A stretch of 64,000 nucleotides of DNA from a virus (taxonomy: Duplodnaviria; Caudoviricetes). Under the pieces are notes generated by a model. It was not told where the DNA came from, ran no database searches, and worked only from the letters and a program-made list of their open reading frames with translations. Below, piece after piece: positions 1 through 64,000 of this stretch (position 1 is its first letter; each line of letters begins with the position of its first letter). The stretch is taken from positions 9,046 to 73,045 of IMG/VR virus record IMGVR_UViG_3300028591_000184. One strand, 5' to 3'. A program made the translations under genes and the position numbers.

Positions 1-20
1 ACCGAATTTTTATAGTGCGT

Positions 21-242
21 TTATGCACTATAGTTTTTCTTGAAAAATTTTATTATCTGACTCGCTATAAATGGGCTACTTTGTAACTTAGCAACGGCCT
101 CGGCAAGCTTATCACCGCTGACCATTGCTCCATGCTGTCCCATGATATTGATAAACTGGATGAGAGCCTTGCGCCCTCTCTCCGCTTCCTCGTCACTACT
201 GGCGTAGATATTGAGGGTGATGGGTTTTGCACCTTTTTCCAT
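21..242 (-). CDS. hypothetical protein (73 aa)
   Basis: ORF track; last of three co-oriented genes downstream of a TACCTTTG promoter. Confidence 0.6.
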   Translation of the reverse strand: MEKGAKPITLNIYASSDEEAERGRKALIQFINIMGQHGAMVSGDKLAEAVAKLQSSPFIASQIIKFFKKNYSA

Positions 243-259
243 ATTCTGCCGTGTTTATG

Positions 260-628
260 TTATTCATTTATTGAAGGGAGTGGAACTTCGTCCCCGACTG
301 CCTCAATGGTGGTGGTGAGAGGCGGTAACTTTCCACCCGTGATGCCGCGCAGGATTTCATATCCTTGCGCCAAGGTATCTCTGTTGTTTCCAATCCACGA
401 AACGATACCGTTGGCAATATCACCTGTCCTGTCTATCCATGTCGGCTGAACAGGGTCATAGTCGGGTAGCTCTGGAAGATCCTTCGCGAAATAGTCATAG
501 AGTTTTGCCGCTTCATCTATATCGCCTTTTGTGGCGAATAGACATTGTAGCTTCAAGGTCGCTCTACTGGTAGGACGGATTGCTTGTATCATCTCTAACT
601 TCTTTTTCTTGTTGTTAAACCATTTCAT
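260..628 (-). CDS. hypothetical protein (start probably MKWFNN at 628)
   Basis: ORF 260..673; internal ATG chosen because it follows an A-rich leader. Confidence 0.6.
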   Translation of the reverse strand: MKWFNNKKKKLEMIQAIRPTSRATLKLQCLFATKGDIDEAAKLYDYFAKDLPELPDYDPVQPTWIDRTGDIANGIVSWIGNNRDTLAQGYEILRGITGGKLPPLTTTIEAVGDEVPLPSINE

Positions 629-693
629 TATGCCGTGTTTTGAAAGTGGATAGCCCGAAGATATTTGCATCAACGGGCTATCACGTTAACCTT

Positions 694-1329
694 TTACAGT
701 CCGCAGCCGCAACCGCTTGCCGGACAGGGGCAGGGCTTTGCATCCTGATAGAGGGCTACACGCTGAGGGTTCTCAGAGTAGCGACCAGTCATCAAGCCTG
801 TCATCACCTGCTGAGTTGCAACCTGCGAAGCGGCAAGCTCTGCCCGTTGCATAGCCGTAAGAGTACCCTGCTGAGAACCGGAAACGGTGTCAGTGATGGT
901 CTGGGTGATGGTCTGGTCACCATTGATACGCTCAGAACGCTCAAGGTCGAAACCGCGAAGAATGCGGTCAACGGTACGCTGGGTGTTGTCATGCTCCGTT
1001 TCCAGAAGCTTCAGCGAAGCCTGATAGTTGGCAGCAGCAAGCTCTTTTGCACCCTGTGCAGCTTCACGGGCACGCTCGGCTTTCGCTGAACCATAGAGGG
1101 GACCGAATATCCATGCACCGATACCGGCAACAGCACCGACAACGCCGACAGTCAAGCCTGCTACGGCAACACCACTTGGACGCTTGGCAGCCATGTGACT
1201 CGTTTTCACCTGCTCGTAAGGTGTCATACCACCCCAACCATGATTGTAGCCACCGCCATAGCCCCAGTTACGGTCGTAGTCTCGGTCGATACCTCGGATA
1301 GCCATGAGGTCATTCATTTCTAATGCCAT
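694..1329 (-). CDS. hypothetical protein: Gly-rich N-terminus, one TM segment, coiled coil, Cys-rich tail (PCPCPASGCGCG)
   Basis: 211-aa ORF; composition read from the translation. Confidence 0.75.
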   Translation of the reverse strand: MALEMNDLMAIRGIDRDYDRNWGYGGGYNHGWGGMTPYEQVKTSHMAAKRPSGVAVAGLTVGVVGAVAGIGAWIFGPLYGSAKAERAREAAQGAKELAAANYQASLKLLETEHDNTQRTVDRILRGFDLERSERINGDQTITQTITDTVSGSQQGTLTAMQRAELAASQVATQQVMTGLMTGRYSENPQRVALYQDAKPCPCPASGCGCGL

Positions 1330-1390
1330 AATCTTAACGTGTTTAAGTTGTTAATAAAAAAAGTTATCCTGTCTTTGCGCATTGACACAG

Positions 1391-1398
1391 CAAAGGTA
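1391..1398 (-). promoter_or_regulatory. Bacteroidetes -7 promoter element TACCTTTG
   Basis: matches TAnnTTTG; 62 nt upstream of the 1329 start. Confidence 0.6.
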
Positions 1399-1443
1399 CA
1401 AAACAACTCAAACACAAATAAGAAAAGTCGAAAAATACAATTT

Positions 1444-1677
1444 TCACTTTTCGATAGTACGCCTAAACCTTCGTAATATCCTGTATATGCTTGCTTCACT
1501 AATATCGTATTTACCAGCAAGCACTGCTACCGCATAAGATACCTTACCTCCTTGAGAAACAATATCCTCATAGTCAGAGTAAAGGTTAATATATTTGAAG
1601 TCACCCATCTTTATGTCATAATCTGATAGCAACTTCATCGTTTCTTTGCTAATTTTTATAAAATCCACGGCTTTCAT
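1444..1677 (-). CDS. small HTH DNA-binding protein (Mor-like regulator)
   Basis: C-terminal helix-turn-helix pattern AVAVLAGKYDISEASIYRILRRF. Confidence 0.65.
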   Translation of the reverse strand: MKAVDFIKISKETMKLLSDYDIKMGDFKYINLYSDYEDIVSQGGKVSYAVAVLAGKYDISEASIYRILRRFRRTIEK

Positions 1678-1711
1678 AGTGCAAATTTGAATTTTTATTA
1701 TTATCTTTGCA

Positions 1712-1836
1712 CCATCTCACCACATACGAAAAATCCGTAAGTAGAGGAAGGGCATATAATCCCCCGCTCTGCCTACGGGTCGTTTCGTAAATAAAGTGGT
1801 GAGATACTAAATTTATGAAAGTCGGGGGATTTTTTT
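1712..1836 (+). ncRNA. putative structured small RNA
   Basis: TATCTTTG at 1702-1709; nested stems TCTCACCAC/GTGGTGAGA, TACGAAA/TTTCGTA, CCGTAAGTAGAG/CTCTGCCTACGG; ends in a T tract; no downstream plus-strand gene. Confidence 0.55.
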
Positions 1837-1851
1837 CTTTTCCCCTTGTTT

Positions 1852-2370
1852 TTACCTTCGTCGTCGTCTAATCCACAAGACGACAAATCCTACCCCCATC
1901 AACACGGCACACACCGTGCCGCCCATCATCAGCTTGCCGTAGTCCAGGCACACCCTCTCCCACTTCGTCAGCTTGCGCTCTACGGGCACAGGAACCTGTA
2001 TGCTGTCGGTCTTGAAGACGGTGTCGGTGTGTGCTTCCTTCAGCCGCTCTATTTCCCGTTGCAGGCGGTCGTTCTGTATGAGCCATGCCCGTTCTGCCGC
2101 CTTCAGCTGTATGCCGAACTGCGCCATCATTGCCGAGTCCACCTCACGGATGACGGTCGTCTGGCGGTCGATGACGCTGTTCGTATGGTGCACAGTGTCG
2201 GTGACATGTTTGTATTCCGTCTTGACGGTCTCGACGGGGATATACTGCATCTCCTTGCACCCGCAGAAGGTGACGAGGCAGGCGACGATGACAAGTGTCG
2301 CAATGAGGGTGAGCATTCTGGCTACCACCTCCTTGATAATCTTTTTAATCCAGTCGTTGTCGTGTTCCAT
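1852..2370 (-). CDS. putative spanin-like lysis protein (lipobox plus C-terminal TM)
   Basis: hydrophobic stretch ending VTFCGC; C-terminal TM followed by RRRRR; immediately downstream of the endolysin. Confidence 0.6.
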   Translation of the reverse strand: MEHDNDWIKKIIKEVVARMLTLIATLVIVACLVTFCGCKEMQYIPVETVKTEYKHVTDTVHHTNSVIDRQTTVIREVDSAMMAQFGIQLKAAERAWLIQNDRLQREIERLKEAHTDTVFKTDSIQVPVPVERKLTKWERVCLDYGKLMMGGTVCAVLMGVGFVVLWIRRRRR

Positions 2371-2378
2371 ACCTTTAT

Positions 2379-2786
2379 TTATTTAATGTGAAGCACCTGC
2401 CGCCGGTTTCCCTTTTGCGAGAAGCTGACGTGCACCCAGTTGTAGCCGTATTCGTCGATGAGCTGGTCAAAGGGCAGTCCGAGTTCCTGTATCTTATCGA
2501 ACAGCTTGCGGTTGTCCGATGGTTTGTCGCTGACGGTGCGGATGTCGGCCGCCTCGCCTGTGACGTGCTGGCTTTTCCTTGCGCCTCCGACGGCCTTGTT
2601 CAGCTTCTCGCTTCGGTAGCCGCTGGTGATGATAATTGGTTGTCCCCACGCCTCACGCAGAGGGTCGAGGACATTGGAAACCAATGCCGTCAGGTTTGCC
2701 CTCACGACATTATCGGGTGTGTTGCTGATGCCTTTCCTCAGAGCCGTGGCCGATGCCGTCAGCTCGTGCATGGTGAAATACTTCAT
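2379..2786 (-). CDS. endolysin, peptidase M15 family
   Basis: SGYRS...LNKAVGGARKSQHVTGEAADI and WVHVS zinc-peptidase motifs. Confidence 0.9.
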   Translation of the reverse strand: MKYFTMHELTASATALRKGISNTPDNVVRANLTALVSNVLDPLREAWGQPIIITSGYRSEKLNKAVGGARKSQHVTGEAADIRTVSDKPSDNRKLFDKIQELGLPFDQLIDEYGYNWVHVSFSQKGNRRQVLHIK

Positions 2787-2792
2787 AGTCTT

Positions 2793-3245
2793 CTATTCTT
2801 TGATGTCGAGATATTCCTTCAGATACGGCACTCTCTCCACGAACTTCAGTGCCACGACCCAGTGGAGGAAGTCCACATACTTGCGCAGCGTCGTTCCCTC
2901 GCGGAGTATCTTCTGCCAGTTGCTCAGGATGTTGATGGCGTAGAACCATATCGCCGCCATGTAGATGCACGACACGGCCTGCACCGCCGACGCTTCCATG
3001 TGCATATAGTGTCCGATGATGAACACGAAGGCACCGATGGCGACAAGTACGCAGCATTCGGTGAACGTCTTCCGTACCTTCGCCCATTTCCATCCGTCGG
3101 CGTGCAGGGTGTCTTCTATCCATCCAGATATGAAATTCGTTCCCATGAGGATGAGGATGGCGGTGATGAAGTCCTCGATGGGCATGAAGAAGCCGGAAAG
3201 GGCACTGAGTGCCACTAACAGCAATGCTTTGATTTGTTCTATCAT
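2793..3245 (-). CDS. holin
   Basis: multi-TM 150-aa protein directly upstream of the endolysin; start moved to MIEQIK at 3245. Confidence 0.75.
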   Translation of the reverse strand: MIEQIKALLLVALSALSGFFMPIEDFITAILILMGTNFISGWIEDTLHADGWKWAKVRKTFTECCVLVAIGAFVFIIGHYMHMEASAVQAVSCIYMAAIWFYAINILSNWQKILREGTTLRKYVDFLHWVVALKFVERVPYLKEYLDIKE

Positions 3246-3292
3246 TTTTCCTTCTAAATGTTTGGTTGTTCCAGATATTCTTCGTAACTTTG

Positions 3293-3363
3293 CAACTGTC
3301 CCCGCGATAAGGTAAGAGTCAGATGACTTTGTCATCTGTAAACCTATGTGGGGACTTTTTTTA
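3293..3363 (+). ncRNA. putative antisense small RNA in the holin leader
   Basis: TTTG(3261)-N20-TAACTTTG(3285) full promoter; perfect hairpin CAGATGAC-TTT-GTCATCTG inside an outer GTCCC/GGGAC stem, then T7. Confidence 0.5.
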
Positions 3364-3374
3364 TTGTACCCTCT

Positions 3375-6300
3375 TTAAATGCGCCGCGTCACTTTACGGC
3401 AGCTATTTCCACATTGGTAGTAATATATGTGTTCTGTACTTTCGTAGGGGCGACCGTTCCTCATCTTCAAGCGGTGTAGTCGAAACACCCTTCTTAGCTG
3501 TGAAGGTATTTCCCCATTCTTCTTTGCCATCTTCACATACTTCTTTAGAGTTAATGGAATGCCTTTCGTTTTCTTATCCCCTATTATTTCAGACGCATAT
3601 CCACTTGCTCTGCGATAAGCATTTGTATATATGGAATCCTCACCAGCTATATCCTTTTTCTTCGTAATTACATCTTGATTATAGATAACCATTCTGCTCG
3701 CCATGTAAAACTCCTTTTCCGACATGCTTGTTTTGAAGCTGCGAACAGCTCTGTCATCCTTCTCAAGATACGGAGCGATGCACACCGTCCTTCCGTGTCG
3801 GATGGTGAAGTTGGGACTTGTTGTTTCTGTCGTCAGATTGTGGGCTTTAGCTATCTCCAGACAGCCGAGTATGCCGCCTTGCGGAAAGTTGCCTGTGCGC
3901 ATGGTTTCTAAGATACTCTGCTTCACTGTGACAACGATAGGGCCGCTAACCTCCAAAACGCTACTCCTTATTGCGACGATGCTGTCGCCGAATAGCGCAG
4001 CCACGCCTGCGGACAGCTGCGACGTAGACACTGAGCCGACGTTGCTGACGACACGCTTCGTCTTGTCCCCATCGGCAATCCATCCAGCCGAGAAGTCATA
4101 GTACGTCGTCGTTGCACCCTGCGCCGTCATATAGGTCTGCATCTTGTCGGCATCGAAGCGCAGGTGTAACATTCCGTCGGGAAAGAAGTAGCGGCTTCCC
4201 ACCTTTGCGCCGATGGGGATAGCACGGTGAACGATGGGACGGCTGTCGACGGGTGTCGTGTCGCGGAACCTGCGCCACACATTCCCCTCGCGGTGGCCGT
4301 CGTCCCACTTCTTGCCGTCGACGGTGACATTGCGGATGTCCACCGTTCCCCATCCGTCAGCGGGCTTTATCAGGAGCTTCTGGTTGGCAGCTGAATTGCC
4401 TAATACCACTTCCACGTCCCTCAGCCGGATGTCCGTACCGTAGATATAGGGATTGGCGGAGGTGCATGTAATCGTCGAGTTCTCAATGGTCGTGACGATG
4501 CGGCCGCTGAAGGTCGGCGGTGTCTGGTGCACACCGAAGCGCACGGCGGTGAGCACGCTGTCACGGATGGTCAGACGCATATCCTGACCATACGTTCCCT
4601 GGTTGCCGTAGATGATGGCTTGACGAAGCACCCCTCTGCACTTCTCAATGGTGATGTTATACTCGTTGAAATCCGAGTTCTGGAGATAGACGAACGTAGA
4701 GTTAGACCTTGGATTGACTATCTCGCATCCCCTGTAGCTGATGTTGGCGGTGCGCCGCTCTGTTCCTGCCGTGGAGGAAGCCCAGCATTGCATGTATGAG
4801 CAGTTGTCGAAGACGCAGTCCTCGAACGCTGTCGTCGGCGTGTTTTCGTTCGCCCCCGTTCCGCCGGAGAGTATGCCCTGCTGTCCGCCGCTCATCCTGC
4901 ACCGCTTGACGTAGAGCTTTGCGTCGGTGACACCGCCCGCGTCGAAGGATAGGAAGCGGATGTTGGCCGAATAGGTCTCGGCAGTGAAGGTGCAATCCTC
5001 GACGACACACCTCTCTTCCCCTTTCGTGGACAGTGCCACACCATTCCTCACCGCCGTCGTTTCGCCCGAGAAGGAGAAGGTGCATTTCCTCACTTCCGCG
5101 TAGCCGAAGCTCGTCAGCTTCACCGCCTTCAGTGCCTTGTCGACGGGGGAGTTGAAGGTGACGTTTTCCACTTGCACCTCGACGTCAGCATTGTTGACAT
5201 ACACTCCATAGTGGCTTGTCGACGTGCCGTCGTAGGCATCGGTGACAGTTAGGTTTCTCACCGTGCAATGGTGCTTCACCGTCAGCCACGACGCATTCTG
5301 CTGTACGATGTGTGCGCCGTTGCCCTCGATGATGGTGTCGTGCTTCGTCTGTAGGGAAGTTCCTGCGAACGAATACGTCTTCCCTGCCGTCAGGACGATG
5401 GTGCTGCCGTTGTCCAGTGCACTCTGGAAAGCCTCCGTCCAGTCGTCACCGCCGTCATGCCACCATTCGGGCCTTACGAAGCCCGCCTCGCGCACCGCCG
5501 CCGCGTCGCTCTGTCCGTTCCACAGCCGTATGGCACCGTCCTTGTAGCAGTATATCGGGTGGCTGACATGCAGCTCCACAGCCGTTGTCGCGTAGGCATG
5601 GCCGAGGTAGATGTATATCTTCCCGTCCTCTGTCGTCGGCAAATCCTGCGTGATAGCCGTACCGCTGTCGAGCACCGCCATGCCGTCGGCCTGCGGAACG
5701 GCAACGATGAACACATCCTTGTTCGCCGTCACCGACGACACGTTGAACGAACGGCGGATGTCGAGAGTTATATGATAATACAAGTTGTATGCCGTGATGT
5801 CGGCATTCGCTTGTATAGTGGTACCCGAAGAATAATAAAGTATCTGCCCGTAGGGGTTGAATTTCTCCGTCGTCATCACCTTCGTCGTGGCCGTCGTGTC
5901 GGCCGAGCTGACGGGTATCAGCGAAAGACCGTCCTTCGACTGCAAGAGCAGCTTGTAGCGATACAGGATGGCAGCCGCCTTGTAGTTCCCGTAGTAGTGA
6001 CGGAGCTGGTAGGTGTTCGTACTGTCGTAGTCGGCAATCTTCCACACACCCTTCACCGATGTTTGCGATGCGGAGTTGAGATTGACGGGGGCTGTCTGGT
6101 CGGCATCGTAGATGAGGGTGATGAAGCATCCCACGGCGTAACGTGTGCTCACCATCGAGTTCACGTTGGCACAGACGGGGTGTTCGCCGAGTCCGTTCAC
6201 GTTCAGCACCGTGCCGTAGCTGCCGTTGCCGGCAACGGGAACCTTCACCACGACGACGAGACCTGTGTATAGCTCGGTGATGTCGGCATGAGTGCCCACC

Positions 6301-6491
6301 CACCGCGACGCATAGTAGGGTGATGTGGTGACGGCTGCCTGACTCGCGCCCATCGTCAGGACGTGCAGCCGCTCGGCCGTCGCCAGCCTGCCGCTGACAT
6401 ACGTCGGAACGAAGGCAGAGATGTACTTGCGCATCTCCGCCAGAAAGTTCCGTTGCAGGGCAGTGTTGATGATATTCTTGAAATTAATCAT
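3375..6491 (-). CDS. tail fibre/tailspike with a probable pectin-lyase-like beta-helix
   Basis: 1038 aa; DDWTEAFQSALDNGSTIVLTAGKTY beta-helix cap followed by repeated V.N.TF strands; position at end of tail module. Confidence 0.75.
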   Translation of the reverse strand: MINFKNIINTALQRNFLAEMRKYISAFVPTYVSGRLATAERLHVLTMGASQAAVTTSPYYASRWVGTHADITELYTGLVVVVKVPVAGNGSYGTVLNVNGLGEHPVCANVNSMVSTRYAVGCFITLIYDADQTAPVNLNSASQTSVKGVWKIADYDSTNTYQLRHYYGNYKAAAILYRYKLLLQSKDGLSLIPVSSADTTATTKVMTTEKFNPYGQILYYSSGTTIQANADITAYNLYYHITLDIRRSFNVSSVTANKDVFIVAVPQADGMAVLDSGTAITQDLPTTEDGKIYIYLGHAYATTAVELHVSHPIYCYKDGAIRLWNGQSDAAAVREAGFVRPEWWHDGGDDWTEAFQSALDNGSTIVLTAGKTYSFAGTSLQTKHDTIIEGNGAHIVQQNASWLTVKHHCTVRNLTVTDAYDGTSTSHYGVYVNNADVEVQVENVTFNSPVDKALKAVKLTSFGYAEVRKCTFSFSGETTAVRNGVALSTKGEERCVVEDCTFTAETYSANIRFLSFDAGGVTDAKLYVKRCRMSGGQQGILSGGTGANENTPTTAFEDCVFDNCSYMQCWASSTAGTERRTANISYRGCEIVNPRSNSTFVYLQNSDFNEYNITIEKCRGVLRQAIIYGNQGTYGQDMRLTIRDSVLTAVRFGVHQTPPTFSGRIVTTIENSTITCTSANPYIYGTDIRLRDVEVVLGNSAANQKLLIKPADGWGTVDIRNVTVDGKKWDDGHREGNVWRRFRDTTPVDSRPIVHRAIPIGAKVGSRYFFPDGMLHLRFDADKMQTYMTAQGATTTYYDFSAGWIADGDKTKRVVSNVGSVSTSQLSAGVAALFGDSIVAIRSSVLEVSGPIVVTVKQSILETMRTGNFPQGGILGCLEIAKAHNLTTETTSPNFTIRHGRTVCIAPYLEKDDRAVRSFKTSMSEKEFYMASRMVIYNQDVITKKKDIAGEDSIYTNAYRRASGYASEIIGDKKTKGIPLTLKKYVKMAKKNGEIPSQLRRVFRLHRLKMRNGRPYESTEHIYYYQCGNSCRKVTRRI

Positions 6492-6513
6492 AGACTCTTA
6501 CTGTTTTTTATCC

Positions 6514-8226
6514 TTACGAGGCAGCAGTCTGGACAGGCTGGAGGGCGGGAAGCGCCGTTCCGGCGATGATGGCGGTGGCATCTGCCGTACCAAGGGTCGT
6601 CGGGTTGCCAGCAGTTGCAGTGGCATCGGTATTGAAGAGGTCGCGTATCTCCGTTGCCGTGGCCAGACCAAACTCATCGGCGTAGGCGAGCTCTCTGACA
6701 AAAATCTGACGGCTCGAACTTGATATATCGGCTCTGATAATGTATGTAGATGCCTGTGCCATGCCAATAAAACTACCGTTGGAAGCCTTCATCATTGGGA
6801 TGACGGTAGCCATTCCGTGCCTTTCCATAGACACCTGCAATACAGGAAGACGTCCGGCGTTCCATGCGTTGTTAATCTGCGTGTAGACATTGGTATCTCC
6901 CAATGTATAGTAGCCGTTGTTATTCCACTCTGCACTTGTTGCAGAGTAGGTGATTACTTCGTAGGCGTTCGGAATATCCACGAAGCCTGCGAGGACATCA
7001 AACTTCTTGGTCCACGTCGGAGCCTGCGCCGTGCCACCTTCCTCTACGATAACCACTACATTCGTGCCTGCCGGATATTCCTTCCCTGCACCCTCGACAA
7101 ACAGGCTCGTCGTGGTGAAGGCTGTGGTGACATTGTAGACAAAACCTGCTTCGCTTTGGTCAAGCAACGATTGCACAAGTCCCGTTCCAGCGACTGACCC
7201 CTTCGGCTTATACAGCGTGGACACTTTCTCGTCGATGTCAGCGGTAATGTCGTCAATCAAGTCTTGGTAGCCGGCAATCTGTGCGAGGGTGAGGGCAGCC
7301 CTCCAATTATTGAGTGCGTTCAGCCCAGTGTTGAGAGAGGAAAGAGCACTATTGATGTTGTTATAATCGTTAGCACTCGTCACACCGCTTTGAGTTGACG
7401 AAACAGTCGGAATGCGGATGGCAAGGTAGCCTGCTTTATCTACCTTTACAGGTAATATAATTCCTCCCGACGTCAGAGTGGCTGGTACGTTATCGGTATC
7501 TGCCGTTTCACTTTTCAGTTTCGCTTTGATAGTTCCGCTGCTGGTGATGTCGCCACCCGTGAGGCCTGCCCCTGTCGACACCTTCGTCACCGTACCTTTC
7601 TTTGCGCCCGTCTCGATGCCAGCGAGCTTGGTGTATTGGGCTGCTGACATTAAGCCTGACTCTTCACCGCTTGAGTGTTTAAGAGGAACAGCGAGAAAAC
7701 CGAGCTTGTCGAGATTGACGGCCACCGTCTTTCCTCCGCCGGAGTCTACTTCCTCATTGCTGGCACTGGCGGTCAGTTTCGTGTTGCTCTTCAGGCTCAG
7801 CTTCAGCCGGGCAAAGAGCTTCAGGTACTTCTCGCTGGTAGAGGTGTCGGTGCCCGTTCCGGCGCCAGAGGCCTGCTGCACACCGTCGATGGCGGTCATC
7901 TCCTGTATCTCGATGCCGTCACCGACATAGACACGCTCCGTCTTTTTGCCAATGGCGGTTTTGTCTGCTGAGGACATCAGTCCGCTGGCCGAGGTCGATG
8001 CGTTGGGGATGTTGACCGAGAAGTCGCCGTTGGCGTCGAGTTCCATGCCAAAGCTGTTGCCGGAAATCTTCGTCGTGGTGCGCGATGTGATGGTCGACTT
8101 GGTAGAGCCGTTCTTCAGCAGCCCATAGAGGAATGTGGTTACGAAAGCCGCCACATAGGAGCGTACCTGCCCGAGGAAGTCGCGCTCCCTGTTGAGGTTT
8201 ACAAGTTTTTTAAATTCGTCTGCCAT
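6514..8226 (-). CDS. tail fibre-like structural protein
   Basis: 570 aa, Ser/Thr/Gly rich; GTVTKVSTGAGLTGGDITSSGTI and repeated SGLMSAAD motifs typical of fibres. Confidence 0.7.
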   Translation of the reverse strand: MADEFKKLVNLNRERDFLGQVRSYVAAFVTTFLYGLLKNGSTKSTITSRTTTKISGNSFGMELDANGDFSVNIPNASTSASGLMSSADKTAIGKKTERVYVGDGIEIQEMTAIDGVQQASGAGTGTDTSTSEKYLKLFARLKLSLKSNTKLTASASNEEVDSGGGKTVAVNLDKLGFLAVPLKHSSGEESGLMSAAQYTKLAGIETGAKKGTVTKVSTGAGLTGGDITSSGTIKAKLKSETADTDNVPATLTSGGIILPVKVDKAGYLAIRIPTVSSTQSGVTSANDYNNINSALSSLNTGLNALNNWRAALTLAQIAGYQDLIDDITADIDEKVSTLYKPKGSVAGTGLVQSLLDQSEAGFVYNVTTAFTTTSLFVEGAGKEYPAGTNVVVIVEEGGTAQAPTWTKKFDVLAGFVDIPNAYEVITYSATSAEWNNNGYYTLGDTNVYTQINNAWNAGRLPVLQVSMERHGMATVIPMMKASNGSFIGMAQASTYIIRADISSSSRQIFVRELAYADEFGLATATEIRDLFNTDATATAGNPTTLGTADATAIIAGTALPALQPVQTAAS

Positions 8227-8254
8227 AATCTTTTCTGTTTTTTATGTGTTTATA

Positions 8255-8806
8255 CTAATTGTTGTCTTCCAACAGCAGCAATGGGTCGCTGCATCCGAGT
8301 TCCCATCCCTCCTGCGTGGCGAGAGGAATACCCTGATAGGAGCTGAACAGTGCCCGGATGTCCTCTTCCGTGGCGATGGTGATGGTGTCGATGTCGATGG
8401 GGTCGCCACCCGACGACACCACGTCGGGAAGCACGTCCCACAGGTAGCTGACGCTGCCGTCGTCGTTCTCTTGCATGATGCACGCCACCCATGCCCCCTT
8501 GGAGAAGTATACCCCTGCGCCCATCGTGAAGTCGGCGCGTGAGGAGAACGGGCCGCTGACGGCATACACCCACCCTTCGTATTCGGGTGCGGAGGCAGGG
8601 AGCTGCCCGATGGTCGTAGAACCCTTGAACGTCAGCCACCTGCCGTCACGGCCGCAGCCCTGCTGTTCCATGAGCTGCTCGAAGGCCGCTTCGAGGAACA
8701 CCTGCTTGCTGTCGATGGCATTGATGGCATCGACAATGGCGTTGAACTCGGTCGCGGTGAAGAGGTCGCCGACATTCTTATGCGGTATGTTCAGTCGTTT
8801 CTCCAT
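8255..8806 (-). CDS. putative tail/baseplate structural protein
   Basis: 183 aa; shares a domain with the 570-aa fibre protein. Confidence 0.6.
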   Translation of the reverse strand: MEKRLNIPHKNVGDLFTATEFNAIVDAINAIDSKQVFLEAAFEQLMEQQGCGRDGRWLTFKGSTTIGQLPASAPEYEGWVYAVSGPFSSRADFTMGAGVYFSKGAWVACIMQENDDGSVSYLWDVLPDVVSSGGDPIDIDTITIATEEDIRALFSSYQGIPLATQEGWELGCSDPLLLLEDNN

Positions 8807-8813
8807 ATCTCTC

Positions 8814-9026
8814 TTAGCTTAATATCAGCGGAAGGCTGTAGGTGAAGCCCCTCCGCTGCTGTCCTTTCACTTCTTTTCCTGCGGCGAGGGCGTTGATGAT
8901 AATCTGCCACTCGTTCGTGTCCAAGGGGTCGAGCGTAGACCCGATGCCACGGATGCGGATGCACCGCAGGCCGCCCGCCTCCGTGACGCTTTTTATCTTG
9001 TAGCCTATCTCGTCCATATCTCTCAA
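8814..9026 (-). CDS. hypothetical protein (70 aa)
   Basis: ATGA-type overlap with the upstream gene. Confidence 0.55.
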   Translation of the reverse strand: MRDMDEIGYKIKSVTEAGGLRCIRIRGIGSTLDPLDTNEWQIIINALAAGKEVKGQQRRGFTYSLPLILS

Positions 9027-12000
9027 TCAATATTAAAGAATACCTTCATGATTTTCTTTATCACGCCCTCATAGTAGAAGCGTATCTCGCGGTAAAACAC
9101 AGGCTTAGTCCAGTCGACGTTTTCATATTCGCTGTCGTAGGCTACCCAGCTGCGGATGCCGTTGATTACGGACGTGTAGTCGCCCGGCTGTGACGCTCCG
9201 AGCCATACTTGGGTAAGAGCCGCGACATAGACGTAATTCTTCAGATAGTTATTGCCGAGCAGCCAGCTATTATAACCGTCGCTCTCGCGTATGAGCACCT
9301 CGCTCATCCACTTGTCGTCGCTGAACTGGCTTGCTTCCGACGAAACGTCGGCATCGAAGGTCTCCTGCTTCGTACTTTCCTCTCCTGTGTCTATATTCAC
9401 GGTCTTGAAGCTGTAGGTTCCCGAAGGAATGACAGGGTACAGGCCGACAGTAACAGGCGTATAGACATGGTAGCAATCTTCACCGGCGGAACTTTTTATG
9501 GAGGAATATCTACCAGCCACCGCACGGCATATCCACTCCATCATCGTCATGTCGTTAGGTTCGCCGGAGAAACCGGGCCCTGCGGGCGGGACTTCAACGA
9601 GCCGCTGTATGATGATTTCCGCATCCTGCGACTTGGTGTAGATGACACCCTGCGGTCCGAGGTCGTAGAGGAAGTGGCCTTCGCGGTCGTAATACCGCAT
9701 GACTACATTACCATCTACGATGCCGAAGCGTATCTGCTTCTGACTGGTCTCGGGGTTGAAGACGCTCAGTTCCGTTCCGCTCAAAACGAAACGTGGCGTG
9801 TCGGTTTCCCTGTCCGCACCCGATGGGAATGTCCGTATCTCGTTGCCCACCATGTCGATGTGAGGGTTGTCGGCGTCGGTGTCGTCAAGATGCATTCCAA
9901 CCTCTTCAAGGTCGCCGCGCTTGACGGAGAGGTTGATTTGGTCTCCAAGATTTTCAATGGCAGCTTCCACCGCTAATCCATTCCTGTCAAGCATCGCCGC
10001 CAGTGCATTGTCGAACGTCTTCCAAACGAACTCCCAACCTGCCGCACCAGCGGGAATGGTGTATAGGAAACTCTCAAATGTAAACCTCAGCTCATTATTA
10101 TACAGAGTCCAACTTTCTCCGATATGCTCGTTCTTTATCTGGTATGGCGGCACCGACGTATCATCGGAGTCTACGGCGTTGTTTAGATACATATAGAGTA
10201 TGTGCCATGCAGCAACGAGTTTCTTATATACCTCCGTACCAGCCATTACCATGCGCTCTGCAATGCTCATCGCACTCAGATAGTCGGCTTTCGCCTTGTT
10301 CCACCTGACGAGCACACCCTGTTTCTCCATGCCGCCCGTGATGATACCATCGGAAGCAACATTCTGTATCTTCGTAAGGGCAGCGACGGTATAGCGGTCG
10401 TCGGCACGCTCCCAAGCAAAGGTGGTGTTGTTGTTCTTCGCCGTGAAACGCCACGATGCACCGCCCTCGCTGGCAGGCTCTTCGTCGGTATCGAAGTAGA
10501 GGTCGCCGACGTGCGCCTTCTTTACGTCCACCGTTGTCCAATCCACGGCAGGGGCATTCTGAAGGGTCGGCTGGCCCGAACCGAACCATATACTGTGCTC
10601 CGACATTCCGTCGGACATATTGTTGACAATCTCCTCGTAGTTCTTGCCTGACTTACTCCTGAAGTCGCCCGTCATATCGTTGCCGTGCGGTGATATGATA
10701 CTGACGAGCTTCCCTTCAAGCGTGAAGCTGTCGATACCAGCATACTCAGCGAAGCACGGAGCCTTCACATTGTTCCATGTGTCGGGCGTGAAGCCGGAAG
10801 CAAGGATGATGGCCGACTGACGGATTGCACGCTCCGTATCTGTCACCACACCGCCGACGGTGGCATCCCATCCGAGAGCCACCACCTCATCGCCGGCATT
10901 GGCTACCATGGCGCCAAGTCCAGAAGCAGCATCCACCTCTATCCAGTGGTAGCTTCTCGTCGTACCGTCTGCACCAACCACGTCGATGGGCGTTTCCGAC
11001 GCACCGATGACGAGCTTCCACCAATACTTATTGGCGGCATCCGTACCGCCGGCCTCCAGCATGTGCGACTGCTGGCAGAGTACCTGGTCGCCGCGGCGGA
11101 ACTGATTACCCGTCCTGCGGCTGCCATCATCGGCCAGCCACAGCAGACGGACGTGTCCCTCCATGCCCGACGGATAGACGTGTCCCTCGATGTCGGTCGA
11201 AGGCACCCATTCGATAAGGCCTGACGTGCCTTGCTGGTGTATGCCCTCCGTGGGCAGCATCACCAAGTCCGTCTTCATGCGTGCATGGCTCAGCACCACC
11301 GTGCCGCCGACATGGCGTATCTCGTCGATGAGCAGTTCAAAGAACCGTGCCGAACCCGTGACCGTCAGGTCGTGCGTCGTCAGCGCACCGCCGATGGTGG
11401 CATCCCCCAATATCTCCAGTGCCCTCACCACGAGGTCGCGGAGAGAACCGTCACCCGTCGCCTCCAGTCCATACGACCCGCCGCTGCCGAGCTTCAGACC
11501 CTTCAGGAAGGTGAGCAAGCCCGACGCCGTGTCGTCGTTCAGCTTAGAGAGAAAATATGACCCACCGTAGGTGTTGATGAGAGCACGAACTTGCGCCACA
11601 GACAATCCACCTCCACCGCTGTTAATAAACGAGTCAATAGAATTGATTTTATTCTCTATTCGCTGTATCGAACCAACCTGCTTCTCATCACGAAGCGTAA
11701 CATCGTAGGTAGGTATATTGGCATTTCCATATTCTTTGATGGTCAGCTGGTCTATAAAGACAGACCCGTCAATGTGAAGGTCTTCATCGACGAACTGAAG
11801 AAGGTCGCCTTCTTTGATACTGTCATGCAAGGAACGAATGACCCCAGCAGATTGTAAAGCTAAGTCATGCTGACGAGCCATAAAAAGCTCGTCAATACGG
11901 GGGATATAGGTGTATCGGGTGTTCTCGTTCTTCTCAAGGAAACGAAGCGAATATGCAAGGAGTTTTGTGGCATTTGCTGCAATATAGGTGTCCGTCATTG

Positions 12001-13969
12001 GTATGCCAGTCAACACGAAGTGGTCATCCTTACGCACCTGATAAGGCTCTGTCGCCGAAGGTGTCTCACCGTGGCTGGCAGCATAAGAATAAGGGAAGTA
12101 GAGTTGAATGAGGTCATCGTAATCACGCTCACAGGTAACCTCCCAACGGCCGCCAGCCACACGCTTCGCTTCTTTGATAGCAAACGACCTGCCACCGCAA
12201 TGACCGTCACGCATGGAGATGGTAGGACTACCACCACCTTCCGTGCCCTGAGAGATAAGGTCGTCTAATAAGAAGTCGCTACCGAAGTCAGGGAGCGTAA
12301 GCTTGATGGTCGGAACATCATCACCATCTTCAAATACGCCGTTATCCTCAACCATTTCAGCTTCGTAGATAACATCGAAGCCTGTTCCTTCAATAGTAGG
12401 CTTTATCTCATCGGTATCGTCACTGCCGTCAAAAACCTTTGATGCTTCACGAATACCAAACTCCTTGTAGTTGACGGATAAGATAAACGGACGATATTGT
12501 TCTTTCGAGAAAAAGGCTTCATGCTCATCACCATCACAGTCTGTCCACTTGGCACGTCCGATACCATCTGAATTACTCTCGTCTTCAATGGCTGTTCCGC
12601 CATGCGCAAGCACCCAATCGTAAAGCGACTGGTTCGGGAAACCAGGAAGCATGAGGTTCGACACCGCCATGTTGTTCGGAAGATTGCTGGTGGCGTAGTC
12701 TTGGTGTTCAGAAGGAAACTTATCTTTACTGACACCGCCAACGAAATAAATGGTGTCATCAACAGCTATCGCTTCAGTGAAGGCGTTGATGGCTTCTTGG
12801 TTCGTTTCGTCACGGTCGTCATCGGCTTGAATGTATTCGCTGTAGAAACGACAGTTGTCAGAGTTATAGTCCTTTGAAACGTAACCCTTGACAGTAATAT
12901 TATTGGCTGTAACCCTGACAATATAATTTGGATAATCCTCGGAGCCGGGGTTTGTTACAGAACGCCTGGTGAAGCAGTCTTTGCGGAATGGCAGATTGAG
13001 AATGAGGTCTGCGAAGTGATAGCCTGTTGTTTTTGCATCATTCTTCGACTCGGTGACAGTCGCAAAAACCTGTTGGTTGAGTGTCGCATAATACCTGACA
13101 GGCATATTCTCCTTCGAGCCATACGCATACAGCTTCGTGAGAACCATCTGCTCTGTATCGGCAACACGCTCTATCTCGTATAGTCCTTTGTCCTTACCAT
13201 ACTTGAAAAGGTGACCAGTGGGAAGACCCGCCGAACCAATAACGACGGCACGTCCACGATTGACGAAGTTCAGACCAAAACCACTCTTAATAAGCGAGAG
13301 AGAGTCCCAAATGCTCTGACTGCTGACACTGACACTGACATCATGCTTCTCGTCTTTACTGTCAAAGATAGGGGTTGTGGGGGAACCGTACTCGCGGATG
13401 AATATCTCTCGCGCAACGTCTTCAAGACCGTCGACGGTTCTCGCACGCTGCATGGTGCGCTCATAATTGGGAGTTACAAACAACCAATAGTCACGACCAG
13501 AAAAACCATTCTCTTTACACCATCTGTTTGTATTTGCTTGAAGGCGGTCGCAATAGTCGTCGATACTGGAAGCGTAAAAAGGAAACTCTGGAAGCGAGGT
13601 GTAGTGAAGCTCGTTGTCGTCTAACACATAATCGAGGAAACGTATCTCGGTGAGCTCGTTGTGAAGGGCATTGAACTTGATGTTGTCGTAAGTGAACCCT
13701 TCACCGAAAGTACCCTTGCGAGCCTTCTTGATAACAGACGGATTGTAGTTGATGACGAATTTTTCACCACGATAGATGATGTAATCGCCAATCTCAAAGT
13801 CTACAGGAACGTGACATTTAACGGATAGGGTAACAAAACATTTATCCATCCATGAGCCATAATACTCAAGTTCGGGGGCTGTATACTCAGAAACACTTTC
13901 GTTGCTTCCGTCAAGCCACTCGACATTGCGCTCATTCCCTTCCTTGTCGTATATCTTCCACTTACTCAT
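9023..13969 (-). CDS. large tail tip/baseplate hub protein
   Basis: 1648 aa; follows TMP and the Dit-like gene; TKLYAYGSKENMP motif typical of tail hub proteins. Confidence 0.75.
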   Translation of the reverse strand: MSKWKIYDKEGNERNVEWLDGSNESVSEYTAPELEYYGSWMDKCFVTLSVKCHVPVDFEIGDYIIYRGEKFVINYNPSVIKKARKGTFGEGFTYDNIKFNALHNELTEIRFLDYVLDDNELHYTSLPEFPFYASSIDDYCDRLQANTNRWCKENGFSGRDYWLFVTPNYERTMQRARTVDGLEDVAREIFIREYGSPTTPIFDSKDEKHDVSVSVSSQSIWDSLSLIKSGFGLNFVNRGRAVVIGSAGLPTGHLFKYGKDKGLYEIERVADTEQMVLTKLYAYGSKENMPVRYYATLNQQVFATVTESKNDAKTTGYHFADLILNLPFRKDCFTRRSVTNPGSEDYPNYIVRVTANNITVKGYVSKDYNSDNCRFYSEYIQADDDRDETNQEAINAFTEAIAVDDTIYFVGGVSKDKFPSEHQDYATSNLPNNMAVSNLMLPGFPNQSLYDWVLAHGGTAIEDESNSDGIGRAKWTDCDGDEHEAFFSKEQYRPFILSVNYKEFGIREASKVFDGSDDTDEIKPTIEGTGFDVIYEAEMVEDNGVFEDGDDVPTIKLTLPDFGSDFLLDDLISQGTEGGGSPTISMRDGHCGGRSFAIKEAKRVAGGRWEVTCERDYDDLIQLYFPYSYAASHGETPSATEPYQVRKDDHFVLTGIPMTDTYIAANATKLLAYSLRFLEKNENTRYTYIPRIDELFMARQHDLALQSAGVIRSLHDSIKEGDLLQFVDEDLHIDGSVFIDQLTIKEYGNANIPTYDVTLRDEKQVGSIQRIENKINSIDSFINSGGGGLSVAQVRALINTYGGSYFLSKLNDDTASGLLTFLKGLKLGSGGSYGLEATGDGSLRDLVVRALEILGDATIGGALTTHDLTVTGSARFFELLIDEIRHVGGTVVLSHARMKTDLVMLPTEGIHQQGTSGLIEWVPSTDIEGHVYPSGMEGHVRLLWLADDGSRRTGNQFRRGDQVLCQQSHMLEAGGTDAANKYWWKLVIGASETPIDVVGADGTTRSYHWIEVDAASGLGAMVANAGDEVVALGWDATVGGVVTDTERAIRQSAIILASGFTPDTWNNVKAPCFAEYAGIDSFTLEGKLVSIISPHGNDMTGDFRSKSGKNYEEIVNNMSDGMSEHSIWFGSGQPTLQNAPAVDWTTVDVKKAHVGDLYFDTDEEPASEGGASWRFTAKNNNTTFAWERADDRYTVAALTKIQNVASDGIITGGMEKQGVLVRWNKAKADYLSAMSIAERMVMAGTEVYKKLVAAWHILYMYLNNAVDSDDTSVPPYQIKNEHIGESWTLYNNELRFTFESFLYTIPAGAAGWEFVWKTFDNALAAMLDRNGLAVEAAIENLGDQINLSVKRGDLEEVGMHLDDTDADNPHIDMVGNEIRTFPSGADRETDTPRFVLSGTELSVFNPETSQKQIRFGIVDGNVVMRYYDREGHFLYDLGPQGVIYTKSQDAEIIIQRLVEVPPAGPGFSGEPNDMTMMEWICRAVAGRYSSIKSSAGEDCYHVYTPVTVGLYPVIPSGTYSFKTVNIDTGEESTKQETFDADVSSEASQFSDDKWMSEVLIRESDGYNSWLLGNNYLKNYVYVAALTQVWLGASQPGDYTSVINGIRSWVAYDSEYENVDWTKPVFYREIRFYYEGVIKKIMKVFFNID

Positions 13970-13998
13970 TGTTCACCATTTTTATTGATGTTGTCATA

Positions 13999-14490
13999 TC
14001 ATGGCAACGTAACATCTGTCACAGGATCATTGACCTTAAACTTGATGGTGAAGACAAGAAACTCTTGCCCGTTCTCACTCTTCCATGTACCCTTATCGAA
14101 GGACTCAAGACGCACGTTCTGCCTTCCAATGCGAGTGTAAGATGAATATATCTTTAGCATCCCACTACGGAGATATTGGAGGAAATCACCAACACGCGCC
14201 CTTACATCATCAACCTGAGCCTTGCCGATGGCGGAACTCATCTTCTTACAGCCGAACTCAATATCAATCTCGTAACTTTCGAGATAAAGTCCACCTTCAC
14301 CGATGTATTCATCATCACCGTGTTCGTCATTCCAAGTACGCTTCGCAGGAGATTTAACCTTCGACATTGGAAGAAAGGGAATATCTTTACACCATATCCC
14401 CCATGTGCTGACTGACTCCTTCACTGGATATTCGCTGCCATTGCCGTCAGAGCCCATGCGCTGCAAGTAAAAGTTCTGCCACTTCTCCAT
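13999..14490 (-). CDS. distal tail (Dit)-like protein
   Basis: 163 aa; synteny between TMP and hub; own TATATTTG promoter at 14555-14562 (minus). Confidence 0.55.
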   Translation of the reverse strand: MEKWQNFYLQRMGSDGNGSEYPVKESVSTWGIWCKDIPFLPMSKVKSPAKRTWNDEHGDDEYIGEGGLYLESYEIDIEFGCKKMSSAIGKAQVDDVRARVGDFLQYLRSGMLKIYSSYTRIGRQNVRLESFDKGTWKSENGQEFLVFTIKFKVNDPVTDVTLP

Positions 14491-14657
14491 CTATGAAAAA
14501 AGTTTTTCGTTATCCTGAAATTATGCGTTGTTACACATCTGAAACTTTACCTTGCAAATATACGAATAAAATCCGTATAAAAATACAACATATTGGAATA
14601 TTTATTCATTTTAATAAAATTTTTAACATATTATTTGCTTTTCAATAATAATGTCTG

Positions 14658-14742
14658 TAACTTTGTCGAATAAAAGTCATATTCTGACTTTTAGTTGGTT
14701 AAATGATGGGCGGGTGTAGTGATACACACCGCCCATTTCTTT
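14658..14742 (+). ncRNA. short antisense transcription unit (promoter, hairpin, terminator)
   Basis: TTTG(14634)-N20-TAACTTTG(14658); AAAAGTCA/TGACTTTT hairpin; GC stem TGGGCGGGTGT/ACACACCGCCCA followed by TTTCTTT. Confidence 0.45.
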
Positions 14743-14752
14743 GTTAGGGGAA

Positions 14753-17700
14753 CTACTTTATCTGGAATGAGTTAGCACCAAGGATGTTCGAGTGCAACAC
14801 TTCGTATATCCTGTCAGCTGCATCGGCATTCCTACGAGTGTTTTCGGCTACCTGCTGAAGCTGTTGCAACTGAGCGCGTGCAATAACGGGCATCTCCGTC
14901 TGTGTCTGAACGGCGTTCAAAATGCCGACAAGTGTCATTCGATTTTCACTTACATCGCCACGAATGGCATTTACATAAGAGAGCAACAACCCTGTTTCTT
15001 GTTCAGTAAAACCTCCTTGTATCACTTTGGAAGAGGTCTTGCTTTCACTTCCTTTCTCAATCACACCCTTACCTTCAAGTTCATTGAGAACACCAGTGAT
15101 GACATCCGTCGTCACGTCGCCAACCTTTAGAAGGGCTTCGGTCAATCTCGGAATAAAATCCTCAGACAACTTTCCTTCTGTGTTGAACATTTCTTCACTA
15201 ATCATCTTGTCGATGCCGAGCGTATCAAAGGCCCTTTCCATGACCTTCTTGGTAAGAATGTTACTCGTCAGGTCTTTCATCAGTTCCTTCACCTTATCCT
15301 TATAGGCTTCGGCTGCATCTTCACCTTTTTCCCATGCACCGACGATAACTTCCGTCAGCTGCGATGCCCAAGAGTGAAGGTCGATGTCATAGAGAGCCTT
15401 CGCCATGTCAAGACCGAAATTCTTGATACTCTCGTCCATCTCCTTCAGCTGCTGCTCGTAATCTGCCAGCTTGTCCTTGTCGGACTTCTTCTTTGCCGCT
15501 TCGTCATCATACTGGCGTTGTATCTCTTCGCGTTGCTTCTGGAGGTTCTCGTACATCTCATTGTAACCACCTGTAGCATAGATACCGCCAAGGGCACTCT
15601 CTATTGCCGACTGTAGGTTTTGGTAGGCCGTCGTCAGTGACCTGACATTTCTCTCGCTCTCCTCGATTCTTCTCTGCAGCTTCTTGTCGTGCAACTTGGC
15701 GAAGGCTGTGACTGGGGATGTGAATATTCCGACTGTATGGCTAATAGCACCGCCGACGTCTCCACTCATCGCGCTCTTCAAAGCATTGGCGCTTTCGCTG
15801 ACGGGCGCGCCAAGCGCACCGATAGTGTCAGAGATGTCACTCCACTTATTTGCTGTATGTTCATGGCCGAGAGCGTCGAACATGTCACTCAGTTGCTGAG
15901 CGGACTGTTTCATTCCTTCGATGGCGCCTGTCACAAGTTCCATTACCGCAAGAATGTCATTTGCCTGCTGAAGCGACTCTTGCGTCCAACCAAGTTTCTT
16001 CTGCGCATCCCGAAGTTCTGTCTCGGCAAATTTCTTATTTGCCTGCGCTGAAATAAGACGCAACTGCGCAGCCTCTTTTTCTTTTTTCGTTGTGGCGTTC
16101 TGAATGGCACGGCGTTCCTTGTCGATTTTCTCTTGCTCCTTCTGAATGCGGATGGCTGCTGCTGCGGCTTTGCTATCGTAGACATTGCTTCTCTTTTCGA
16201 GCAACCCCCTCACACCTCCTGTCATCAGTGTCAGTGCGTCGCTCCTCACGCCGCGCATCTTCTGTAGCTGCTGGTCGATGTTCTTGATGCTCTTCAGGTA
16301 CTTGTCGGCGTTTATCTTGCCTTCTGCAAGTTGATTGACAAGGTTCTCCTTGATGCTCATGCCTACGGCTTCCGCTTCGTCTGCCGCCATAGCGAATATA
16401 GCAGAATAGAACTTCAGGTAAGGCTCGCTTTGTTCAAAGGCTTCAACCTGCAATTTGCCGAGGTCGCGTTCCTTTGCAATGACCCGTGGGTCGTTCGCTC
16501 CGTAGTTCCGCCTCAAATCGGCAAGTTCATTCTCGGTATTGGCAATCTTCTCCTCGATGGTCAGCAGCTTCTCGGTGGCAGTAGCGACTTCGTTAAGGCT
16601 GTCAGTCCAGTTCTTCCTAATGTCCTTCACTATCTCCAGATAGAGCTTCAAGGCAGCTGAGTCTTCGCCGAAAGCCTTCTTCGCAGACTCATCACTGGCA
16701 TCCCAGTCAGTGACAGGCTTACCAACCATCTCCTCCAATCGCTGACGCATACCGCGTGTCGCATCATCCCAAAGGACACCATCAGAGAAAGCATTCATCG
16801 CAAACTCCTTGTTCCCCGTCTTGTCAAGAAGACTCTTATACAGGTTCCACTGTGACGTGCGCTCCTGTATCTCCTTTTCTACGGCCTTCAGGTTCTTGTC
16901 GAGCTGTTCTTTTACAGTGTCGAGGTCAATGTCGGCCAATAGCTTACTGACACTCTGCTTATACTTCTTACGCTCAGTCGTATTCCCATTGATGGAGTCG
17001 CGGACTTCCTTTAAGACGTTTTGGTAGTCGTTGACAATACGGCTTCCGAGGTGTTGACCATCCTTACCTTTTAGGTCAGGGAACAAAGCCTCAAGTTTAA
17101 CCAGGGCTCCCTCTTTTCCGTAAGTCTTCGCATATTTCTTATACTCGCTGTAGAAAGTCTTTATCTCCTCAAAACGCTCTTTTACTTTCTTGAGCTGTTC
17201 GTCGGTCTTATTGCCGCCGTTTCTGTGTTTCTTTTTGTCATCTTCAACTGACAAGCCTGTGTCTAAATGAGCTTGGTCTATAGCTTCTACTTCACTCTTT
17301 GACTTAGTGAAATCACCAAAAACACTATCTATTAAACCTTTGAGTGTTGGGTGGTCATCAATGAATTTCTTTACAGCTGACAGGTCTGGCTTAATCTTCC
17401 AATAGGTCAGGATTGCACCCATACTATCCATCTTCTCCTGTGCTTTCTTGCGAGCCTCCTGAAGTTTCTTTTCAACGCTCTGCACAGAGTCGTCGGCACT
17501 CAGCTTTATGTTGATACCATGCTTGTCGAAATAAGCCTGCATATCAGCTTGCCATCCAGTCAGTTTCTCCTCTGCCTCGACGTTTTCTAAAGCTGCCTTT
17601 ATTTTAACTTGAATATCCTCTGGGAAAGACTCTATGAATTTTTGTTTAAGGTCTTCCTTTACCTCTTCTGGAACATTAAGGCTTGATAGCCACTGACGAA

Positions 17701-20700
17701 CACCTTCGGCGTACACCTTGAAGTCATCATCTCCCCATGTACTCATCTTATTCGCATCAAGACCGGCAATAAAGGAAGAATAGCTCTCAGCTGCCAATTT
17801 GACGTATTCAATATATTTTGGCATATCGCTCATCACTTCCTCGCGCGTAGCCTTTGTTTTTTCCATCGCCTCGATGTATTTCATAAGGGCCTCTGAAGAC
17901 TCGTAATACCGATCCTTCTCAATGGACGTTTCTTTGCTGTCCCATATCCAACGGGTTGGTTTAAGGGTGTTTTGGGCAAAACCGTATTGCTCTGCGGAAC
18001 TTAATTCTTTAAACAACTCAGACCAGTCCATGTCGCGCATCTTGCTCTCTAACCATTTCCCGTCTTCTTTTAACTTCTTCTCAAGCTCTTTTGTATAGAT
18101 GTCAGAGAATTTACCTGCAGAGTTACGAGCTACTTTCTCGTCAATGACTGCAGCACCATACTGCTCAATGTCCTTCTTCATGTTGTCGGAAAGAATACCT
18201 CCACCAACTCTGTTGGCGGCCTCTATATAGGCTTCAATAGAGGCTTTCATTTCTTCATAGCCCTTTGACAATTCTTTAGTCTTCCCATAGAGGATGGCAT
18301 ACTTTTTTTCCAGAGTGTCGGCAGCTTCAACCTCTTTCTGTATGCTTGAATAAGCACCAATATCCTTCAGGGCTTCCGTCATCTCTTTGACAGGTACAGC
18401 AAGGTCGTCTGGCTTTTTCTTGCTGAGAGAGTCGTATATGGACTTGATGTCACTCAGTTGGGCTGTCATCGACGAAGCGGTTTCTCCTGCAGCATCCCTT
18501 GCGGCATCCTTCTGTTGCGACCAACGGGAAAATATATCTACGACGGCTCCGATAGCAAGAAACGGTAGGAAAGACTTCATAGCCGCGCCGACGGCACGGA
18601 AACCTGAAGCCAACCCCATTAGGCCGACGCGAAGAACAGGGAACATAACACCTTGTGCCCGTAAGGTTGCCATCAGCCTCAACTGGGCAACCGTGAAGCG
18701 GCTGGTTGCCATCGCATTGCCGAGCATCGCCTTCGTTACCGTCCCACTTGAAGCCGCCTGAAGTAAGGTGGCTTCGCTGACACGCAACGTTGCGCCGGCA
18801 AGGCGGGCTTGCTCTACTGAGAGCCGACCTGAAGCTACGGCTCTTAATAGTTGCTCTCGCGTTATTGCTCCCTCTGTGGCTAACTGTTGAACTTGTGCAG
18901 CGGTATAGCTTTTCGTGTTCAACGCCAATACGCCCATCTGACGGGAGAGAGCAATCATTCCAGACTGATAGGCAGCGATAGATGCCTTTACAATACCAAA
19001 AGCACCCGCAGTAAATAAAATATCCGTTCCAAACCGATGCCACTCTTTTGCACCTGCCGTCAAAGCTTCGGCGATACCTTTCAATAGGTCACCAACACCA
19101 CTTTCTGCTATCTCGCCGTACATAATATCGAAGGCGTCGCGAAGGTTCTTGTATTTCGCATTCAAGGCCTCTGACATCACCTCCTGCGCATTGTAGAACA
19201 TACCGCCCTCGTCGGTGAGGTCCTGAAGCACCTTCTTGACTTCGTCATAGCCAATCTCCTTTTTCTTCGTGCGCTCTCTTACCTCCTTGGTGGTGATGCC
19301 GAGATTATCAGCCAGCTTCTGAAGCATCGGGACGTTACCCATCGCAAACTGACGGAGTGTATAACCGCTCAACGCTCCTTCCGAGCGAACGTGACCCAAA
19401 GCTAATGCAAGACGGCTGACTTCCGTTCCAGTGGCGGCTGATATGTCTGCAAGGCGTTTTGTCCAGTCAAAGAGTTCTTCGTATTCAAAACCATACGCTG
19501 TCAGCTGCTTCGACATCGTGTCAAGCTGAACGACACCAAACGGTGACTTTACAGCAAGGTCTTTAATCTTTCCAAAGACAACTTCCGCCTTGTCCATACT
19601 ACCGAGGATGGCACCGATACTCAGTCGTTGCTGCTCCAACAGACCACCAGTTTCGATGATGTTGTTTAGGAATGACCTCACCCCCCAAAGACTAAGGTAT
19701 TGGGTAGCCATCATCTGTAAGTCACCTAACAGGGCACCATGACCTCTAAGGGCTGACGATGCACTGTTGATACTCTCCATGAACTTTCGCTCACTATCCG
19801 TCAAGACGTTCACGGCTCTACTGTCATCAAGGACTTGTTGCCCATAAGCAATCAGAGGCGAATAGTTCGTTCCGCTTCCGAAAACCAGCAATCCAGAACC
19901 ATTCCGTCCTGTGAAACTTCCAAGGTTATCCATGACACCCTTGAGCGTAGTTATCTCACGGACTATATCGCGAAGGGCATTTCGGTATTGCTCCAACTGA
20001 GCGTCATCAAACGTACCCTTACCGTTCTTAATAAGACCTTGCAACTGTACGGCCTGCGTCTTCAACATCTCAAGACGCAAACGTACTACCTCACCAGCCT
20101 CCTTGTTAAGGTTACGCTGAGTTTCTGCGGAGGCCTGTGCCTGCTTGTGTGCTGCTTGCGTAGCACGCTCCTTCTGCGCCGTAGCCTGTGCCTGCGCTGC
20201 AGCCTCGTCGTTATATCGTTTGATAATAACTTCCCTCAGTCTCAAGAGCTCCTTTTCTCTTTCGGCCTGTGCAGCTAATTCTGCGTTTCTTGTATGCCAT
20301 GCGGCAGAATTGCCCTCTATTTCCGCACGTCTCTGCATGGCCTCGTTGTTCTCTCGTATCTTTTGTGCCTCCATTTCGAGACGATGCTGCCTCATAGCTA
20401 TAAGTTCATTGATACGACTCTCTGCCGCAGCCTCTTCGTTGACGGCTGCGGTTATATCTTTGCGGCGCTCTAACTGTGCAGCAAGTGCTTTCTCTGCGTT
20501 CCACTGACTATCACTCATTCCGCCAGCGTTAAGCATCCCTGATATCAGGTCTCTAATAGCAACACTAACGTTACGCATCAGACCTTTATACCCGCTGCCA
20601 AGCACGCCGTCAAGCGCACCCTTCTCGCCAAGAAACTGTCCTTTCAAAGCGTTCAGTTTACCAGAAATGCCGTCGAGCATAGACATTAGGAGTCTGGCAT

Positions 20701-21355
20701 GGGTGATTTCCTGTTGACTGCCCTTCTCACTGGCAGCACTGAGGTTGGCACGGGCCGTAGCTATCCTTGCCAACGCATCCTTCACCCGTTCCTGGTTCTT
20801 CGCATTTATTGCTGCAGCCTTGTCTGCATCATTGAAAGCACCCTCTATCTCTTTTACGGCTTCTTTCTGAGCCTTTGCACGCTCTCTTATCTGTTTATCA
20901 AGGCCCTTGTCCATAGCAGATGTGGAACTCTTTGCCTCTTTCAACGCAATGTCGGCACTCAAAGACGACAGAATATCTTTGACGGCAGTCTTGGAAAGTT
21001 GCGCCTCTACACCGATGTTCATCAATTTGTTGATAATGTCATCAAGTCTTGCAGAGACTTGCAATATCTTTGACTCATCCATCCCAAGGAAACCATCAGA
21101 ACGCATCGACGCATTACGGGACAAGGCCTTATCGACATTCTCTTTCGCGGTGAGAAGTTTATATAAAGCCTTTTCCGCTTCGTTAATGTTTTTTGAAAAG
21201 TTCTTCTGTACCTGTTCTGCTGATAGCTTGCTGGTGTCTACCTGTAATTTCTGAATGACTTCTCGGAGGTGTTCGCCGTCCTTGGCAGCTGACTTGATTT
21301 GCTCTTCAAGCTTACCCCTCATACCCCACTCAAAATACATGCTGTCTTGTGCCAT
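14753..21355 (-). CDS. tail tape measure protein
   Basis: 2200 aa, helical and Ala/Lys/Glu rich; tape-measure domain (FGKIKDLAVKSPF...LTAYGF...RLADISAATG). Confidence 0.92.
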   Translation of the reverse strand: MAQDSMYFEWGMRGKLEEQIKSAAKDGEHLREVIQKLQVDTSKLSAEQVQKNFSKNINEAEKALYKLLTAKENVDKALSRNASMRSDGFLGMDESKILQVSARLDDIINKLMNIGVEAQLSKTAVKDILSSLSADIALKEAKSSTSAMDKGLDKQIRERAKAQKEAVKEIEGAFNDADKAAAINAKNQERVKDALARIATARANLSAASEKGSQQEITHARLLMSMLDGISGKLNALKGQFLGEKGALDGVLGSGYKGLMRNVSVAIRDLISGMLNAGGMSDSQWNAEKALAAQLERRKDITAAVNEEAAAESRINELIAMRQHRLEMEAQKIRENNEAMQRRAEIEGNSAAWHTRNAELAAQAEREKELLRLREVIIKRYNDEAAAQAQATAQKERATQAAHKQAQASAETQRNLNKEAGEVVRLRLEMLKTQAVQLQGLIKNGKGTFDDAQLEQYRNALRDIVREITTLKGVMDNLGSFTGRNGSGLLVFGSGTNYSPLIAYGQQVLDDSRAVNVLTDSERKFMESINSASSALRGHGALLGDLQMMATQYLSLWGVRSFLNNIIETGGLLEQQRLSIGAILGSMDKAEVVFGKIKDLAVKSPFGVVQLDTMSKQLTAYGFEYEELFDWTKRLADISAATGTEVSRLALALGHVRSEGALSGYTLRQFAMGNVPMLQKLADNLGITTKEVRERTKKKEIGYDEVKKVLQDLTDEGGMFYNAQEVMSEALNAKYKNLRDAFDIMYGEIAESGVGDLLKGIAEALTAGAKEWHRFGTDILFTAGAFGIVKASIAAYQSGMIALSRQMGVLALNTKSYTAAQVQQLATEGAITREQLLRAVASGRLSVEQARLAGATLRVSEATLLQAASSGTVTKAMLGNAMATSRFTVAQLRLMATLRAQGVMFPVLRVGLMGLASGFRAVGAAMKSFLPFLAIGAVVDIFSRWSQQKDAARDAAGETASSMTAQLSDIKSIYDSLSKKKPDDLAVPVKEMTEALKDIGAYSSIQKEVEAADTLEKKYAILYGKTKELSKGYEEMKASIEAYIEAANRVGGGILSDNMKKDIEQYGAAVIDEKVARNSAGKFSDIYTKELEKKLKEDGKWLESKMRDMDWSELFKELSSAEQYGFAQNTLKPTRWIWDSKETSIEKDRYYESSEALMKYIEAMEKTKATREEVMSDMPKYIEYVKLAAESYSSFIAGLDANKMSTWGDDDFKVYAEGVRQWLSSLNVPEEVKEDLKQKFIESFPEDIQVKIKAALENVEAEEKLTGWQADMQAYFDKHGINIKLSADDSVQSVEKKLQEARKKAQEKMDSMGAILTYWKIKPDLSAVKKFIDDHPTLKGLIDSVFGDFTKSKSEVEAIDQAHLDTGLSVEDDKKKHRNGGNKTDEQLKKVKERFEEIKTFYSEYKKYAKTYGKEGALVKLEALFPDLKGKDGQHLGSRIVNDYQNVLKEVRDSINGNTTERKKYKQSVSKLLADIDLDTVKEQLDKNLKAVEKEIQERTSQWNLYKSLLDKTGNKEFAMNAFSDGVLWDDATRGMRQRLEEMVGKPVTDWDASDESAKKAFGEDSAALKLYLEIVKDIRKNWTDSLNEVATATEKLLTIEEKIANTENELADLRRNYGANDPRVIAKERDLGKLQVEAFEQSEPYLKFYSAIFAMAADEAEAVGMSIKENLVNQLAEGKINADKYLKSIKNIDQQLQKMRGVRSDALTLMTGGVRGLLEKRSNVYDSKAAAAAIRIQKEQEKIDKERRAIQNATTKKEKEAAQLRLISAQANKKFAETELRDAQKKLGWTQESLQQANDILAVMELVTGAIEGMKQSAQQLSDMFDALGHEHTANKWSDISDTIGALGAPVSESANALKSAMSGDVGGAISHTVGIFTSPVTAFAKLHDKKLQRRIEESERNVRSLTTAYQNLQSAIESALGGIYATGGYNEMYENLQKQREEIQRQYDDEAAKKKSDKDKLADYEQQLKEMDESIKNFGLDMAKALYDIDLHSWASQLTEVIVGAWEKGEDAAEAYKDKVKELMKDLTSNILTKKVMERAFDTLGIDKMISEEMFNTEGKLSEDFIPRLTEALLKVGDVTTDVITGVLNELEGKGVIEKGSESKTSSKVIQGGFTEQETGLLLSYVNAIRGDVSENRMTLVGILNAVQTQTEMPVIARAQLQQLQQVAENTRRNADAADRIYEVLHSNILGANSFQIK

Positions 21356-21425
21356 ATATGTTTAACTTTGTTAAATTATTAAACTATTTGTGTGCTATTA
21401 AAATTTGTATCTCTATCTTTGCAGT

Positions 21426-21905
21426 ATGAAACAGATAAATATGCTTAAACTGCTTGCAGTATTATTCGTTTTTTCTTCATGTACGAGCTCTCTTGAAAAG
21501 AAAGCCCTCAAACGCTGTACGATAGTCCCGACGGAAGCCATCGGTTACAAATGTGTATCTCTAAACTTCTCCGACAAGAAGGTGTTGTTTTCCGATGACT
21601 CTATTTGTGTGGTGCAATACACTGTCAATACTGAGAATTATAGCGGAGATAGAGAAAGTATGCGAATGGAGTACTTTATTTTAAAGACGCGAGGTACAGA
21701 CGAGAAACCATCGAAACTATTAGAAGCAACGTATGTTTTGGACGGGAAAACGGCTTCCCTACTTGATAATGAAGCTTCGCAATACGAATTTTTCAAAAAA
21801 TATAGTAACAAACAATGGCCCAGTAGCGACTCTGAAAGAAGTAGCTTCCTAAGAATGTTGGCGGTATTAATAAACTCCAAACACATTCAAGTCGTCGACG
21901 AGTAA
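21426..21905 (+). CDS. lipoprotein moron inserted against the tail operon
   Basis: signal peptide MKQINMLKLLAVLFVFSSC; TATCTTTG at 21414-21421 five nt before ATG; AT-rich; opposite strand. Confidence 0.8.
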   Translation: MKQINMLKLLAVLFVFSSCTSSLEKKALKRCTIVPTEAIGYKCVSLNFSDKKVLFSDDSICVVQYTVNTENYSGDRESMRMEYFILKTRGTDEKPSKLLEATYVLDGKTASLLDNEASQYEFFKKYSNKQWPSSDSERSSFLRMLAVLINSKHIQVVDE

Positions 21906-21909
21906 TCCT

Positions 21910-22182
21910 CTATACCTTACCATTCACAAAGTCCCCTAAGTTAACCGTCTTGCCAGCCATACTGCCTTCGTCGGCATTACGCTTGGCCCACGCATCCGCT
22001 AATGCGTCCATCTCACTGACATCGGCACGCCCATTACCCATGCCTTTCTTTTCCTTGCCATAGTCTATGACAGGCTGGTCCATCACCATCAGCTCTATCT
22101 GTGCCGTCGTATATCCCCACCAGTAATCGAAGGCCCTTATACCAAACCTGCGCTCAAAAAGAAAACCAAACTTCTCACTCAA
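21910..22182 (-). CDS. tail assembly chaperone, T-like portion
   Basis: directly upstream of TMP; only a TTG start, overlapping the previous stop; frame open back to 22350. Confidence 0.65.
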   Translation of the reverse strand: MSEKFGFLFERRFGIRAFDYWWGYTTAQIELMVMDQPVIDYGKEKKGMGNGRADVSEMDALADAWAKRNADEGSMAGKTVNLGDFVNGKV

Positions 22183-22649
22183 GGAGTAGGCGGAGCCCCA
22201 TCGCGTTCTACTCGGCCAAGTTCGCGTCGTGTCATCGTCATCATCGTGTCCATCACCCCTGTCGCTAATATGGTAGCCACTGCTAACGGCTCCGATTGAA
22301 TTTTTTTTTTGGAGGCATTGAGTACCCCCATCACGTCCACTTGGTCTATATCAACCACATAGTACAACCAACGCCAATATATCCAATACCACAGATGCTC
22401 CAATAACCATGTGACAAGTCCGTACCGATGGTTCAGCAATATGCAAGCGACAATCTTTACATTGCGCTTCCAAGGGTCTTCCTCTTTCAGCATGATATGG
22501 GAGAACTTTCTCGTCACTCCGTTATGAAGCCAACCAATACAACGCTTCTTACCATTGACAACAACGGTCTCTGGCTCTGCCTCCATGAGGCCGTCTATGA
22601 GCTGCTGTAACTCAAACGACGGCTGTTCTATCTTCTTTTCTTCTGCCAT
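22179..22649 (-). CDS. tail assembly chaperone, G-like
   Basis: between major tail protein and TMP; contains an A10 run. Confidence 0.7.
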   Translation of the reverse strand: MAEEKKIEQPSFELQQLIDGLMEAEPETVVVNGKKRCIGWLHNGVTRKFSHIMLKEEDPWKRNVKIVACILLNHRYGLVTWLLEHLWYWIYWRWLYYVVDIDQVDVMGVLNASKKKIQSEPLAVATILATGVMDTMMTMTRRELGRVERDGAPPTP

Positions 22650-22716
22650 GTTGTAAATTTAAAGGGGCAGCAGGGGACACCCCTACCGCCCCTCGGCTAT
22701 CTGGGTTAAGGAGCGA

Positions 22717-23280
22717 TTAAGCTGCCTTCGTGAGGAACAGGATGTCGGGGTTCGTGCCGTCGGTCTCGATACTTCCATTGAAGTCGAGGGCGAACACACC
22801 CTTGGCATCTTGGTCGATGACGGGTTTTGCCCACAGAGAGGTGTTGTTCACAACGAGGATGTTCTTCTTGTCTTCGCTGACAAACACAAACGTTCCGTCC
22901 ACCTTGGTCTGCTGTAGCACAAGGCCCGTGCCGGAATAGGTAGCACCATTCACGGTCGCACCGGTGATAGCCTTTACAGCATCCTCGCCGTAAGCCATCT
23001 TCAGTACGTCGGTGTGCTTCGTGGGTACGCGGAAGCTAAGGTCGATGTCACCGGCCTCGGCACTTGTAACCCAGTCACCGGGAAGACCAATGACCTTGTA
23101 GTGCTCGATAGAGGGGTCACCCTGCTCAAGATTGATGGTGTCAACCTTCACGGGAAGGTCGAAGTCGGGAGTGATGGCCAGGGCAGACAGGTCACTCATA
23201 TCAAGCTCTGTCTTCTGATACCAAACGCTTGCGATACCGCTGAAAACATCCTTCAGCTCTTTCTTTGTCTTCATTGCCAT
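22717..23280 (-). CDS. major tail tube protein
   Basis: 187 aa, beta-rich; canonical position before the chaperones. Confidence 0.7.
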   Translation of the reverse strand: MAMKTKKELKDVFSGIASVWYQKTELDMSDLSALAITPDFDLPVKVDTINLEQGDPSIEHYKVIGLPGDWVTSAEAGDIDLSFRVPTKHTDVLKMAYGEDAVKAITGATVNGATYSGTGLVLQQTKVDGTFVFVSEDKKNILVVNNTSLWAKPVIDQDAKGVFALDFNGSIETDGTNPDILFLTKAA

Positions 23281-23350
23281 AATTGTTATCCTTTCTTTTT
23301 TGATTGTTAATAATCGTATAGTATGTTGCGTTGTCAGCGCAACCCGAGAG

Positions 23351-23767
23351 TTATACCATTGTAGTCATTTTTGCCTGTATGCGAGTGTAGTGATACCCGT
23401 TGCCGTCACTGCCTGCGTTGACAACCGTCCTCGGCCTCGTTATCTTGATGCCGAGTGTTGTGTCGACGATAGGAAATAAAGCGCGCAGACCACTTCTGAG
23501 TGTCTTCATCGGCTTCATATCGAACTCTTTAGGATTGGAGGCGGTCTTCTTGTCGGCGACGTAGATGTCAAACACGACAGTCATGTCGAGCCACCAATCA
23601 TCATCTTCACCGAGCATCTTGTTTGAAACGGAGTATGGGAGCGAAACGACGATGAACTGTGTCAGCTTGTCAGTCGAGGCATTGGGCCTGTCATGCGGAT
23701 AGACCTTCGCACAAACCTTCTTGGCTTCCACGCCCATCACTTTCAGTATGTCTTCAGGTTCTATCAT
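23351..23767 (-). CDS. tail terminator/completion protein
   Basis: synteny and size (138 aa). Confidence 0.55.
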   Translation of the reverse strand: MIEPEDILKVMGVEAKKVCAKVYPHDRPNASTDKLTQFIVVSLPYSVSNKMLGEDDDWWLDMTVVFDIYVADKKTASNPKEFDMKPMKTLRSGLRALFPIVDTTLGIKITRPRTVVNAGSDGNGYHYTRIQAKMTTMV

Positions 23768-23771
23768 AGCG

Positions 23772-24329
23772 TCAACCTAATTTAAATTGCCAGATATTTC
23801 CTCCTTTGCTCTCAATCACATTCGATAGCTGCAACAAAACGCGACGGGCGGTGTCCTTCTGATACTCAGCAACACTGACAACTCTGAGCGAAAACCCTTT
23901 TTGACGAGTCGACGTCCTTCGCAGCCAGTCCATCACCTCTTCATCGTAGAACACCTGTTCGGCAGTACCTTTGTATTTTTCACCGTCAATGTCGAAGGTG
24001 CGGCGTTGATAGGTCTTGTCGTAGCGTTGTGTTCCGCGCTTAAATTGGTCGCCCTCAATGAGAGTGACACGGATAGGCGACTCGACACCAGCTGTCGGCA
24101 TGTTGGCAACAGCAACAGCTTTACCGTCGCGATAAAGACAGACACCGAAGGAGTTTATCCAGTTACCAGTCATGTTACCAAAGGCACTGTGTTGGTAATT
24201 CAAGGCATACTCCTTTGCCATTTCCATAATGGCAGGAAGTTGTTCTCTCAGTCGCAACTGAGCGGTGCTGTAGCAACGCTTTTGCACATTCTTGAAAAAG
24301 TGACGTATATTTACGGTCTGTCTTACCAT
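23772..24329 (-). CDS. neck/tail completion protein
   Basis: synteny; FGNMTGNWINSFG resembles the TGNL motif of HK97 gp10-like proteins. Confidence 0.5.
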   Translation of the reverse strand: MVRQTVNIRHFFKNVQKRCYSTAQLRLREQLPAIMEMAKEYALNYQHSAFGNMTGNWINSFGVCLYRDGKAVAVANMPTAGVESPIRVTLIEGDQFKRGTQRYDKTYQRRTFDIDGEKYKGTAEQVFYDEEVMDWLRRTSTRQKGFSLRVVSVAEYQKDTARRVLLQLSNVIESKGGNIWQFKLG

Positions 24330-24331
24330 AC

Positions 24332-24694
24332 CTACTCTCCTACGTTCAGATTTCTGTTGTGCTGTCCATAGACCACCGAACGGTCGTTGTCAGGCTCAAA
24401 ATCCTTTACCTCCCATTCTTCAGATATACTTCCCTTCGTGACATGCACGATGTCACCACTCATAGGGATAAGGTTATTCCAATGGTCAAAACGGATAGGG
24501 ATAGAACACTTGCGCTTGTTACTGTCAACCTTCTTGTCACCTGTCGTCGTTGTGTCGGTGTAGGAACGTCCAGGGCCAGCATATACCACAAAATCCTGCG
24601 TGCTCTCCTCATCGGAAAGCCATTCACCCACTTCCCTGCGGATGATACGGATGTAGTGTGGGTATCGCGGGTTCTGAATGACGTTCTTTCTCAT
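24332..24694 (-). CDS. head closure/head-tail adaptor
   Basis: synteny; small beta-rich protein. Confidence 0.5.
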   Translation of the reverse strand: MRKNVIQNPRYPHYIRIIRREVGEWLSDEESTQDFVVYAGPGRSYTDTTTTGDKKVDSNKRKCSIPIRFDHWNNLIPMSGDIVHVTKGSISEEWEVKDFEPDNDRSVVYGQHNRNLNVGE

Positions 24695-25125
24695 CTGATT
24701 TTTCGCGGTAATGGTACTCCGTCGAGGTCTCGCATGGCTGGCATGATGCCCCTTGAATGTACCCTAATCTTCTTCTTACCAAAGACACTCTCTGGCTCCA
24801 GTTCCTCATAGATGGCATTGGCCTCATCCATCAGCAGCTTCTTATCGTCCTTGCTGAGGGTGTAACCACCTTCCGAGTGGCTCCAACCGTTGTCGGAGTC
24901 GGACGTGTTGTTAACCTTGCCGGCTCCAAGAACAATCCATTTCAGAAGGTCGGCTTTCATCAAACGAAGTGTATCGCGACCCACAACCGACTTTTCCATG
25001 TCAAGTGGTATGTCGCGCTCTGAAGCTATATGAGCCACCGTCTCTTGAGAAACGGCAAAGTTCACACAGCCGAAGATATAATCCTCGACCGTGCGAACTG
25101 ACTGGGTATCATTCTCTGCGCTCAT
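24691..25125 (-). CDS. head-tail connector
   Basis: synteny downstream of the capsid; SDSDNGWSHSEGG motif. Confidence 0.55.
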   Translation of the reverse strand: MSAENDTQSVRTVEDYIFGCVNFAVSQETVAHIASERDIPLDMEKSVVGRDTLRLMKADLLKWIVLGAGKVNNTSDSDNGWSHSEGGYTLSKDDKKLLMDEANAIYEELEPESVFGKKKIRVHSRGIMPAMRDLDGVPLPRKIR

Positions 25126-25144
25126 GGCTTATGACATTCATGGA

Positions 25145-25588
25145 TTAACCTTCACCGCCACCCTGTTCGCCATCGGTATCGTCAGCACTTGCAGGGGCGT
25201 AGGCAAAAGGTAGTTTCACGTTAACCTTCAAACCTGTGCTCACTTCTCCCGCAGCATCGACAAGCGTGATGTTCGTCGGAACATCAAACACGGTCAATTT
25301 CTTACCGTCGGGATAGGTGGCATCGGCAACATCAGCACGAACCTCCAGAGACAGCACGCCGGGCAACAGTCCGTGATTGTCAAAGACAATACGGATGTCG
25401 CCGTCAGCGTCCGTAACACCTCGTTTGACTCCGTCTACCTGACCACCTTCGTACTTCTTGTTACCATTGGTACGGAAGGTCAGAAGGAAGTCGAAGTCGG
25501 GAAAACCGACAGTATTACCTTCGCTGTCTTCGACATGCAGAAGCACATCGAAATCCGATTTGTAATTTACCTGTCTTGTAAAATCCAT
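25145..25588 (-). CDS. putative virion accessory protein (NYKSDF N-terminus)
   Basis: 147 aa, immediately downstream of the capsid gene. Confidence 0.45.
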   Translation of the reverse strand: MDFTRQVNYKSDFDVLLHVEDSEGNTVGFPDFDFLLTFRTNGNKKYEGGQVDGVKRGVTDADGDIRIVFDNHGLLPGVLSLEVRADVADATYPDGKKLTVFDVPTNITLVDAAGEVSTGLKVNVKLPFAYAPASADDTDGEQGGGEG

Positions 25589-25591
25589 ACG

Positions 25592-26779
25592 TTAGGCTGT
25601 TACAGTGGAGATATACATGTTGCGGATGAGGTTGGGAACACAGAGCTGAGCCATCTCACCGTTCACGTTGATGGAGTGTGTGCGAGGAACGTCCTCCTGC
25701 TCAATCAACAGACGGTTGCCAAGGGCGTAGGCAATCTTCTCGGGGTCGTAGCCCATTGACAGGGGCTGAACACCCTGAATCTTGCCAAGCAGACCAGTCG
25801 GGATGAACGCAACATTCTTCGGGTCGAAGTTGTCAATGCGCTCAGTGATAAGGTCGGGCTCGCCGTCGGCGTTAACACCAGGCTTGGCGACATAGGCGTA
25901 AGTCTCGCGGATGACGATTTCGTCAACCTTGATAATCTTACGGATGGCTTCCTTGTAGGCATCCTCGTCGAGGTCTTTGATGGCGTTCAGACGAACGGTG
26001 TCGTTCTCGATGGTACGATACAGGTAGGAAGCAAGTCGCGTAAGCACCTTGCTGTGAGTCAGCATGTCGTCCCACAGGTCCTGCGAGATTTCCATCTTCA
26101 AAGGACCGTTGTAGTGCAAGGTCTTTCGGATGGCCTTCACGCGAGTCTTCAGGTACTCAATGGGGTCTGAAGCAGAACCTTCTGTGGTGTGGTCGGCGTT
26201 CGTCCACCAACGGGCGTTTGTCGGCAGTACGTCCTTGTTGGCAGCAGGCATATTGAAGCCGATAGTGACTCCCTTGTAACCGCGAGGGTTGTTGGTGGCG
26301 TTGATGGTGAACTCACCCTTCGACACTACCTGATGACGCTGATGGTTCAGGGCGTTGACGAATGCCTGAATAAGACCATCCATACCTTCGTCCAACAGAC
26401 CGAACATCACACTTGCCATCTCGTCGTCGAGAGCGGCTTCACCGAAACGCTGGGCAAGCTGCATCTGCTCACGCACAATAACGCGGTTCACAGAGTAGTA
26501 CAGCTTCTGTGTCGGGATGTTACCCGTCTTGCCCTCGACAGCACCGAGCGGCATTTCATAGCCCTCACTTTCGGGGTCTACATAGGTAGGCAGCACAGTG
26601 GCACCAACCTTTGAAAGCATCTGCGCAAACGAGTAGTTCAGACTCGTGGGTGCAAAGTCGAAACCGTCGATGCTAACAGCATTGAATTTTTCTTCGTAGT
26701 GGTCTACGAAGGTCTGCATGTTCTCACCGTACAGGCCGAGCTGCACCATGTCGCGCAAAGAAACTGGAATTGTTCTCAT
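25592..26779 (-). CDS. major capsid protein (HK97 fold, gpE-like)
   Basis: 395 aa; scaffold-decoration-capsid order; strongly biased codon usage. Confidence 0.8.
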   Translation of the reverse strand: MRTIPVSLRDMVQLGLYGENMQTFVDHYEEKFNAVSIDGFDFAPTSLNYSFAQMLSKVGATVLPTYVDPESEGYEMPLGAVEGKTGNIPTQKLYYSVNRVIVREQMQLAQRFGEAALDDEMASVMFGLLDEGMDGLIQAFVNALNHQRHQVVSKGEFTINATNNPRGYKGVTIGFNMPAANKDVLPTNARWWTNADHTTEGSASDPIEYLKTRVKAIRKTLHYNGPLKMEISQDLWDDMLTHSKVLTRLASYLYRTIENDTVRLNAIKDLDEDAYKEAIRKIIKVDEIVIRETYAYVAKPGVNADGEPDLITERIDNFDPKNVAFIPTGLLGKIQGVQPLSMGYDPEKIAYALGNRLLIEQEDVPRTHSINVNGEMAQLCVPNLIRNMYISTVTA

Positions 26780-26814
26780 ATCCTATTTCCTTTCTTAATT
26801 AGTTACACACTGGC

Positions 26815-27285
26815 TTAGTCTATCACGCGGATGCTCAAGCCGTTCTTCTGCGTCATGCCCTTGACGGCGGCCGCAATAGCTGCGGCATCTTCGGGGGTGT
26901 CACCGAGCATGTAGCCGTAAATCTCACCTTTGACAATCACATTGCCCGTGGCAACAGTGCTTGCGCTCGTCACAGGAACATCCTCCTGCAAGAAGCCGAT
27001 GATAGCGAGAGAGTCGATGCCAGCAGGGCTGTCGCCTGTAATGGCGGTCTTGATGGTAGCCCAAGGAAGAACTTTGATGTCTTTCTCGTCGGCACCAGTG
27101 GCGGTGTCCTTGACGATAGCCATGCCTGAGCGGACAAGACCTGCTGTCACGAAGTCCGAAATGTTCTTAATCAGGAAGCCGCCAGGAAGCTGCTCCTCAA
27201 TGCGCCGCCAAACTTTGCGGGCATGGCCGACACCGAATGACTGGGAGTCAAACGTGTTGCCGGTCTGAAAAACTGCATTTTTCAT
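26815..27285 (-). CDS. head decoration protein
   Basis: 156 aa between scaffold and capsid genes. Confidence 0.6.
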   Translation of the reverse strand: MKNAVFQTGNTFDSQSFGVGHARKVWRRIEEQLPGGFLIKNISDFVTAGLVRSGMAIVKDTATGADEKDIKVLPWATIKTAITGDSPAGIDSLAIIGFLQEDVPVTSASTVATGNVIVKGEIYGYMLGDTPEDAAAIAAAVKGMTQKNGLSIRVID

Positions 27286-27370
27286 CTTTCTTCGTTTTTG
27301 AAATTAAACAATCTTTTTACCTTAAAGCTTCTTCTTTGTAGGCAGTGGCATCACCAAAGATATTTTGTGG

Positions 27371-28063
27371 TCAGTCCTTCTTACCCCATCCTTCCTTGGC
27401 TTTCTTCTTCTCGAACATCGCGTCGAGTTGACTTTTGCCCTTGCCTCCATAGAAATTGCTTCTGTGCGACCGACCGGTGTCTTTCTTGTCAAGACCTGCT
27501 TCTTTCAGGTTCTTGTAGTAGTCCTTTTCGGTCTTCTTGACGAGGTCATCGACATCCACCTGCTTTCCGTCTTCCACGTCAGGAACCTCCAAATCGCGGA
27601 GCGTCTGCTTCAAAATGTAGTCGTTGGCTTCGATGTTGGCTTCCTTGAATTTAGCCAACAGACCCTTCTTCACATCGGCGACGGTCGCGTCCTTCGCTGC
27701 TTTCGTCGCACGCTGCCTCTGGGCTTCTTCCATCGCCTCGACTCGCTTTAAAAGTTTAGCGTAGTCGTCATCTTCACCTGTTTTGTCGTCCTTCGGCTTA
27801 GGGGTGGGATTGGGCTTCGGGTGAGCGTTCTTGTAGGCGGTCACTTCTTTTGACACATTACTGTGCAGGTTGCCGTCCATACGGAGCAGGCGTTTTGCCA
27901 GCTTGCTGACTATAGCCTTGTTAGCTTCCTCATCGTCGCCGATGTCTTCCAAAGCTTCGTCAAGCTCACCGTTGATGGTTTCTTCACTGAGAGTGGATGA
28001 CAGCTTCTTTCCGTCACTTTCAAGGCTCTCGTTCACTTGCTGTAAGAGTTCTTCTCTTTCCAT
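27371..28063 (-). CDS. capsid scaffolding protein
   Basis: highly charged, helical 230 aa; first gene of the head operon. Confidence 0.65.
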   Translation of the reverse strand: MEREELLQQVNESLESDGKKLSSTLSEETINGELDEALEDIGDDEEANKAIVSKLAKRLLRMDGNLHSNVSKEVTAYKNAHPKPNPTPKPKDDKTGEDDDYAKLLKRVEAMEEAQRQRATKAAKDATVADVKKGLLAKFKEANIEANDYILKQTLRDLEVPDVEDGKQVDVDDLVKKTEKDYYKNLKEAGLDKKDTGRSHRSNFYGGKGKSQLDAMFEKKKAKEGWGKKD

Positions 28064-28283
28064 AATGTTTTTGAATTTTTGTTATCCTGAAAACAGTCCT
28101 TCTGTTTCATTGTTGCGGAAGTGGTGCTCGAAACCCACTTCGAGGATATGAACCTCGTATGCGACCATCACATTGCTTCCGCGATGTGCCCCACGCTTGG
28201 GGCTGAAACACTCTTTCGTTGCATTAATGATTGTATAAACAAGCCTTACATGCGCCAAAAAATTAATAAATATGCTAATTCAC

Positions 28284-28336
28284 TGCAAAAATATGCAGAA
28301 AATTTGCAAAAACCAAATTTTTTTCTGTATTTTTGC
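28284..28336. promoter_or_regulatory. divergent promoter pair for head and packaging operons
   Basis: imperfect inverted repeat GCAAAAATA..CAGAAAA / TTTTCTG-TATTTTTGC giving TATTTTTG on both strands. Confidence 0.55.
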
Positions 28337-28403
28337 ACAAAATATTGAATATTTATACATTTTAGTCGAAAATGCCACACTTTTAGGAGGAGATAAGGGT
28401 GTA

Positions 28404-30047
28404 ATGAGAAAGTTTTCTGGATTATTTTCAAAGGACGGAGAGCCTATCTTGACGCAAGAATACGCTCAGTCGTTGAGAGATGGCGATGATAGATACAATA
28501 TCCTCGCTCAGACTGGAGGACAGGAAGATTGTCTTGCATGTCCGGCTCAGTTTATTCTATACGGCGGGAAAAGAGGGGCTGGAAAAACGTATATCTTGCT
28601 TGATGCCGCCATAGAAGATATTCAGAACAAAAACTACAGGGCATGTATACTCCGTAACGAAAAACCCGACCTGACCGACATGATTGAAGTGTCGTATGAG
28701 TTATATGGCCAGTATGGTGACTACAACCGCTCGCAGAACGATATGACATGGAATTTCAATAGCGGGGCAAAGCTGAAATTCAACTACTACGAAGGTGACT
28801 TCGAATCCTTCAAAAAGAGGTTTCAGGGAAAACAGTACGCTTATATAGGTCTCGACGAAATAACGCATTGTCCATACAAAAAATTCAAATACCTCCTTAC
28901 CGACAACCGTAATGCATACGGCATACGGACTCACTTCATAGGAACCTGCAACCCTGACCCTGACTCATGGGTGGCCACATTTCTGTTTAATGGTGGATGG
29001 CTCGATGAGGAAACGGGCTTCCCAATACCAGAGATGAACGGTGTTATCAGATACTGTTACATGCCGGGTAACGACGTGAACGAAATTGTCTGGGGGGACA
29101 CACGCGAAGATGTGTTCGAGGCTTGCAAAGAGGATATTATGAAGCACTGGCGGTCAGAGTTCGCACAGTACGGCTCACCGCAAGACTTGTTCATATTCTC
29201 CGCCGCTTTCGTGGAAGGTAAACTTGAAGACAACAAGAAACTGATGAAGTCTGACCCGACGTATCTTGCACGACTGGCCAACCAAGACGAGGAACAACAG
29301 AGTAGAGACCTCGATGGTAACTGGAAATTCCGCTCGGCGGGCGACGACCTCATAAAAATGGATGATATGCTTGCTTTCTACGCTAACGCATACCAAAACA
29401 GCGGGATAACGCAAGAAACTGACACCACACTATACGCTACAGCGGACGTTGCACTGCAAGGAGGCGATAATTTCGTCATGTGGCTGTGGCAGGGATGGCA
29501 CATCAAAGATGTATACGTCGGAAGGTTCGACTCTAAAACACTTGTCGATGTCGTTAAGGCAAAGCTCGTTGAGTGGGGTGTGGAGGAGGAAAACTTCGCA
29601 TACGACTTTCAGGGTATCGGACAGATACTCGAAGGACACTTCCCTGATGCCGTCAAATTCATCAACCAGGCAGCACCGATAGCAGAAGACAGAAAACAGG
29701 AGGATGGAATAAAGAAATTATATAAAGACCTAAAAAGCCAGTGCGCCGTGCTGACATACAAAATGTTCCGCGACCAAGAGTTGTCTATCGACAAACACAT
29801 ACTCGACCGTACGTTTGACGGACATGGCTACGGTAAGACAAAACTGAGGGACATCCTTATGAAGGAGCGCAAGTGCATACGTCGCACGAAAGAATCAGAA
29901 GGAAAGGCGTTTCAGATTATATCAAAGTCTGACATGAAGAAGATAATTGGACACTCGCCTGACTTCTTTGAGTCCATCATATTCAGACAGATATTCAGAC
30001 TGAGAAGAAAAAAACATAAGAGAGCAACCGGCACATGGTGTATCTAA
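28404..30047 (+). CDS. terL: terminase large subunit
   Basis: Walker A YGGKRGAGKT, Walker B YIGLDE, RNase H-like nuclease ADVALQGGD; start moved to MRKFSG. Confidence 0.92.
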   Translation: MRKFSGLFSKDGEPILTQEYAQSLRDGDDRYNILAQTGGQEDCLACPAQFILYGGKRGAGKTYILLDAAIEDIQNKNYRACILRNEKPDLTDMIEVSYELYGQYGDYNRSQNDMTWNFNSGAKLKFNYYEGDFESFKKRFQGKQYAYIGLDEITHCPYKKFKYLLTDNRNAYGIRTHFIGTCNPDPDSWVATFLFNGGWLDEETGFPIPEMNGVIRYCYMPGNDVNEIVWGDTREDVFEACKEDIMKHWRSEFAQYGSPQDLFIFSAAFVEGKLEDNKKLMKSDPTYLARLANQDEEQQSRDLDGNWKFRSAGDDLIKMDDMLAFYANAYQNSGITQETDTTLYATADVALQGGDNFVMWLWQGWHIKDVYVGRFDSKTLVDVVKAKLVEWGVEEENFAYDFQGIGQILEGHFPDAVKFINQAAPIAEDRKQEDGIKKLYKDLKSQCAVLTYKMFRDQELSIDKHILDRTFDGHGYGKTKLRDILMKERKCIRRTKESEGKAFQIISKSDMKKIIGHSPDFFESIIFRQIFRLRRKKHKRATGTWCI

Positions 30048-30062
30048 TAAAAAACAGCATAT

Positions 30063-31745
30063 ATGGATAACAACATTCTCAACTACAAAGAAATTCTCGT
30101 TCGTGAGCCTTTTTATGAAATACTCCCAAGTGGATATAAGGCACACCGTACCGTCAGAAGGGGGCAAAAGGTGTTAGAACCTAACGACAAACCTACTATG
30201 AGAATACTGACACAGGCGGATTTCCTGCGCATGTACTATCCGACGGGTCACGCCATCAATGACCCTACACTCTATCCTGACATAGTAAAGTATGACAAGG
30301 AAACGAAGAAATATTACGTCCAGCCTATCATGCGCACAGCATTTGCTTTTCAGAAAATCATAGCTACAAAGCAAATCGTGCACATCGTTGGTAATGACGT
30401 TCAGTTTGAGCTATCAGGAAAAGTCGAAAGTGAACTCAAAGAGAAGCAAAAGCAACTCGACCTCATCACATTCAGACAGGGATGGCTCGACATGGACATG
30501 GAGTACCATTTCTACGAAGCAGTACGCTCTATCAAAATCGTTGGCGATACCGCTGTGGTGGGATATTTCGACGAGAACGGAATGGCGCGTGCGCGTACAT
30601 TGTCTTATCTCAACGGAGATACACTGTACCCGCACTATAAGGTTGACTCCGACGAAATGGAGCTTTTCGCTCGTAAATACTACGACATCGACGAAAACGG
30701 AAAGTACACCACAGAATATGTCGAGGTGTGGGACAACAAGTACCTTTATCGTGCAAGAAAAGGGATGAAGGTCAACGCAGCCACAAAGATTATTCAGCGC
30801 ATCAAAGAGGTGTTCGGTATCTCTGGCTACGAAATATATGAAATAAAAGAGCACGGCTTCGACTTCTGTCCCGTCGCATACTACAGAGACGAAGAAGGTG
30901 CGTGTTTCTTGCCTTCTCAGGCCACCATCGAGACTTACGAAGAAGCGTTCTCATACTTCTGTGAAAACAACAGAGCTTACGCATTCCCAATCATGTGGTC
31001 TAAAGGTGACGGCGTTCACTTTAATGCGGATGAACTGACGGGAGCCGTAAAGTATATAGAGATTGAAGATCCAGACGGAGAAGCTGGGTTTATGAATAAA
31101 CCAGACGTATCGGTAGCCTTCAACACACAGCTGAAAATCCTGTATGACATGATTTACGAGCAGTCATTCGGTGTGAAGCCGCCTGAACTGAAGTCGGGTG
31201 ACCTGCCCGGTGTAGCTGTAAAACTGCTGTTCTCACCGGCCATCGAACTGGCTATACATGACTCTCAGAAGCTTCAACCATTCCTCAACCAGCTCATACA
31301 TATCGTCAAGTATGCCTATGGCTTCCAAGAGAATTGTCAGGCATCTCTACTGACACTCAATATCAACGCATGGATAGAGCCATACATACATCAGAACCTC
31401 TCGGAACTCATGCAAAACCTCGCCGTCGGGGTTCAGAACGAATTTATCAGTAAACAGACTGCTTCTGAACGTGCATCCGTATATGCCAAAAATGATGAGA
31501 TTGAACGTATACTGAAAGAAGACCTCGACAAACGTAAGCTCGACTCGGAATTTGAACTCGCACAAATGCGGCAGCAGACAGAGAATGAAATCAAGAAAAT
31601 CAAAGCTCAGGCCGGTCTTAGCGGAAACGACATCAATACAGGCTACGGGACAAAAAGAGGCAGACCAAACAGAACTGGTGAACAGTGGGATGAGTCTGGA
31701 AACTACCCTGGACGCAACGGATGGCGAAAGGGAGAAGAACATTAA
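30063..31745 (+). CDS. portal protein (SPP1 gp6-like)
   Basis: 560 aa directly after TerL; SGVAVKLLF-like clip motif (PGVAVKLLFSPA). Confidence 0.85.
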   Translation: MDNNILNYKEILVREPFYEILPSGYKAHRTVRRGQKVLEPNDKPTMRILTQADFLRMYYPTGHAINDPTLYPDIVKYDKETKKYYVQPIMRTAFAFQKIIATKQIVHIVGNDVQFELSGKVESELKEKQKQLDLITFRQGWLDMDMEYHFYEAVRSIKIVGDTAVVGYFDENGMARARTLSYLNGDTLYPHYKVDSDEMELFARKYYDIDENGKYTTEYVEVWDNKYLYRARKGMKVNAATKIIQRIKEVFGISGYEIYEIKEHGFDFCPVAYYRDEEGACFLPSQATIETYEEAFSYFCENNRAYAFPIMWSKGDGVHFNADELTGAVKYIEIEDPDGEAGFMNKPDVSVAFNTQLKILYDMIYEQSFGVKPPELKSGDLPGVAVKLLFSPAIELAIHDSQKLQPFLNQLIHIVKYAYGFQENCQASLLTLNINAWIEPYIHQNLSELMQNLAVGVQNEFISKQTASERASVYAKNDEIERILKEDLDKRKLDSEFELAQMRQQTENEIKKIKAQAGLSGNDINTGYGTKRGRPNRTGEQWDESGNYPGRNGWRKGEEH

Positions 31746-31754
31746 AGCATTACT

Positions 31755-32309
31755 ATGGATATAACAGTATCACCAAAGACAAGTAAGCTTGCACGGCAAT
31801 ACAGGTTAAAACCCCAGTGCCTCGCTTTTGCTGACCTCGTGGCCGTAGGGTGGGAACCGGAAGATGCTTGGGCCGCCGCTGTGCGAGAGGGCGTAACATG
31901 GACAAAGACAGCACGAAACAAAGCTATCTCTGACCTCGTAAATTCAGAATATGTGCAGGACAGGATAAATGATGTTAGAGCGGTTCTGAGGAAAAATCAG
32001 GTAGAAGCCGTAAGGAATGCTACGAATAAAGAGAAAAAGGACATCGTCAGCGAGGCTATGTCGAAAGAAAATATGCTCTATGACCTACAGACAGCCTTGA
32101 CGAATATGTCTATCGGCTCAAAAGAATGGCTCGATACGAAGAAGATGATTATCGACGTGACACGGATGAAGCAGGACGAAGTGAAGGATGATGCAAAAAC
32201 TATCCACCACTTTCTTCCGATACACTATCCAACGGGATGCCAAGACTGTCTGTTCTGTAAATGCGATACTTGTAAGTATAAAAAGTCATACAAAGAGAGC
32301 GAGGACTAA
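31755..32309 (+). CDS. hypothetical protein, possible terminase small subunit
   Basis: N-terminal QCLAFADLV...AWAAA resembles TerS HTH; co-transcribed with TerL and portal. Confidence 0.4.
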   Translation: MDITVSPKTSKLARQYRLKPQCLAFADLVAVGWEPEDAWAAAVREGVTWTKTARNKAISDLVNSEYVQDRINDVRAVLRKNQVEAVRNATNKEKKDIVSEAMSKENMLYDLQTALTNMSIGSKEWLDTKKMIIDVTRMKQDEVKDDAKTIHHFLPIHYPTGCQDCLFCKCDTCKYKKSYKESED

Positions 32310-32539
32310 TCCCCGCTCTTTTCTTTGAAATGCTTCTTGCACGCAAGCTGGCTTAGCAAAACACTACGGCTCTGTGTCCAATACGGACACCTGCCAAGCG
32401 TAGGCTTCCTGCCGTGCACTGTCAGCGTAGGAAAGTCCGTTACCTCGATGACATTCGCACAATCTCGACAGTGGAACACTACTGCCGGAGTAGATACAAT
32501 CCTACCGACAAATTTCCTGCTTCCTGCCATATTGAGCAA
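32306..32539 (-). CDS. small Cys-containing hypothetical protein
   Basis: CxxC...C...C pattern. Confidence 0.5.
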   Translation of the reverse strand: MLNMAGSRKFVGRIVSTPAVVFHCRDCANVIEVTDFPTLTVHGRKPTLGRCPYWTQSRSVLLSQLACKKHFKEKSGD

Positions 32540-32993
32540 TCAACAAAGAGTCACAGGTCTGCAGGGTGACTCTCTTTCCTAACGATGAGAACAGACGCTG
32601 CGCGACGGCTTTCAGTTTGTTTTTATGCTCTCGCTTCTCTGCAGCACTCGACTTGGTGATACTCGACGAGCCTACACCATATACTTTCTGCCATTTCTGT
32701 GGTGTCACATACTCCGTGGGTATCTCAAAGGCAAGAAGACACATTTCAAGCCATCCGCAGCCCTTGCCGAAATTGAAGGCGGAAGAGGCACCTTGACCAG
32801 GAATGCCACCAACTTTCTCTATGTAGCAAACGAGTCTGTCGTCAGGGTTGACAACATAGTTCTTAAACTCACGAATGGTTAGAAGAACATCCATTGCCGT
32901 CTCTGGCATGTTGACAACACTAATTGGGCCTTTTTCGCTGATGACAGCCATACCGCCCTTCTTTCCGGGGTCTATACCAAGAATATATTTCAT
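32502..32993 (-). CDS. Holliday junction resolvase, RuvC-like
   Basis: ILGIDPG N-terminal motif, YIEKV, SAFNFG, DSLLIA. Confidence 0.85.
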   Translation of the reverse strand: MKYILGIDPGKKGGMAVISEKGPISVVNMPETAMDVLLTIREFKNYVVNPDDRLVCYIEKVGGIPGQGASSAFNFGKGCGWLEMCLLAFEIPTEYVTPQKWQKVYGVGSSSITKSSAAEKREHKNKLKAVAQRLFSSLGKRVTLQTCDSLLIAQYGRKQEICR

Positions 32994-33190
32994 GTTCCTT
33001 GCCCTCTTAATTTGTTAATGGCTTCTGCTATCTTACTAAGGTGGTCCGTTATCAGTGTGTCATTGAGAACAGGGACAAAGTTCGGCAAGTCACTACCGTT
33101 TTCCAAGGCACACGCAAGAGAGTCTATGAAATGCGTGATATTCGCATAATCCTCGATAATATCGAGAAATCTATTGCCTGCATCCATCAC
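32990..33190 (-). CDS. hypothetical protein
   Basis: ATGA-coupled in operon. Confidence 0.55.
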   Translation of the reverse strand: MMDAGNRFLDIIEDYANITHFIDSLACALENGSDLPNFVPVLNDTLITDHLSKIAEAINKLRGQGT

Positions 33191-33606
33191 TCACCTCCCT
33201 TCTTTTCACTCAAACCCTTACGCTCCATGAGCGCACGCAAGGCTTCACTCTTGGCTTTCCAATATTCATTGTCACCCATGACGGTGGTGTCGGTATACAT
33301 CATCGTGAACATGTTACGGAGGGCATTTGCCCCTACCTCACCTCTACTCCACTCAGCCTCGATAAAAGCATACATCGTACTGCCGATGACGAAACTAAGA
33401 CTCCATCCACCGCCGACAGTGTTGACTACCATATATGGCAGGACACCACGACTGAGGTGTTTGTGCACGTCAAACGGGACATCCGTCATGTTGCGAATGG
33501 TGTTCATTTCTTTCTTGCTAAGACTCTTGGCAATCTTGTAGTACTCAAAATTTCCTACTTTCTCCTTCTTTCCGAAGGGCATCTCTCTTCTCTCTTCCAT
33601 AGTCAT
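33187..33606 (-). CDS. hypothetical protein
   Basis: ATGA-coupled in operon. Confidence 0.65.
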   Translation of the reverse strand: MTMEERREMPFGKKEKVGNFEYYKIAKSLSKKEMNTIRNMTDVPFDVHKHLSRGVLPYMVVNTVGGGWSLSFVIGSTMYAFIEAEWSRGEVGANALRNMFTMMYTDTTVMGDNEYWKAKSEALRALMERKGLSEKKGGE

Positions 33607-34064
33607 TGTTTTTGATGTTTATATAACTTAATTGTACTCCATTCGTCGTAATTCGCAATACCACGACTCTTGTCGTAATAGCTGACAAAGACACGGGCAC
33701 CATCCTCAGCCGCAATATCCACATTGCTTCTGTGGCGCATATAGACCGTTGCGGCAACAAATCCACTGAAGACGATAAGACCACTGCAGTCACCAAGAAA
33801 AACGTAATAGCCGTTCTTGCCTTTGATGTCTACTTTCTCGTCAAGGTAAATATTATGCCGGTGCAGGTCTTCCTTGCGAATATTCTTACGGATAAAATCA
33901 AGCGTAGGCCAGTCTTTATCAACAGAAAAGTCAAAACCTTTGATGAAACGCTCTATACACATATCAATGGTGTCGTCATCAGACCAAGCGTTATACCATT
34001 CGTCGCAGAGACCGACACTGCGGGCCATCTCGCGTAGCGCGATATTCAATTCCTTATCTGTCAT
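33603..34064 (-). CDS. hypothetical protein
   Basis: ATGA-coupled in operon. Confidence 0.65.
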   Translation of the reverse strand: MTDKELNIALREMARSVGLCDEWYNAWSDDDTIDMCIERFIKGFDFSVDKDWPTLDFIRKNIRKEDLHRHNIYLDEKVDIKGKNGYYVFLGDCSGLIVFSGFVAATVYMRHRSNVDIAAEDGARVFVSYYDKSRGIANYDEWSTIKLYKHQKQ

Positions 34065-34076
34065 ATTTTGAACTTA

Positions 34077-34370
34077 TTATATCTTCCTACTTAATTTCAT
34101 ATTTATATTCACAACAATCCTAAATTCCACAAGTCTTCCGTTCACGGATGTTTTGAACACGCCCTCGACAAGATAGCCGTCTTTATCAAGAAACGATTGA
34201 ACAAAACACTTTCTGAAAGCACTCATACAAGGACTCGGCTCAACCATTACCAAAGAGTTAGGATGGTCATTCACAAACTTAGCAAGACCAGCCTCTGTTA
34301 ATGGTGATAAATCCTCTATAACTGTTTCCGAGCCTTCCCAAAACCTTGAAGTAACATAAAACGTAATCAT
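34077..34370 (-). CDS. hypothetical protein
   Basis: ORF track, co-oriented. Confidence 0.55.
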   Translation of the reverse strand: MITFYVTSRFWEGSETVIEDLSPLTEAGLAKFVNDHPNSLVMVEPSPCMSAFRKCFVQSFLDKDGYLVEGVFKTSVNGRLVEFRIVVNINMKLSRKI

Positions 34371-34443
34371 ATTCTTACTGTATTTAATATTGCAAGTACT
34401 TCGCCAAAAATATATACATACTCTGCACCATCAGGGTATTGTT

Positions 34444-35976
34444 TTAATCGTCTTCCATTATAAACGTATCTCTCTCGGTGGCATCCTCCACAGGCAAGTC
34501 GGCATCAGCAATAATAAACGGACGCTTCAAAGCCTCGGCGACACAGCCATATACCTGATAGTAGATACCATCTATCCTTCGCTCCTTATAGAAGCCATGA
34601 CCGTTCGCACGGCCAAGAGTCTGACCTATCTTCTGTATCGTCGGAAGGTCGGCGTTGTTGTCACGGCAGAAATTCTCGATGCTCTCCACCATGTCGCTGA
34701 ACTTTATCCATGTGCATATCTCGTTGCGCTGGCGGGCCTCCCAACGAAGACCATAGGAGTTAATCCATGCCACAACAGGGTTGATACCAAGCTGTGAGAG
34801 CAAAATCTGACGGCGGTTGCCTTCTGAGTCGGGGAAGATAAACTTACGACGCTTCAGTTCCTTCGCACCTCGAACTATCCAGTTGAAGATGCCAGGGTAC
34901 TCAGAGACAAGCTCTCGTGACAGATTTGGGTTCTGCTTCTCCTTCGGGATGACATACTCAAAACTGATAAACTGAAGGCGACGGATGAAACCAAGGCTCT
35001 GGTCGTCGGAATACGGAAGCTCATTGAGGTTGAAGATGAGAAATGGAATATTATAGTTCTCCTTCACGTTCTCACCAAGCTTGCGGACGGTAACACTCTC
35101 ACCGCTGACGATACGCTTGAAGACACCAGTACGCTTGCGACCAAACGAACGCTGGTCAGAGTCAGAAGACCAGTTGAAAAGGGCATCACGCAACAGAAGG
35201 CGTGCACGCATACCTTCGTCACCGGACGCCGTGAGGTCGTCATAGTCAAGGCCGCTGATGCGCTCTTTACCGAAGATGCCAACGGCGGTATCATAAATGG
35301 TACTCTTGCCATTGGCACCACTGCCGATGAGTATCAGACATAGTTCTATCTTCGCTGCTGCCTTTCCTTCATAGGCGTTATACACAGAACCACGCTCCAT
35401 AAGGCCAAGACCGAGAAACATTTGTAGTATGAGGCGTGAGTTGCGGTCAGGGAGTACCTCGTGAAGGAAGTTCTTCCACTTGTTACACTTCGCAGTCTCG
35501 TTATACTCATACGGATGATAATAGGTGACATGCCACTCGGGGCTGAACGGGTAGAAGCGGTAGTCTTTGAGGTCAAGAACGCCATTGAGGAAGGCGACAA
35601 GGTCTGGACGTGGGTTCAACAGATTGAAGTAACGGATGATGTTCACAAAATACTTCATACAGATAGAACGGTTGCCAATCATCGGGACTATACGCAGATG
35701 CTCAAGCAAAAGGTCGTATGCCATCACTATCAACTCTTCCTTAACAATGACATATATCCTGCCGTCAAACATATAAAAGTCGTTGTTGTAATACTTCACA
35801 GGGACAAGTTTCGCCATGCGGCGTATCGTCTCAATGAAGCCAAGAAAGTTGTTCTGATACTTCGCACCAAGCTTCGGCCCCCAGCCACCACGGTAGTCCT
35901 CAAAATTGATGTCTGATGTCGAACAGATACTCAGCATCTCCGCATATAACTTATCTATAACGGTACTATCTCTCAT
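34444..35976 (-). CDS. D5/P4-family primase-associated SF3 helicase
   Basis: D5-N-like VAFLNGVLDL, Walker A LIGSGANGKST, NELP motif C. Confidence 0.88.
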   Translation of the reverse strand: MRDSTVIDKLYAEMLSICSTSDINFEDYRGGWGPKLGAKYQNNFLGFIETIRRMAKLVPVKYYNNDFYMFDGRIYVIVKEELIVMAYDLLLEHLRIVPMIGNRSICMKYFVNIIRYFNLLNPRPDLVAFLNGVLDLKDYRFYPFSPEWHVTYYHPYEYNETAKCNKWKNFLHEVLPDRNSRLILQMFLGLGLMERGSVYNAYEGKAAAKIELCLILIGSGANGKSTIYDTAVGIFGKERISGLDYDDLTASGDEGMRARLLLRDALFNWSSDSDQRSFGRKRTGVFKRIVSGESVTVRKLGENVKENYNIPFLIFNLNELPYSDDQSLGFIRRLQFISFEYVIPKEKQNPNLSRELVSEYPGIFNWIVRGAKELKRRKFIFPDSEGNRRQILLSQLGINPVVAWINSYGLRWEARQRNEICTWIKFSDMVESIENFCRDNNADLPTIQKIGQTLGRANGHGFYKERRIDGIYYQVYGCVAEALKRPFIIADADLPVEDATERDTFIMEDD

Positions 35977-36479
35977 TTCGCTGTCTTGAATTGTTTAAAA
36001 TCATCGTATGTTACATTGAATAAGCCGACCTCACTCGGCATACCAAGAAGAAACTCAAGGAAGATATTCGTCTTCCTCGGATTATCACCAATACGGTCGT
36101 CAACCAACAAGCAGAGGTGATACCACCAGTCTGAGTCCGCACACGCATCCTCGGCCTCGTCTTTCAACTCGTAGATGGGAAGAGCAGACTTCGCCGCCCA
36201 CTTCTTCGCCGCAACGATATGACTCATCATCTGTTTGAAGTTATACTTGTCAGTCTGACCGAAAGACACACCGAAAGGACGTAACTCCGACTCGGCATCC
36301 ATCAACAGAGAGTTCGCAACATCGGCGAAGACAAATGCCATGTTATTGAGAACCATACTACGCTGAACACGCCGACGAAGACGCTCTCGCGACTGACCAC
36401 ACTTCTCTACCATGTGATAACGGTCTATCATCTGGTCGATGTCCGCATCACGCTTCGCTATAATCTCTTCCTTCGTCAT
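35973..36479 (-). CDS. hypothetical protein
   Basis: ORF 35973..36515 with start trimmed to MTKEE. Confidence 0.65.
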   Translation of the reverse strand: MTKEEIIAKRDADIDQMIDRYHMVEKCGQSRERLRRRVQRSMVLNNMAFVFADVANSLLMDAESELRPFGVSFGQTDKYNFKQMMSHIVAAKKWAAKSALPIYELKDEAEDACADSDWWYHLCLLVDDRIGDNPRKTNIFLEFLLGMPSEVGLFNVTYDDFKQFKTAK

Positions 36480-36480
36480 A

Positions 36481-36972
36481 TCACTTCGCTCCTGTGTGAC
36501 CATAACCGCCACCACGGTCTTTCGTCATATCCAACTCATCTACACATACCATCTCTACGTCAGGGACGTCAACAATCTGCATCTGTGCAATACGAGTACC
36601 TTTCTCAATGTAACAGTGTGCAACAGGGTTCATCTTGTGAACCTTGAGAATGACACCGACACTATCACGATAGTCTTCGTCAACAAGGCCGCGAATGACA
36701 TCAGCATCGAGAAGTGTACGGCTCTCATAGTCACCAATCCTATAGATGGCGTCTATGCCACGACAAGAGAAACCACTGCGAGGCTGTATCGTCGCAGCCT
36801 TGCCATGAGGAAGCTCCAACTGGAACTTCATGTCGATAACCTGACGACCTACATGAAGCTCCACATCTTCCGGCACATACAAATCATACGCCGCAGCATA
36901 CTCAGAACCCTTCGTGGGTATGATGCCACCATTCAACTTAATCTTTACCTGTTCCATGTTATATATTTCCAA
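36481..36972 (-). CDS. dut: dUTPase (trimeric)
   Basis: AAYDL, PRSG, GLVDEDYR, RIAQM, RGGGYGHTG motifs. Confidence 0.93.
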   Translation of the reverse strand: MEIYNMEQVKIKLNGGIIPTKGSEYAAAYDLYVPEDVELHVGRQVIDMKFQLELPHGKAATIQPRSGFSCRGIDAIYRIGDYESRTLLDADVIRGLVDEDYRDSVGVILKVHKMNPVAHCYIEKGTRIAQMQIVDVPDVEMVCVDELDMTKDRGGGYGHTGAK

Positions 36973-37267
36973 AAATCTTCATGTGAGAATACGCAAAGTC
37001 TATAGCCTCGCCCAGCTCCTTCGGGTTCGGCATCCTGTATATCGCAGGCACATTCCTATCCCTTCTGTACCTGTTCGCCTGCAACAAGACCGCCATGTGG
37101 TGACGCTTCTCTTCCTTAGACACATATTCATCGGTGGTACACAAATCAGAGCAGTGCATACAACCGCCAATAGGTTTGTCCTGATGCGGACAGATACCCC
37201 ACCCGTCGGTGTCCTCATACCCGAACCAACAGCAACAACCACAGCATTTCTCTTTATCTTGTTTCAT
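36959..37267 (-). CDS. Cys-rich hypothetical protein
   Basis: start trimmed to MKQDKE. Confidence 0.55.
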   Translation of the reverse strand: MKQDKEKCCGCCCWFGYEDTDGWGICPHQDKPIGGCMHCSDLCTTDEYVSKEEKRHHMAVLLQANRYRRDRNVPAIYRMPNPKELGEAIDFAYSHMKIFGNI

Positions 37268-37677
37268 ACGTCGAAAACTTTTGGGATGACCTTGACAGGG
37301 AAAGTGTTGTCTTGCACACAATCTGGAGCCCAGTTGAAGTCAAGAACATTGCTTTTCCCTTGGAATTTCTCGTCTTGGCTGTGGAGTTCGGGCGCAATCA
37401 GTTTCATGATGCCCTTGTAGTAGCCAAGGCTGTCGGCTTCGTCGCAGTTCTCATCGAAACGCTCCATACAGATAGAGAACACGCTGCCCCATCCTGTTGG
37501 GTCGTTGACTATGACGGTTATCACGTTCTTTGCATCACTGATGAATGGCGAGACGCCTGTGTAAAACTTCTTCTTGTAGTGGCTGTAGCCCCACGGGAAC
37601 AGGATGCTCAGGATTTCTTTCAGTCGCTCCTCTGGTATGAGGTCGATTTGCTCTTGTTTCTCTTCTTCTTTTGCCAT
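37264..37677 (-). CDS. hypothetical protein
   Basis: start trimmed to MAKEEE. Confidence 0.6.
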   Translation of the reverse strand: MAKEEEKQEQIDLIPEERLKEILSILFPWGYSHYKKKFYTGVSPFISDAKNVITVIVNDPTGWGSVFSICMERFDENCDEADSLGYYKGIMKLIAPELHSQDEKFQGKSNVLDFNWAPDCVQDNTFPVKVIPKVFDV

Positions 37678-37716
37678 ATTTCTTTCAATTTTCACACGAT
37701 ACACTATTAATAATAA

Positions 37717-37968
37717 TTATCTTATAGGAACAACATTCGGAGAAAAATCCTCCAACGCCGCAATAAAACTCTCCTTCGTCTTATATACCTTCTTGTCTAT
37801 ACGCCAATGCCTGTAACTCCTGCCACTACTGCCATCACTACGCAACTTGACATGGTCACAAAAACCTAAACGACCACCACAAGAAGCATATGACGTCATA
37901 TGCTCGTCACGCAAAGACAAGTGACCAATCAGACGAAACTCTAAACTGTTGAACTCACTAAATGTCAT
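37717..37968 (-). CDS. hypothetical protein
   Basis: ORF track. Confidence 0.55.
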   Translation of the reverse strand: MTFSEFNSLEFRLIGHLSLRDEHMTSYASCGGRLGFCDHVKLRSDGSSGRSYRHWRIDKKVYKTKESFIAALEDFSPNVVPIR

Positions 37969-38264
37969 ACCTCACCATGATAACCTAATAACCAAACACG
38001 AAAATCCATCACCTTACCAGACTTAAAACACCAGTCACGCCAAGACTTATACTCAGCGTAACTCACACTATGCTCAACACAGTAAATCAAATCTGACATC
38101 CCTAAGATTACTATACCAAAGTAATCCCATGTACCACCTACCTCGTCTATCCAACTACCAAGAGATTTATCCAAATCCCATAAACTACACAATAAACCTA
38201 CCCACTCATCACAAACTTTGTCATAACGAATGCGTAAATCCTCCGAAGATGACATAATTAACAA
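37965..38264 (-). CDS. hypothetical protein
   Basis: first gene of the leftward replication operon. Confidence 0.55.
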   Translation of the reverse strand: MLIMSSSEDLRIRYDKVCDEWVGLLCSLWDLDKSLGSWIDEVGGTWDYFGIVILGMSDLIYCVEHSVSYAEYKSWRDWCFKSGKVMDFRVWLLGYHGEV

Positions 38265-38286
38265 ATTATGCGAAAATAATGTGCAA

Positions 38287-38576
38287 ATGAAGGACTATGA
38301 AGAACCTATGAAGGATTTTATGAAGGATTTTTTTGCGATAAAACACTGAAAATCAATGAAATAAACAACGCACAACACAAAATGTACGCTCAAAACCCCA
38401 CCTAAAGATTTTCAACTAACCCCGGTACACATTATTTATCTGTCAGAACCCAATGCAAATTTACAAAAAAATCATGTAAATCGTTCATAAAACAACCAAA
38501 AATCCTTTATTTATTATACTTTTTTAATAACTGAACCTTCATAAAAATATTTTTAAACATTCATAAACATGAAGGA
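38287..38576. repeat. ATGAAGG(A) short repeats, iteron/operator-like
   Basis: copies at 38287, 38297 (variant), 38308, 38320, 38569; inverted CCTTCAT at 38536. Confidence 0.6.
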
Positions 38577-39109
38577 TAACGACGTTTCTGAAAAGTGTTA
38601 GCAAATGTTAAATTGACAGCTGAGAAAAGCGTGAAACAAAAAAAATTGGGAGAAAAAATTTTTGAGAGGTGACCATCGCCTTTTTGACCCTCTTGGCACC
38701 CGTGGGGTGGGGGTGTAAAGATTTTTGATTGTTACTTACACTTCGCCATATAGAAGTGCTATTTACTTTCAGATTGTTACTTTTTGCCGTTTCATACTAC
38801 ATTATGTTATATAATATAGCGATTTTTTGCTTACAATTAACAAATTTTGGTAAAAAACCTTGACAAAAACCGCCCTGCGCTTCCCTCACGCTTTCACTTC
38901 ATGTGAAAAACTTTTGACAAATTAACGATTTATTACAATTTATGTGTCATTTGTAAAGATTTTTGTCAAAAGTTTAACATTTGGCACTGAATATTTAACT
39001 TTAGCCTTATTTGTTTACACTCGTTAACATTTAACTAATTGATTTTCAATTAGTTACGCACTTTCAGTTGGTGTAAAAATAGGGTATTGTATGTTTCGAT
39101 TTATTGTCG

Positions 39110-39117
39110 TACCTTTG
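39110..39117 (+). promoter_or_regulatory. early promoter TACCTTTG
   Basis: TAnnTTTG match ahead of the first rightward gene. Confidence 0.65.
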
Positions 39118-39208
39118 CAGTACAAAATTAAAGAATATGTTTAACCAAAAGGAGCGGAACGGCAGCAGGCTCGCTGGCAATGTCAGAATTTAGGCTGTCA
39201 CAAATATT

Positions 39209-39715
39209 ATGGGTAAAACTAAAGAAACGAAAGTCATGAATGTAGAAAGTGTAAAAACAGCTATCGAAAACGGTGAGGAGTTAACGTTATCACAGACGAT
39301 AAACGCTTATCTGGCAATTCACGCAGTGGAACATTACTGCGCTGCCGTTGGTGCAAATGTGGAAGCAGTGCAGAAGTGTTTAAATTTGTGCCAAAAGGAG
39401 GAGGGAGTTTGGTGGCTCTATACCTGTCCTGCCATTGACGGCACGAACTCCGACGGCACGCAGCAACCGACAAAACAGGAGTGGAAAGAAAAGAACCCTG
39501 CTGCCGTAGAAGTGGGAAACATAAACGGGAAGTGCTGGTTTAAGCGTCCGTTTGTCATTGGTGACGCTCGAGGTGTGCGCAGTGTTGTTGCTGCCTTAGA
39601 CAATTACACCGAAGCAAAGCGGACTGCAAAAGAGCGTGAAACGGCAAAGATAGCAGCCGCAGCCGCAGTGCTTGGGGTTGACGTTGAAACGTTGTTAGCT
39701 CTGAAAAAGAAGTAA
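39209..39715 (+). CDS. early hypothetical protein (168 aa)
   Basis: ORF track; followed by a terminator. Confidence 0.75.
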   Translation: MGKTKETKVMNVESVKTAIENGEELTLSQTINAYLAIHAVEHYCAAVGANVEAVQKCLNLCQKEEGVWWLYTCPAIDGTNSDGTQQPTKQEWKEKNPAAVEVGNINGKCWFKRPFVIGDARGVRSVVAALDNYTEAKRTAKERETAKIAAAAAVLGVDVETLLALKKK

Positions 39716-39739
39716 GAAACGACACGACACGCACGAAAG

Positions 39740-39773
39740 CAGGGAGCACTTAAAAAAGTGCTCCTTCTTTTCT
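39740..39773 (+). terminator. rho-independent terminator
   Basis: GGGAGCACT-TAAAAA-AGTGCTCCT followed by TCTTTTCTTT. Confidence 0.7.
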
Positions 39774-39870
39774 TTCGCACTTTGTCAAATGTAGCTTGAA
39801 TTTATTTCAAACGGTTGCAAGCCCGAACAAATACAGAGCAGACAAGTAATAACAATTTAAACGAACGAAC

Positions 39871-40182
39871 ATGAACAGAACAGAGAAAATGATGGCTGAG
39901 CGTATGAAATGGCGCATCGGTCGTGGCGCAGGCTCGGTAGAGTTACAGCGCAGTGAATGGCTGAGGAAAACGAGAGCCGAGAGAAAACAGGACAATTCTT
40001 CCGTCATCCTCGTTGTTAACGGATGGCTTGAGTATCACCCGCAGACGATACGTCAGGCAAAAATCGAGGGACTGAGCATTATCAATCAGTTACGAGCCAT
40101 GCCACACCATAAGCGTGACATCCTGACGGCTGAGGTTTATGACAAGAACACAATGATAAAGTTATGGGAGGCAGAGCGATGA
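39871..40182 (+). CDS. hypothetical protein
   Basis: ORF track. Confidence 0.65.
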   Translation: MNRTEKMMAERMKWRIGRGAGSVELQRSEWLRKTRAERKQDNSSVILVVNGWLEYHPQTIRQAKIEGLSIINQLRAMPHHKRDILTAEVYDKNTMIKLWEAER

Positions 40183-40352
40183 ACGAAGAATATTTCCTGT
40201 ATTTCGGCAGCGGTGGTGGAACATGGCTGCCTTGCGAGAGTATTTTTGATGCTGTCAGACAGCGTGACGCATACGCAGGGCGTTGCGGTCATTCTGTCAA
40301 GGACTGGCACATCATTCAGAGGTTTAACGGATATTGGTTCGATATAGTATGA
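40179..40352 (+). CDS. hypothetical protein
   Basis: ATGA overlap; start MNEEYF. Confidence 0.55.
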   Translation: MNEEYFLYFGSGGGTWLPCESIFDAVRQRDAYAGRCGHSVKDWHIIQRFNGYWFDIV

Positions 40353-40386
40353 AAAAGATATATGAATTTTTTAAGCAAATAAGATT

Positions 40387-40602
40387 ATGTTACATATAGT
40401 TGCTGAGCGGTTCCTGAGAATTGCAAACCGCCATTTGAATGAGTCAAAGATTTGGTCGGAAATATCGAGCAGACAGGAAGATTTTTTCGGCAAACGATAC
40501 GCGAACAGGAAAGCGAGTGAGCATTTACAGATGGTTAAATACTGGTACATGGCAATCGACAATCTACACTACAAGAAAGGAACGTGGGCGTACACGTTCT
40601 GA
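40387..40602 (+). CDS. hypothetical protein
   Basis: ORF track. Confidence 0.5.
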   Translation: MLHIVAERFLRIANRHLNESKIWSEISSRQEDFFGKRYANRKASEHLQMVKYWYMAIDNLHYKKGTWAYTF

Positions 40603-40620
40603 ACAACACAGAGCACACTC

Positions 40621-41596
40621 AGTACGATAACTGAGTGTAATGTGGCTACCGATTTATCGGTACTGGTTGCAAGCCCAGACAGACAACATTCAAGCGGTTA
40701 GAGCGTATGCCGAGGGGCGCAAGTCATAGCGGCAGCCGTTACGCAGGTGAAACCGATAGCGAACGAAGACACATGGTGTCGGGCGTCGTGAAAGGGGAGT
40801 AGCCGAGAGGACAGCAGCCTGACGGCTGAAATGGTGAGCGACATGTCTACGTCCCGGTTCCTCTTAAAAAATCATATTCTTTTAGATTATTATCTCATCT
40901 CGTGATGAGAGTACGATAATAGCCGGATGGCTACTTTCCGAGAGCGACTGCGTTAGCGCAGTACGATAAATCAGCGGATTTGTCGTGGTGGTTCCCGCCA
41001 AAAGTACGATAATTCATTTAATCACTTTAGCAGATTATCGGGTCGTGTGCTTTTTGAGCAGTACGATAATTGCCTCGTTTCAGTCTGATTTGATGTCGGG
41101 CTGGGCGTTGGTTGAGAGTTGTGTTGTTCGGGTACGATTACGGCTGCGTTGAAAGATATTACGGGTGTAAGACCCACAGCATAAAGAATGGTTGGCAGAG
41201 GATTCAAAAACTGCCATTATCCCACGGTTGCGAGTGAAGATGCCGAAAGGGTCTCGCAGGAGAGAATGAAAACGATAATAAAAACGAAGTGGGAGAGACT
41301 ACGAGAGCAGTACGATAATTCCGTATTGCTCTTGCCACAACCCAACTAAAAGTTATGAAAAGAGTACTTTTGCATTTGCAGGCATTGGCATTATTTCTTC
41401 CGTGCCTGCTCGTTTTGAGCGATGGGCATTTCCTTGTGAATGTCCTCGGAGTTGTTTATGTGGCGGTTTTGTACCGCCTGAGTAGTACGAGAAAGGGAAA
41501 GAAATTCTTTCTCAGATACTACCATGAAATTCTCCGTTTGGAGAACATGATGTAGTCTTTCGCTGTGCATACCTGTCGGTGTGCGCAGTACGATAT
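40621..41596 (+). repeat. dispersed AGTACGATAA motif array, mostly hairpin-preceded
   Basis: exact copies at 40621, 40910, 40960, 41003, 41060, 41309; variants at 41131 and 41587. Confidence 0.8.
41355..41555 (+). CDS. small membrane protein
   Basis: two hydrophobic segments followed by a basic tail. Confidence 0.65.
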   Translation: MKRVLLHLQALALFLPCLLVLSDGHFLVNVLGVVYVAVLYRLSSTRKGKKFFLRYYHEILRLENMM

Positions 41597-41780
41597 TTTT
41601 CGGGTATAGATTTTTGAAGGCGAAGTCCTCTTGAGCCGTCCCGCCTGTGTTGTGAGCAGGGAAAACGACTGAAAATCGGACGCACGGAAGGAAAACCGTA
41701 AGACAATAAAACCTGAGCGAGTCTCGTAGGGGAGTGCGATAATACTCTCCTCTATTTTATAAACCAACTAAAATAGAGTT

Positions 41781-42011
41781 ATGACAAATTATCGTTGCAT
41801 CGTGACCATGAAGAATGGTTCACACAAAATCGTGCGCATGGCAAAGAATGTCATGGCACATGTAGTTTATGAGTTCAGAAAATATCAGCAGAGCATATTC
41901 AGCGACATTGTGTTGCTGGAGTTGCCGGCTGACGTATGGTTGTTGCTGAACGAGGTAAAGAACCTCGTTTTTATCAACGAGTACACGGGAGAGAAGCTTG
42001 AGATTGCGTAG
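41781..42011 (+). CDS. hypothetical protein
   Basis: bounded by cassette elements. Confidence 0.7.
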   Translation: MTNYRCIVTMKNGSHKIVRMAKNVMAHVVYEFRKYQQSIFSDIVLLELPADVWLLLNEVKNLVFINEYTGEKLEIA

Positions 42012-42059
42012 TCTTTCGGGAGTCTTGCATGGCTCCCACAGTTTAACCAATTAAAAGTT

Positions 42060-42245
42060 ATGAAAATTTACAAGATTGTGCACGACCCTGGCGGTTGGTG
42101 TGTAGCCTATTTCGCAGGCTTGCACGAGAATGGCGAAAGCCGTTGGCACAGAATTTCCAACCTCTACATGTACAGAGGTTGGGCTCAGGCGTTTGCTCGT
42201 AGGATGAAGATAAAAGTCATCAACTACGAGAGTTATTTCAAGTAG
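42060..42245 (+). CDS. hypothetical protein
   Basis: bounded by cassette elements. Confidence 0.7.
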   Translation: MKIYKIVHDPGGWCVAYFAGLHENGESRWHRISNLYMYRGWAQAFARRMKIKVINYESYFK

Positions 42246-42321
42246 TCTTTTCGGCATGGGTGGGTTTTATTCGTTCGTTTGCCCGCCTGTGCTGACTATG
42301 TTTAACCAAAGAAAAGATGAT

Positions 42322-42528
42322 ATGAAGTATTTCAGAGTAAAAAAAGAGTACGATAATGTTCGCAGGAACGATGTCGACATATTGGTACAGAATGAGTTGT
42401 ATACAGAACGAGAGGTAGACAGGTTCAAAATACCTAAGAAGTATCTCGCCGTTGTCAACGTACGGAAGAACGACACATATTGGTTTTTCGGAGCACGTTT
42501 CTCGTCTGATGTTCCATATTCATCCTAA
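42322..42528 (+). CDS. hypothetical protein
   Basis: start trimmed to MKYFRV after TTTAACCAAA leader. Confidence 0.7.
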   Translation: MKYFRVKKEYDNVRRNDVDILVQNELYTEREVDRFKIPKKYLAVVNVRKNDTYWFFGARFSSDVPYSS

Positions 42529-42586
42529 AGTCTCAGCAGCCATAAAACGGCTGCGCTATTGTTTAACCAACTAAAAGTAAAAGAGT

Positions 42587-44278
42587 ATGTTATTTTTTAA
42601 AAATGCGTTTAAGAACTACGAGGAGTTCAAGGAACTCTTCGGAGTACAGGAACACGGCAACGGAGAGAAGTCTCGTAGAAACAAAATCCTTCTGTCCTTG
42701 TATAAAAGCAAGGACATCTTGCACATGATGGCAAATCAGAAGGAGGTCTTCGAGAAAGGCGACTTTCGTTGGCTCTGCCGAAAGGAGTACCCGATGGGTG
42801 TAAGTTTCTACGACATAACGAGCATGACCTCGTTAGGTTTTGAAATTATGCACCTCCTCAAGAATGAGAGTTCTATGAGAGGTGTCTACTACCTTGACAT
42901 CCCGCTTCTCGGGTCTGTAAAAAGTAGTCTGTTTGAGTCAGACGACTTTCACGGATTGTGCGAGGATGGCGATGTCCGTTCCATCCGCTACGTCAACGTA
43001 GAGCGCCAGCGTGTCTTCAAGATGCGCGCAGGAAAATTCATGCGTAAGCTGATTGAGGAAAACGTGCGTCTCGACCAAATTCTTCCCGAGCAGGTGAAGA
43101 TATGGTTCTGTGAGGATTTTGCCGAACGTTGGAAGGCGTATGCCTCCAACGAAATCAACGACGACAGATATACGCTGTTTGTCAACGACAACTTCGAGGA
43201 CATCTACGACAGCGGACGCTGCCGAGGAGATTTCGGCTCCTGCATGGTCAATGATGGCTACTGGACTTTCTACCGAGATAGCGTGAAGGCGAAAGCCGCC
43301 TATCTGGAGGATAAAAACGGTGACATCGTCGCCCGTTGCATCATCTACACCGAGGTGCACGATGGTCTTGGAAATATCCTCCGCCTTGCTGAGCGTCAGT
43401 ATTCGTCAGATGGTGACGAGACGCTGAAACGTTTGCTTGTCATGCGCCTCATCGGGGGTGGTCACATCGACGGCTACAAGCGTGTTGGTGCTGACTGTCA
43501 TTCGCCGAAGGCGTTTGTCGATACCGACGGCAATGCGCTGAAGAATTGTGACCTTTGGATAGATTGTAATCTGAGAGACTACGATACCGTATCTTATCAA
43601 GACTCGTTCAAGGATTACGAACCTGACGAGTGTGTTGCAAGAAATTGTGACTCGATTGATAACCTATCCATCACGGATGGGGTTTTCAATAGAGGCGAGT
43701 GGTCTGAGTACCACGATGAGTATATCTCCGAAAACGACGCATATTACGTCGAAACAAGAGATGACTATTTCTATTATAACGAGGTAGTCAGTGCCAGCGT
43801 AATGCGGAATGGTAGGTATTATTCCGAGTACTGTTTCGAGGAAGACTGCGTCGAAATCGGCAATAATTATTACTACGCCGGTCACAATGCAGAGGACTAC
43901 GAGGACTATGGCATCGGACGATGCCCTGAATGTGGTAACTACTTCCTTGAAGACTGCGGGCATTATTCAGATGTCACAGACGAAACATACTGTGACTATT
44001 ACTGTCTTCAAAAGGCAGAACAACGTTACAAGGAAGATAACTGGTTCTACTCAGAGTACGACGATGACTATTACGAGGACGGTGATGAAGTTGTGACGGC
44101 ATGGAAGTGGGATTTTCTGCTCCACCGCTATGTGGAAACATCCATCCATTGCGACTCTCTCAAAGAACTCTTTGAGGTCAATGAGGCTTCCTATTTTGAA
44201 GGGAGGTATTACCTCGACAAAGTCGGCTTCGACGGTGAACCTGCGCACATTGCCGCCGCCCAGCTCCATGTCGCTTAA
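42587..44278 (+). CDS. uncharacterised 563-aa protein with GSCM...ARCIIY domain and acidic Tyr/Cys-rich C-terminus
   Basis: ORF track; motifs read from the translation. Confidence 0.75.
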   Translation: MLFFKNAFKNYEEFKELFGVQEHGNGEKSRRNKILLSLYKSKDILHMMANQKEVFEKGDFRWLCRKEYPMGVSFYDITSMTSLGFEIMHLLKNESSMRGVYYLDIPLLGSVKSSLFESDDFHGLCEDGDVRSIRYVNVERQRVFKMRAGKFMRKLIEENVRLDQILPEQVKIWFCEDFAERWKAYASNEINDDRYTLFVNDNFEDIYDSGRCRGDFGSCMVNDGYWTFYRDSVKAKAAYLEDKNGDIVARCIIYTEVHDGLGNILRLAERQYSSDGDETLKRLLVMRLIGGGHIDGYKRVGADCHSPKAFVDTDGNALKNCDLWIDCNLRDYDTVSYQDSFKDYEPDECVARNCDSIDNLSITDGVFNRGEWSEYHDEYISENDAYYVETRDDYFYYNEVVSASVMRNGRYYSEYCFEEDCVEIGNNYYYAGHNAEDYEDYGIGRCPECGNYFLEDCGHYSDVTDETYCDYYCLQKAEQRYKEDNWFYSEYDDDYYEDGDEVVTAWKWDFLLHRYVETSIHCDSLKELFEVNEASYFEGRYYLDKVGFDGEPAHIAAAQLHVA

Positions 44279-44347
44279 TTAAGTCTCTAAGGGTGTGTCT
44301 TGCATGACACATCCGCTATATATAAACCAACTAAAATTTTATAGAAT

Positions 44348-45358
44348 ATGAACAAAGAATTATTATTCAATTTGTATGCCATCCACTCTCCGAGTGGTGG
44401 TGAGAAGAAGATGCGCAAGTTTATCAAAAGGTACATCGCACAGAACTGCGGTGAGGTAGAGGTCGTACAGGATGCTCTCGGCAATCTGTTATGCACGAAG
44501 GGGGTCTCTGACACCTATCCATGCCTTGCGTCGCACATCGACCAAGTACAGCATAAGCATTCTCGTGATTTCGTTTGTATCGAGTCACAAGGAGTGGTAT
44601 TCGGTTTTTCTCCGAAATGCCGCGAGCAGCAGGGGCTTGGCGCAGACGACAAGAACGGAATTTACATCTGTCTTGAATGTCTGAAAAAATACGATGTCTT
44701 GAAAGTTGCCTTCTTTGTAGGTGAGGAGGTTGGATGCGTCGGCTCTTCCGATGTAGACCTTACGTTCTTCAAGGACTGCAGGTTTATCGTTGAGCCTGAC
44801 CGCAAAGGTCACGCAGACCTCATTACATCCATGTTTTGCGGTGAGGTATGCTCCCCTGAGTTTATAGCAGCTATCGGGGGTGACAAGTTCGGCTATCGCG
44901 AGGAGCATGGTTCCATCACCGATGTCGGCGAACTTGTCGAGCGTGGTGTTGGAATATCCTGTCTGAACCTGTCTTGCGGCTACTACGAGGCTCACACAGA
45001 CCAAGAGTTCACGGTTCTGTCAGAACTTGAAAACTGTCATCATTTCGTTGAGACCATCATTGAGACCTGTTCTGACGTTTTCCCGTTTGAGTATGTAGAT
45101 AGATGGGGATATTATAATGGCTACGGTGGCTATTTTGGTGGCTTTCATCACTATGATGAAGAATATTGGAACGGAGGGTATTACGATGAGGATTTCGACA
45201 TGATGACAGAAATCCTCCACTCACGGCCAGGGATGACGTTTGAGGAGGTTTCAACCGACTATGGTATCAATTTCTACACGCATAGGATGAGCGAATTGGA
45301 AGAAATCTACAATGATGTCAAAGCCCTGATGCGAGATGAAAAGAAGAAAGTCTCTTGA
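44348..45358 (+). CDS. M20/M28-family zinc metallopeptidase
   Basis: SHID, GLGADDKNG, GEEVG, EPDR, GYYEAH metal-ligand motifs. Confidence 0.85.
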   Translation: MNKELLFNLYAIHSPSGGEKKMRKFIKRYIAQNCGEVEVVQDALGNLLCTKGVSDTYPCLASHIDQVQHKHSRDFVCIESQGVVFGFSPKCREQQGLGADDKNGIYICLECLKKYDVLKVAFFVGEEVGCVGSSDVDLTFFKDCRFIVEPDRKGHADLITSMFCGEVCSPEFIAAIGGDKFGYREEHGSITDVGELVERGVGISCLNLSCGYYEAHTDQEFTVLSELENCHHFVETIIETCSDVFPFEYVDRWGYYNGYGGYFGGFHHYDEEYWNGGYYDEDFDMMTEILHSRPGMTFEEVSTDYGINFYTHRMSELEEIYNDVKALMRDEKKKVS

Positions 45359-45414
45359 GGTGTGTGTGGCGGGAAACCGCCATACACTAACAATATAAAC
45401 CAAAATATATAATT

Positions 45415-45762
45415 ATGAACGAAGTGTATATCATCGAATTTGAAGCCTACCACCATTATAGTGGTACGGATATGGAAAACAGAACCGAAAGGGCTGTCTT
45501 TGGTGTCTTCGACACAGGGCGAAGAGCCATCTGCTATCTGCGTCGGTTTCTTGACGAGAAAGATAAATACTTAGAGTATTTTGACCACTATCTGAAAACG
45601 GAGGAAGATAAAGCTGGCTATATGTCGGCAGAGGCTCGCCGCAGGTATCGGAGTGAGTGTGAAAGCTACAAAGAACTCGTGACGGAAAGGTTGACGATGC
45701 GACGTATGCGTATAAACGAGCTCAGAGCTCCGAGTGAAGAGATAGTCGACCTGTATTGTTAG
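45415..45762 (+). CDS. hypothetical protein
   Basis: cassette-bounded ORF. Confidence 0.7.
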   Translation: MNEVYIIEFEAYHHYSGTDMENRTERAVFGVFDTGRRAICYLRRFLDEKDKYLEYFDHYLKTEEDKAGYMSAEARRRYRSECESYKELVTERLTMRRMRINELRAPSEEIVDLYC

Positions 45763-45805
45763 TCTCTCATGTGACCTGTATGGTCACAGCCAAAAAATAA
45801 CCAAT

Positions 45806-46129
45806 ATGCAAATCAGATTACAATTCATCAATGGTGTCTTCATGCCGACGGATGCCGTCAGTATACAGCGTCTTTCCGATACAATCAGGAGAGAGTACAT
45901 ACCGGAAAGCTTGTTTGACAGATATTCGCCAGTTCTCGTAAGAAATGGTTACTCACTTTCCGTCGCTGGCTACAATCCAGAACCTACTACTGTGCCTCTT
46001 CGTACAACGACGGGATTGTGTGACAATACAAAGCCCGTCTCTAACCCATGTACGAAATGCCATCTGCGTGAAGTTTGCGACAGCGACGACTGCGGTCGTA
46101 AACTGTTCAGTCTCTTTAGCCGTAGATAA
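45806..46129 (+). CDS. hypothetical protein with C-terminal Cys cluster
   Basis: CxxC...CxxxxC; 3' end runs through a cassette element. Confidence 0.6.
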   Translation: MQIRLQFINGVFMPTDAVSIQRLSDTIRREYIPESLFDRYSPVLVRNGYSLSVAGYNPEPTTVPLRTTTGLCDNTKPVSNPCTKCHLREVCDSDDCGRKLFSLFSRR

Positions 46130-46167
46130 AATACGGCACGAAACATAACCAATTAAAACGAAGTGAT

Positions 46168-46449
46168 ATGAATAACAACGCATGGAATTATTACAAGAGA
46201 GAAATCAGCCCCGCCGTTTGCAAGCTAAAGGAAAAGGTGTGGCCTAAGCCGTTTTGGTATGAGGTGTGGATTGACCTCGACGAACGTTTCGATGACGAGG
46301 TATGGCCTGCCATCAAAGGCCTGCCCGTTGAAGCAGCTGCAAAGTATGTGCTCGACTGGCTTATTAACCAAGAACGTTTCTATTCTTCTCCGAGATACTA
46401 TCAGATGCTTGACAGATTAGTTGCCGCTGCTGATTTTCAGCCGGCGTAG
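46168..46449 (+). CDS. hypothetical protein
   Basis: cassette-bounded ORF. Confidence 0.7.
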   Translation: MNNNAWNYYKREISPAVCKLKEKVWPKPFWYEVWIDLDERFDDEVWPAIKGLPVEAAAKYVLDWLINQERFYSSPRYYQMLDRLVAAADFQPA

Positions 46450-46503
46450 TCTTTTATCTCCCCTTGCATGGGGAGAGCCATTAACCATAAAAACGAAACG
46501 AAT

Positions 46504-46761
46504 ATGAAGAAATTTATCCTGACGTATGTCGGTCTCAGCGATTCCGACTACGAGGCCAACGGCTACTCAGAAGCATTCCTCTTCGACACCATTGAAGATG
46601 CGAGACAACATTTGAAGGTGCTTGCCGAGAGTGAACGTTTCAACTGCGACGACGAAGGCTCTGAATACGAAATTCTCAAAGACACCGAGGACGAGTATCG
46701 TATGTCGTGGAGCGGGCACGGAGAGCAGATACGCCTTCAGATCCACGAGGTAAATCTTTAG
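46504..46761 (+). CDS. small acidic protein
   Basis: 85 aa, 20 D/E versus 8 K/R. Confidence 0.7.
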   Translation: MKKFILTYVGLSDSDYEANGYSEAFLFDTIEDARQHLKVLAESERFNCDDEGSEYEILKDTEDEYRMSWSGHGEQIRLQIHEVNL

Positions 46762-46828
46762 TTTTAGTTGGTTGGGGCGAGGAGGAGAGATACCTCCCGC
46801 CCTTTCTATTAACCAAAATTCAAAAAGT

Positions 46829-47053
46829 ATGGCTTACGCAATTTCACTTCAACAAAAAGGCCAGATTGTCGGGTATTTCTGGCTGACGAAAAAGTCTGCA
46901 AAAGTTACCCGCAATCCACACAAAAGACATGGCACTTTCTCTACGCTCTATGAAGCATTCAGCACTTTAGTATTTGATGCGAGACTACAACAAGTTTACG
47001 AAGGTGAATTTTCAAGACTATGCGGTTACAAAAAGAAAATTGTAGAAGTTTAG
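46829..47053 (+). CDS. hypothetical protein
   Basis: start trimmed to MAYAIS. Confidence 0.6.
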   Translation: MAYAISLQQKGQIVGYFWLTKKSAKVTRNPHKRHGTFSTLYEAFSTLVFDARLQQVYEGEFSRLCGYKKKIVEV

Positions 47054-47117
47054 TGTGTTCAGGTGCGGCTATGCTAATACATGACTGCACCTACTATCTA
47101 ACCAAAATGTAATGAAT

Positions 47118-47462
47118 ATGACACGAAAACAGATTTCGGCAGCAGAACAGACTCTGCCACCGTACAGAGAGCGTAGTGCAGAACAAGTGACGTTGGCAAA
47201 AGAACTGCGTTGTCGCAACATGATTAACTCTCTCATGATTTACGGCAACATCAACAGCCCGTATAACGAACAGACAAAAGAATTTAATTTCTATTTGCAT
47301 GATTATGTTTCAGGCGATGAGTTTTCTTTTCTTGGAACCAAACGTGTTCTTGAATTAGTTCGCGAGCAGCAGGAGGATTTTAAGAAAGCCAAAGTGAATA
47401 ACAGTGTCTATGTGGATTGTGAGGGTTGTTCTTATAACTCATGCACATGGGCTGATGATTAG
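47118..47462 (+). CDS. hypothetical protein
   Basis: cassette-bounded ORF. Confidence 0.7.
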   Translation: MTRKQISAAEQTLPPYRERSAEQVTLAKELRCRNMINSLMIYGNINSPYNEQTKEFNFYLHDYVSGDEFSFLGTKRVLELVREQQEDFKKAKVNNSVYVDCEGCSYNSCTWADD

Positions 47463-47518
47463 TCTCGTATGTGGTGATGTCATCACCACAACCACGTCTA
47501 ACCAAAAACTTTGAAAAT

Positions 47519-47788
47519 ATGATTAAGCAGTATGTAGTATTCGGAGATTATGCGGCAAACGCCGCATCCGAAGGTAATTTCACGAGAGTGAAAAGAATTT
47601 GCGAGGACTCACCGAACTCCATCGGCTACCGCACATTCAAGAGTGAAGAAGAACGTCAGGCGTACCTTTGCGGACTTGAAGATGCTACGGGATGGATGGA
47701 AAGCTATCCGCTTAGCACCGACGAAGTAAAAAAGCTATCCAAACGGATACGTCTGTCGGGCATTGAAGACCTTGCTGACAAATGGTAG
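47519..47788 (+). CDS. hypothetical protein
   Basis: start trimmed to MIKQYV. Confidence 0.7.
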   Translation: MIKQYVVFGDYAANAASEGNFTRVKRICEDSPNSIGYRTFKSEEERQAYLCGLEDATGWMESYPLSTDEVKKLSKRIRLSGIEDLADKW

Positions 47789-47839
47789 TCTTACACCCTC
47801 TATGTGAGGGTACGATTGTCTAACCCAAAACAAACGGAT

Positions 47840-48064
47840 ATGAGTCAAGAGAAACGTCACATTTGGCTTCGCTGCGGCATGACCATCGAAGCCACTCCCG
47901 AGGAGGCCGAACGTATCATGCAAGGCGACTCCATCACTTTCGACAATGTTCTTACCGAGGGCCGCTACAAGTTTGTCGGCGACAGTTACATTCCCGCCTG
48001 CGAGGTCGATGATTACAACGAGACATACGGAACGACTCACCTGAGCCGAAACGTAGAGTTGTAG
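47840..48064 (+). CDS. hypothetical protein
   Basis: start trimmed to MSQEKR. Confidence 0.7.
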   Translation: MSQEKRHIWLRCGMTIEATPEEAERIMQGDSITFDNVLTEGRYKFVGDSYIPACEVDDYNETYGTTHLSRNVEL

Positions 48065-48109
48065 AGTGTCTTTCGCGCCTACGGGCGCACTATTATTAAC
48101 CAAAACCTT

Positions 48110-48505
48110 ATGATTATGAGATTACAAGAGAATTTCCAGAATGTGCTCTCCTATGCCGCAGGCATGGAGGCATGGGTAAACGACAATCTCCCACTCGGTC
48201 CGCTGAAGATGACGTTCGCATCAGACTTCGCCATAGCTGATTGGTACGGAGCGAAAGAGGTAAAGGAAACCTACGAGCGTGTCAAGGCCGAATGGCTCAG
48301 CAACTACAAGGCATTTACTGAGGTTGTCATTGCACTGAACATGCTGTCATGGGCGCACAACACGCTCATGAGGCAAGGTATCGACGGACGTGAGCCGTTC
48401 ATCAACCTCTATGCCGAGTTATATTATCAATCGAAAGACGACTTCTATGCCAAGTACGAAGGCAACGAGGAAGCCTGCGACTACTTCTTCGAGATGACCG
48501 ATTAG
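48110..48505 (+). CDS. conserved phage hypothetical protein
   Basis: TFASDFAIADWYG...EWLSNYKAFTE motif. Confidence 0.7.
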   Translation: MIMRLQENFQNVLSYAAGMEAWVNDNLPLGPLKMTFASDFAIADWYGAKEVKETYERVKAEWLSNYKAFTEVVIALNMLSWAHNTLMRQGIDGREPFINLYAELYYQSKDDFYAKYEGNEEACDYFFEMTD

Positions 48506-48559
48506 TCTTTAACCCTCTATTATAGAGGGTACGATGTTTAACCCCTAAAATTAAGGAAT

Positions 48560-48877
48560 ATGCCAGAAACAGTTAAGACCGATGCAAAGCGCATCAACGA
48601 AATCACAGGCCGTCCGATGGCCGAGTGTGAGAACCAGGCAATGCAGATTGCCATGTGTGTGAAAGCCATGAAAACTCGCATCGTCGAGTTTTACTTCATC
48701 AAAAAGGACGGAACGACGCGACAGGCTTTCGGAACCCTTCAGGATGACATCATCCTGCCTCTCATTAACAGCGATAGTAACCGCCCTGCCAATCCTGACC
48801 TCGTCACTTATTTCGATACGGTGGCACAGAACTTCCGCAGTTTTCGCAAGGAGAATTTTAAGTCTTACATAGCATGA
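48560..48877 (+). CDS. SH3/Sm-like beta-barrel protein (DUF2693/WYL_2-like)
   Basis: VEFYFIKKDGTTRQAFGTL...VTYFD...NFRSFR pattern. Confidence 0.7.
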   Translation: MPETVKTDAKRINEITGRPMAECENQAMQIAMCVKAMKTRIVEFYFIKKDGTTRQAFGTLQDDIILPLINSDSNRPANPDLVTYFDTVAQNFRSFRKENFKSYIA

Positions 48878-49077
48878 TGCGCGACAGGGAAGGAAAAATC
48901 ATTCGTGTTGGAGATTGTGTGCTTTGGCACGACCCAGACGAAGAAACGCGGGATTTAACTCGCATTTGGGCCATAGATAAAATCTGTGGAGATAACGAAG
49001 ACTCCATCATCATTATCTCTGATGAGTATGGGAGTGAAGCGGATGTTTTCGGTCACGAACTTGAACTTTATTGTTAG
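48874..49077 (+). CDS. small acidic protein
   Basis: ATGA-coupled to the previous gene. Confidence 0.65.
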   Translation: MMRDREGKIIRVGDCVLWHDPDEETRDLTRIWAIDKICGDNEDSIIIISDEYGSEADVFGHELELYC

Positions 49078-49134
49078 CCTCTCTGCCCACGTTTGCAGGC
49101 GTGGGCGCATTATTTAACCAAATTTTTCACGAAT

Positions 49135-49515
49135 ATGAGAACCTACACATTTAAGACTACCGCAGAGCAGAAAGTGCTCATCAAGAAACTTGTCGAAGCC
49201 ATCGAAGCCTGCCGCAAGGCCGACATCCAGTTTTTCACAACCGACGGAGCCAACGAGCTGTTGTGCTACAACTCCACCGACTTCGACCAAGGGCCAGACA
49301 CCGGTGACAATCTCTCAGGAGAATGGCAGGAAGGAACCGACCACCTCGGCTATCCGTGCAAGAGGTGGGTACTCACTGACAAGGCAGAACTTGCCGGATG
49401 GATGGAAATCCCCATCGCCGACTGCGACATCATCGACGGCGAAGCTATCGGCGTAGACTTCGTGTCGTGGGGTTGCTGCAATGACGGCTTCTTCGCCCAC
49501 AAGAAGCAAGTTTAG
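49135..49515 (+). CDS. acidic hypothetical protein
   Basis: start trimmed to MRTYTF. Confidence 0.7.
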   Translation: MRTYTFKTTAEQKVLIKKLVEAIEACRKADIQFFTTDGANELLCYNSTDFDQGPDTGDNLSGEWQEGTDHLGYPCKRWVLTDKAELAGWMEIPIADCDIIDGEAIGVDFVSWGCCNDGFFAHKKQV

Positions 49516-49574
49516 TCTCTCAGCCGTACTTGCATGTACGGCGCAATGTTTAACCAAATAAATATTATGAAACT

Positions 49575-49847
49575 ATGTTACCAAATCAATTAGAAAAGTA
49601 CACCAATTACAACAGCTATCTTATCGGCTACAGGAAAGGACAGCATGAAGTCAACGAGCAAAGGCTGATGAAATTCATCGGAGTTCTGATAAAGAAGTAT
49701 AAGAACCCCTACATCAGGTTCATGTGGGTGTCAAATGCAGACAAGCCGATGTGCGTAATTTATTCTGACGTCAAGAAGATGGAACGTGCAACAAAACTCA
49801 TCCCTTTCGATGAAGCGGAAAATAACATCACGGAGGAGGGTGTATGA
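49575..49847 (+). CDS. hypothetical protein
   Basis: ORF track. Confidence 0.65.
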   Translation: MLPNQLEKYTNYNSYLIGYRKGQHEVNEQRLMKFIGVLIKKYKNPYIRFMWVSNADKPMCVIYSDVKKMERATKLIPFDEAENNITEEGV

Positions 49848-50140
49848 CGGAATACAAACAGCTCATCTATAAGGTTGAGGACACGTTTATCCTCGGTAAA
49901 ACATTACCTGTGGTGGCTATGCGACAGCTGCCGAAGTTGGCGGAACAGTTTGCGGCCCTTCCAGACAGTCCGCTGTATATCAACGGAACACAGAAAGCAA
50001 TCGCGTCTGGTATTATGACGTTCTATAACACCAATAAACGCTTCATGGATGACGAACAAGAACTGTTTGAAGCCTTCAACGTGGCGTGCAAGATGCACCA
50101 TCACAGCAGATACACGCTCAGACTTTTTGAAGCGCGTTAG
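49844..50140 (+). CDS. hypothetical protein
   Basis: ATGA-coupled. Confidence 0.65.
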   Translation: MTEYKQLIYKVEDTFILGKTLPVVAMRQLPKLAEQFAALPDSPLYINGTQKAIASGIMTFYNTNKRFMDDEQELFEAFNVACKMHHHSRYTLRLFEAR

Positions 50141-50197
50141 CCTCTCGGAAACCTGCCACAAAAGACAGGTTTCACCATAAACCAAAACCAAAGAAAT

Positions 50198-50884
50198 ATG
50201 AATGAACTTGTAAAAAACATTGAGTCTTTTGCATATAAGTATGGCAAAGAAAACAAGCAGGTTATGCGTGATTTGTTAAAGTATATTATCGGATATTTTA
50301 ACCCTGAGCGAACGCCTGACACAACATGGAAATATAGCAAAGAACAGAATGCTGAGTTCCATCGGATGATGCAGCAATACTTCATCCTCATGGGTGAACA
50401 ACTCAAGAAGAAAGAGTGGTATGACGCATGGGGTGACATCTTCATGTGGTTCACACCAAAGGGAGGCGCAAGAGGGCAATTCTTTACGCCTGACAATATC
50501 TGCGACCTCATGGCGCAATGCAACATCAATACAGACACAGAACCGACCATCTTGTGTGGCGCATTCGGAAAGAGAGTGACAATCAGCGACCCAGCCGCAG
50601 GCTCCGCACGAAACCTCCTCGCATCACACGCACGCTTCATTCGTGATAATAAGCGAAAGCCTTATCTTGTGGCCGAAGACATCGACCTCGACTGCTGCCG
50701 CATGTCAGCAGTCAATATGATGGCTCATGGATGCTTCGGTGAGGTGATATGCCACAATACACTCGCTGACCCGAAAGGACTTGTAGTTGGATATATCATC
50801 AATGAAGGCCTATACCCAATGCAACCAGGCATCCCTACCATCAGAGTCAAACACGAACCACAATGGTTCGTATCACTACGCTGA
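50198..50884 (+). CDS. N6-adenine DNA methylase-like protein (HsdM-like, no visible motif IV)
   Basis: GQFFTP and SDPAAGS motifs present; no NPP(Y/F). Confidence 0.75.
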   Translation: MNELVKNIESFAYKYGKENKQVMRDLLKYIIGYFNPERTPDTTWKYSKEQNAEFHRMMQQYFILMGEQLKKKEWYDAWGDIFMWFTPKGGARGQFFTPDNICDLMAQCNINTDTEPTILCGAFGKRVTISDPAAGSARNLLASHARFIRDNKRKPYLVAEDIDLDCCRMSAVNMMAHGCFGEVICHNTLADPKGLVVGYIINEGLYPMQPGIPTIRVKHEPQWFVSLR

Positions 50885-50953
50885 GTCTCTATCATCTTAT
50901 TGGCAGCAATAAGATGGTCAAATAACCAATTAACAATTATTACGACTCAACCT

Positions 50954-51310
50954 GCGACACAACAAGTGACACAATTAACACATTGTGTTACAAAGGGTTA
51001 CGATTAATGGTGACACAAGCAGTGACACAGCAAGTGACACAGCAAAACACCAAAACCCCTTAAAACCGCACTTAAAAGTCTGAATTTTTGTAAAATTCCT
51101 TTTATATACTTTAATTGCCGTATGAAAGTGACACAGCAAATGACACAACTAAGTTATTATATATCAACTTGTTATGTAAAGTGGTGACACAGCAAATGAC
51201 ACAACTAAGAAAGAAAAAAAAGAAAAAAGAAAAATAGAAAAAAAGAAAAATCCCCCCACACCCCCTTATAAAGAAAAAATAGAAAAAAGAAAAAATAAAA
51301 AAAATAAAGA
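50954..51310. repeat. TGACACA iteron-like repeats plus purine/A tract; candidate origin or recombinase arm sites
   Basis: 9 copies at 12-13 bp spacing in clusters; identical 26-mer at 51128 and 51184; A-rich tract 51208-51310. Confidence 0.75.
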
Positions 51311-51418
51311 AACTCTTTGGTCAAAAAACCGTTTTTTTTGCTTTTTTCATAAACGGAAACCAATCTATCCCACAAAACGTAATCGTATTATAAAAATATT
51401 ATTAACTTTGCAAACGAT

Positions 51419-52504
51419 ATGGACATCATTATCAAAGGACTCGACTACGAGCAGATGCGAAAGTTTCGCAACGCTATATCATACGGATATTTCAACGCCT
51501 ACGAGCTAAACCCGCGTGAATGGCGGCATACTTTCGTCGGCGCGTTTATCTGGAAATACCCAGGGCGCGTGAAACTGATGAACACAATTCGTCAGATTGT
51601 CGGACATGTACCAACATGGGAAGACATGGATGAAACGACACTAAAAGACCTCGTAGAAGAACTCAAAGAGCAGGGTCTTGCACCATCAAGTATCTACACG
51701 ATGTGCTCTGAACTGAAAGCTGTCCTCAACAGCAACTACAAACGCATACCATGCAGCAGAGAAGATTTAACGCAAATACTATCGGTCAAGAAAAACGCAT
51801 CACAGGCTATTTATCTGACACGAGAAGAAATGCAGCTAATCGTTGACTATAAGCCAGTCGGCGAACTTCAGCATTATGTGCAAAGAAATTTCGTCGTTGA
51901 AATGCTGACTGGCGCACGAAGGGTAGATGCTGAAAGACTCACACTCAACAACTGCGACCCGAACTCTGGCATATTGTCTTATATCCCACAAAAAACACCA
52001 AACATCATCGTTCGTGTACCCATCGACGAAAGAATGGGTCTGAGAAGGTTCCTCGTTAACACAACAAGACGGGAAACGTGTGCAGACGTGTTCAACGAAA
52101 CACTACGCATCATCTGCAGAAACTGCGGAATAAACGACATGACAACGGTGACAAGGGCCAACAAGACGATTACCACGGAAAAGTGGAAACTTATATCGTC
52201 ACACACAGGAAGACGCTCGTTCGCAACAAACCTGTTCCTTGCTGGCGTGTCATTGGAAGACATCGCCATGATGATGGGACACGGAAAGAACATCGAGACA
52301 ACGAAACGTTATATCTGTGCAGAACGTGCAGCAACGCCCGCCGTAATAGCTTATTTCCAGCAAGTAGACGCTGATAAGCAGTCCGAGCAGTACAAAAAAG
52401 CATACAACGATGCCATCGACGATGTCTTTGAGATACTTGACACTACGGCAATGCTCGACAAGGACGGAATTATATATCGAGAGATACATGCACTCAAAAA
52501 ATAA
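51419..52504 (+). CDS. tyrosine recombinase (phage integrase family)
   Basis: TGARRVD (catalytic R), QKT (K), HTGRR (HxxR), MGH, TTKRY (catalytic Y); TAACTTTG promoter at 51403. Confidence 0.9.
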   Translation: MDIIIKGLDYEQMRKFRNAISYGYFNAYELNPREWRHTFVGAFIWKYPGRVKLMNTIRQIVGHVPTWEDMDETTLKDLVEELKEQGLAPSSIYTMCSELKAVLNSNYKRIPCSREDLTQILSVKKNASQAIYLTREEMQLIVDYKPVGELQHYVQRNFVVEMLTGARRVDAERLTLNNCDPNSGILSYIPQKTPNIIVRVPIDERMGLRRFLVNTTRRETCADVFNETLRIICRNCGINDMTTVTRANKTITTEKWKLISSHTGRRSFATNLFLAGVSLEDIAMMMGHGKNIETTKRYICAERAATPAVIAYFQQVDADKQSEQYKKAYNDAIDDVFEILDTTAMLDKDGIIYREIHALKK

Positions 52505-52508
52505 CACT

Positions 52509-52808
52509 ATGGAAGAATACAAAAACCGGCACCGCCCACAGGATGATATACCCTATGAGCGCAGAATGTTCTACATCATTCAAGACTACCGAAAGATACT
52601 GGAGCAGAACGAACAACTTGCGGCTTATTGTAAAAAACTTGAGAAAGAAATCGAAAAACTCCGACAGAAAAGTACGGAGCAAGGTCTGACAAACAAAAAT
52701 TTAGCTGAGATATGCACAAAGCGAAGCAGAGAAATCAAGCGGCTGAAAGCACGCATAGATTGGCTCGAAGAACAACTCAGACAATACGGACAGCCTCAAG
52801 GCAGCTGA
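52509..52808 (+). CDS. coiled-coil hypothetical protein
   Basis: start trimmed to MEEYKN. Confidence 0.65.
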   Translation: MEEYKNRHRPQDDIPYERRMFYIIQDYRKILEQNEQLAAYCKKLEKEIEKLRQKSTEQGLTNKNLAEICTKRSREIKRLKARIDWLEEQLRQYGQPQGS

Positions 52809-52809
52809 T

Positions 52810-52825
52810 GGCGGTATTAACCGCC
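52810..52825. terminator. hairpin between convergent genes
   Basis: GGCGGT-ATTA-ACCGCC. Confidence 0.45.
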
Positions 52826-52968
52826 ACCTGCCACATATTCAACCACACGATTAACGGCCATGTCAATCTTACGCGCGTTACGCCAACTCTTCGAGCAAAA
52901 TCCGCCTGCGACAGGTTTAATGCTTTCATTAACTCATCAATTCTGTCTTTAACTAAAAGCTCATTCAT
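52817..52968 (-). pseudogene. truncated XRE/CI repressor HTH joined to an integrase-like C-terminal remnant
   Basis: RIDELMKALNLSQADFARRVGVT followed in another frame by RKIDMAVNRVVEYV*. Confidence 0.55.
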
Positions 52969-53053
52969 ACAGCAGCATATTTATTGGTTTATATGGTGTG
53001 CTAAATAACGTTAAAATAATACACAAAATGTGTGCTTTTTCAAACGAAATGTG

Positions 53054-53173
53054 TATCTTTGCAAAGTCGTTCTATCACAAAACAACAAATACATACAAAA
53101 AGTGTGTGCGGATAAACCGCTTGAGTGTTTCAAATACGATGCAAAGATAAGGAAAATTATTAAAAACGCCAAA
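53054..53173. promoter_or_regulatory. face-to-face promoters of the genetic switch
   Basis: TATCTTTG on plus at 53054-53061; TATCTTTG on minus at 53149-53142 with TTTG 20 nt upstream. Confidence 0.65.
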
Positions 53174-53200
53174 GAATTTATTTAAAAATATACAATAGAA

Positions 53201-53422
53201 ATGAAAATTACAGTAAACGACATTAGGGCAATAAAGCCAAACAAGCCTTTAATATCGGCTTTATCGAGCAGATTGGAGTGTAACACAACCCGCAATCTCG
53301 TATCTTACGTTAACTTGTCATATCCAATAGAAGGATATAAATACAAGTGCCACGTCACAAGTGAAAACGTAGTACAGATTTCTCTCGTACCTATCGAAAG
53401 TGTAGATAATACAAGAGAATAG
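53201..53422 (+). CDS. hypothetical protein in the Cro position
   Basis: first rightward gene after the switch. Confidence 0.55.
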   Translation: MKITVNDIRAIKPNKPLISALSSRLECNTTRNLVSYVNLSYPIEGYKYKCHVTSENVVQISLVPIESVDNTRE

Positions 53423-53562
53423 AAATATTAATCGCATCATTAGATGCTGCCAAAAAAATATAATGCTAATATGAAACAATTATTCTTCACGCTCATTCCG
53501 ATTGTAATGAATATTTATTGCTGGATAGTTATCTATCGGGATGCTAAAGATTTGACAAGCCT

Positions 53563-53790
53563 ATGGAAGTAAAGACAGTTAAAATCGACACGAAAAAATT
53601 GTGGATGTCTCAGAAAGAGACCATGAGGTATCTTGGGGTGAGCAATGACTGGCTGAAAGAAAAAAGGCTCAGTGGAACACTACATTACTCTAAGGTTGGA
53701 ACGACCGTCTTTTACATTAAGACGGAAGTTGATAATCTCATTAAGAGAAATGCCATAACAGGTATTCCTAATTTCAGAGAAATCGTATAA
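53563..53790 (+). CDS. excisionase-like HTH DNA-binding protein
   Basis: WMSQKETMRYLGVS...YSKVG...FY pattern. Confidence 0.75.
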   Translation: MEVKTVKIDTKKLWMSQKETMRYLGVSNDWLKEKRLSGTLHYSKVGTTVFYIKTEVDNLIKRNAITGIPNFREIV

Positions 53791-54058
53791 ACTCTTGATA
53801 AGCTCATATAAATTACAATCGAGTTCTTTCGCAGTGATGCGCGAGAACTCACCACGGATGTCATCTAAACCAGAGATGCAGCTTGCTGCGAGGTCCGATA
53901 CCTCGGCATCCACAAAAAAGAGTTCTTTGACTTGTTGACACAAAAAGGAAAAGAATTAACTAACGTGAGTTCTAATACTCACAAGTGATGAACATTCATA
54001 AACGTCTGAAAAGGCAGACGTGGGGTGAAAGTCCCCTGCGAATCAGAACCCAAAGGGC

Positions 54059-54149
54059 GGGAGTGAAAATTGTGGTTTGATGTAGAAAGACCATAGGAGC
54101 AACAGGTTGGTAACGACCATGAGCGCGGGTTCGAGTCCCGCCACTCCCA
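54059..54149 (+). ncRNA. tRNA-like RNA resembling the tmRNA tRNA-like domain
   Basis: acceptor GGGAGTG/CACTCCC-A; T arm GCGGG-TTCGAGT-CCCGC; D-loop-like GGTTTGA; no canonical anticodon arm. Confidence 0.65.
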
Positions 54150-54165
54150 CTATAAAAACGAAAAA

Positions 54166-54855
54166 ATGAAAAGCGAAGTATATAACACAGATTGTATTAG
54201 CTATATGCGCACATTACCAGACAAGTGCTTCGATATAGCTTTGGTCGACCCTCCTTACGGCATTGGTGAGGATGGGTTGTCTAATCATAGCAGAGGTAAG
54301 TGTGCGAAAGCAACGAAATACACCGCGAAATCTTGGGATAAAAAACCAATGCCGAAAGAATTTTTCAACGAACTATTCCGAGTTAGCAAAGACCAGATTA
54401 TCTTCGGTGCAAACCACTTCATCAGTCGTATGCCTTACGACTCTTCTTGTTGGATTGTGTGGGATAAAGATAATACGGGGGATTTTGCAGATTGCGAACT
54501 TGCATGGACATCATTCAAAACAGCTGTCCGTAAGTTCAGATACAGGTGGAACGGAATGCTTCAAGAAGATATGAAGAATAAAGAGATACGAACGCATCCA
54601 ACTCAAAAGCCGGTTGCATTGTACGCATGGCTGCTGAAGAACTATGCCAAGGAAGGCGACCGTATCTTCGACCCTTGCATGGGCAGTCAGTCGAGCCGCA
54701 TAGCAGCCTATAAGATGGGCTTCGACTATGTTGGATGCGAACTGGATGCTGAATATTTCACAAAGGGCTGTGAGCGTTTCGACCGCGAGTGCAAACATGA
54801 ATATAAAACTGAGGACGGACACACAATCAAGCAAATGACTTTATTTGGCTTATGA
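54166..54855 (+). CDS. orphan N4/N6 DNA methyltransferase, beta class
   Basis: DPPY motif IV, HPTQKP, FDPCMGS motif I. Confidence 0.9.
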   Translation: MKSEVYNTDCISYMRTLPDKCFDIALVDPPYGIGEDGLSNHSRGKCAKATKYTAKSWDKKPMPKEFFNELFRVSKDQIIFGANHFISRMPYDSSCWIVWDKDNTGDFADCELAWTSFKTAVRKFRYRWNGMLQEDMKNKEIRTHPTQKPVALYAWLLKNYAKEGDRIFDPCMGSQSSRIAAYKMGFDYVGCELDAEYFTKGCERFDRECKHEYKTEDGHTIKQMTLFGL

Positions 54856-54971
54856 GTTATATCGAACAAAAGAAGGAGTGGCTTGACGAACACCCGAAAG
54901 CCACACTTGCCGAGGCTTGGGAAGCCGGCTACCTTCAATCAACGGATAATTGGTGTAAAAGAAAACGTTAA
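54852..54971 (+). CDS. 39-aa hypothetical protein
   Basis: ATGA overlap; MSYIEQKKEWLDEHPKATLAEAWEAGY...; below ORF-track cutoff. Confidence 0.5.
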   Translation: MSYIEQKKEWLDEHPKATLAEAWEAGYLQSTDNWCKRKR

Positions 54972-54988
54972 TTAATAACAGCAAAATT

Positions 54989-55432
54989 ATGAAAGCAGTA
55001 ACATCAAAATGGTTTATCTGTACCATCGCCTACGAGAAGACTTGTGAGGACGGACTACAGAAAAATGTGAAAGAACTCTATGTCGTTGACGCTCTTTCGT
55101 TCGCTGAAGCCGAGAAGCGCGTGACAGAAGAAATGGCAAACTATATCAGTGGTGTCTTCGGAGTTGTGGAAATCGACGCTGCACCGTTCAGCGAAATCTT
55201 CATTGACGATGAGCATCAGGCTGACTATTGGTATAAAGCCAAGCTGAAGTTTATCACCATCGACGAGCGCAACGAGAAGGAGAAACTTACCACCGTCAAC
55301 TATCTCGTGCAGGCTTCTTCATTCGAGGCCGCAAACAAAAACATAAAACAGGTGATGGATAAAACGATGATTGATTACGTCGTATCTTCTGTCACTGAGA
55401 CCAAAATCGTTGATGTGTTCGGACATGAGTAA
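54989..55432 (+). CDS. DUF4494-like protein
   Basis: WF.C.I.YEK..EDGLQK...YVVDALSF.EAE motif. Confidence 0.75.
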   Translation: MKAVTSKWFICTIAYEKTCEDGLQKNVKELYVVDALSFAEAEKRVTEEMANYISGVFGVVEIDAAPFSEIFIDDEHQADYWYKAKLKFITIDERNEKEKLTTVNYLVQASSFEAANKNIKQVMDKTMIDYVVSSVTETKIVDVFGHE

Positions 55433-55574
55433 GGAGGATTATTACGCCGACCGATATGACTATGAAGCCTTAGCCGAAGCGTATGACGAAAATCAGGATG
55501 AAGAATGCAGGGATGAATATCTCGACCCTGCATTCTCATCATTGGAAGAAGCCAACAAAATGTTTTACAATTAA
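55425..55574 (+). CDS. small acidic protein
   Basis: start MSKEDYY. Confidence 0.5.
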   Translation: MSKEDYYADRYDYEALAEAYDENQDEECRDEYLDPAFSSLEEANKMFYN

Positions 55575-55585
55575 TCATAAGAATT

Positions 55586-56476
55586 ATGCCAATACTTAAA
55601 AAAGATGATTTAACGCCTGAGCGTCCGGTGATAATAGTCCTATATGGAACACCTGGCGCAGGCAAAACTTCGGTTGCGACAACCGCAAACCAACCAATTC
55701 TCATCGACAGTGACAGAGGCTTCGACAGAGCAGTACAACGTATCGACACACTAACGGCTTCCTCGTGGGAGGAAATCGTGGCCGAGTATGATACTCTGAA
55801 GGGGTACAAAACCATTATCGTAGATACGGCAAAAGCTATGCTCGACGATTTTCTCGCTTCCTATGCCGTGCAATGCGACAGCCGACTGCGGACAAATTCT
55901 TTGAAGCGTTTCGGGCACATGGCTGATAACTTCAAGTTATTTGTTAACACCATTCGCTCGTATGGCGCAGACCTCGTGTTTATCTGCCACGACAAAGAAA
56001 CACAGGATGGGGACAATATAAAACACTCACCCGACTGCACTGGACAGTCTAAAGACCTGCTCGTCCGTATCGCCGACCAAGTAGGATATGTTTCAGTCGT
56101 CAACGGTAAGAGAACTATTCAGTTTGAACCACAAGAGAACTACGTCGGCAAAAACGTAGCTAAACTCGGAATGAAAGAGGTTCCTGATGTAACGTCCTCT
56201 GATTTCAAAACTTTCATGGATGGTATTATTACGGAAGTGAGAAAGGCCATCCAAAACAATTCTGAGGCGCAGCGTGAGGCTAACGAATTACTCGAAAACC
56301 TTAGAACATCGCTTGAAGGTGCTGTCAATCCTGAAGATTTCGATGCCTGTCTCGAAGCACGGATGCAACTGCCGTCACAACTTCGCAGGCCCTTCGCCGC
56401 CGAGGTAAACAAGAAGGCGAAAGAAAAGGGGTTCATCTTTGAGAAGACAGACGGTAAATACAAAAAAGAAGCATGA
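55586..56476 (+). CDS. AAA_24/Sak4-like ATPase (recombination)
   Basis: YGTPGAGKT, LIDSDRG, IIVDT, FICHDKE. Confidence 0.85.
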   Translation: MPILKKDDLTPERPVIIVLYGTPGAGKTSVATTANQPILIDSDRGFDRAVQRIDTLTASSWEEIVAEYDTLKGYKTIIVDTAKAMLDDFLASYAVQCDSRLRTNSLKRFGHMADNFKLFVNTIRSYGADLVFICHDKETQDGDNIKHSPDCTGQSKDLLVRIADQVGYVSVVNGKRTIQFEPQENYVGKNVAKLGMKEVPDVTSSDFKTFMDGIITEVRKAIQNNSEAQREANELLENLRTSLEGAVNPEDFDACLEARMQLPSQLRRPFAAEVNKKAKEKGFIFEKTDGKYKKEA

Positions 56477-57216
56477 ACAAGAAACCAGTCATTCGCGTGA
56501 CGATGATTGAAGCCTTCAGACGCTATCTTGAACAATCAGAATATGCAAACTATGAGATTACCGAACAGTCCGTCATTGACTCAGTAACAGGAGCCTTTAA
56601 GGGCTCAGTATACACGAGGATAGGTACTGCTGTTCACCGAATTATCGAAGAAGGAAATCCTGTTTGCAAGAAGGTGTCAGAAGGCGTGCGTAATTTTACT
56701 TTCAAAGGAAAGCCTGCTACGGAGCCTGTTCCATGCGGGCGTTCCTTTGATGTAGAAGGAAATGATGTTGTTCTCGACATTATGCAGATTAAAACCGCAT
56801 TGGCATATCGAGAGGCATACCCTAATGCTTTTCACGAATTTCGTGAATACAAAGATTACGGGGATTGCGTCGTTACAGGGTGCGCAGATGTCATCAATGG
56901 GACCGAGATACGAGATATTAAAAATAAATTCTCGCAAAATTTCTCAGACCAAGACTATATAGACTCGTGCCAGTGGCGGTTTTACATGGAGTTGTTCGGT
57001 CTCGACACCTTTCATTTCGACTTGTTTGTATTCGATGGCTACGATGCAGATAAACATGGCTACGACGTGAGAGGACTTCCGTTTCACCGACACGACCCTA
57101 TCACCTGCTACAATTACTCATTGTTGGAACAAGACAACCGTCGCCTGCTCTCAGAATTTCTCCTGTGGGCGAAGACGAGAGAATTAACCCAGTATTTAAC
57201 ATTTAAAGAAGAATAA
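56473..57216 (+). CDS. PD-(D/E)xK exonuclease-like recombination protein
   Basis: GTAVH, GCADVI, DIKNK, QWRFY motifs; coupled to the ATPase. Confidence 0.7.
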   Translation: MNKKPVIRVTMIEAFRRYLEQSEYANYEITEQSVIDSVTGAFKGSVYTRIGTAVHRIIEEGNPVCKKVSEGVRNFTFKGKPATEPVPCGRSFDVEGNDVVLDIMQIKTALAYREAYPNAFHEFREYKDYGDCVVTGCADVINGTEIRDIKNKFSQNFSDQDYIDSCQWRFYMELFGLDTFHFDLFVFDGYDADKHGYDVRGLPFHRHDPITCYNYSLLEQDNRRLLSEFLLWAKTRELTQYLTFKEE

Positions 57217-57218
57217 AA

Positions 57219-57551
57219 ATGGAAATAAAAGGTAAGATAATAAAAGTATTAGAAGCAAAAAACGGAGTATCGACAAAGACTGGCAATCCGTGGGCGATGC
57301 AGGAATATGTCATCGAGATACCTGGTCAGTTTCCTAAAAAGATTGCGTTTACCGTATTCGGTGAAGACAAGATAAAGCAGTTTAATATAAAGGTTGGCGA
57401 CGACATTGTCGTTTATATTGATATTGACGCTACTGAGTATAACGGTAAGTGGTACAATCGCATAACGGCATACAACGTAACAAGGGATAGAGCCGCTGAA
57501 CCACCACTACCGATGCCGACAACGGAAAACACAAACGACCTCCCTTTCTAA
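57219..57551 (+). CDS. DUF3127 single-stranded DNA-binding protein
   Basis: MEIKGKIIKVLE...GNPWAMQEYVIE...DLPF tail. Confidence 0.85.
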   Translation: MEIKGKIIKVLEAKNGVSTKTGNPWAMQEYVIEIPGQFPKKIAFTVFGEDKIKQFNIKVGDDIVVYIDIDATEYNGKWYNRITAYNVTRDRAAEPPLPMPTTENTNDLPF

Positions 57552-57557
57552 TAGACA

Positions 57558-57995
57558 ATGCGCTACGATTTGAACAATCCGTTGTCCGTCACAGATGCTC
57601 GCCTGAAGCTTGAGTGCCTTATTAAACGCAAGGCGGTGGTAGAACTGACAGAAAAGAAGCAGCGCACTCTCTCGCAGAATGCTTACCTCCATGTTCTGTT
57701 GTCCTACCTCGCCTTGAGAACAGGTAATACGCTCGATTACGTCAAGCGCAACTACTATAAGGTACATTGCAATCCAGAGCTGTTTATCATCGAGAAAGAT
57801 GATGAAGTGTTGCACCGAAAGGTTAAGACACTACGGTCGTCTACAGACCTGACAAAAGAAGAAATGTCTCTTTCGATAGATAGACTACGAAACTGGAGCC
57901 AGCTTGAAGCTGAGATATATCTTCCAACAGCCGAAGAAGGACAATATCTCCGTGAATTGGAAATGCAGATTGAACAAGCGAAACAATGGTTGTGA
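57558..57995 (+). CDS. NinB-like recombination protein
   Basis: RTLSQNAYLH and SSTDLTKEEMS motifs. Confidence 0.75.
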   Translation: MRYDLNNPLSVTDARLKLECLIKRKAVVELTEKKQRTLSQNAYLHVLLSYLALRTGNTLDYVKRNYYKVHCNPELFIIEKDDEVLHRKVKTLRSSTDLTKEEMSLSIDRLRNWSQLEAEIYLPTAEEGQYLRELEMQIEQAKQWL

Positions 57996-58381
57996 CCTTT
58001 GACATATTTACATACAAAGTGTACGATGATATTACAGCGTGAAGACCGCTATCGCCCAGTGTTGTCTAAAATATGTGTTATATCACAGGCGATTAAGTTT
58101 TCGGTGCTTATGTGCCGATGTAATTCAAATGCAAACTTTCGGGTAGGGATTGGCCATACAAATCCCCTAAGAATTTCCTCCGTAACTTGGCGAGTATAAA
58201 GCAAGGTGCAAACCCATATCCGTACACTTGCATACAAAAATTGTGAATATACAGTCAATGAGTTACATCATAAAGATGTTATAGCCCGTGAGGGTCGTTA
58301 TATTTTGTTATGTTTATTTAGTGGTTAATTTTAGTTTAGTCAGATTTAGTTTTTTTTTGCCCTACAGCGGTAGGGCACTCT

Positions 58382-58455
58382 GGACTCTTAGCTCAGTTGG
58401 TCAGAGTAGCACACTCATGATGTGAAGGTCGTGGGTTCAAGTCCCTCAGAGTCCA
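58382..58455 (+). tRNA. tRNA with CAU anticodon (Ile2 or Met)
   Basis: full cloverleaf: GGACTCT/AGAGTCC-A, D arm GCTC/GAGT, loop CTCATGA, T arm TTCAAGT; CCA not encoded. Confidence 0.85.
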
Positions 58456-58498
58456 CAAAAATAAAAGAATTGGTAATTAAATTAAAGGAGAAATAAAT

Positions 58499-58813
58499 AT
58501 GAAAGCGAGAATAAAGAAAACAGGTGAGATTATTGGGATTGCAGACTATGCTACCATTACTCTTGACGCTCATGATTCTTGGGGTAATCCGATAGAAATG
58601 AAACCAGAAGATATAGAACTAATTCAAGAACAAACAGAAGATGAACATTGGCAGGATGTAAGAGAACGTGCTGCCATTGCTGCTATGCAAGGAGTTATGA
58701 ACTTCTTTGGTTCTATTGACTATAACAGAGATACTATTGCAAAGCTTGCAGTAGAGCAAGCTGATGCGTTAATTGATATATTAAAGACGGAAGCAAATGA
58801 AATATCCAGATAG
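58499..58813 (+). CDS. hypothetical protein
   Basis: ORF track. Confidence 0.7.
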   Translation: MKARIKKTGEIIGIADYATITLDAHDSWGNPIEMKPEDIELIQEQTEDEHWQDVRERAAIAAMQGVMNFFGSIDYNRDTIAKLAVEQADALIDILKTEANEISR

Positions 58814-59366
58814 AAATATCGTTTACTCAAGATTATACCACATATATCATAGTATAAAACAAAGGTGTTACTACCCCAAAGCAATAAGTTATAAACGATA
58901 TGGCGAAAAGGGGATAGTGATGTGTGATGAGTGGAAAAATGATTTTATGTCTTTCTACAATTGGGCTATCGCAAATGGTTATTCGGATAACTTGACAATA
59001 GACAGAATAAATTCAAATGGTAATTATGAGCCGTCTAACTGTAGGTGGGTTACATACAAACAACAGGCTAATAATAAAAGTTCAAATGTTTTTTTGTCAT
59101 TAAATGGAATTGTTCATACAATAGCAGAATGGAGTGATGTTACAGGAATACCAAAGAGTGTAATTCAATATCGCAAATACAAAAAGTGGAGTGATGAAAA
59201 AGCACTTAACACACCTGTTAAATATTATAAGAAACAATTTACAAAAGAAGAGATAGAACAGATGAGGAGAGACAAAGAAAATGGCATGTCTTATAAAGAG
59301 CTCGGCATAAAATACAATACAGACAGATGTATAATTTCAAAATTCATAAGAGGAATAAGAAAATAA
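58797..59366 (+). CDS. HNH endonuclease (homing-type)
   Basis: SIKQRC...YGEKGI.MCDEW...TIDRINSNGNYEPSNCRW. Confidence 0.85.
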   Translation: MKYPDRNIVYSRLYHIYHSIKQRCYYPKAISYKRYGEKGIVMCDEWKNDFMSFYNWAIANGYSDNLTIDRINSNGNYEPSNCRWVTYKQQANNKSSNVFLSLNGIVHTIAEWSDVTGIPKSVIQYRKYKKWSDEKALNTPVKYYKKQFTKEEIEQMRRDKENGMSYKELGIKYNTDRCIISKFIRGIRK

Positions 59367-59376
59367 TTAAAAAGAA

Positions 59377-59715
59377 ATGACTATGGCAACAATTAAAGAA
59401 AATTACTGCTCAAAAGAAATATATAGACTTCTTATAGAAAAAGGATTTGATGGAGAAGTTCATACCACCTTTAATAAAGTAGGTTATACACAACCATCTA
59501 TTACGCTACAAATGGCAATGAAGTGGTTGAGAAAAAAGTATTATATTTATGCAGACCCCATAAAACAAGGTAACTATAATGATTGTTCTGAATATTATAC
59601 TTGGATTGTGGCTCGTATGGGTATAATACACAGAAATTCTTCAGTTGCTGATAAGTTGTCTTACGAAGAAGCAGTTGAAGCAGCATTGAAATATTCACTT
59701 GAAAATTTAATTTGA
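59377..59715 (+). CDS. hypothetical protein
   Basis: ORF track. Confidence 0.7.
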   Translation: MTMATIKENYCSKEIYRLLIEKGFDGEVHTTFNKVGYTQPSITLQMAMKWLRKKYYIYADPIKQGNYNDCSEYYTWIVARMGIIHRNSSVADKLSYEEAVEAALKYSLENLI

Positions 59716-59721
59716 ATAATT

Positions 59722-60117
59722 ATGGCAACAATTAAATCATATACTGACTTATCTCAAAGTCGCAAGTTGGCAGAAATATTGCCAATTGAAAGTGCGGATA
59801 TGCACTATTGGTTAGCATGGAGTGGCGGTGTTTCCGAAGAAAAGAGAAATACGCCCAAAGTTGGAACACCTAATAAAGATGCTATTAAAACTTATTGGTG
59901 TCCTTGTTGGTCGCTTGCAAGTTTGATTGGTGTTTTGCCTCGACTCATAGAATTTAAGGATGATAAGTATTATCTTAGATTTATGAAAGAATATGTCGAA
60001 TATGCTAATGATGAAATATCTATTACTGGTAGATGCTTACATACAACGGGTAATAATAACCTTGTTGATGCTTGCGTGGAAATGATTGAAAAATTACATG
60101 AACAAAAACTATTATGA
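59722..60117 (+). CDS. hypothetical protein
   Basis: ORF track. Confidence 0.7.
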   Translation: MATIKSYTDLSQSRKLAEILPIESADMHYWLAWSGGVSEEKRNTPKVGTPNKDAIKTYWCPCWSLASLIGVLPRLIEFKDDKYYLRFMKEYVEYANDEISITGRCLHTTGNNNLVDACVEMIEKLHEQKLL

Positions 60118-60464
60118 TTGAAAGAGAAATAAAGCCGTTTAGACAGAGAAAAGGAACGGCTCAAAGTCAATACTGGTCAGGCGAATTAGCGGAAGCAGGT
60201 GCAGCAGCAAATAGGTTTATTGAAGAAACTATCCGAAAGTATGGATTAAAGAAAGAGGATGGCTACCATACGGAAACAAGAGCCGTTAGTCTTGCTGGAG
60301 TTAATATAAACGATGATACGCATGGTCATTTTAGTGATAACGAGATAACTCAAATACTTGATAAATTCGGAGAGGTTGTTGCTATGGTTTATATTAATCG
60401 TAACGATATGAATTGCGCGGATGTTGTTTTGGTAGATTTATTATACAAACTTAAAAAGTTGTGA
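60114..60464 (+). CDS. hypothetical protein
   Basis: ORF track. Confidence 0.65.
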   Translation: MIEREIKPFRQRKGTAQSQYWSGELAEAGAAANRFIEETIRKYGLKKEDGYHTETRAVSLAGVNINDDTHGHFSDNEITQILDKFGEVVAMVYINRNDMNCADVVLVDLLYKLKKL

Positions 60465-61603
60465 TTATGGACTACGAAAAGAAAATAAAAAACGCTTTGA
60501 ACGATAAATCCATACCATTCGAGGTTCAAGCGTGGTTAGAGGAACAATTCCCCGAACTCAAAAAGAGTTCGGATGAGGAGATAAGGAAAGAATTAATTTC
60601 GTTTTTTACTGAAAGAGCAAAATATACAGAAGATAGTACATTCAACGAATTATCAAGTAAAGAGATTATTGCTTGGCTTGAAAAGCAAGGTGAGCAGAAG
60701 CCTTATGGCCAAAGAAAAAAGTGCTCTGATTGCGAATTTAACTATGCTGGCGAATGTAATGGTTCTTGCCAGATGAAAAGAGATGAACAGAAGCCTGTTG
60801 ATAAGACTGAGCCAAAGTTCCATGAAGGAGAGTGGCGGTGTGAAAATGAACCAAACAATTATGCTCGATTCATACAAATACTTGAAATAGTTAATGTACA
60901 AGGTAAAGAAAGATATAGAATTTCAAGAGACATTCATAAAGATGAAGATATAGTTGAATTTGACTTTGTAAAAAAGTACTATCACAAATTTGACATTAAA
61001 GATGTCAAGGATGGTGACGTACTTGCTGTAGAACAAAGATATGATTATCCTAGTCCTTTTATTGCTATTTGTAAGGAACGTGGATTAGATTTCTTTAACT
61101 CTCATTGTTTTGTCGCGTTTGATGGTAAATTTTATGTCGGAGAAAATGGACATTCGACAGAGGATATTCATCCAGCCACCAAAGAACAGCGTGACACCTT
61201 AACAAAATCAATGGCTGATGCTGGGTGGGAATTTGACTTTGAAAAGAAAGAATTGAAGAAAATGGAATTAAACCCAGATGACCTTATTGAAGAAAGTTAT
61301 CAGCAACAAGCAGATGATTTAATTGATGTGGTCACAGAAAAGTCTGCTTGGAGCGAAGGGGATAAGGACTTCATGTATGATACACTCAGTAATCTCACAG
61401 AACTAAAAGATAGATATGGCGAGGGATATGGCAATGTTGGAAAGTGTATTGACTGGCTCAAATCCCTCAAACAAAGATACACTTGGAAGCCGAGTGAAGA
61501 GCAAATGGATGCTTTATTAGTTAAAATACCAACTGAGAACAGTTGCAACAAAGTTGACAATATCCTCAAGTCGTTATATTCTGATTTAAAAAAACTAAAA
61601 TAA
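60461..61603 (+). CDS. modular hypothetical protein (380 aa)
   Basis: patchwork of short domains including HPATKEQRD..GWEFD and WKPSEEQMDAL. Confidence 0.75.
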   Translation: MIMDYEKKIKNALNDKSIPFEVQAWLEEQFPELKKSSDEEIRKELISFFTERAKYTEDSTFNELSSKEIIAWLEKQGEQKPYGQRKKCSDCEFNYAGECNGSCQMKRDEQKPVDKTEPKFHEGEWRCENEPNNYARFIQILEIVNVQGKERYRISRDIHKDEDIVEFDFVKKYYHKFDIKDVKDGDVLAVEQRYDYPSPFIAICKERGLDFFNSHCFVAFDGKFYVGENGHSTEDIHPATKEQRDTLTKSMADAGWEFDFEKKELKKMELNPDDLIEESYQQQADDLIDVVTEKSAWSEGDKDFMYDTLSNLTELKDRYGEGYGNVGKCIDWLKSLKQRYTWKPSEEQMDALLVKIPTENSCNKVDNILKSLYSDLKKLK

Positions 61604-61750
61604 TAAAGTGTATGGTATATGAAGAGAAAGATGATACTATTCTTGCAAAACGACAAGTATCAGAAAAAATCATTAACAAACGATTTGGTAACTATATATT
61701 TTTATGCGAATGGGTAAAATAGAAACTGAACTTAAAAAGGAGAATAAGCT

Positions 61751-62011
61751 ATGAAAGCAAACGGAGCACCAGAGAAATTGTATATTGACAGTAGAGAGCA
61801 TTGGATGAAGTCATGGACTGCCTTTACAACAAAAGCAAAGAGTGATGATATTGAGTACACTCGAACTGATGCCTTTATTGAGAAGGCTTGCGATGCTTAT
61901 TGCAAGGTATGTAAAATGCCTAATTGTAGGAGAAATGAGTGCAAAATGATTGAGGATTTTAAGAAGTATATGTCGGAAAAAAGAAGGAGGGAAGCGCATG
62001 ACCAAGAATGA
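61751..62011 (+). CDS. hypothetical protein
   Basis: ORF track. Confidence 0.65.
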   Translation: MKANGAPEKLYIDSREHWMKSWTAFTTKAKSDDIEYTRTDAFIEKACDAYCKVCKMPNCRRNECKMIEDFKKYMSEKRRREAHDQE

Positions 62012-62204
62012 AGAAACTATCCTGAACAACCTCGTCAAGACGTTGCAGGACTACGAGAATGAGTGCTATCGACAGATGGCATACATGAATGAGCATAAGT
62101 TTGAGATGGAGCGCGAAGCCATCAGGTACAAGCAACAGGCGTACAACCGCAGTTGGCTGGAGGTGGCGAGTGCTATTGATAAAATCAAAAAGTTGGAGGA
62201 ATAA
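61998..62204 (+). CDS. hypothetical protein
   Basis: start trimmed to MTKNEE. Confidence 0.6.
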   Translation: MTKNEETILNNLVKTLQDYENECYRQMAYMNEHKFEMEREAIRYKQQAYNRSWLEVASAIDKIKKLEE

Positions 62205-62206
62205 AT

Positions 62207-62521
62207 ATGGGACAGTATATAGACAAAGCCGCCGTAGTGGCGGAGATAGAGAGACTTATAGAAAGAGCAAAAGCAGAGAGGGTTCTTTATCCTAAAACTA
62301 TATTAGCAGCAAAAAACTATTTGCTTATAGAAGATTATAATAAATTGCTTTCTTTCCTTGACACCATTCAAGCGAAAGAGGTGAACTTTGAAAAAATGTG
62401 GAAAGAGTATTTCAAGTATAGAGGCGATATAGCAACAGTTAATGTCAAACACCTTGCCAAGCACTTCTTTGAACTTGGTATGTCAGTAAGTAATAAAGCA
62501 CAGAAAGGAGAAAAGATATGA
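62207..62521 (+). CDS. hypothetical protein
   Basis: ORF track. Confidence 0.65.
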   Translation: MGQYIDKAAVVAEIERLIERAKAERVLYPKTILAAKNYLLIEDYNKLLSFLDTIQAKEVNFEKMWKEYFKYRGDIATVNVKHLAKHFFELGMSVSNKAQKGEKI

Positions 62522-62688
62522 GCATTTTTAATTTACCATGTCCACATAATGACAATAAAGAATGTGAGCATTGTCGTGGAATAACAGCACAAGACGGTTG
62601 GAGGTTTAAAGGATGTTATCACCAACCATATAAAGGAAAGTTTATTGGGGAAATAAAAGAGTGTCCTAAAACACAAAAAGGAGAGTAA
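62518..62688 (+). CDS. 56-aa Cys-rich protein
   Basis: ATGA overlap; MSIFNLPCPHNDNKECEHC...; below ORF-track cutoff. Confidence 0.55.
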   Translation: MSIFNLPCPHNDNKECEHCRGITAQDGWRFKGCYHQPYKGKFIGEIKECPKTQKGE

Positions 62689-62691
62689 AAT

Positions 62692-62874
62692 ATGAAACAA
62701 GCAATCTATTTTATCGAGTTATTAGGAATGTTCCTGTTAGGAGCATTGACAGGAATGATTGCTTCGGCTTACATGAAGTCAGAAGATGTTATTGACAACC
62801 ACACCTATAAGAATATTCACGGCACATGGGTACATGACCCAGAGTGTGAATATTGTTATGACATGTTTGATTAA
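62692..62874 (+). CDS. small membrane protein
   Basis: N-terminal TM, HDPECEYC tail. Confidence 0.6.
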   Translation: MKQAIYFIELLGMFLLGALTGMIASAYMKSEDVIDNHTYKNIHGTWVHDPECEYCYDMFD

Positions 62875-62880
62875 ACACGA

Positions 62881-63087
62881 ATGACACGAATTATGACGAT
62901 AAGAAAATACAACAGGGCTTATTGGCATGGCGACCCTTTCATCAGCTTTCGAAGAAATCTATGCCACTGCTCAAATTCTACATGCGGAGCGACGAAACCA
63001 CGCACAACGGGCTTCACCATCTACCTGTGGAAATACAGTATTAACATTGCATTCGAAAGACCGAAAGGTTGCAATGCACCATTTTAA
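62881..63087 (+). CDS. hypothetical protein
   Basis: ORF track. Confidence 0.5.
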   Translation: MTRIMTIRKYNRAYWHGDPFISFRRNLCHCSNSTCGATKPRTTGFTIYLWKYSINIAFERPKGCNAPF

Positions 63088-63099
63088 CGATAACGAATT

Positions 63100-63350
63100 A
63101 TGACAGACGAAAAGAACAGACAGCCAAACATCGAGGTGGTGGATATTGACAGCCTCGTAGCCGACGCCGACTCTACGACGGTGAATTTCAGTTGGCTGGG
63201 CAGGGCTACATGGGGGCGCTGGCAACAGCGAGCGACTCCGACAACTACCGCCCCGCCACTGCTGCCGAGACAAGGCAGATGTGGGAGGCCGTGCAGCGGG
63301 CAGGATATGAGTGGGACGCAGAGAGCGGCAAGCTGTGCGGTATAAAGTAG
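63100..63350 (+). pseudogene. frameshifted hypothetical gene
   Basis: frame A MTDEKN...VADAD; frame B LYDGEF...RPATAAET..AGYEWD..KL* resembles a domain of the 380-aa protein. Confidence 0.5.
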
Positions 63351-63448
63351 GATGCGCTTCGCGCAGAAATTAAACAAAAATTATCATGAAAATTAAAAGG
63401 CTCTGCGAGCCGGAAATTAAGAAAACAACAAAACAAAGAACAAAAGCA

Positions 63449-64000
63449 ATGTACTTTCAGCAACAGATAAACATCACCATCGGCTACCGGGGCGAGCAGT
63501 ACCGGCTGGAGCTGCACCGTGAGCACATGATAGTGCCCCGACGGGGACAGACGTGGCTCATCCACTGCGACAAGTACGGACGCACGGGCACCTCGCAGTG
63601 CTTCGACGTCCTGCGCTTCCGCATCAGCGGCCACCGCAAGCACCGTATGCTCACCACCGACGGCATGACCGTGGAAGCCTGCCGACCGGGCAAGGACTAC
63701 GAGCCGGCTGACACCTTCGCCGTCACCGATGCCGACCGCCTCTCGCACAAGGAGCAGCAGGCCATACAGCTGCTGCAGAGCGTGGCCCGTGGCTACCGGG
63801 GCGAGATAGAAGTGGGCTACAGCGGCGGCAAGGACAGCGACGTCATCCTCGACCTCACGCGGCGCAGCGGCATCCGCTACCGCGCCATCTACCACTCGAC
63901 CACCATCGACCCGCCAGGCACGGCAGGCCATATCCGCCAGGTGGGGGGGGTAGAAACGGTGCGCCCCGAAAAGTCGTTCTTCCAGCTGATAGCCGAGATG
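63449..64000 (+). CDS. PAPS-reductase family protein (partial, runs off window)
   Basis: translated by hand: EVGYSGGKDSDVILDL...YHSTTIDPPGT...VRPEKSFFQLI; absent from the ORF track because it has no stop in the window. Confidence 0.85.
   Translation, partial: MYFQQQINITIGYRGEQYRLELHREHMIVPRRGQTWLIHCDKYGRTGTSQCFDVLRFRISGHRKHRMLTTDGMTVEACRPGKDYEPADTFAVTDADRLSHKEQQAIQLLQSVARGYRGEIEVGYSGGKDSDVILDLTRRSGIRYRAIYHSTTIDPPGTAGHIRQVGGVETVRPEKSFFQLIAEM

Follow-up and report, generated by a model that had tools for sequence, protein, structure and literature searches.

A hairpin element repeated from stop codon to start codon between the small genes of a Bacteroidota phage array: candidate RNA punctuation and portable short homology

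Hairpins that define or protect mRNA ends lie between cistrons at the early RNase III sites of phage T7 and in the REP elements of E. coli operons. In T4-type phages, copies of the PeSL, a composite stop-to-ATG unit with a stem-loop, separate the small accessory or orphan genes of a hyperplastic region; insertions, deletions and replacements there have crossovers at variable positions within the unit, and a dedicated recombinase is not needed (PMC2839356, PMC4122927). Integron attC sites, including phage-borne attC clusters, are conserved in structure and variable in sequence, fold strand-specifically, and follow each gene of a same-strand array beside a tyrosine recombinase (PMC9892861). The SAS and extended SAS of Cluster K mycobacteriophages place a short conserved box just before many starts, in one orientation and often preceded by an inverted repeat, and have been proposed to act in translation initiation (PMC3203893).

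Here we compare these systems with a junction element in the small-gene array of a temperate siphovirus of Bacteroidota, of rumen Prevotella-type. We analysed a window of 64,000 nt, positions 9,046 to 73,045 of IMG/VR record IMGVR_UViG_3300028591_000184, and refer to the following genes by their positions in it.

41355-50884, + strand: array of about 25 small same-strand genes (ORF lists; independent gene call on an identical contig; Pfam/NCBIfam matches)
42587-44278, + strand: array member, 563-aa protein of no assigned family
44348-45358, + strand: array member, M20/M42-like peptidase gene (Pfam/NCBIfam)
48560-48877, + strand: array member, WYL_2/DUF2693 protein gene (Pfam/NCBIfam)
50198-50884, + strand: array member, N6_Mtase-like protein gene (Pfam/NCBIfam)
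51419-52504, + strand: tyrosine recombinase of the phage integrase family; a host-type TAACTTTG box precedes its ATG by 8 nt
55586-56476, + strand: Sak4-like single-strand annealing protein (PHROG 124, E 5.5e-39)

A protein profile search showed that the phage also encodes a Holliday-junction resolvase. The array genes are called early from their position only. An earlier note on this DNA had described two ATGA-coupled gene pairs in the array, which the ORF list bears out. It had also claimed that nearly every array gene is followed by the same unit. On direct reading, 19 of the 20 positions listed in the note have this unit, and 19-20 same-strand junctions between 41.5 and 50.9 kb carry the architecture: a 5' box overlapping the stop codon (TAGTCTY), a variable hairpin, a 3' box (RCNATTGTYTAACCAA), an A-rich leader and the next ATG. 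A search with the two-box pattern gave 11 matches against 3.1 expected, every one on the + strand. With a covariance model, R1, 16 copies in the window scored at E ≤ 1; they lie between 42009 and 50931, without exception on the + strand. The individual copies are as follows.

41299-41354, + strand: half-element preceding the first gene of the array; hairpin whose loop contains the GTACGATAA tag, AACCC box, leader to the ATG at 41355
41553-41596, + strand: partial copy; 5' box at the stop, 12-bp hairpin and GTACGAT tag, without an AACC box
41720-41780, + strand: full copy with no ORF upstream; 5' box, hairpin at 41728-41751, AAACC box, leader
42009-42059, + strand: element, TTGCAT loop (R1 36.5 bits)
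42243-42321, + strand: element, long hairpin (R1 21.9 bits)
42528-42586, + strand: element (R1 38 bits)
44281-44347, + strand: element separating the 563-aa and peptidase genes (R1 search, ortholog comparison)
45349-45414, + strand: element, GAAA loop, 5' box ahead of a TGA stop (sequence reading)
45760-45805, + strand: element (R1 32.7 bits)
46108-46167, + strand: element, stop codon within the hairpin (R1 23.1 bits)
46447-46503, + strand: element, TTGCAT loop (R1 38.4 bits)
46759-46828, + strand: variant copy; inverted 3'-box copy instead of the 5' box, longer hairpin, normal 3' box
47051-47111, + strand: element, 5' box variant AGTGT (R1 22.9 bits)
47460-47518, + strand: element (R1 26.5 bits)
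47786-47839, + strand: element (R1 42.2 bits)
48064-48109, + strand: element, UACG loop (R1 search)
48503-48559, + strand: element (R1 44 bits)
49075-49134, + strand: element, 5' box variant AGCCT (R1 22.9 bits)
49513-49574, + strand: element, TTGCAT loop (R1 46.7 bits)
50138-50197, + strand: element, 5' box variant AGCCT (R1 17.6 bits)
50883-50931, + strand: last copy, no gene downstream, followed by a repeat block (R1 19.7 bits)
14678-14734, - strand: half-element in the late module, 3' of the tape-measure gene; lacks the 5' box but has hairpin, 3' box, leader and ATG

The last of these qualifies the earlier note, which had not noticed the element in the late or replication modules. R1 found no copies outside the array in the whole 73-kb record at E ≤ 0.01, but the late module has this one half-element. 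Across all 99 R1 matches, the element lay on the gene strand. Several copies have histories visible in relatives: the long hairpin at 42243-42321 is tied to its upstream gene family in three genomes, and the variant copy at 46759-46828 is kept in four relatives. At 44281-44347, the TTGCAT loop is kept across orthologous junctions while the stem is changed by compensating substitutions.

Within the unit, the hairpin lies 2-4 nt from the 5' box, the AACC mostly lies 8-9 nt from the hairpin, and the ATG mostly lies 18-23 nt from the AACC. Of 75 elements drawn from eight genomes, 44 have a 5' box that starts on the stop codon's second base. Among the array genes, 14 of 21 end in TAG, compared with 8 of 49 other ORFs. 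This fixed register and these tight spacings support a likely coupling of the element to translation signals. Downstream of the hairpin, C occupies +2 in all 97 rows with a letter there and A occupies +4 in 93 of 96, so the 3' box lengthens to about 16 nt, beyond the extent given in the earlier note. Its invariant core is only 4-5 nt, and box variants coexist within one genome. The leader (A 53%, G 9%) matches the A-rich, G-poor composition expected of Bacteroidota initiation regions (PMC6847099). In Cluster K, the inverted repeats have a conserved sequence and the ribosome-binding site is part of the box (PMC3203893), whereas stem sequence here is free to vary and there is a second box, at the stop codon. 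T7 RNase III sites and REP elements likewise place hairpins between the cistrons of a long transcript, but without the two fixed single-stranded boxes and the fixed stop/start register seen here. No junction element matched an Rfam covariance model at E ≤ 1. Rfam matches lay outside junctions only and were twister, tmRNA-like, DUF2693-RNA-like and speF-like.

The helix is strongly constrained in pairing. Its cells were paired in 97.2% of cases compared to 47.9% in shuffles and 40-48% in slid controls, its covariation score was 0.95 versus 0.18 in shuffles, and orthologous junctions retained the helix despite different stems. In helices defined regardless of strand, G.T outnumbered A.C by 34 to 8 (p 7e-5) and, in a sister clade, by 142 to 14 (p 7e-22). 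GNRA and UNCG loops accounted for 10 of 24 tetraloops, and for 42 of 114 in the sister clade, against an expectation of about 5%. Together, these two excesses show that the sense strand folds. Judged from such patterns, the folded sense strand is most simply RNA, although folded sense-strand DNA would likewise give the G.T asymmetry. The earlier note had offered RNA signals as its alternative to recombination sites, and the RNA-type loops and sense-strand folding fit that alternative better. An intrinsic (rho-independent) terminator would have a G+C-rich hairpin with a U tract right behind it. The hairpins here have a G+C content of 60% compared to 47% for the window; at least five T within 9 nt after the hairpin were present in only 18 of 75 copies, with T at +1 and +2 in about 10%.

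The same architecture with variant boxes recurs in at least 50 related Bacteroidales phage contigs, and array gene content and order vary among relatives in a mosaic fashion. The same hairpin modules stand between unrelated genes, with similarity that begins at the 5' box and stops at or before the ATG; 45 nt of the element at 48064-48109, for example, match a junction of unrelated genes in one relative (G002) with 100% identity. A peptidase gene lies between near-identical elements in two genomes. Hairpin similarity tracks the upstream gene and leader similarity the downstream gene, which puts the break in linkage close to the AACC box. Precise evidence on indels is from the sister clade, whose boxes are variants: in its 42 arrays, 23 of 28 distinct clean gene-sized indels had their crossovers inside the element, while junctions make up about 9% of the array. 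Crossover positions ranged from -48 to +30 around the AACC box and thus cover about 80 nt between the 5' box and the ATG; their microhomology was 0-19 nt. Such dispersed crossovers fit homology-driven exchange rather than one fixed integron-like point. In the window's own clade, the evidence is indirect and consists of shared hairpin modules in unrelated contexts; a close relative of the window's phage with other gene content was looked for and not found. The proposal that the elements are recombination sites stands insofar as they delimit shuffled units; its dedicated, integron-like recombinase-driven mechanism is not supported.

We consider it fairly probable that the element is intercistronic RNA punctuation of one long operon and that its copies double as portable short DNA homologies. 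On the polycistronic transcript, the hairpin would re-form behind the terminating ribosome, since it starts only 6-7 nt after the stop, and would attenuate read-through and/or mark a processing point. Each small gene would thereby have its 3' end protected by a hairpin, and the gene after it would start from an initiation region of the standard kind, unstructured and without a Shine-Dalgarno sequence. A putative RNA-binding or RNA-cutting factor may read the fixed boxes. In DNA, the 20-30 dispersed copies would offer portable short homologies, and exchange between them would yield gene-sized insertions, deletions and replacements, probably via the phage's Sak4-type annealing/recombination functions. 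The Sak4-like protein at 55586-56476 is, from its sequence, a candidate driver of this short-homology exchange. As part of the same explanation and with the same degree of confidence, the array would be a hyperplastic, cassette-like region, by analogy the functional counterpart of T4-type PeSL cassettes. The setting differs, in that the host here is a Bacteroidota without Shine-Dalgarno use and the phage is a temperate siphovirus.

A stricter equivalence to PeSLs appears unlikely. Under it, transcription would end at the hairpin and begin again at the 16-nt 3' box, used as a promoter by host RNA polymerase that a phage factor has redirected, with one transcription unit per gene. T4 late promoters illustrate that one short box can be enough, and the conserved 3' block of about 16 nt keeps a narrow distance range to the ATG. 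The stop-codon-to-ATG layout is also shared (PMC2839356). However, PeSLs carry a strong host sigma-70-type early promoter and the element here lacks a host-type promoter, having instead the stop-overlapping box and a different 3' box before the leader. Bacteroidota -33/-7 promoter boxes were not found in junctions. On the array's + strand, the -7 box occurred only twice, in each case within a gene, and a sigma-70 consensus scan gave no more than chance level. No phage RNA polymerase or sigma factor was present among the scanned proteins, the resulting leader would be just about 10 nt, and one copy has a single base between the 3' box and the ATG.

The earlier note had leaned toward a cassette system of recombination sites. 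In an integron-like form of it, folded single-stranded DNA of the hairpins would be the site at which the tyrosine recombinase next to the array, or some other dedicated enzyme, excises and inserts gene-plus-site cassettes. We regard this as distinctly unlikely, even though the array end adjoins a tyrosine recombinase in every genome examined, folding is strand-specific, linkage breaks near the AACC box, and genes lie between near-identical elements. Compared with attC sites (PMC9892861), the flanks here are unpaired: the 5' and 3' box consensuses are not complementary and only the variable helix covaries, leaving no R-box-like stem. Integrons fold the strand antisense to the cassette ORFs, whereas the excess of G.T over A.C favors the sense strand, and the UNCG/GNRA enrichment indicates RNA. 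The spread of the 23 indels, whose crossovers always fell within short shared blocks, does not match a single fixed 3'-core crossover point. The recombinase is not of the IntI type, scoring 21.1 bits against the integron integrase model TIGR02249 (cut-off 265); its best matches were generic Xer-type/phage integrase models, each far below cut-off. The gene also has a host-type -7 promoter box of its own. Co-occurrence of recombinase and element is uninformative because the recombinase family occurs throughout the clade. The relatives are classed as proviruses, which makes a lysogeny integrase the simpler reading. A narrower version, in which the folded sense strand is the substrate of a dedicated enzyme (the neighboring Xer-like recombinase or an unrecognized one) and the dispersed crossovers are a later overlay of homologous exchange, is quite improbable. 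If true, these Bacteroidales phages would possess a non-canonical integron-like capture platform for accessory and anti-defense genes.

We assign little probability to a stoperator-like role, in which the phage repressor would bind the asymmetric 3' box of every junction and so stop elongation in the lysogen. The boxes do resemble Cluster A mycobacteriophage stoperators in being asymmetric, in one orientation, intergenic, multi-copy and lineage-variable (PMC9283540), but the short invariant core and the coexistence of box variants within one genome argue against a repressor site, no repressor was identified, and the covarying hairpin and stop-codon box would be left unexplained. Movement by an HUH (Y1) enzyme that recognizes the hairpin and short cleavage sites nearby, in the manner of single-strand transposons or REP elements, is highly improbable. 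The fixed distances between hairpin and conserved sites and the strand-specific folding are offset by very diverse hairpin sequences within one genome, a strict register to stop and start codons, and the lack of any HUH or Y1 transposase among the scanned proteins.

Additional features flank the array on both sides.

39783-39844, + strand: Twister-P1-like self-cleaving ribozyme candidate (Rfam score 47.2 bits with E 6e-8, short of the 67.2 gathering score; core conserved in the alignment)
40607-40678, + strand: Twister-P5 ribozyme at the leader start (Rfam 39.7 bits, gathering score 37.6)
40607-41750, + strand: non-coding leader ahead of the array, in which a hairpin plus GTACGATAA tag occurs 11 times on the same strand
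50955-51312, + strand: repeat block; exact GTGACACAR occurs six times in spaced groups, followed by long A tracts

Both twisters lie upstream of the array in its own direction of transcription, and the Twister-P5 family occurs at the equivalent position in two relatives. We count this RNA-processing context as support for the proposed RNA punctuation. The GTACGATAA tag of the leader hairpins is similar to the RCNAT foot of the junction hairpins.

Some 25 small plus-strand genes at 41355-50884, labelled early from position only, are punctuated by an element in which a sense-strand hairpin lies between two fixed boxes in register with stop and start codons, and genes are exchanged at this element. 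An earlier note, made from the sequence alone, had claimed a repeat unit after nearly every gene from 41.5 to 50.9 kb, and reading the plus-strand junctions bore this out. Specifically, a 5' box, TAGTCTY (variants AGCCT and AGTGT), sits at or just before the end of nearly every plus-strand gene there, and 2-4 nt past it begins a hairpin of 5-15 bp with sequences unrelated between copies. The 3' box follows 4-9 nt past the hairpin, and the ATG comes another 13-27 nt on, via an A-rich leader. Alignment of 99 copies from nine sources gave a 3' box of about 16 nt (RCNATTGTYTAACCAA), longer than the note had stated, with C at position +2 after the stem in 97 of 97 rows with a letter and A at +4 in 93 of 96. 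In 44 of 75 elements, taken from eight genomes, the 5' box begins on the stop codon's second base, and TAG is the stop of 14/21 array genes versus 8/49 other ORFs. Checked by eye, neither the 3' flank nor 16S rRNA offered the 5' box a complement that was consistent across lineages.

A covariance model built from 29 copies recovered 16 within the window at E ≤ 1, every one on the plus strand (42009-50931), and all 99 of its hits in 254 kb (the window plus relatives) were on the gene strand. The note had not noticed the element in the late or replication modules. This held for the model, which found no copies at E ≤ 0.01 in the whole 73-kb record outside the array, but not for a single half-element (n = 1) in the late module, downstream of the tape-measure gene. 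Copies departing from the usual layout were as follows.

41553, plus strand: atypical copy without an AACC box
41720, plus strand: atypical copy without an upstream ORF
50882, plus strand: atypical copy without a downstream gene
46759-46828, plus strand: atypical copy with an exact inverted copy of the consensus 3' box-plus-leader start in place of the 5' box, and a longer hairpin next

The 46759-type junction is kept across four relatives, twice in one (L091, 12458-12524; L096, 13022-13087; L093, 12693-12763 and 13520-13582).

Judging from its gene set, the sources of its relatives, and its host-type -7 promoter boxes, the window belongs to a temperate siphovirus-type phage of Bacteroidales. 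It covers 64 kb of a 73-kb IMG/VR virus record and encodes a terminase, portal, major head protein, and 2200-aa tape-measure protein, as well as a primase, Sak4-like annealing protein, Holliday-junction resolvase, methyltransferases, and tyrosine integrase. Relatives come from viromes of rumen and gut, from proviruses, and from metagenome-assembled genomes of Prevotella and Bacteroidaceae. Bacteroidota host-type -7 promoter boxes lie upstream of the integrase gene and of the first gene in the rightward operon (at 39110). The 2200-aa protein was considered as a phage RNA polymerase and rejected, being the tape-measure protein; the proteins scanned included no phage RNA polymerase or sigma factor.

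Six related records carry the same boxes as the window, and two lineages carry variant boxes. A group with terminases ~50-54% identical, hereafter the sister clade (42 arrays), shares this architecture and has a homologous integrase downstream of it, with TAGCCAAAA or GCCTRAAA as 5' box, TATTAACCAA as 3' box, and a near-invariant GAATTATG at the start. The ACC box stood at the usual distance from the ATG in 694 of 742 sister-clade junctions of 30-90 nt. Thirteen relatives at the 50% TerL level were rejected as integrase carriers without the element, as their arrays show the same architecture with variant boxes. The element and integrase families thus always occur together, and the co-occurrence check proposed in the note is therefore uninformative. 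A 5' box of the GCCTRAAA form (L101-L142, the sister-clade arrays) contains the stop codon, with GCC as the final sense codon; this nucleotide-level signal makes alanine the last residue of many array proteins there.

MAFFT alone left the stems out of register, and the alignment was redone with the covariance model. In this model-fitted alignment, standard pairs filled 97.2% of cells versus 47.9% when shuffled and 40-48% with the partner slid, the covariation score was 0.95 versus 0.18, and double changes occurred at all six pairs, figures that lean towards structure because the alignment was fitted to it. An independent helix search, which scored G.T and A.C alike, returned 34 G.T versus 8 A.C in the window's clade (p = 7e-5; composition-allowed p = 5e-4) and 142 versus 14 among 272 non-identical helices of the sister clade (p = 7e-22). 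GNRA and UNCG together made up 10/24 tetraloops in the window's clade and 42/114 in the sister clade, versus ~5% expected; these p-values are optimistic because the copies are related, with the direction clear. The patterns show that the hairpin is real and that selection for folding acts on its coding-strand copy, whose loops are of kinds characteristic of RNA. At the orthologous junction of the 563-aa gene and the peptidase gene, a TTGCAT loop is constant in four genomes on stems differing by compensated changes. Such a loop, TTGCAT(G), is shared by 8 of 61 hairpins in the window's clade that are otherwise unrelated (in the window at 42021, 44290, 46455, and 49520, and in relatives), with variants TTGCAC, TTGCAG, and TCGCAT in addition. 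Because the centre of the loop is self-complementary, contacts between loops or a protein that binds the loop can be imagined.

The junction element matched no Rfam family. A strict terminator-promoter version, in which each junction would end one transcript and begin another, we consider unlikely. The junctions contained no host promoter boxes. The hairpins are G+C-rich, but just 18 of 75 copies have a T tract next to them and T is very rare at the first two positions past the stem, so they do not look like canonical intrinsic terminators.

Across eight arrays of the window's clade, gene content and order vary, a point that the note had proposed to test: core families keep a rough order amid many singletons and several order changes. 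Close relatives with different cassettes were absent from megablast against GenBank phages and single-protein scans of IMG/VR, an exact-protein look-up returned the same phage alone, and no relatives in the window's clade reach 88% identity over 150 nt. Unrelated genes can have the same hairpin module between them, in one case with 45 nt identical versus ~70-80% identity of shared genes. In such modules the 5' box or the hairpin is where similarity sets in, and it is lost somewhere from the AACC box to the ATG. Hairpins are similar according to the gene family upstream (p = 4e-4), leaders according to the one downstream (p = 1.5e-3). Linkage therefore tends to be lost around the 3' box, a modest effect among pairs that are not independent. 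In two genomes a peptidase gene is bracketed by near-identical elements. The flanks of this M20/M42-like gene (L100, 9921-9968 and 11086-11133; L090, junctions 9939 and 10990) match at 98% over 48 nt and at 88% for the hairpin, an arrangement that would be left if a circular intermediate of gene plus element took part in one crossover.

Indels were analyzed in the sister clade, where many close pairs gave 93 clean pairwise observations representing 28 distinct events. The crossover of 23 of these events fell inside a junction element, while junctions occupy only ~9% of the array (p = 3e-12 with the null set as high as 20%). The note's expectation of breakpoints exactly at the element thus held for the element and failed for any one exact point. 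Crossover intervals ranged from -48 to +30 nt around the AACC box, with microhomology of 0-19 nt, and fell in the 5' box, hairpin foot, hairpin, 3' box, leader, or ATG; inserts were mostly one small gene (205-633 nt). Crossover exactly at TAAC was set aside, since 2 of 5 pairs with a shared hairpin lose similarity directly behind the AACC box and indel crossovers are dispersed. From the sequences compared, this spread is the pattern expected of recombination between dispersed short homologies, and it matches that described for PeSLs, the promoter-early stem-loop cassettes of T4-type phages (PMC2839356, PMC4122927).

We think it fairly probable that the element is a composite, an RNA punctuation element in a polycistronic transcript combined with homology exchange at the DNA level between repeats. 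The hairpin begins 6-7 nt past the stop codon, so a terminating ribosome would have to open it, and it would re-form behind the ribosome. The re-formed hairpin might attenuate read-through or mark cleavage, shield the 3' end of the upstream cistron, and keep the next A-rich, G-poor leader unpaired. Initiation in Bacteroidota depends on low secondary structure (PMC6847099). The fixed boxes would imply a putative sequence-specific reader, for which the WYL_2 protein (Sm-like fold) encoded in most arrays is a candidate on speculation only. At the DNA level, the repeats would make the array hyperplastic.

The note had instead inferred an integron-like system driven by the recombinase at 51419-52504, which stands at the array end in all relatives; we consider this very unlikely, since the protein is of the phage-integrase family and far under the integron-integrase cut-off, and dispersed crossovers are unlike a site-specific enzyme with one cleavage point. 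Other readings share the remaining probability.

From its sequence, the recombinase is most simply read as a lysogeny integrase, and it may have a second role. Its gene has its own promoter box, and some of the relatives are classed as proviruses, one such record being phage DNA right to its end. Around the integrase, ARAGORN detected neither a tRNA nor a tmRNA gene, whether in the window or in provirus records; the attachment site was not located in them, so the enzyme's role in lysogeny is one that we infer. A tmRNA-like match of 94 nt (54059-54152, plus strand), 1.5 kb downstream of the recombinase, scored 30.9 bits (E = 3e-9), below gathering and without an ARAGORN call; this stretch may belong to the attachment site. 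Nearby (53922-54003, plus strand) is a weak match to the DUF2693 RNA motif; a DUF2693/WYL_2 protein (48560-48877) is among the array's products. The interval from the last element to the integrase promoter (50955-51312) contains GTGACACAR in six exact copies, set in spaced groups, and then long A tracts. The GTGACACAR copies occur nowhere else in the window and could be arm-type sites of the integrase or iterons.

PeSLs (PMC2839356, PMC4122927), the start-associated SAS/ESAS repeats of Cluster K mycobacteriophages (PMC3203893), and phage-borne attC clusters (PMC9892861) are already known. In full-text searches on conserved intergenic stem-loop motifs in Prevotella phages and on phage-borne attC clusters, and in papers on PeSLs and SAS, we found no description for Bacteroidales phages of an element with a stop-codon box and an AACC box. 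The element shows accessory genes arranged as standard units (leader, ORF, stop box, and hairpin), exchanged at junctions, across a large group of temperate rumen and gut Bacteroidales phages. This takes the PeSL principle into a distant group of phages and into hosts not using Shine-Dalgarno sequences. The two fixed boxes point to a putative factor that acts on RNA between cistrons in Bacteroidota, bacteria in which mRNA processing and translation initiation follow rules that are still little understood. Together, the covariance model and box patterns provide a practical marker for hyperplastic regions in such phages, which are likely rich in anti-defence genes.

Upstream of the array, and in the same direction, are two ribozyme candidates.

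39783-39844, plus strand: twister P1-type ribozyme candidate, 47 bits, below the gathering score
40607-40678, plus strand: twister P5-type ribozyme candidate, 39.7 bits, above the Rfam gathering score

Two relatives have the P5 type at the corresponding position (L091, 4352-4417; L096, 5913-5979). A 0.75-kb non-coding leader follows, with 11 hairpins tagged GTACGATAA. Given the twister candidates and this leader, the operon RNA is probably heavily structured and processed. Different hairpins carry the eleven tag copies (same strand, ≤1 mismatch, 40622-41742, plus strand), in or at the 3' foot. The tag is similar to the RCNAT foot of the junction hairpins, and in relatives some junction hairpins have it in their loops. 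Further upstream (39209-39766), the first gene after the 39110 promoter box encodes 168 aa with no family match, and after it comes a canonical terminator (39741-39766 and a T tract), a layout that, speculatively, is like that of an antiterminator gene and first terminator.
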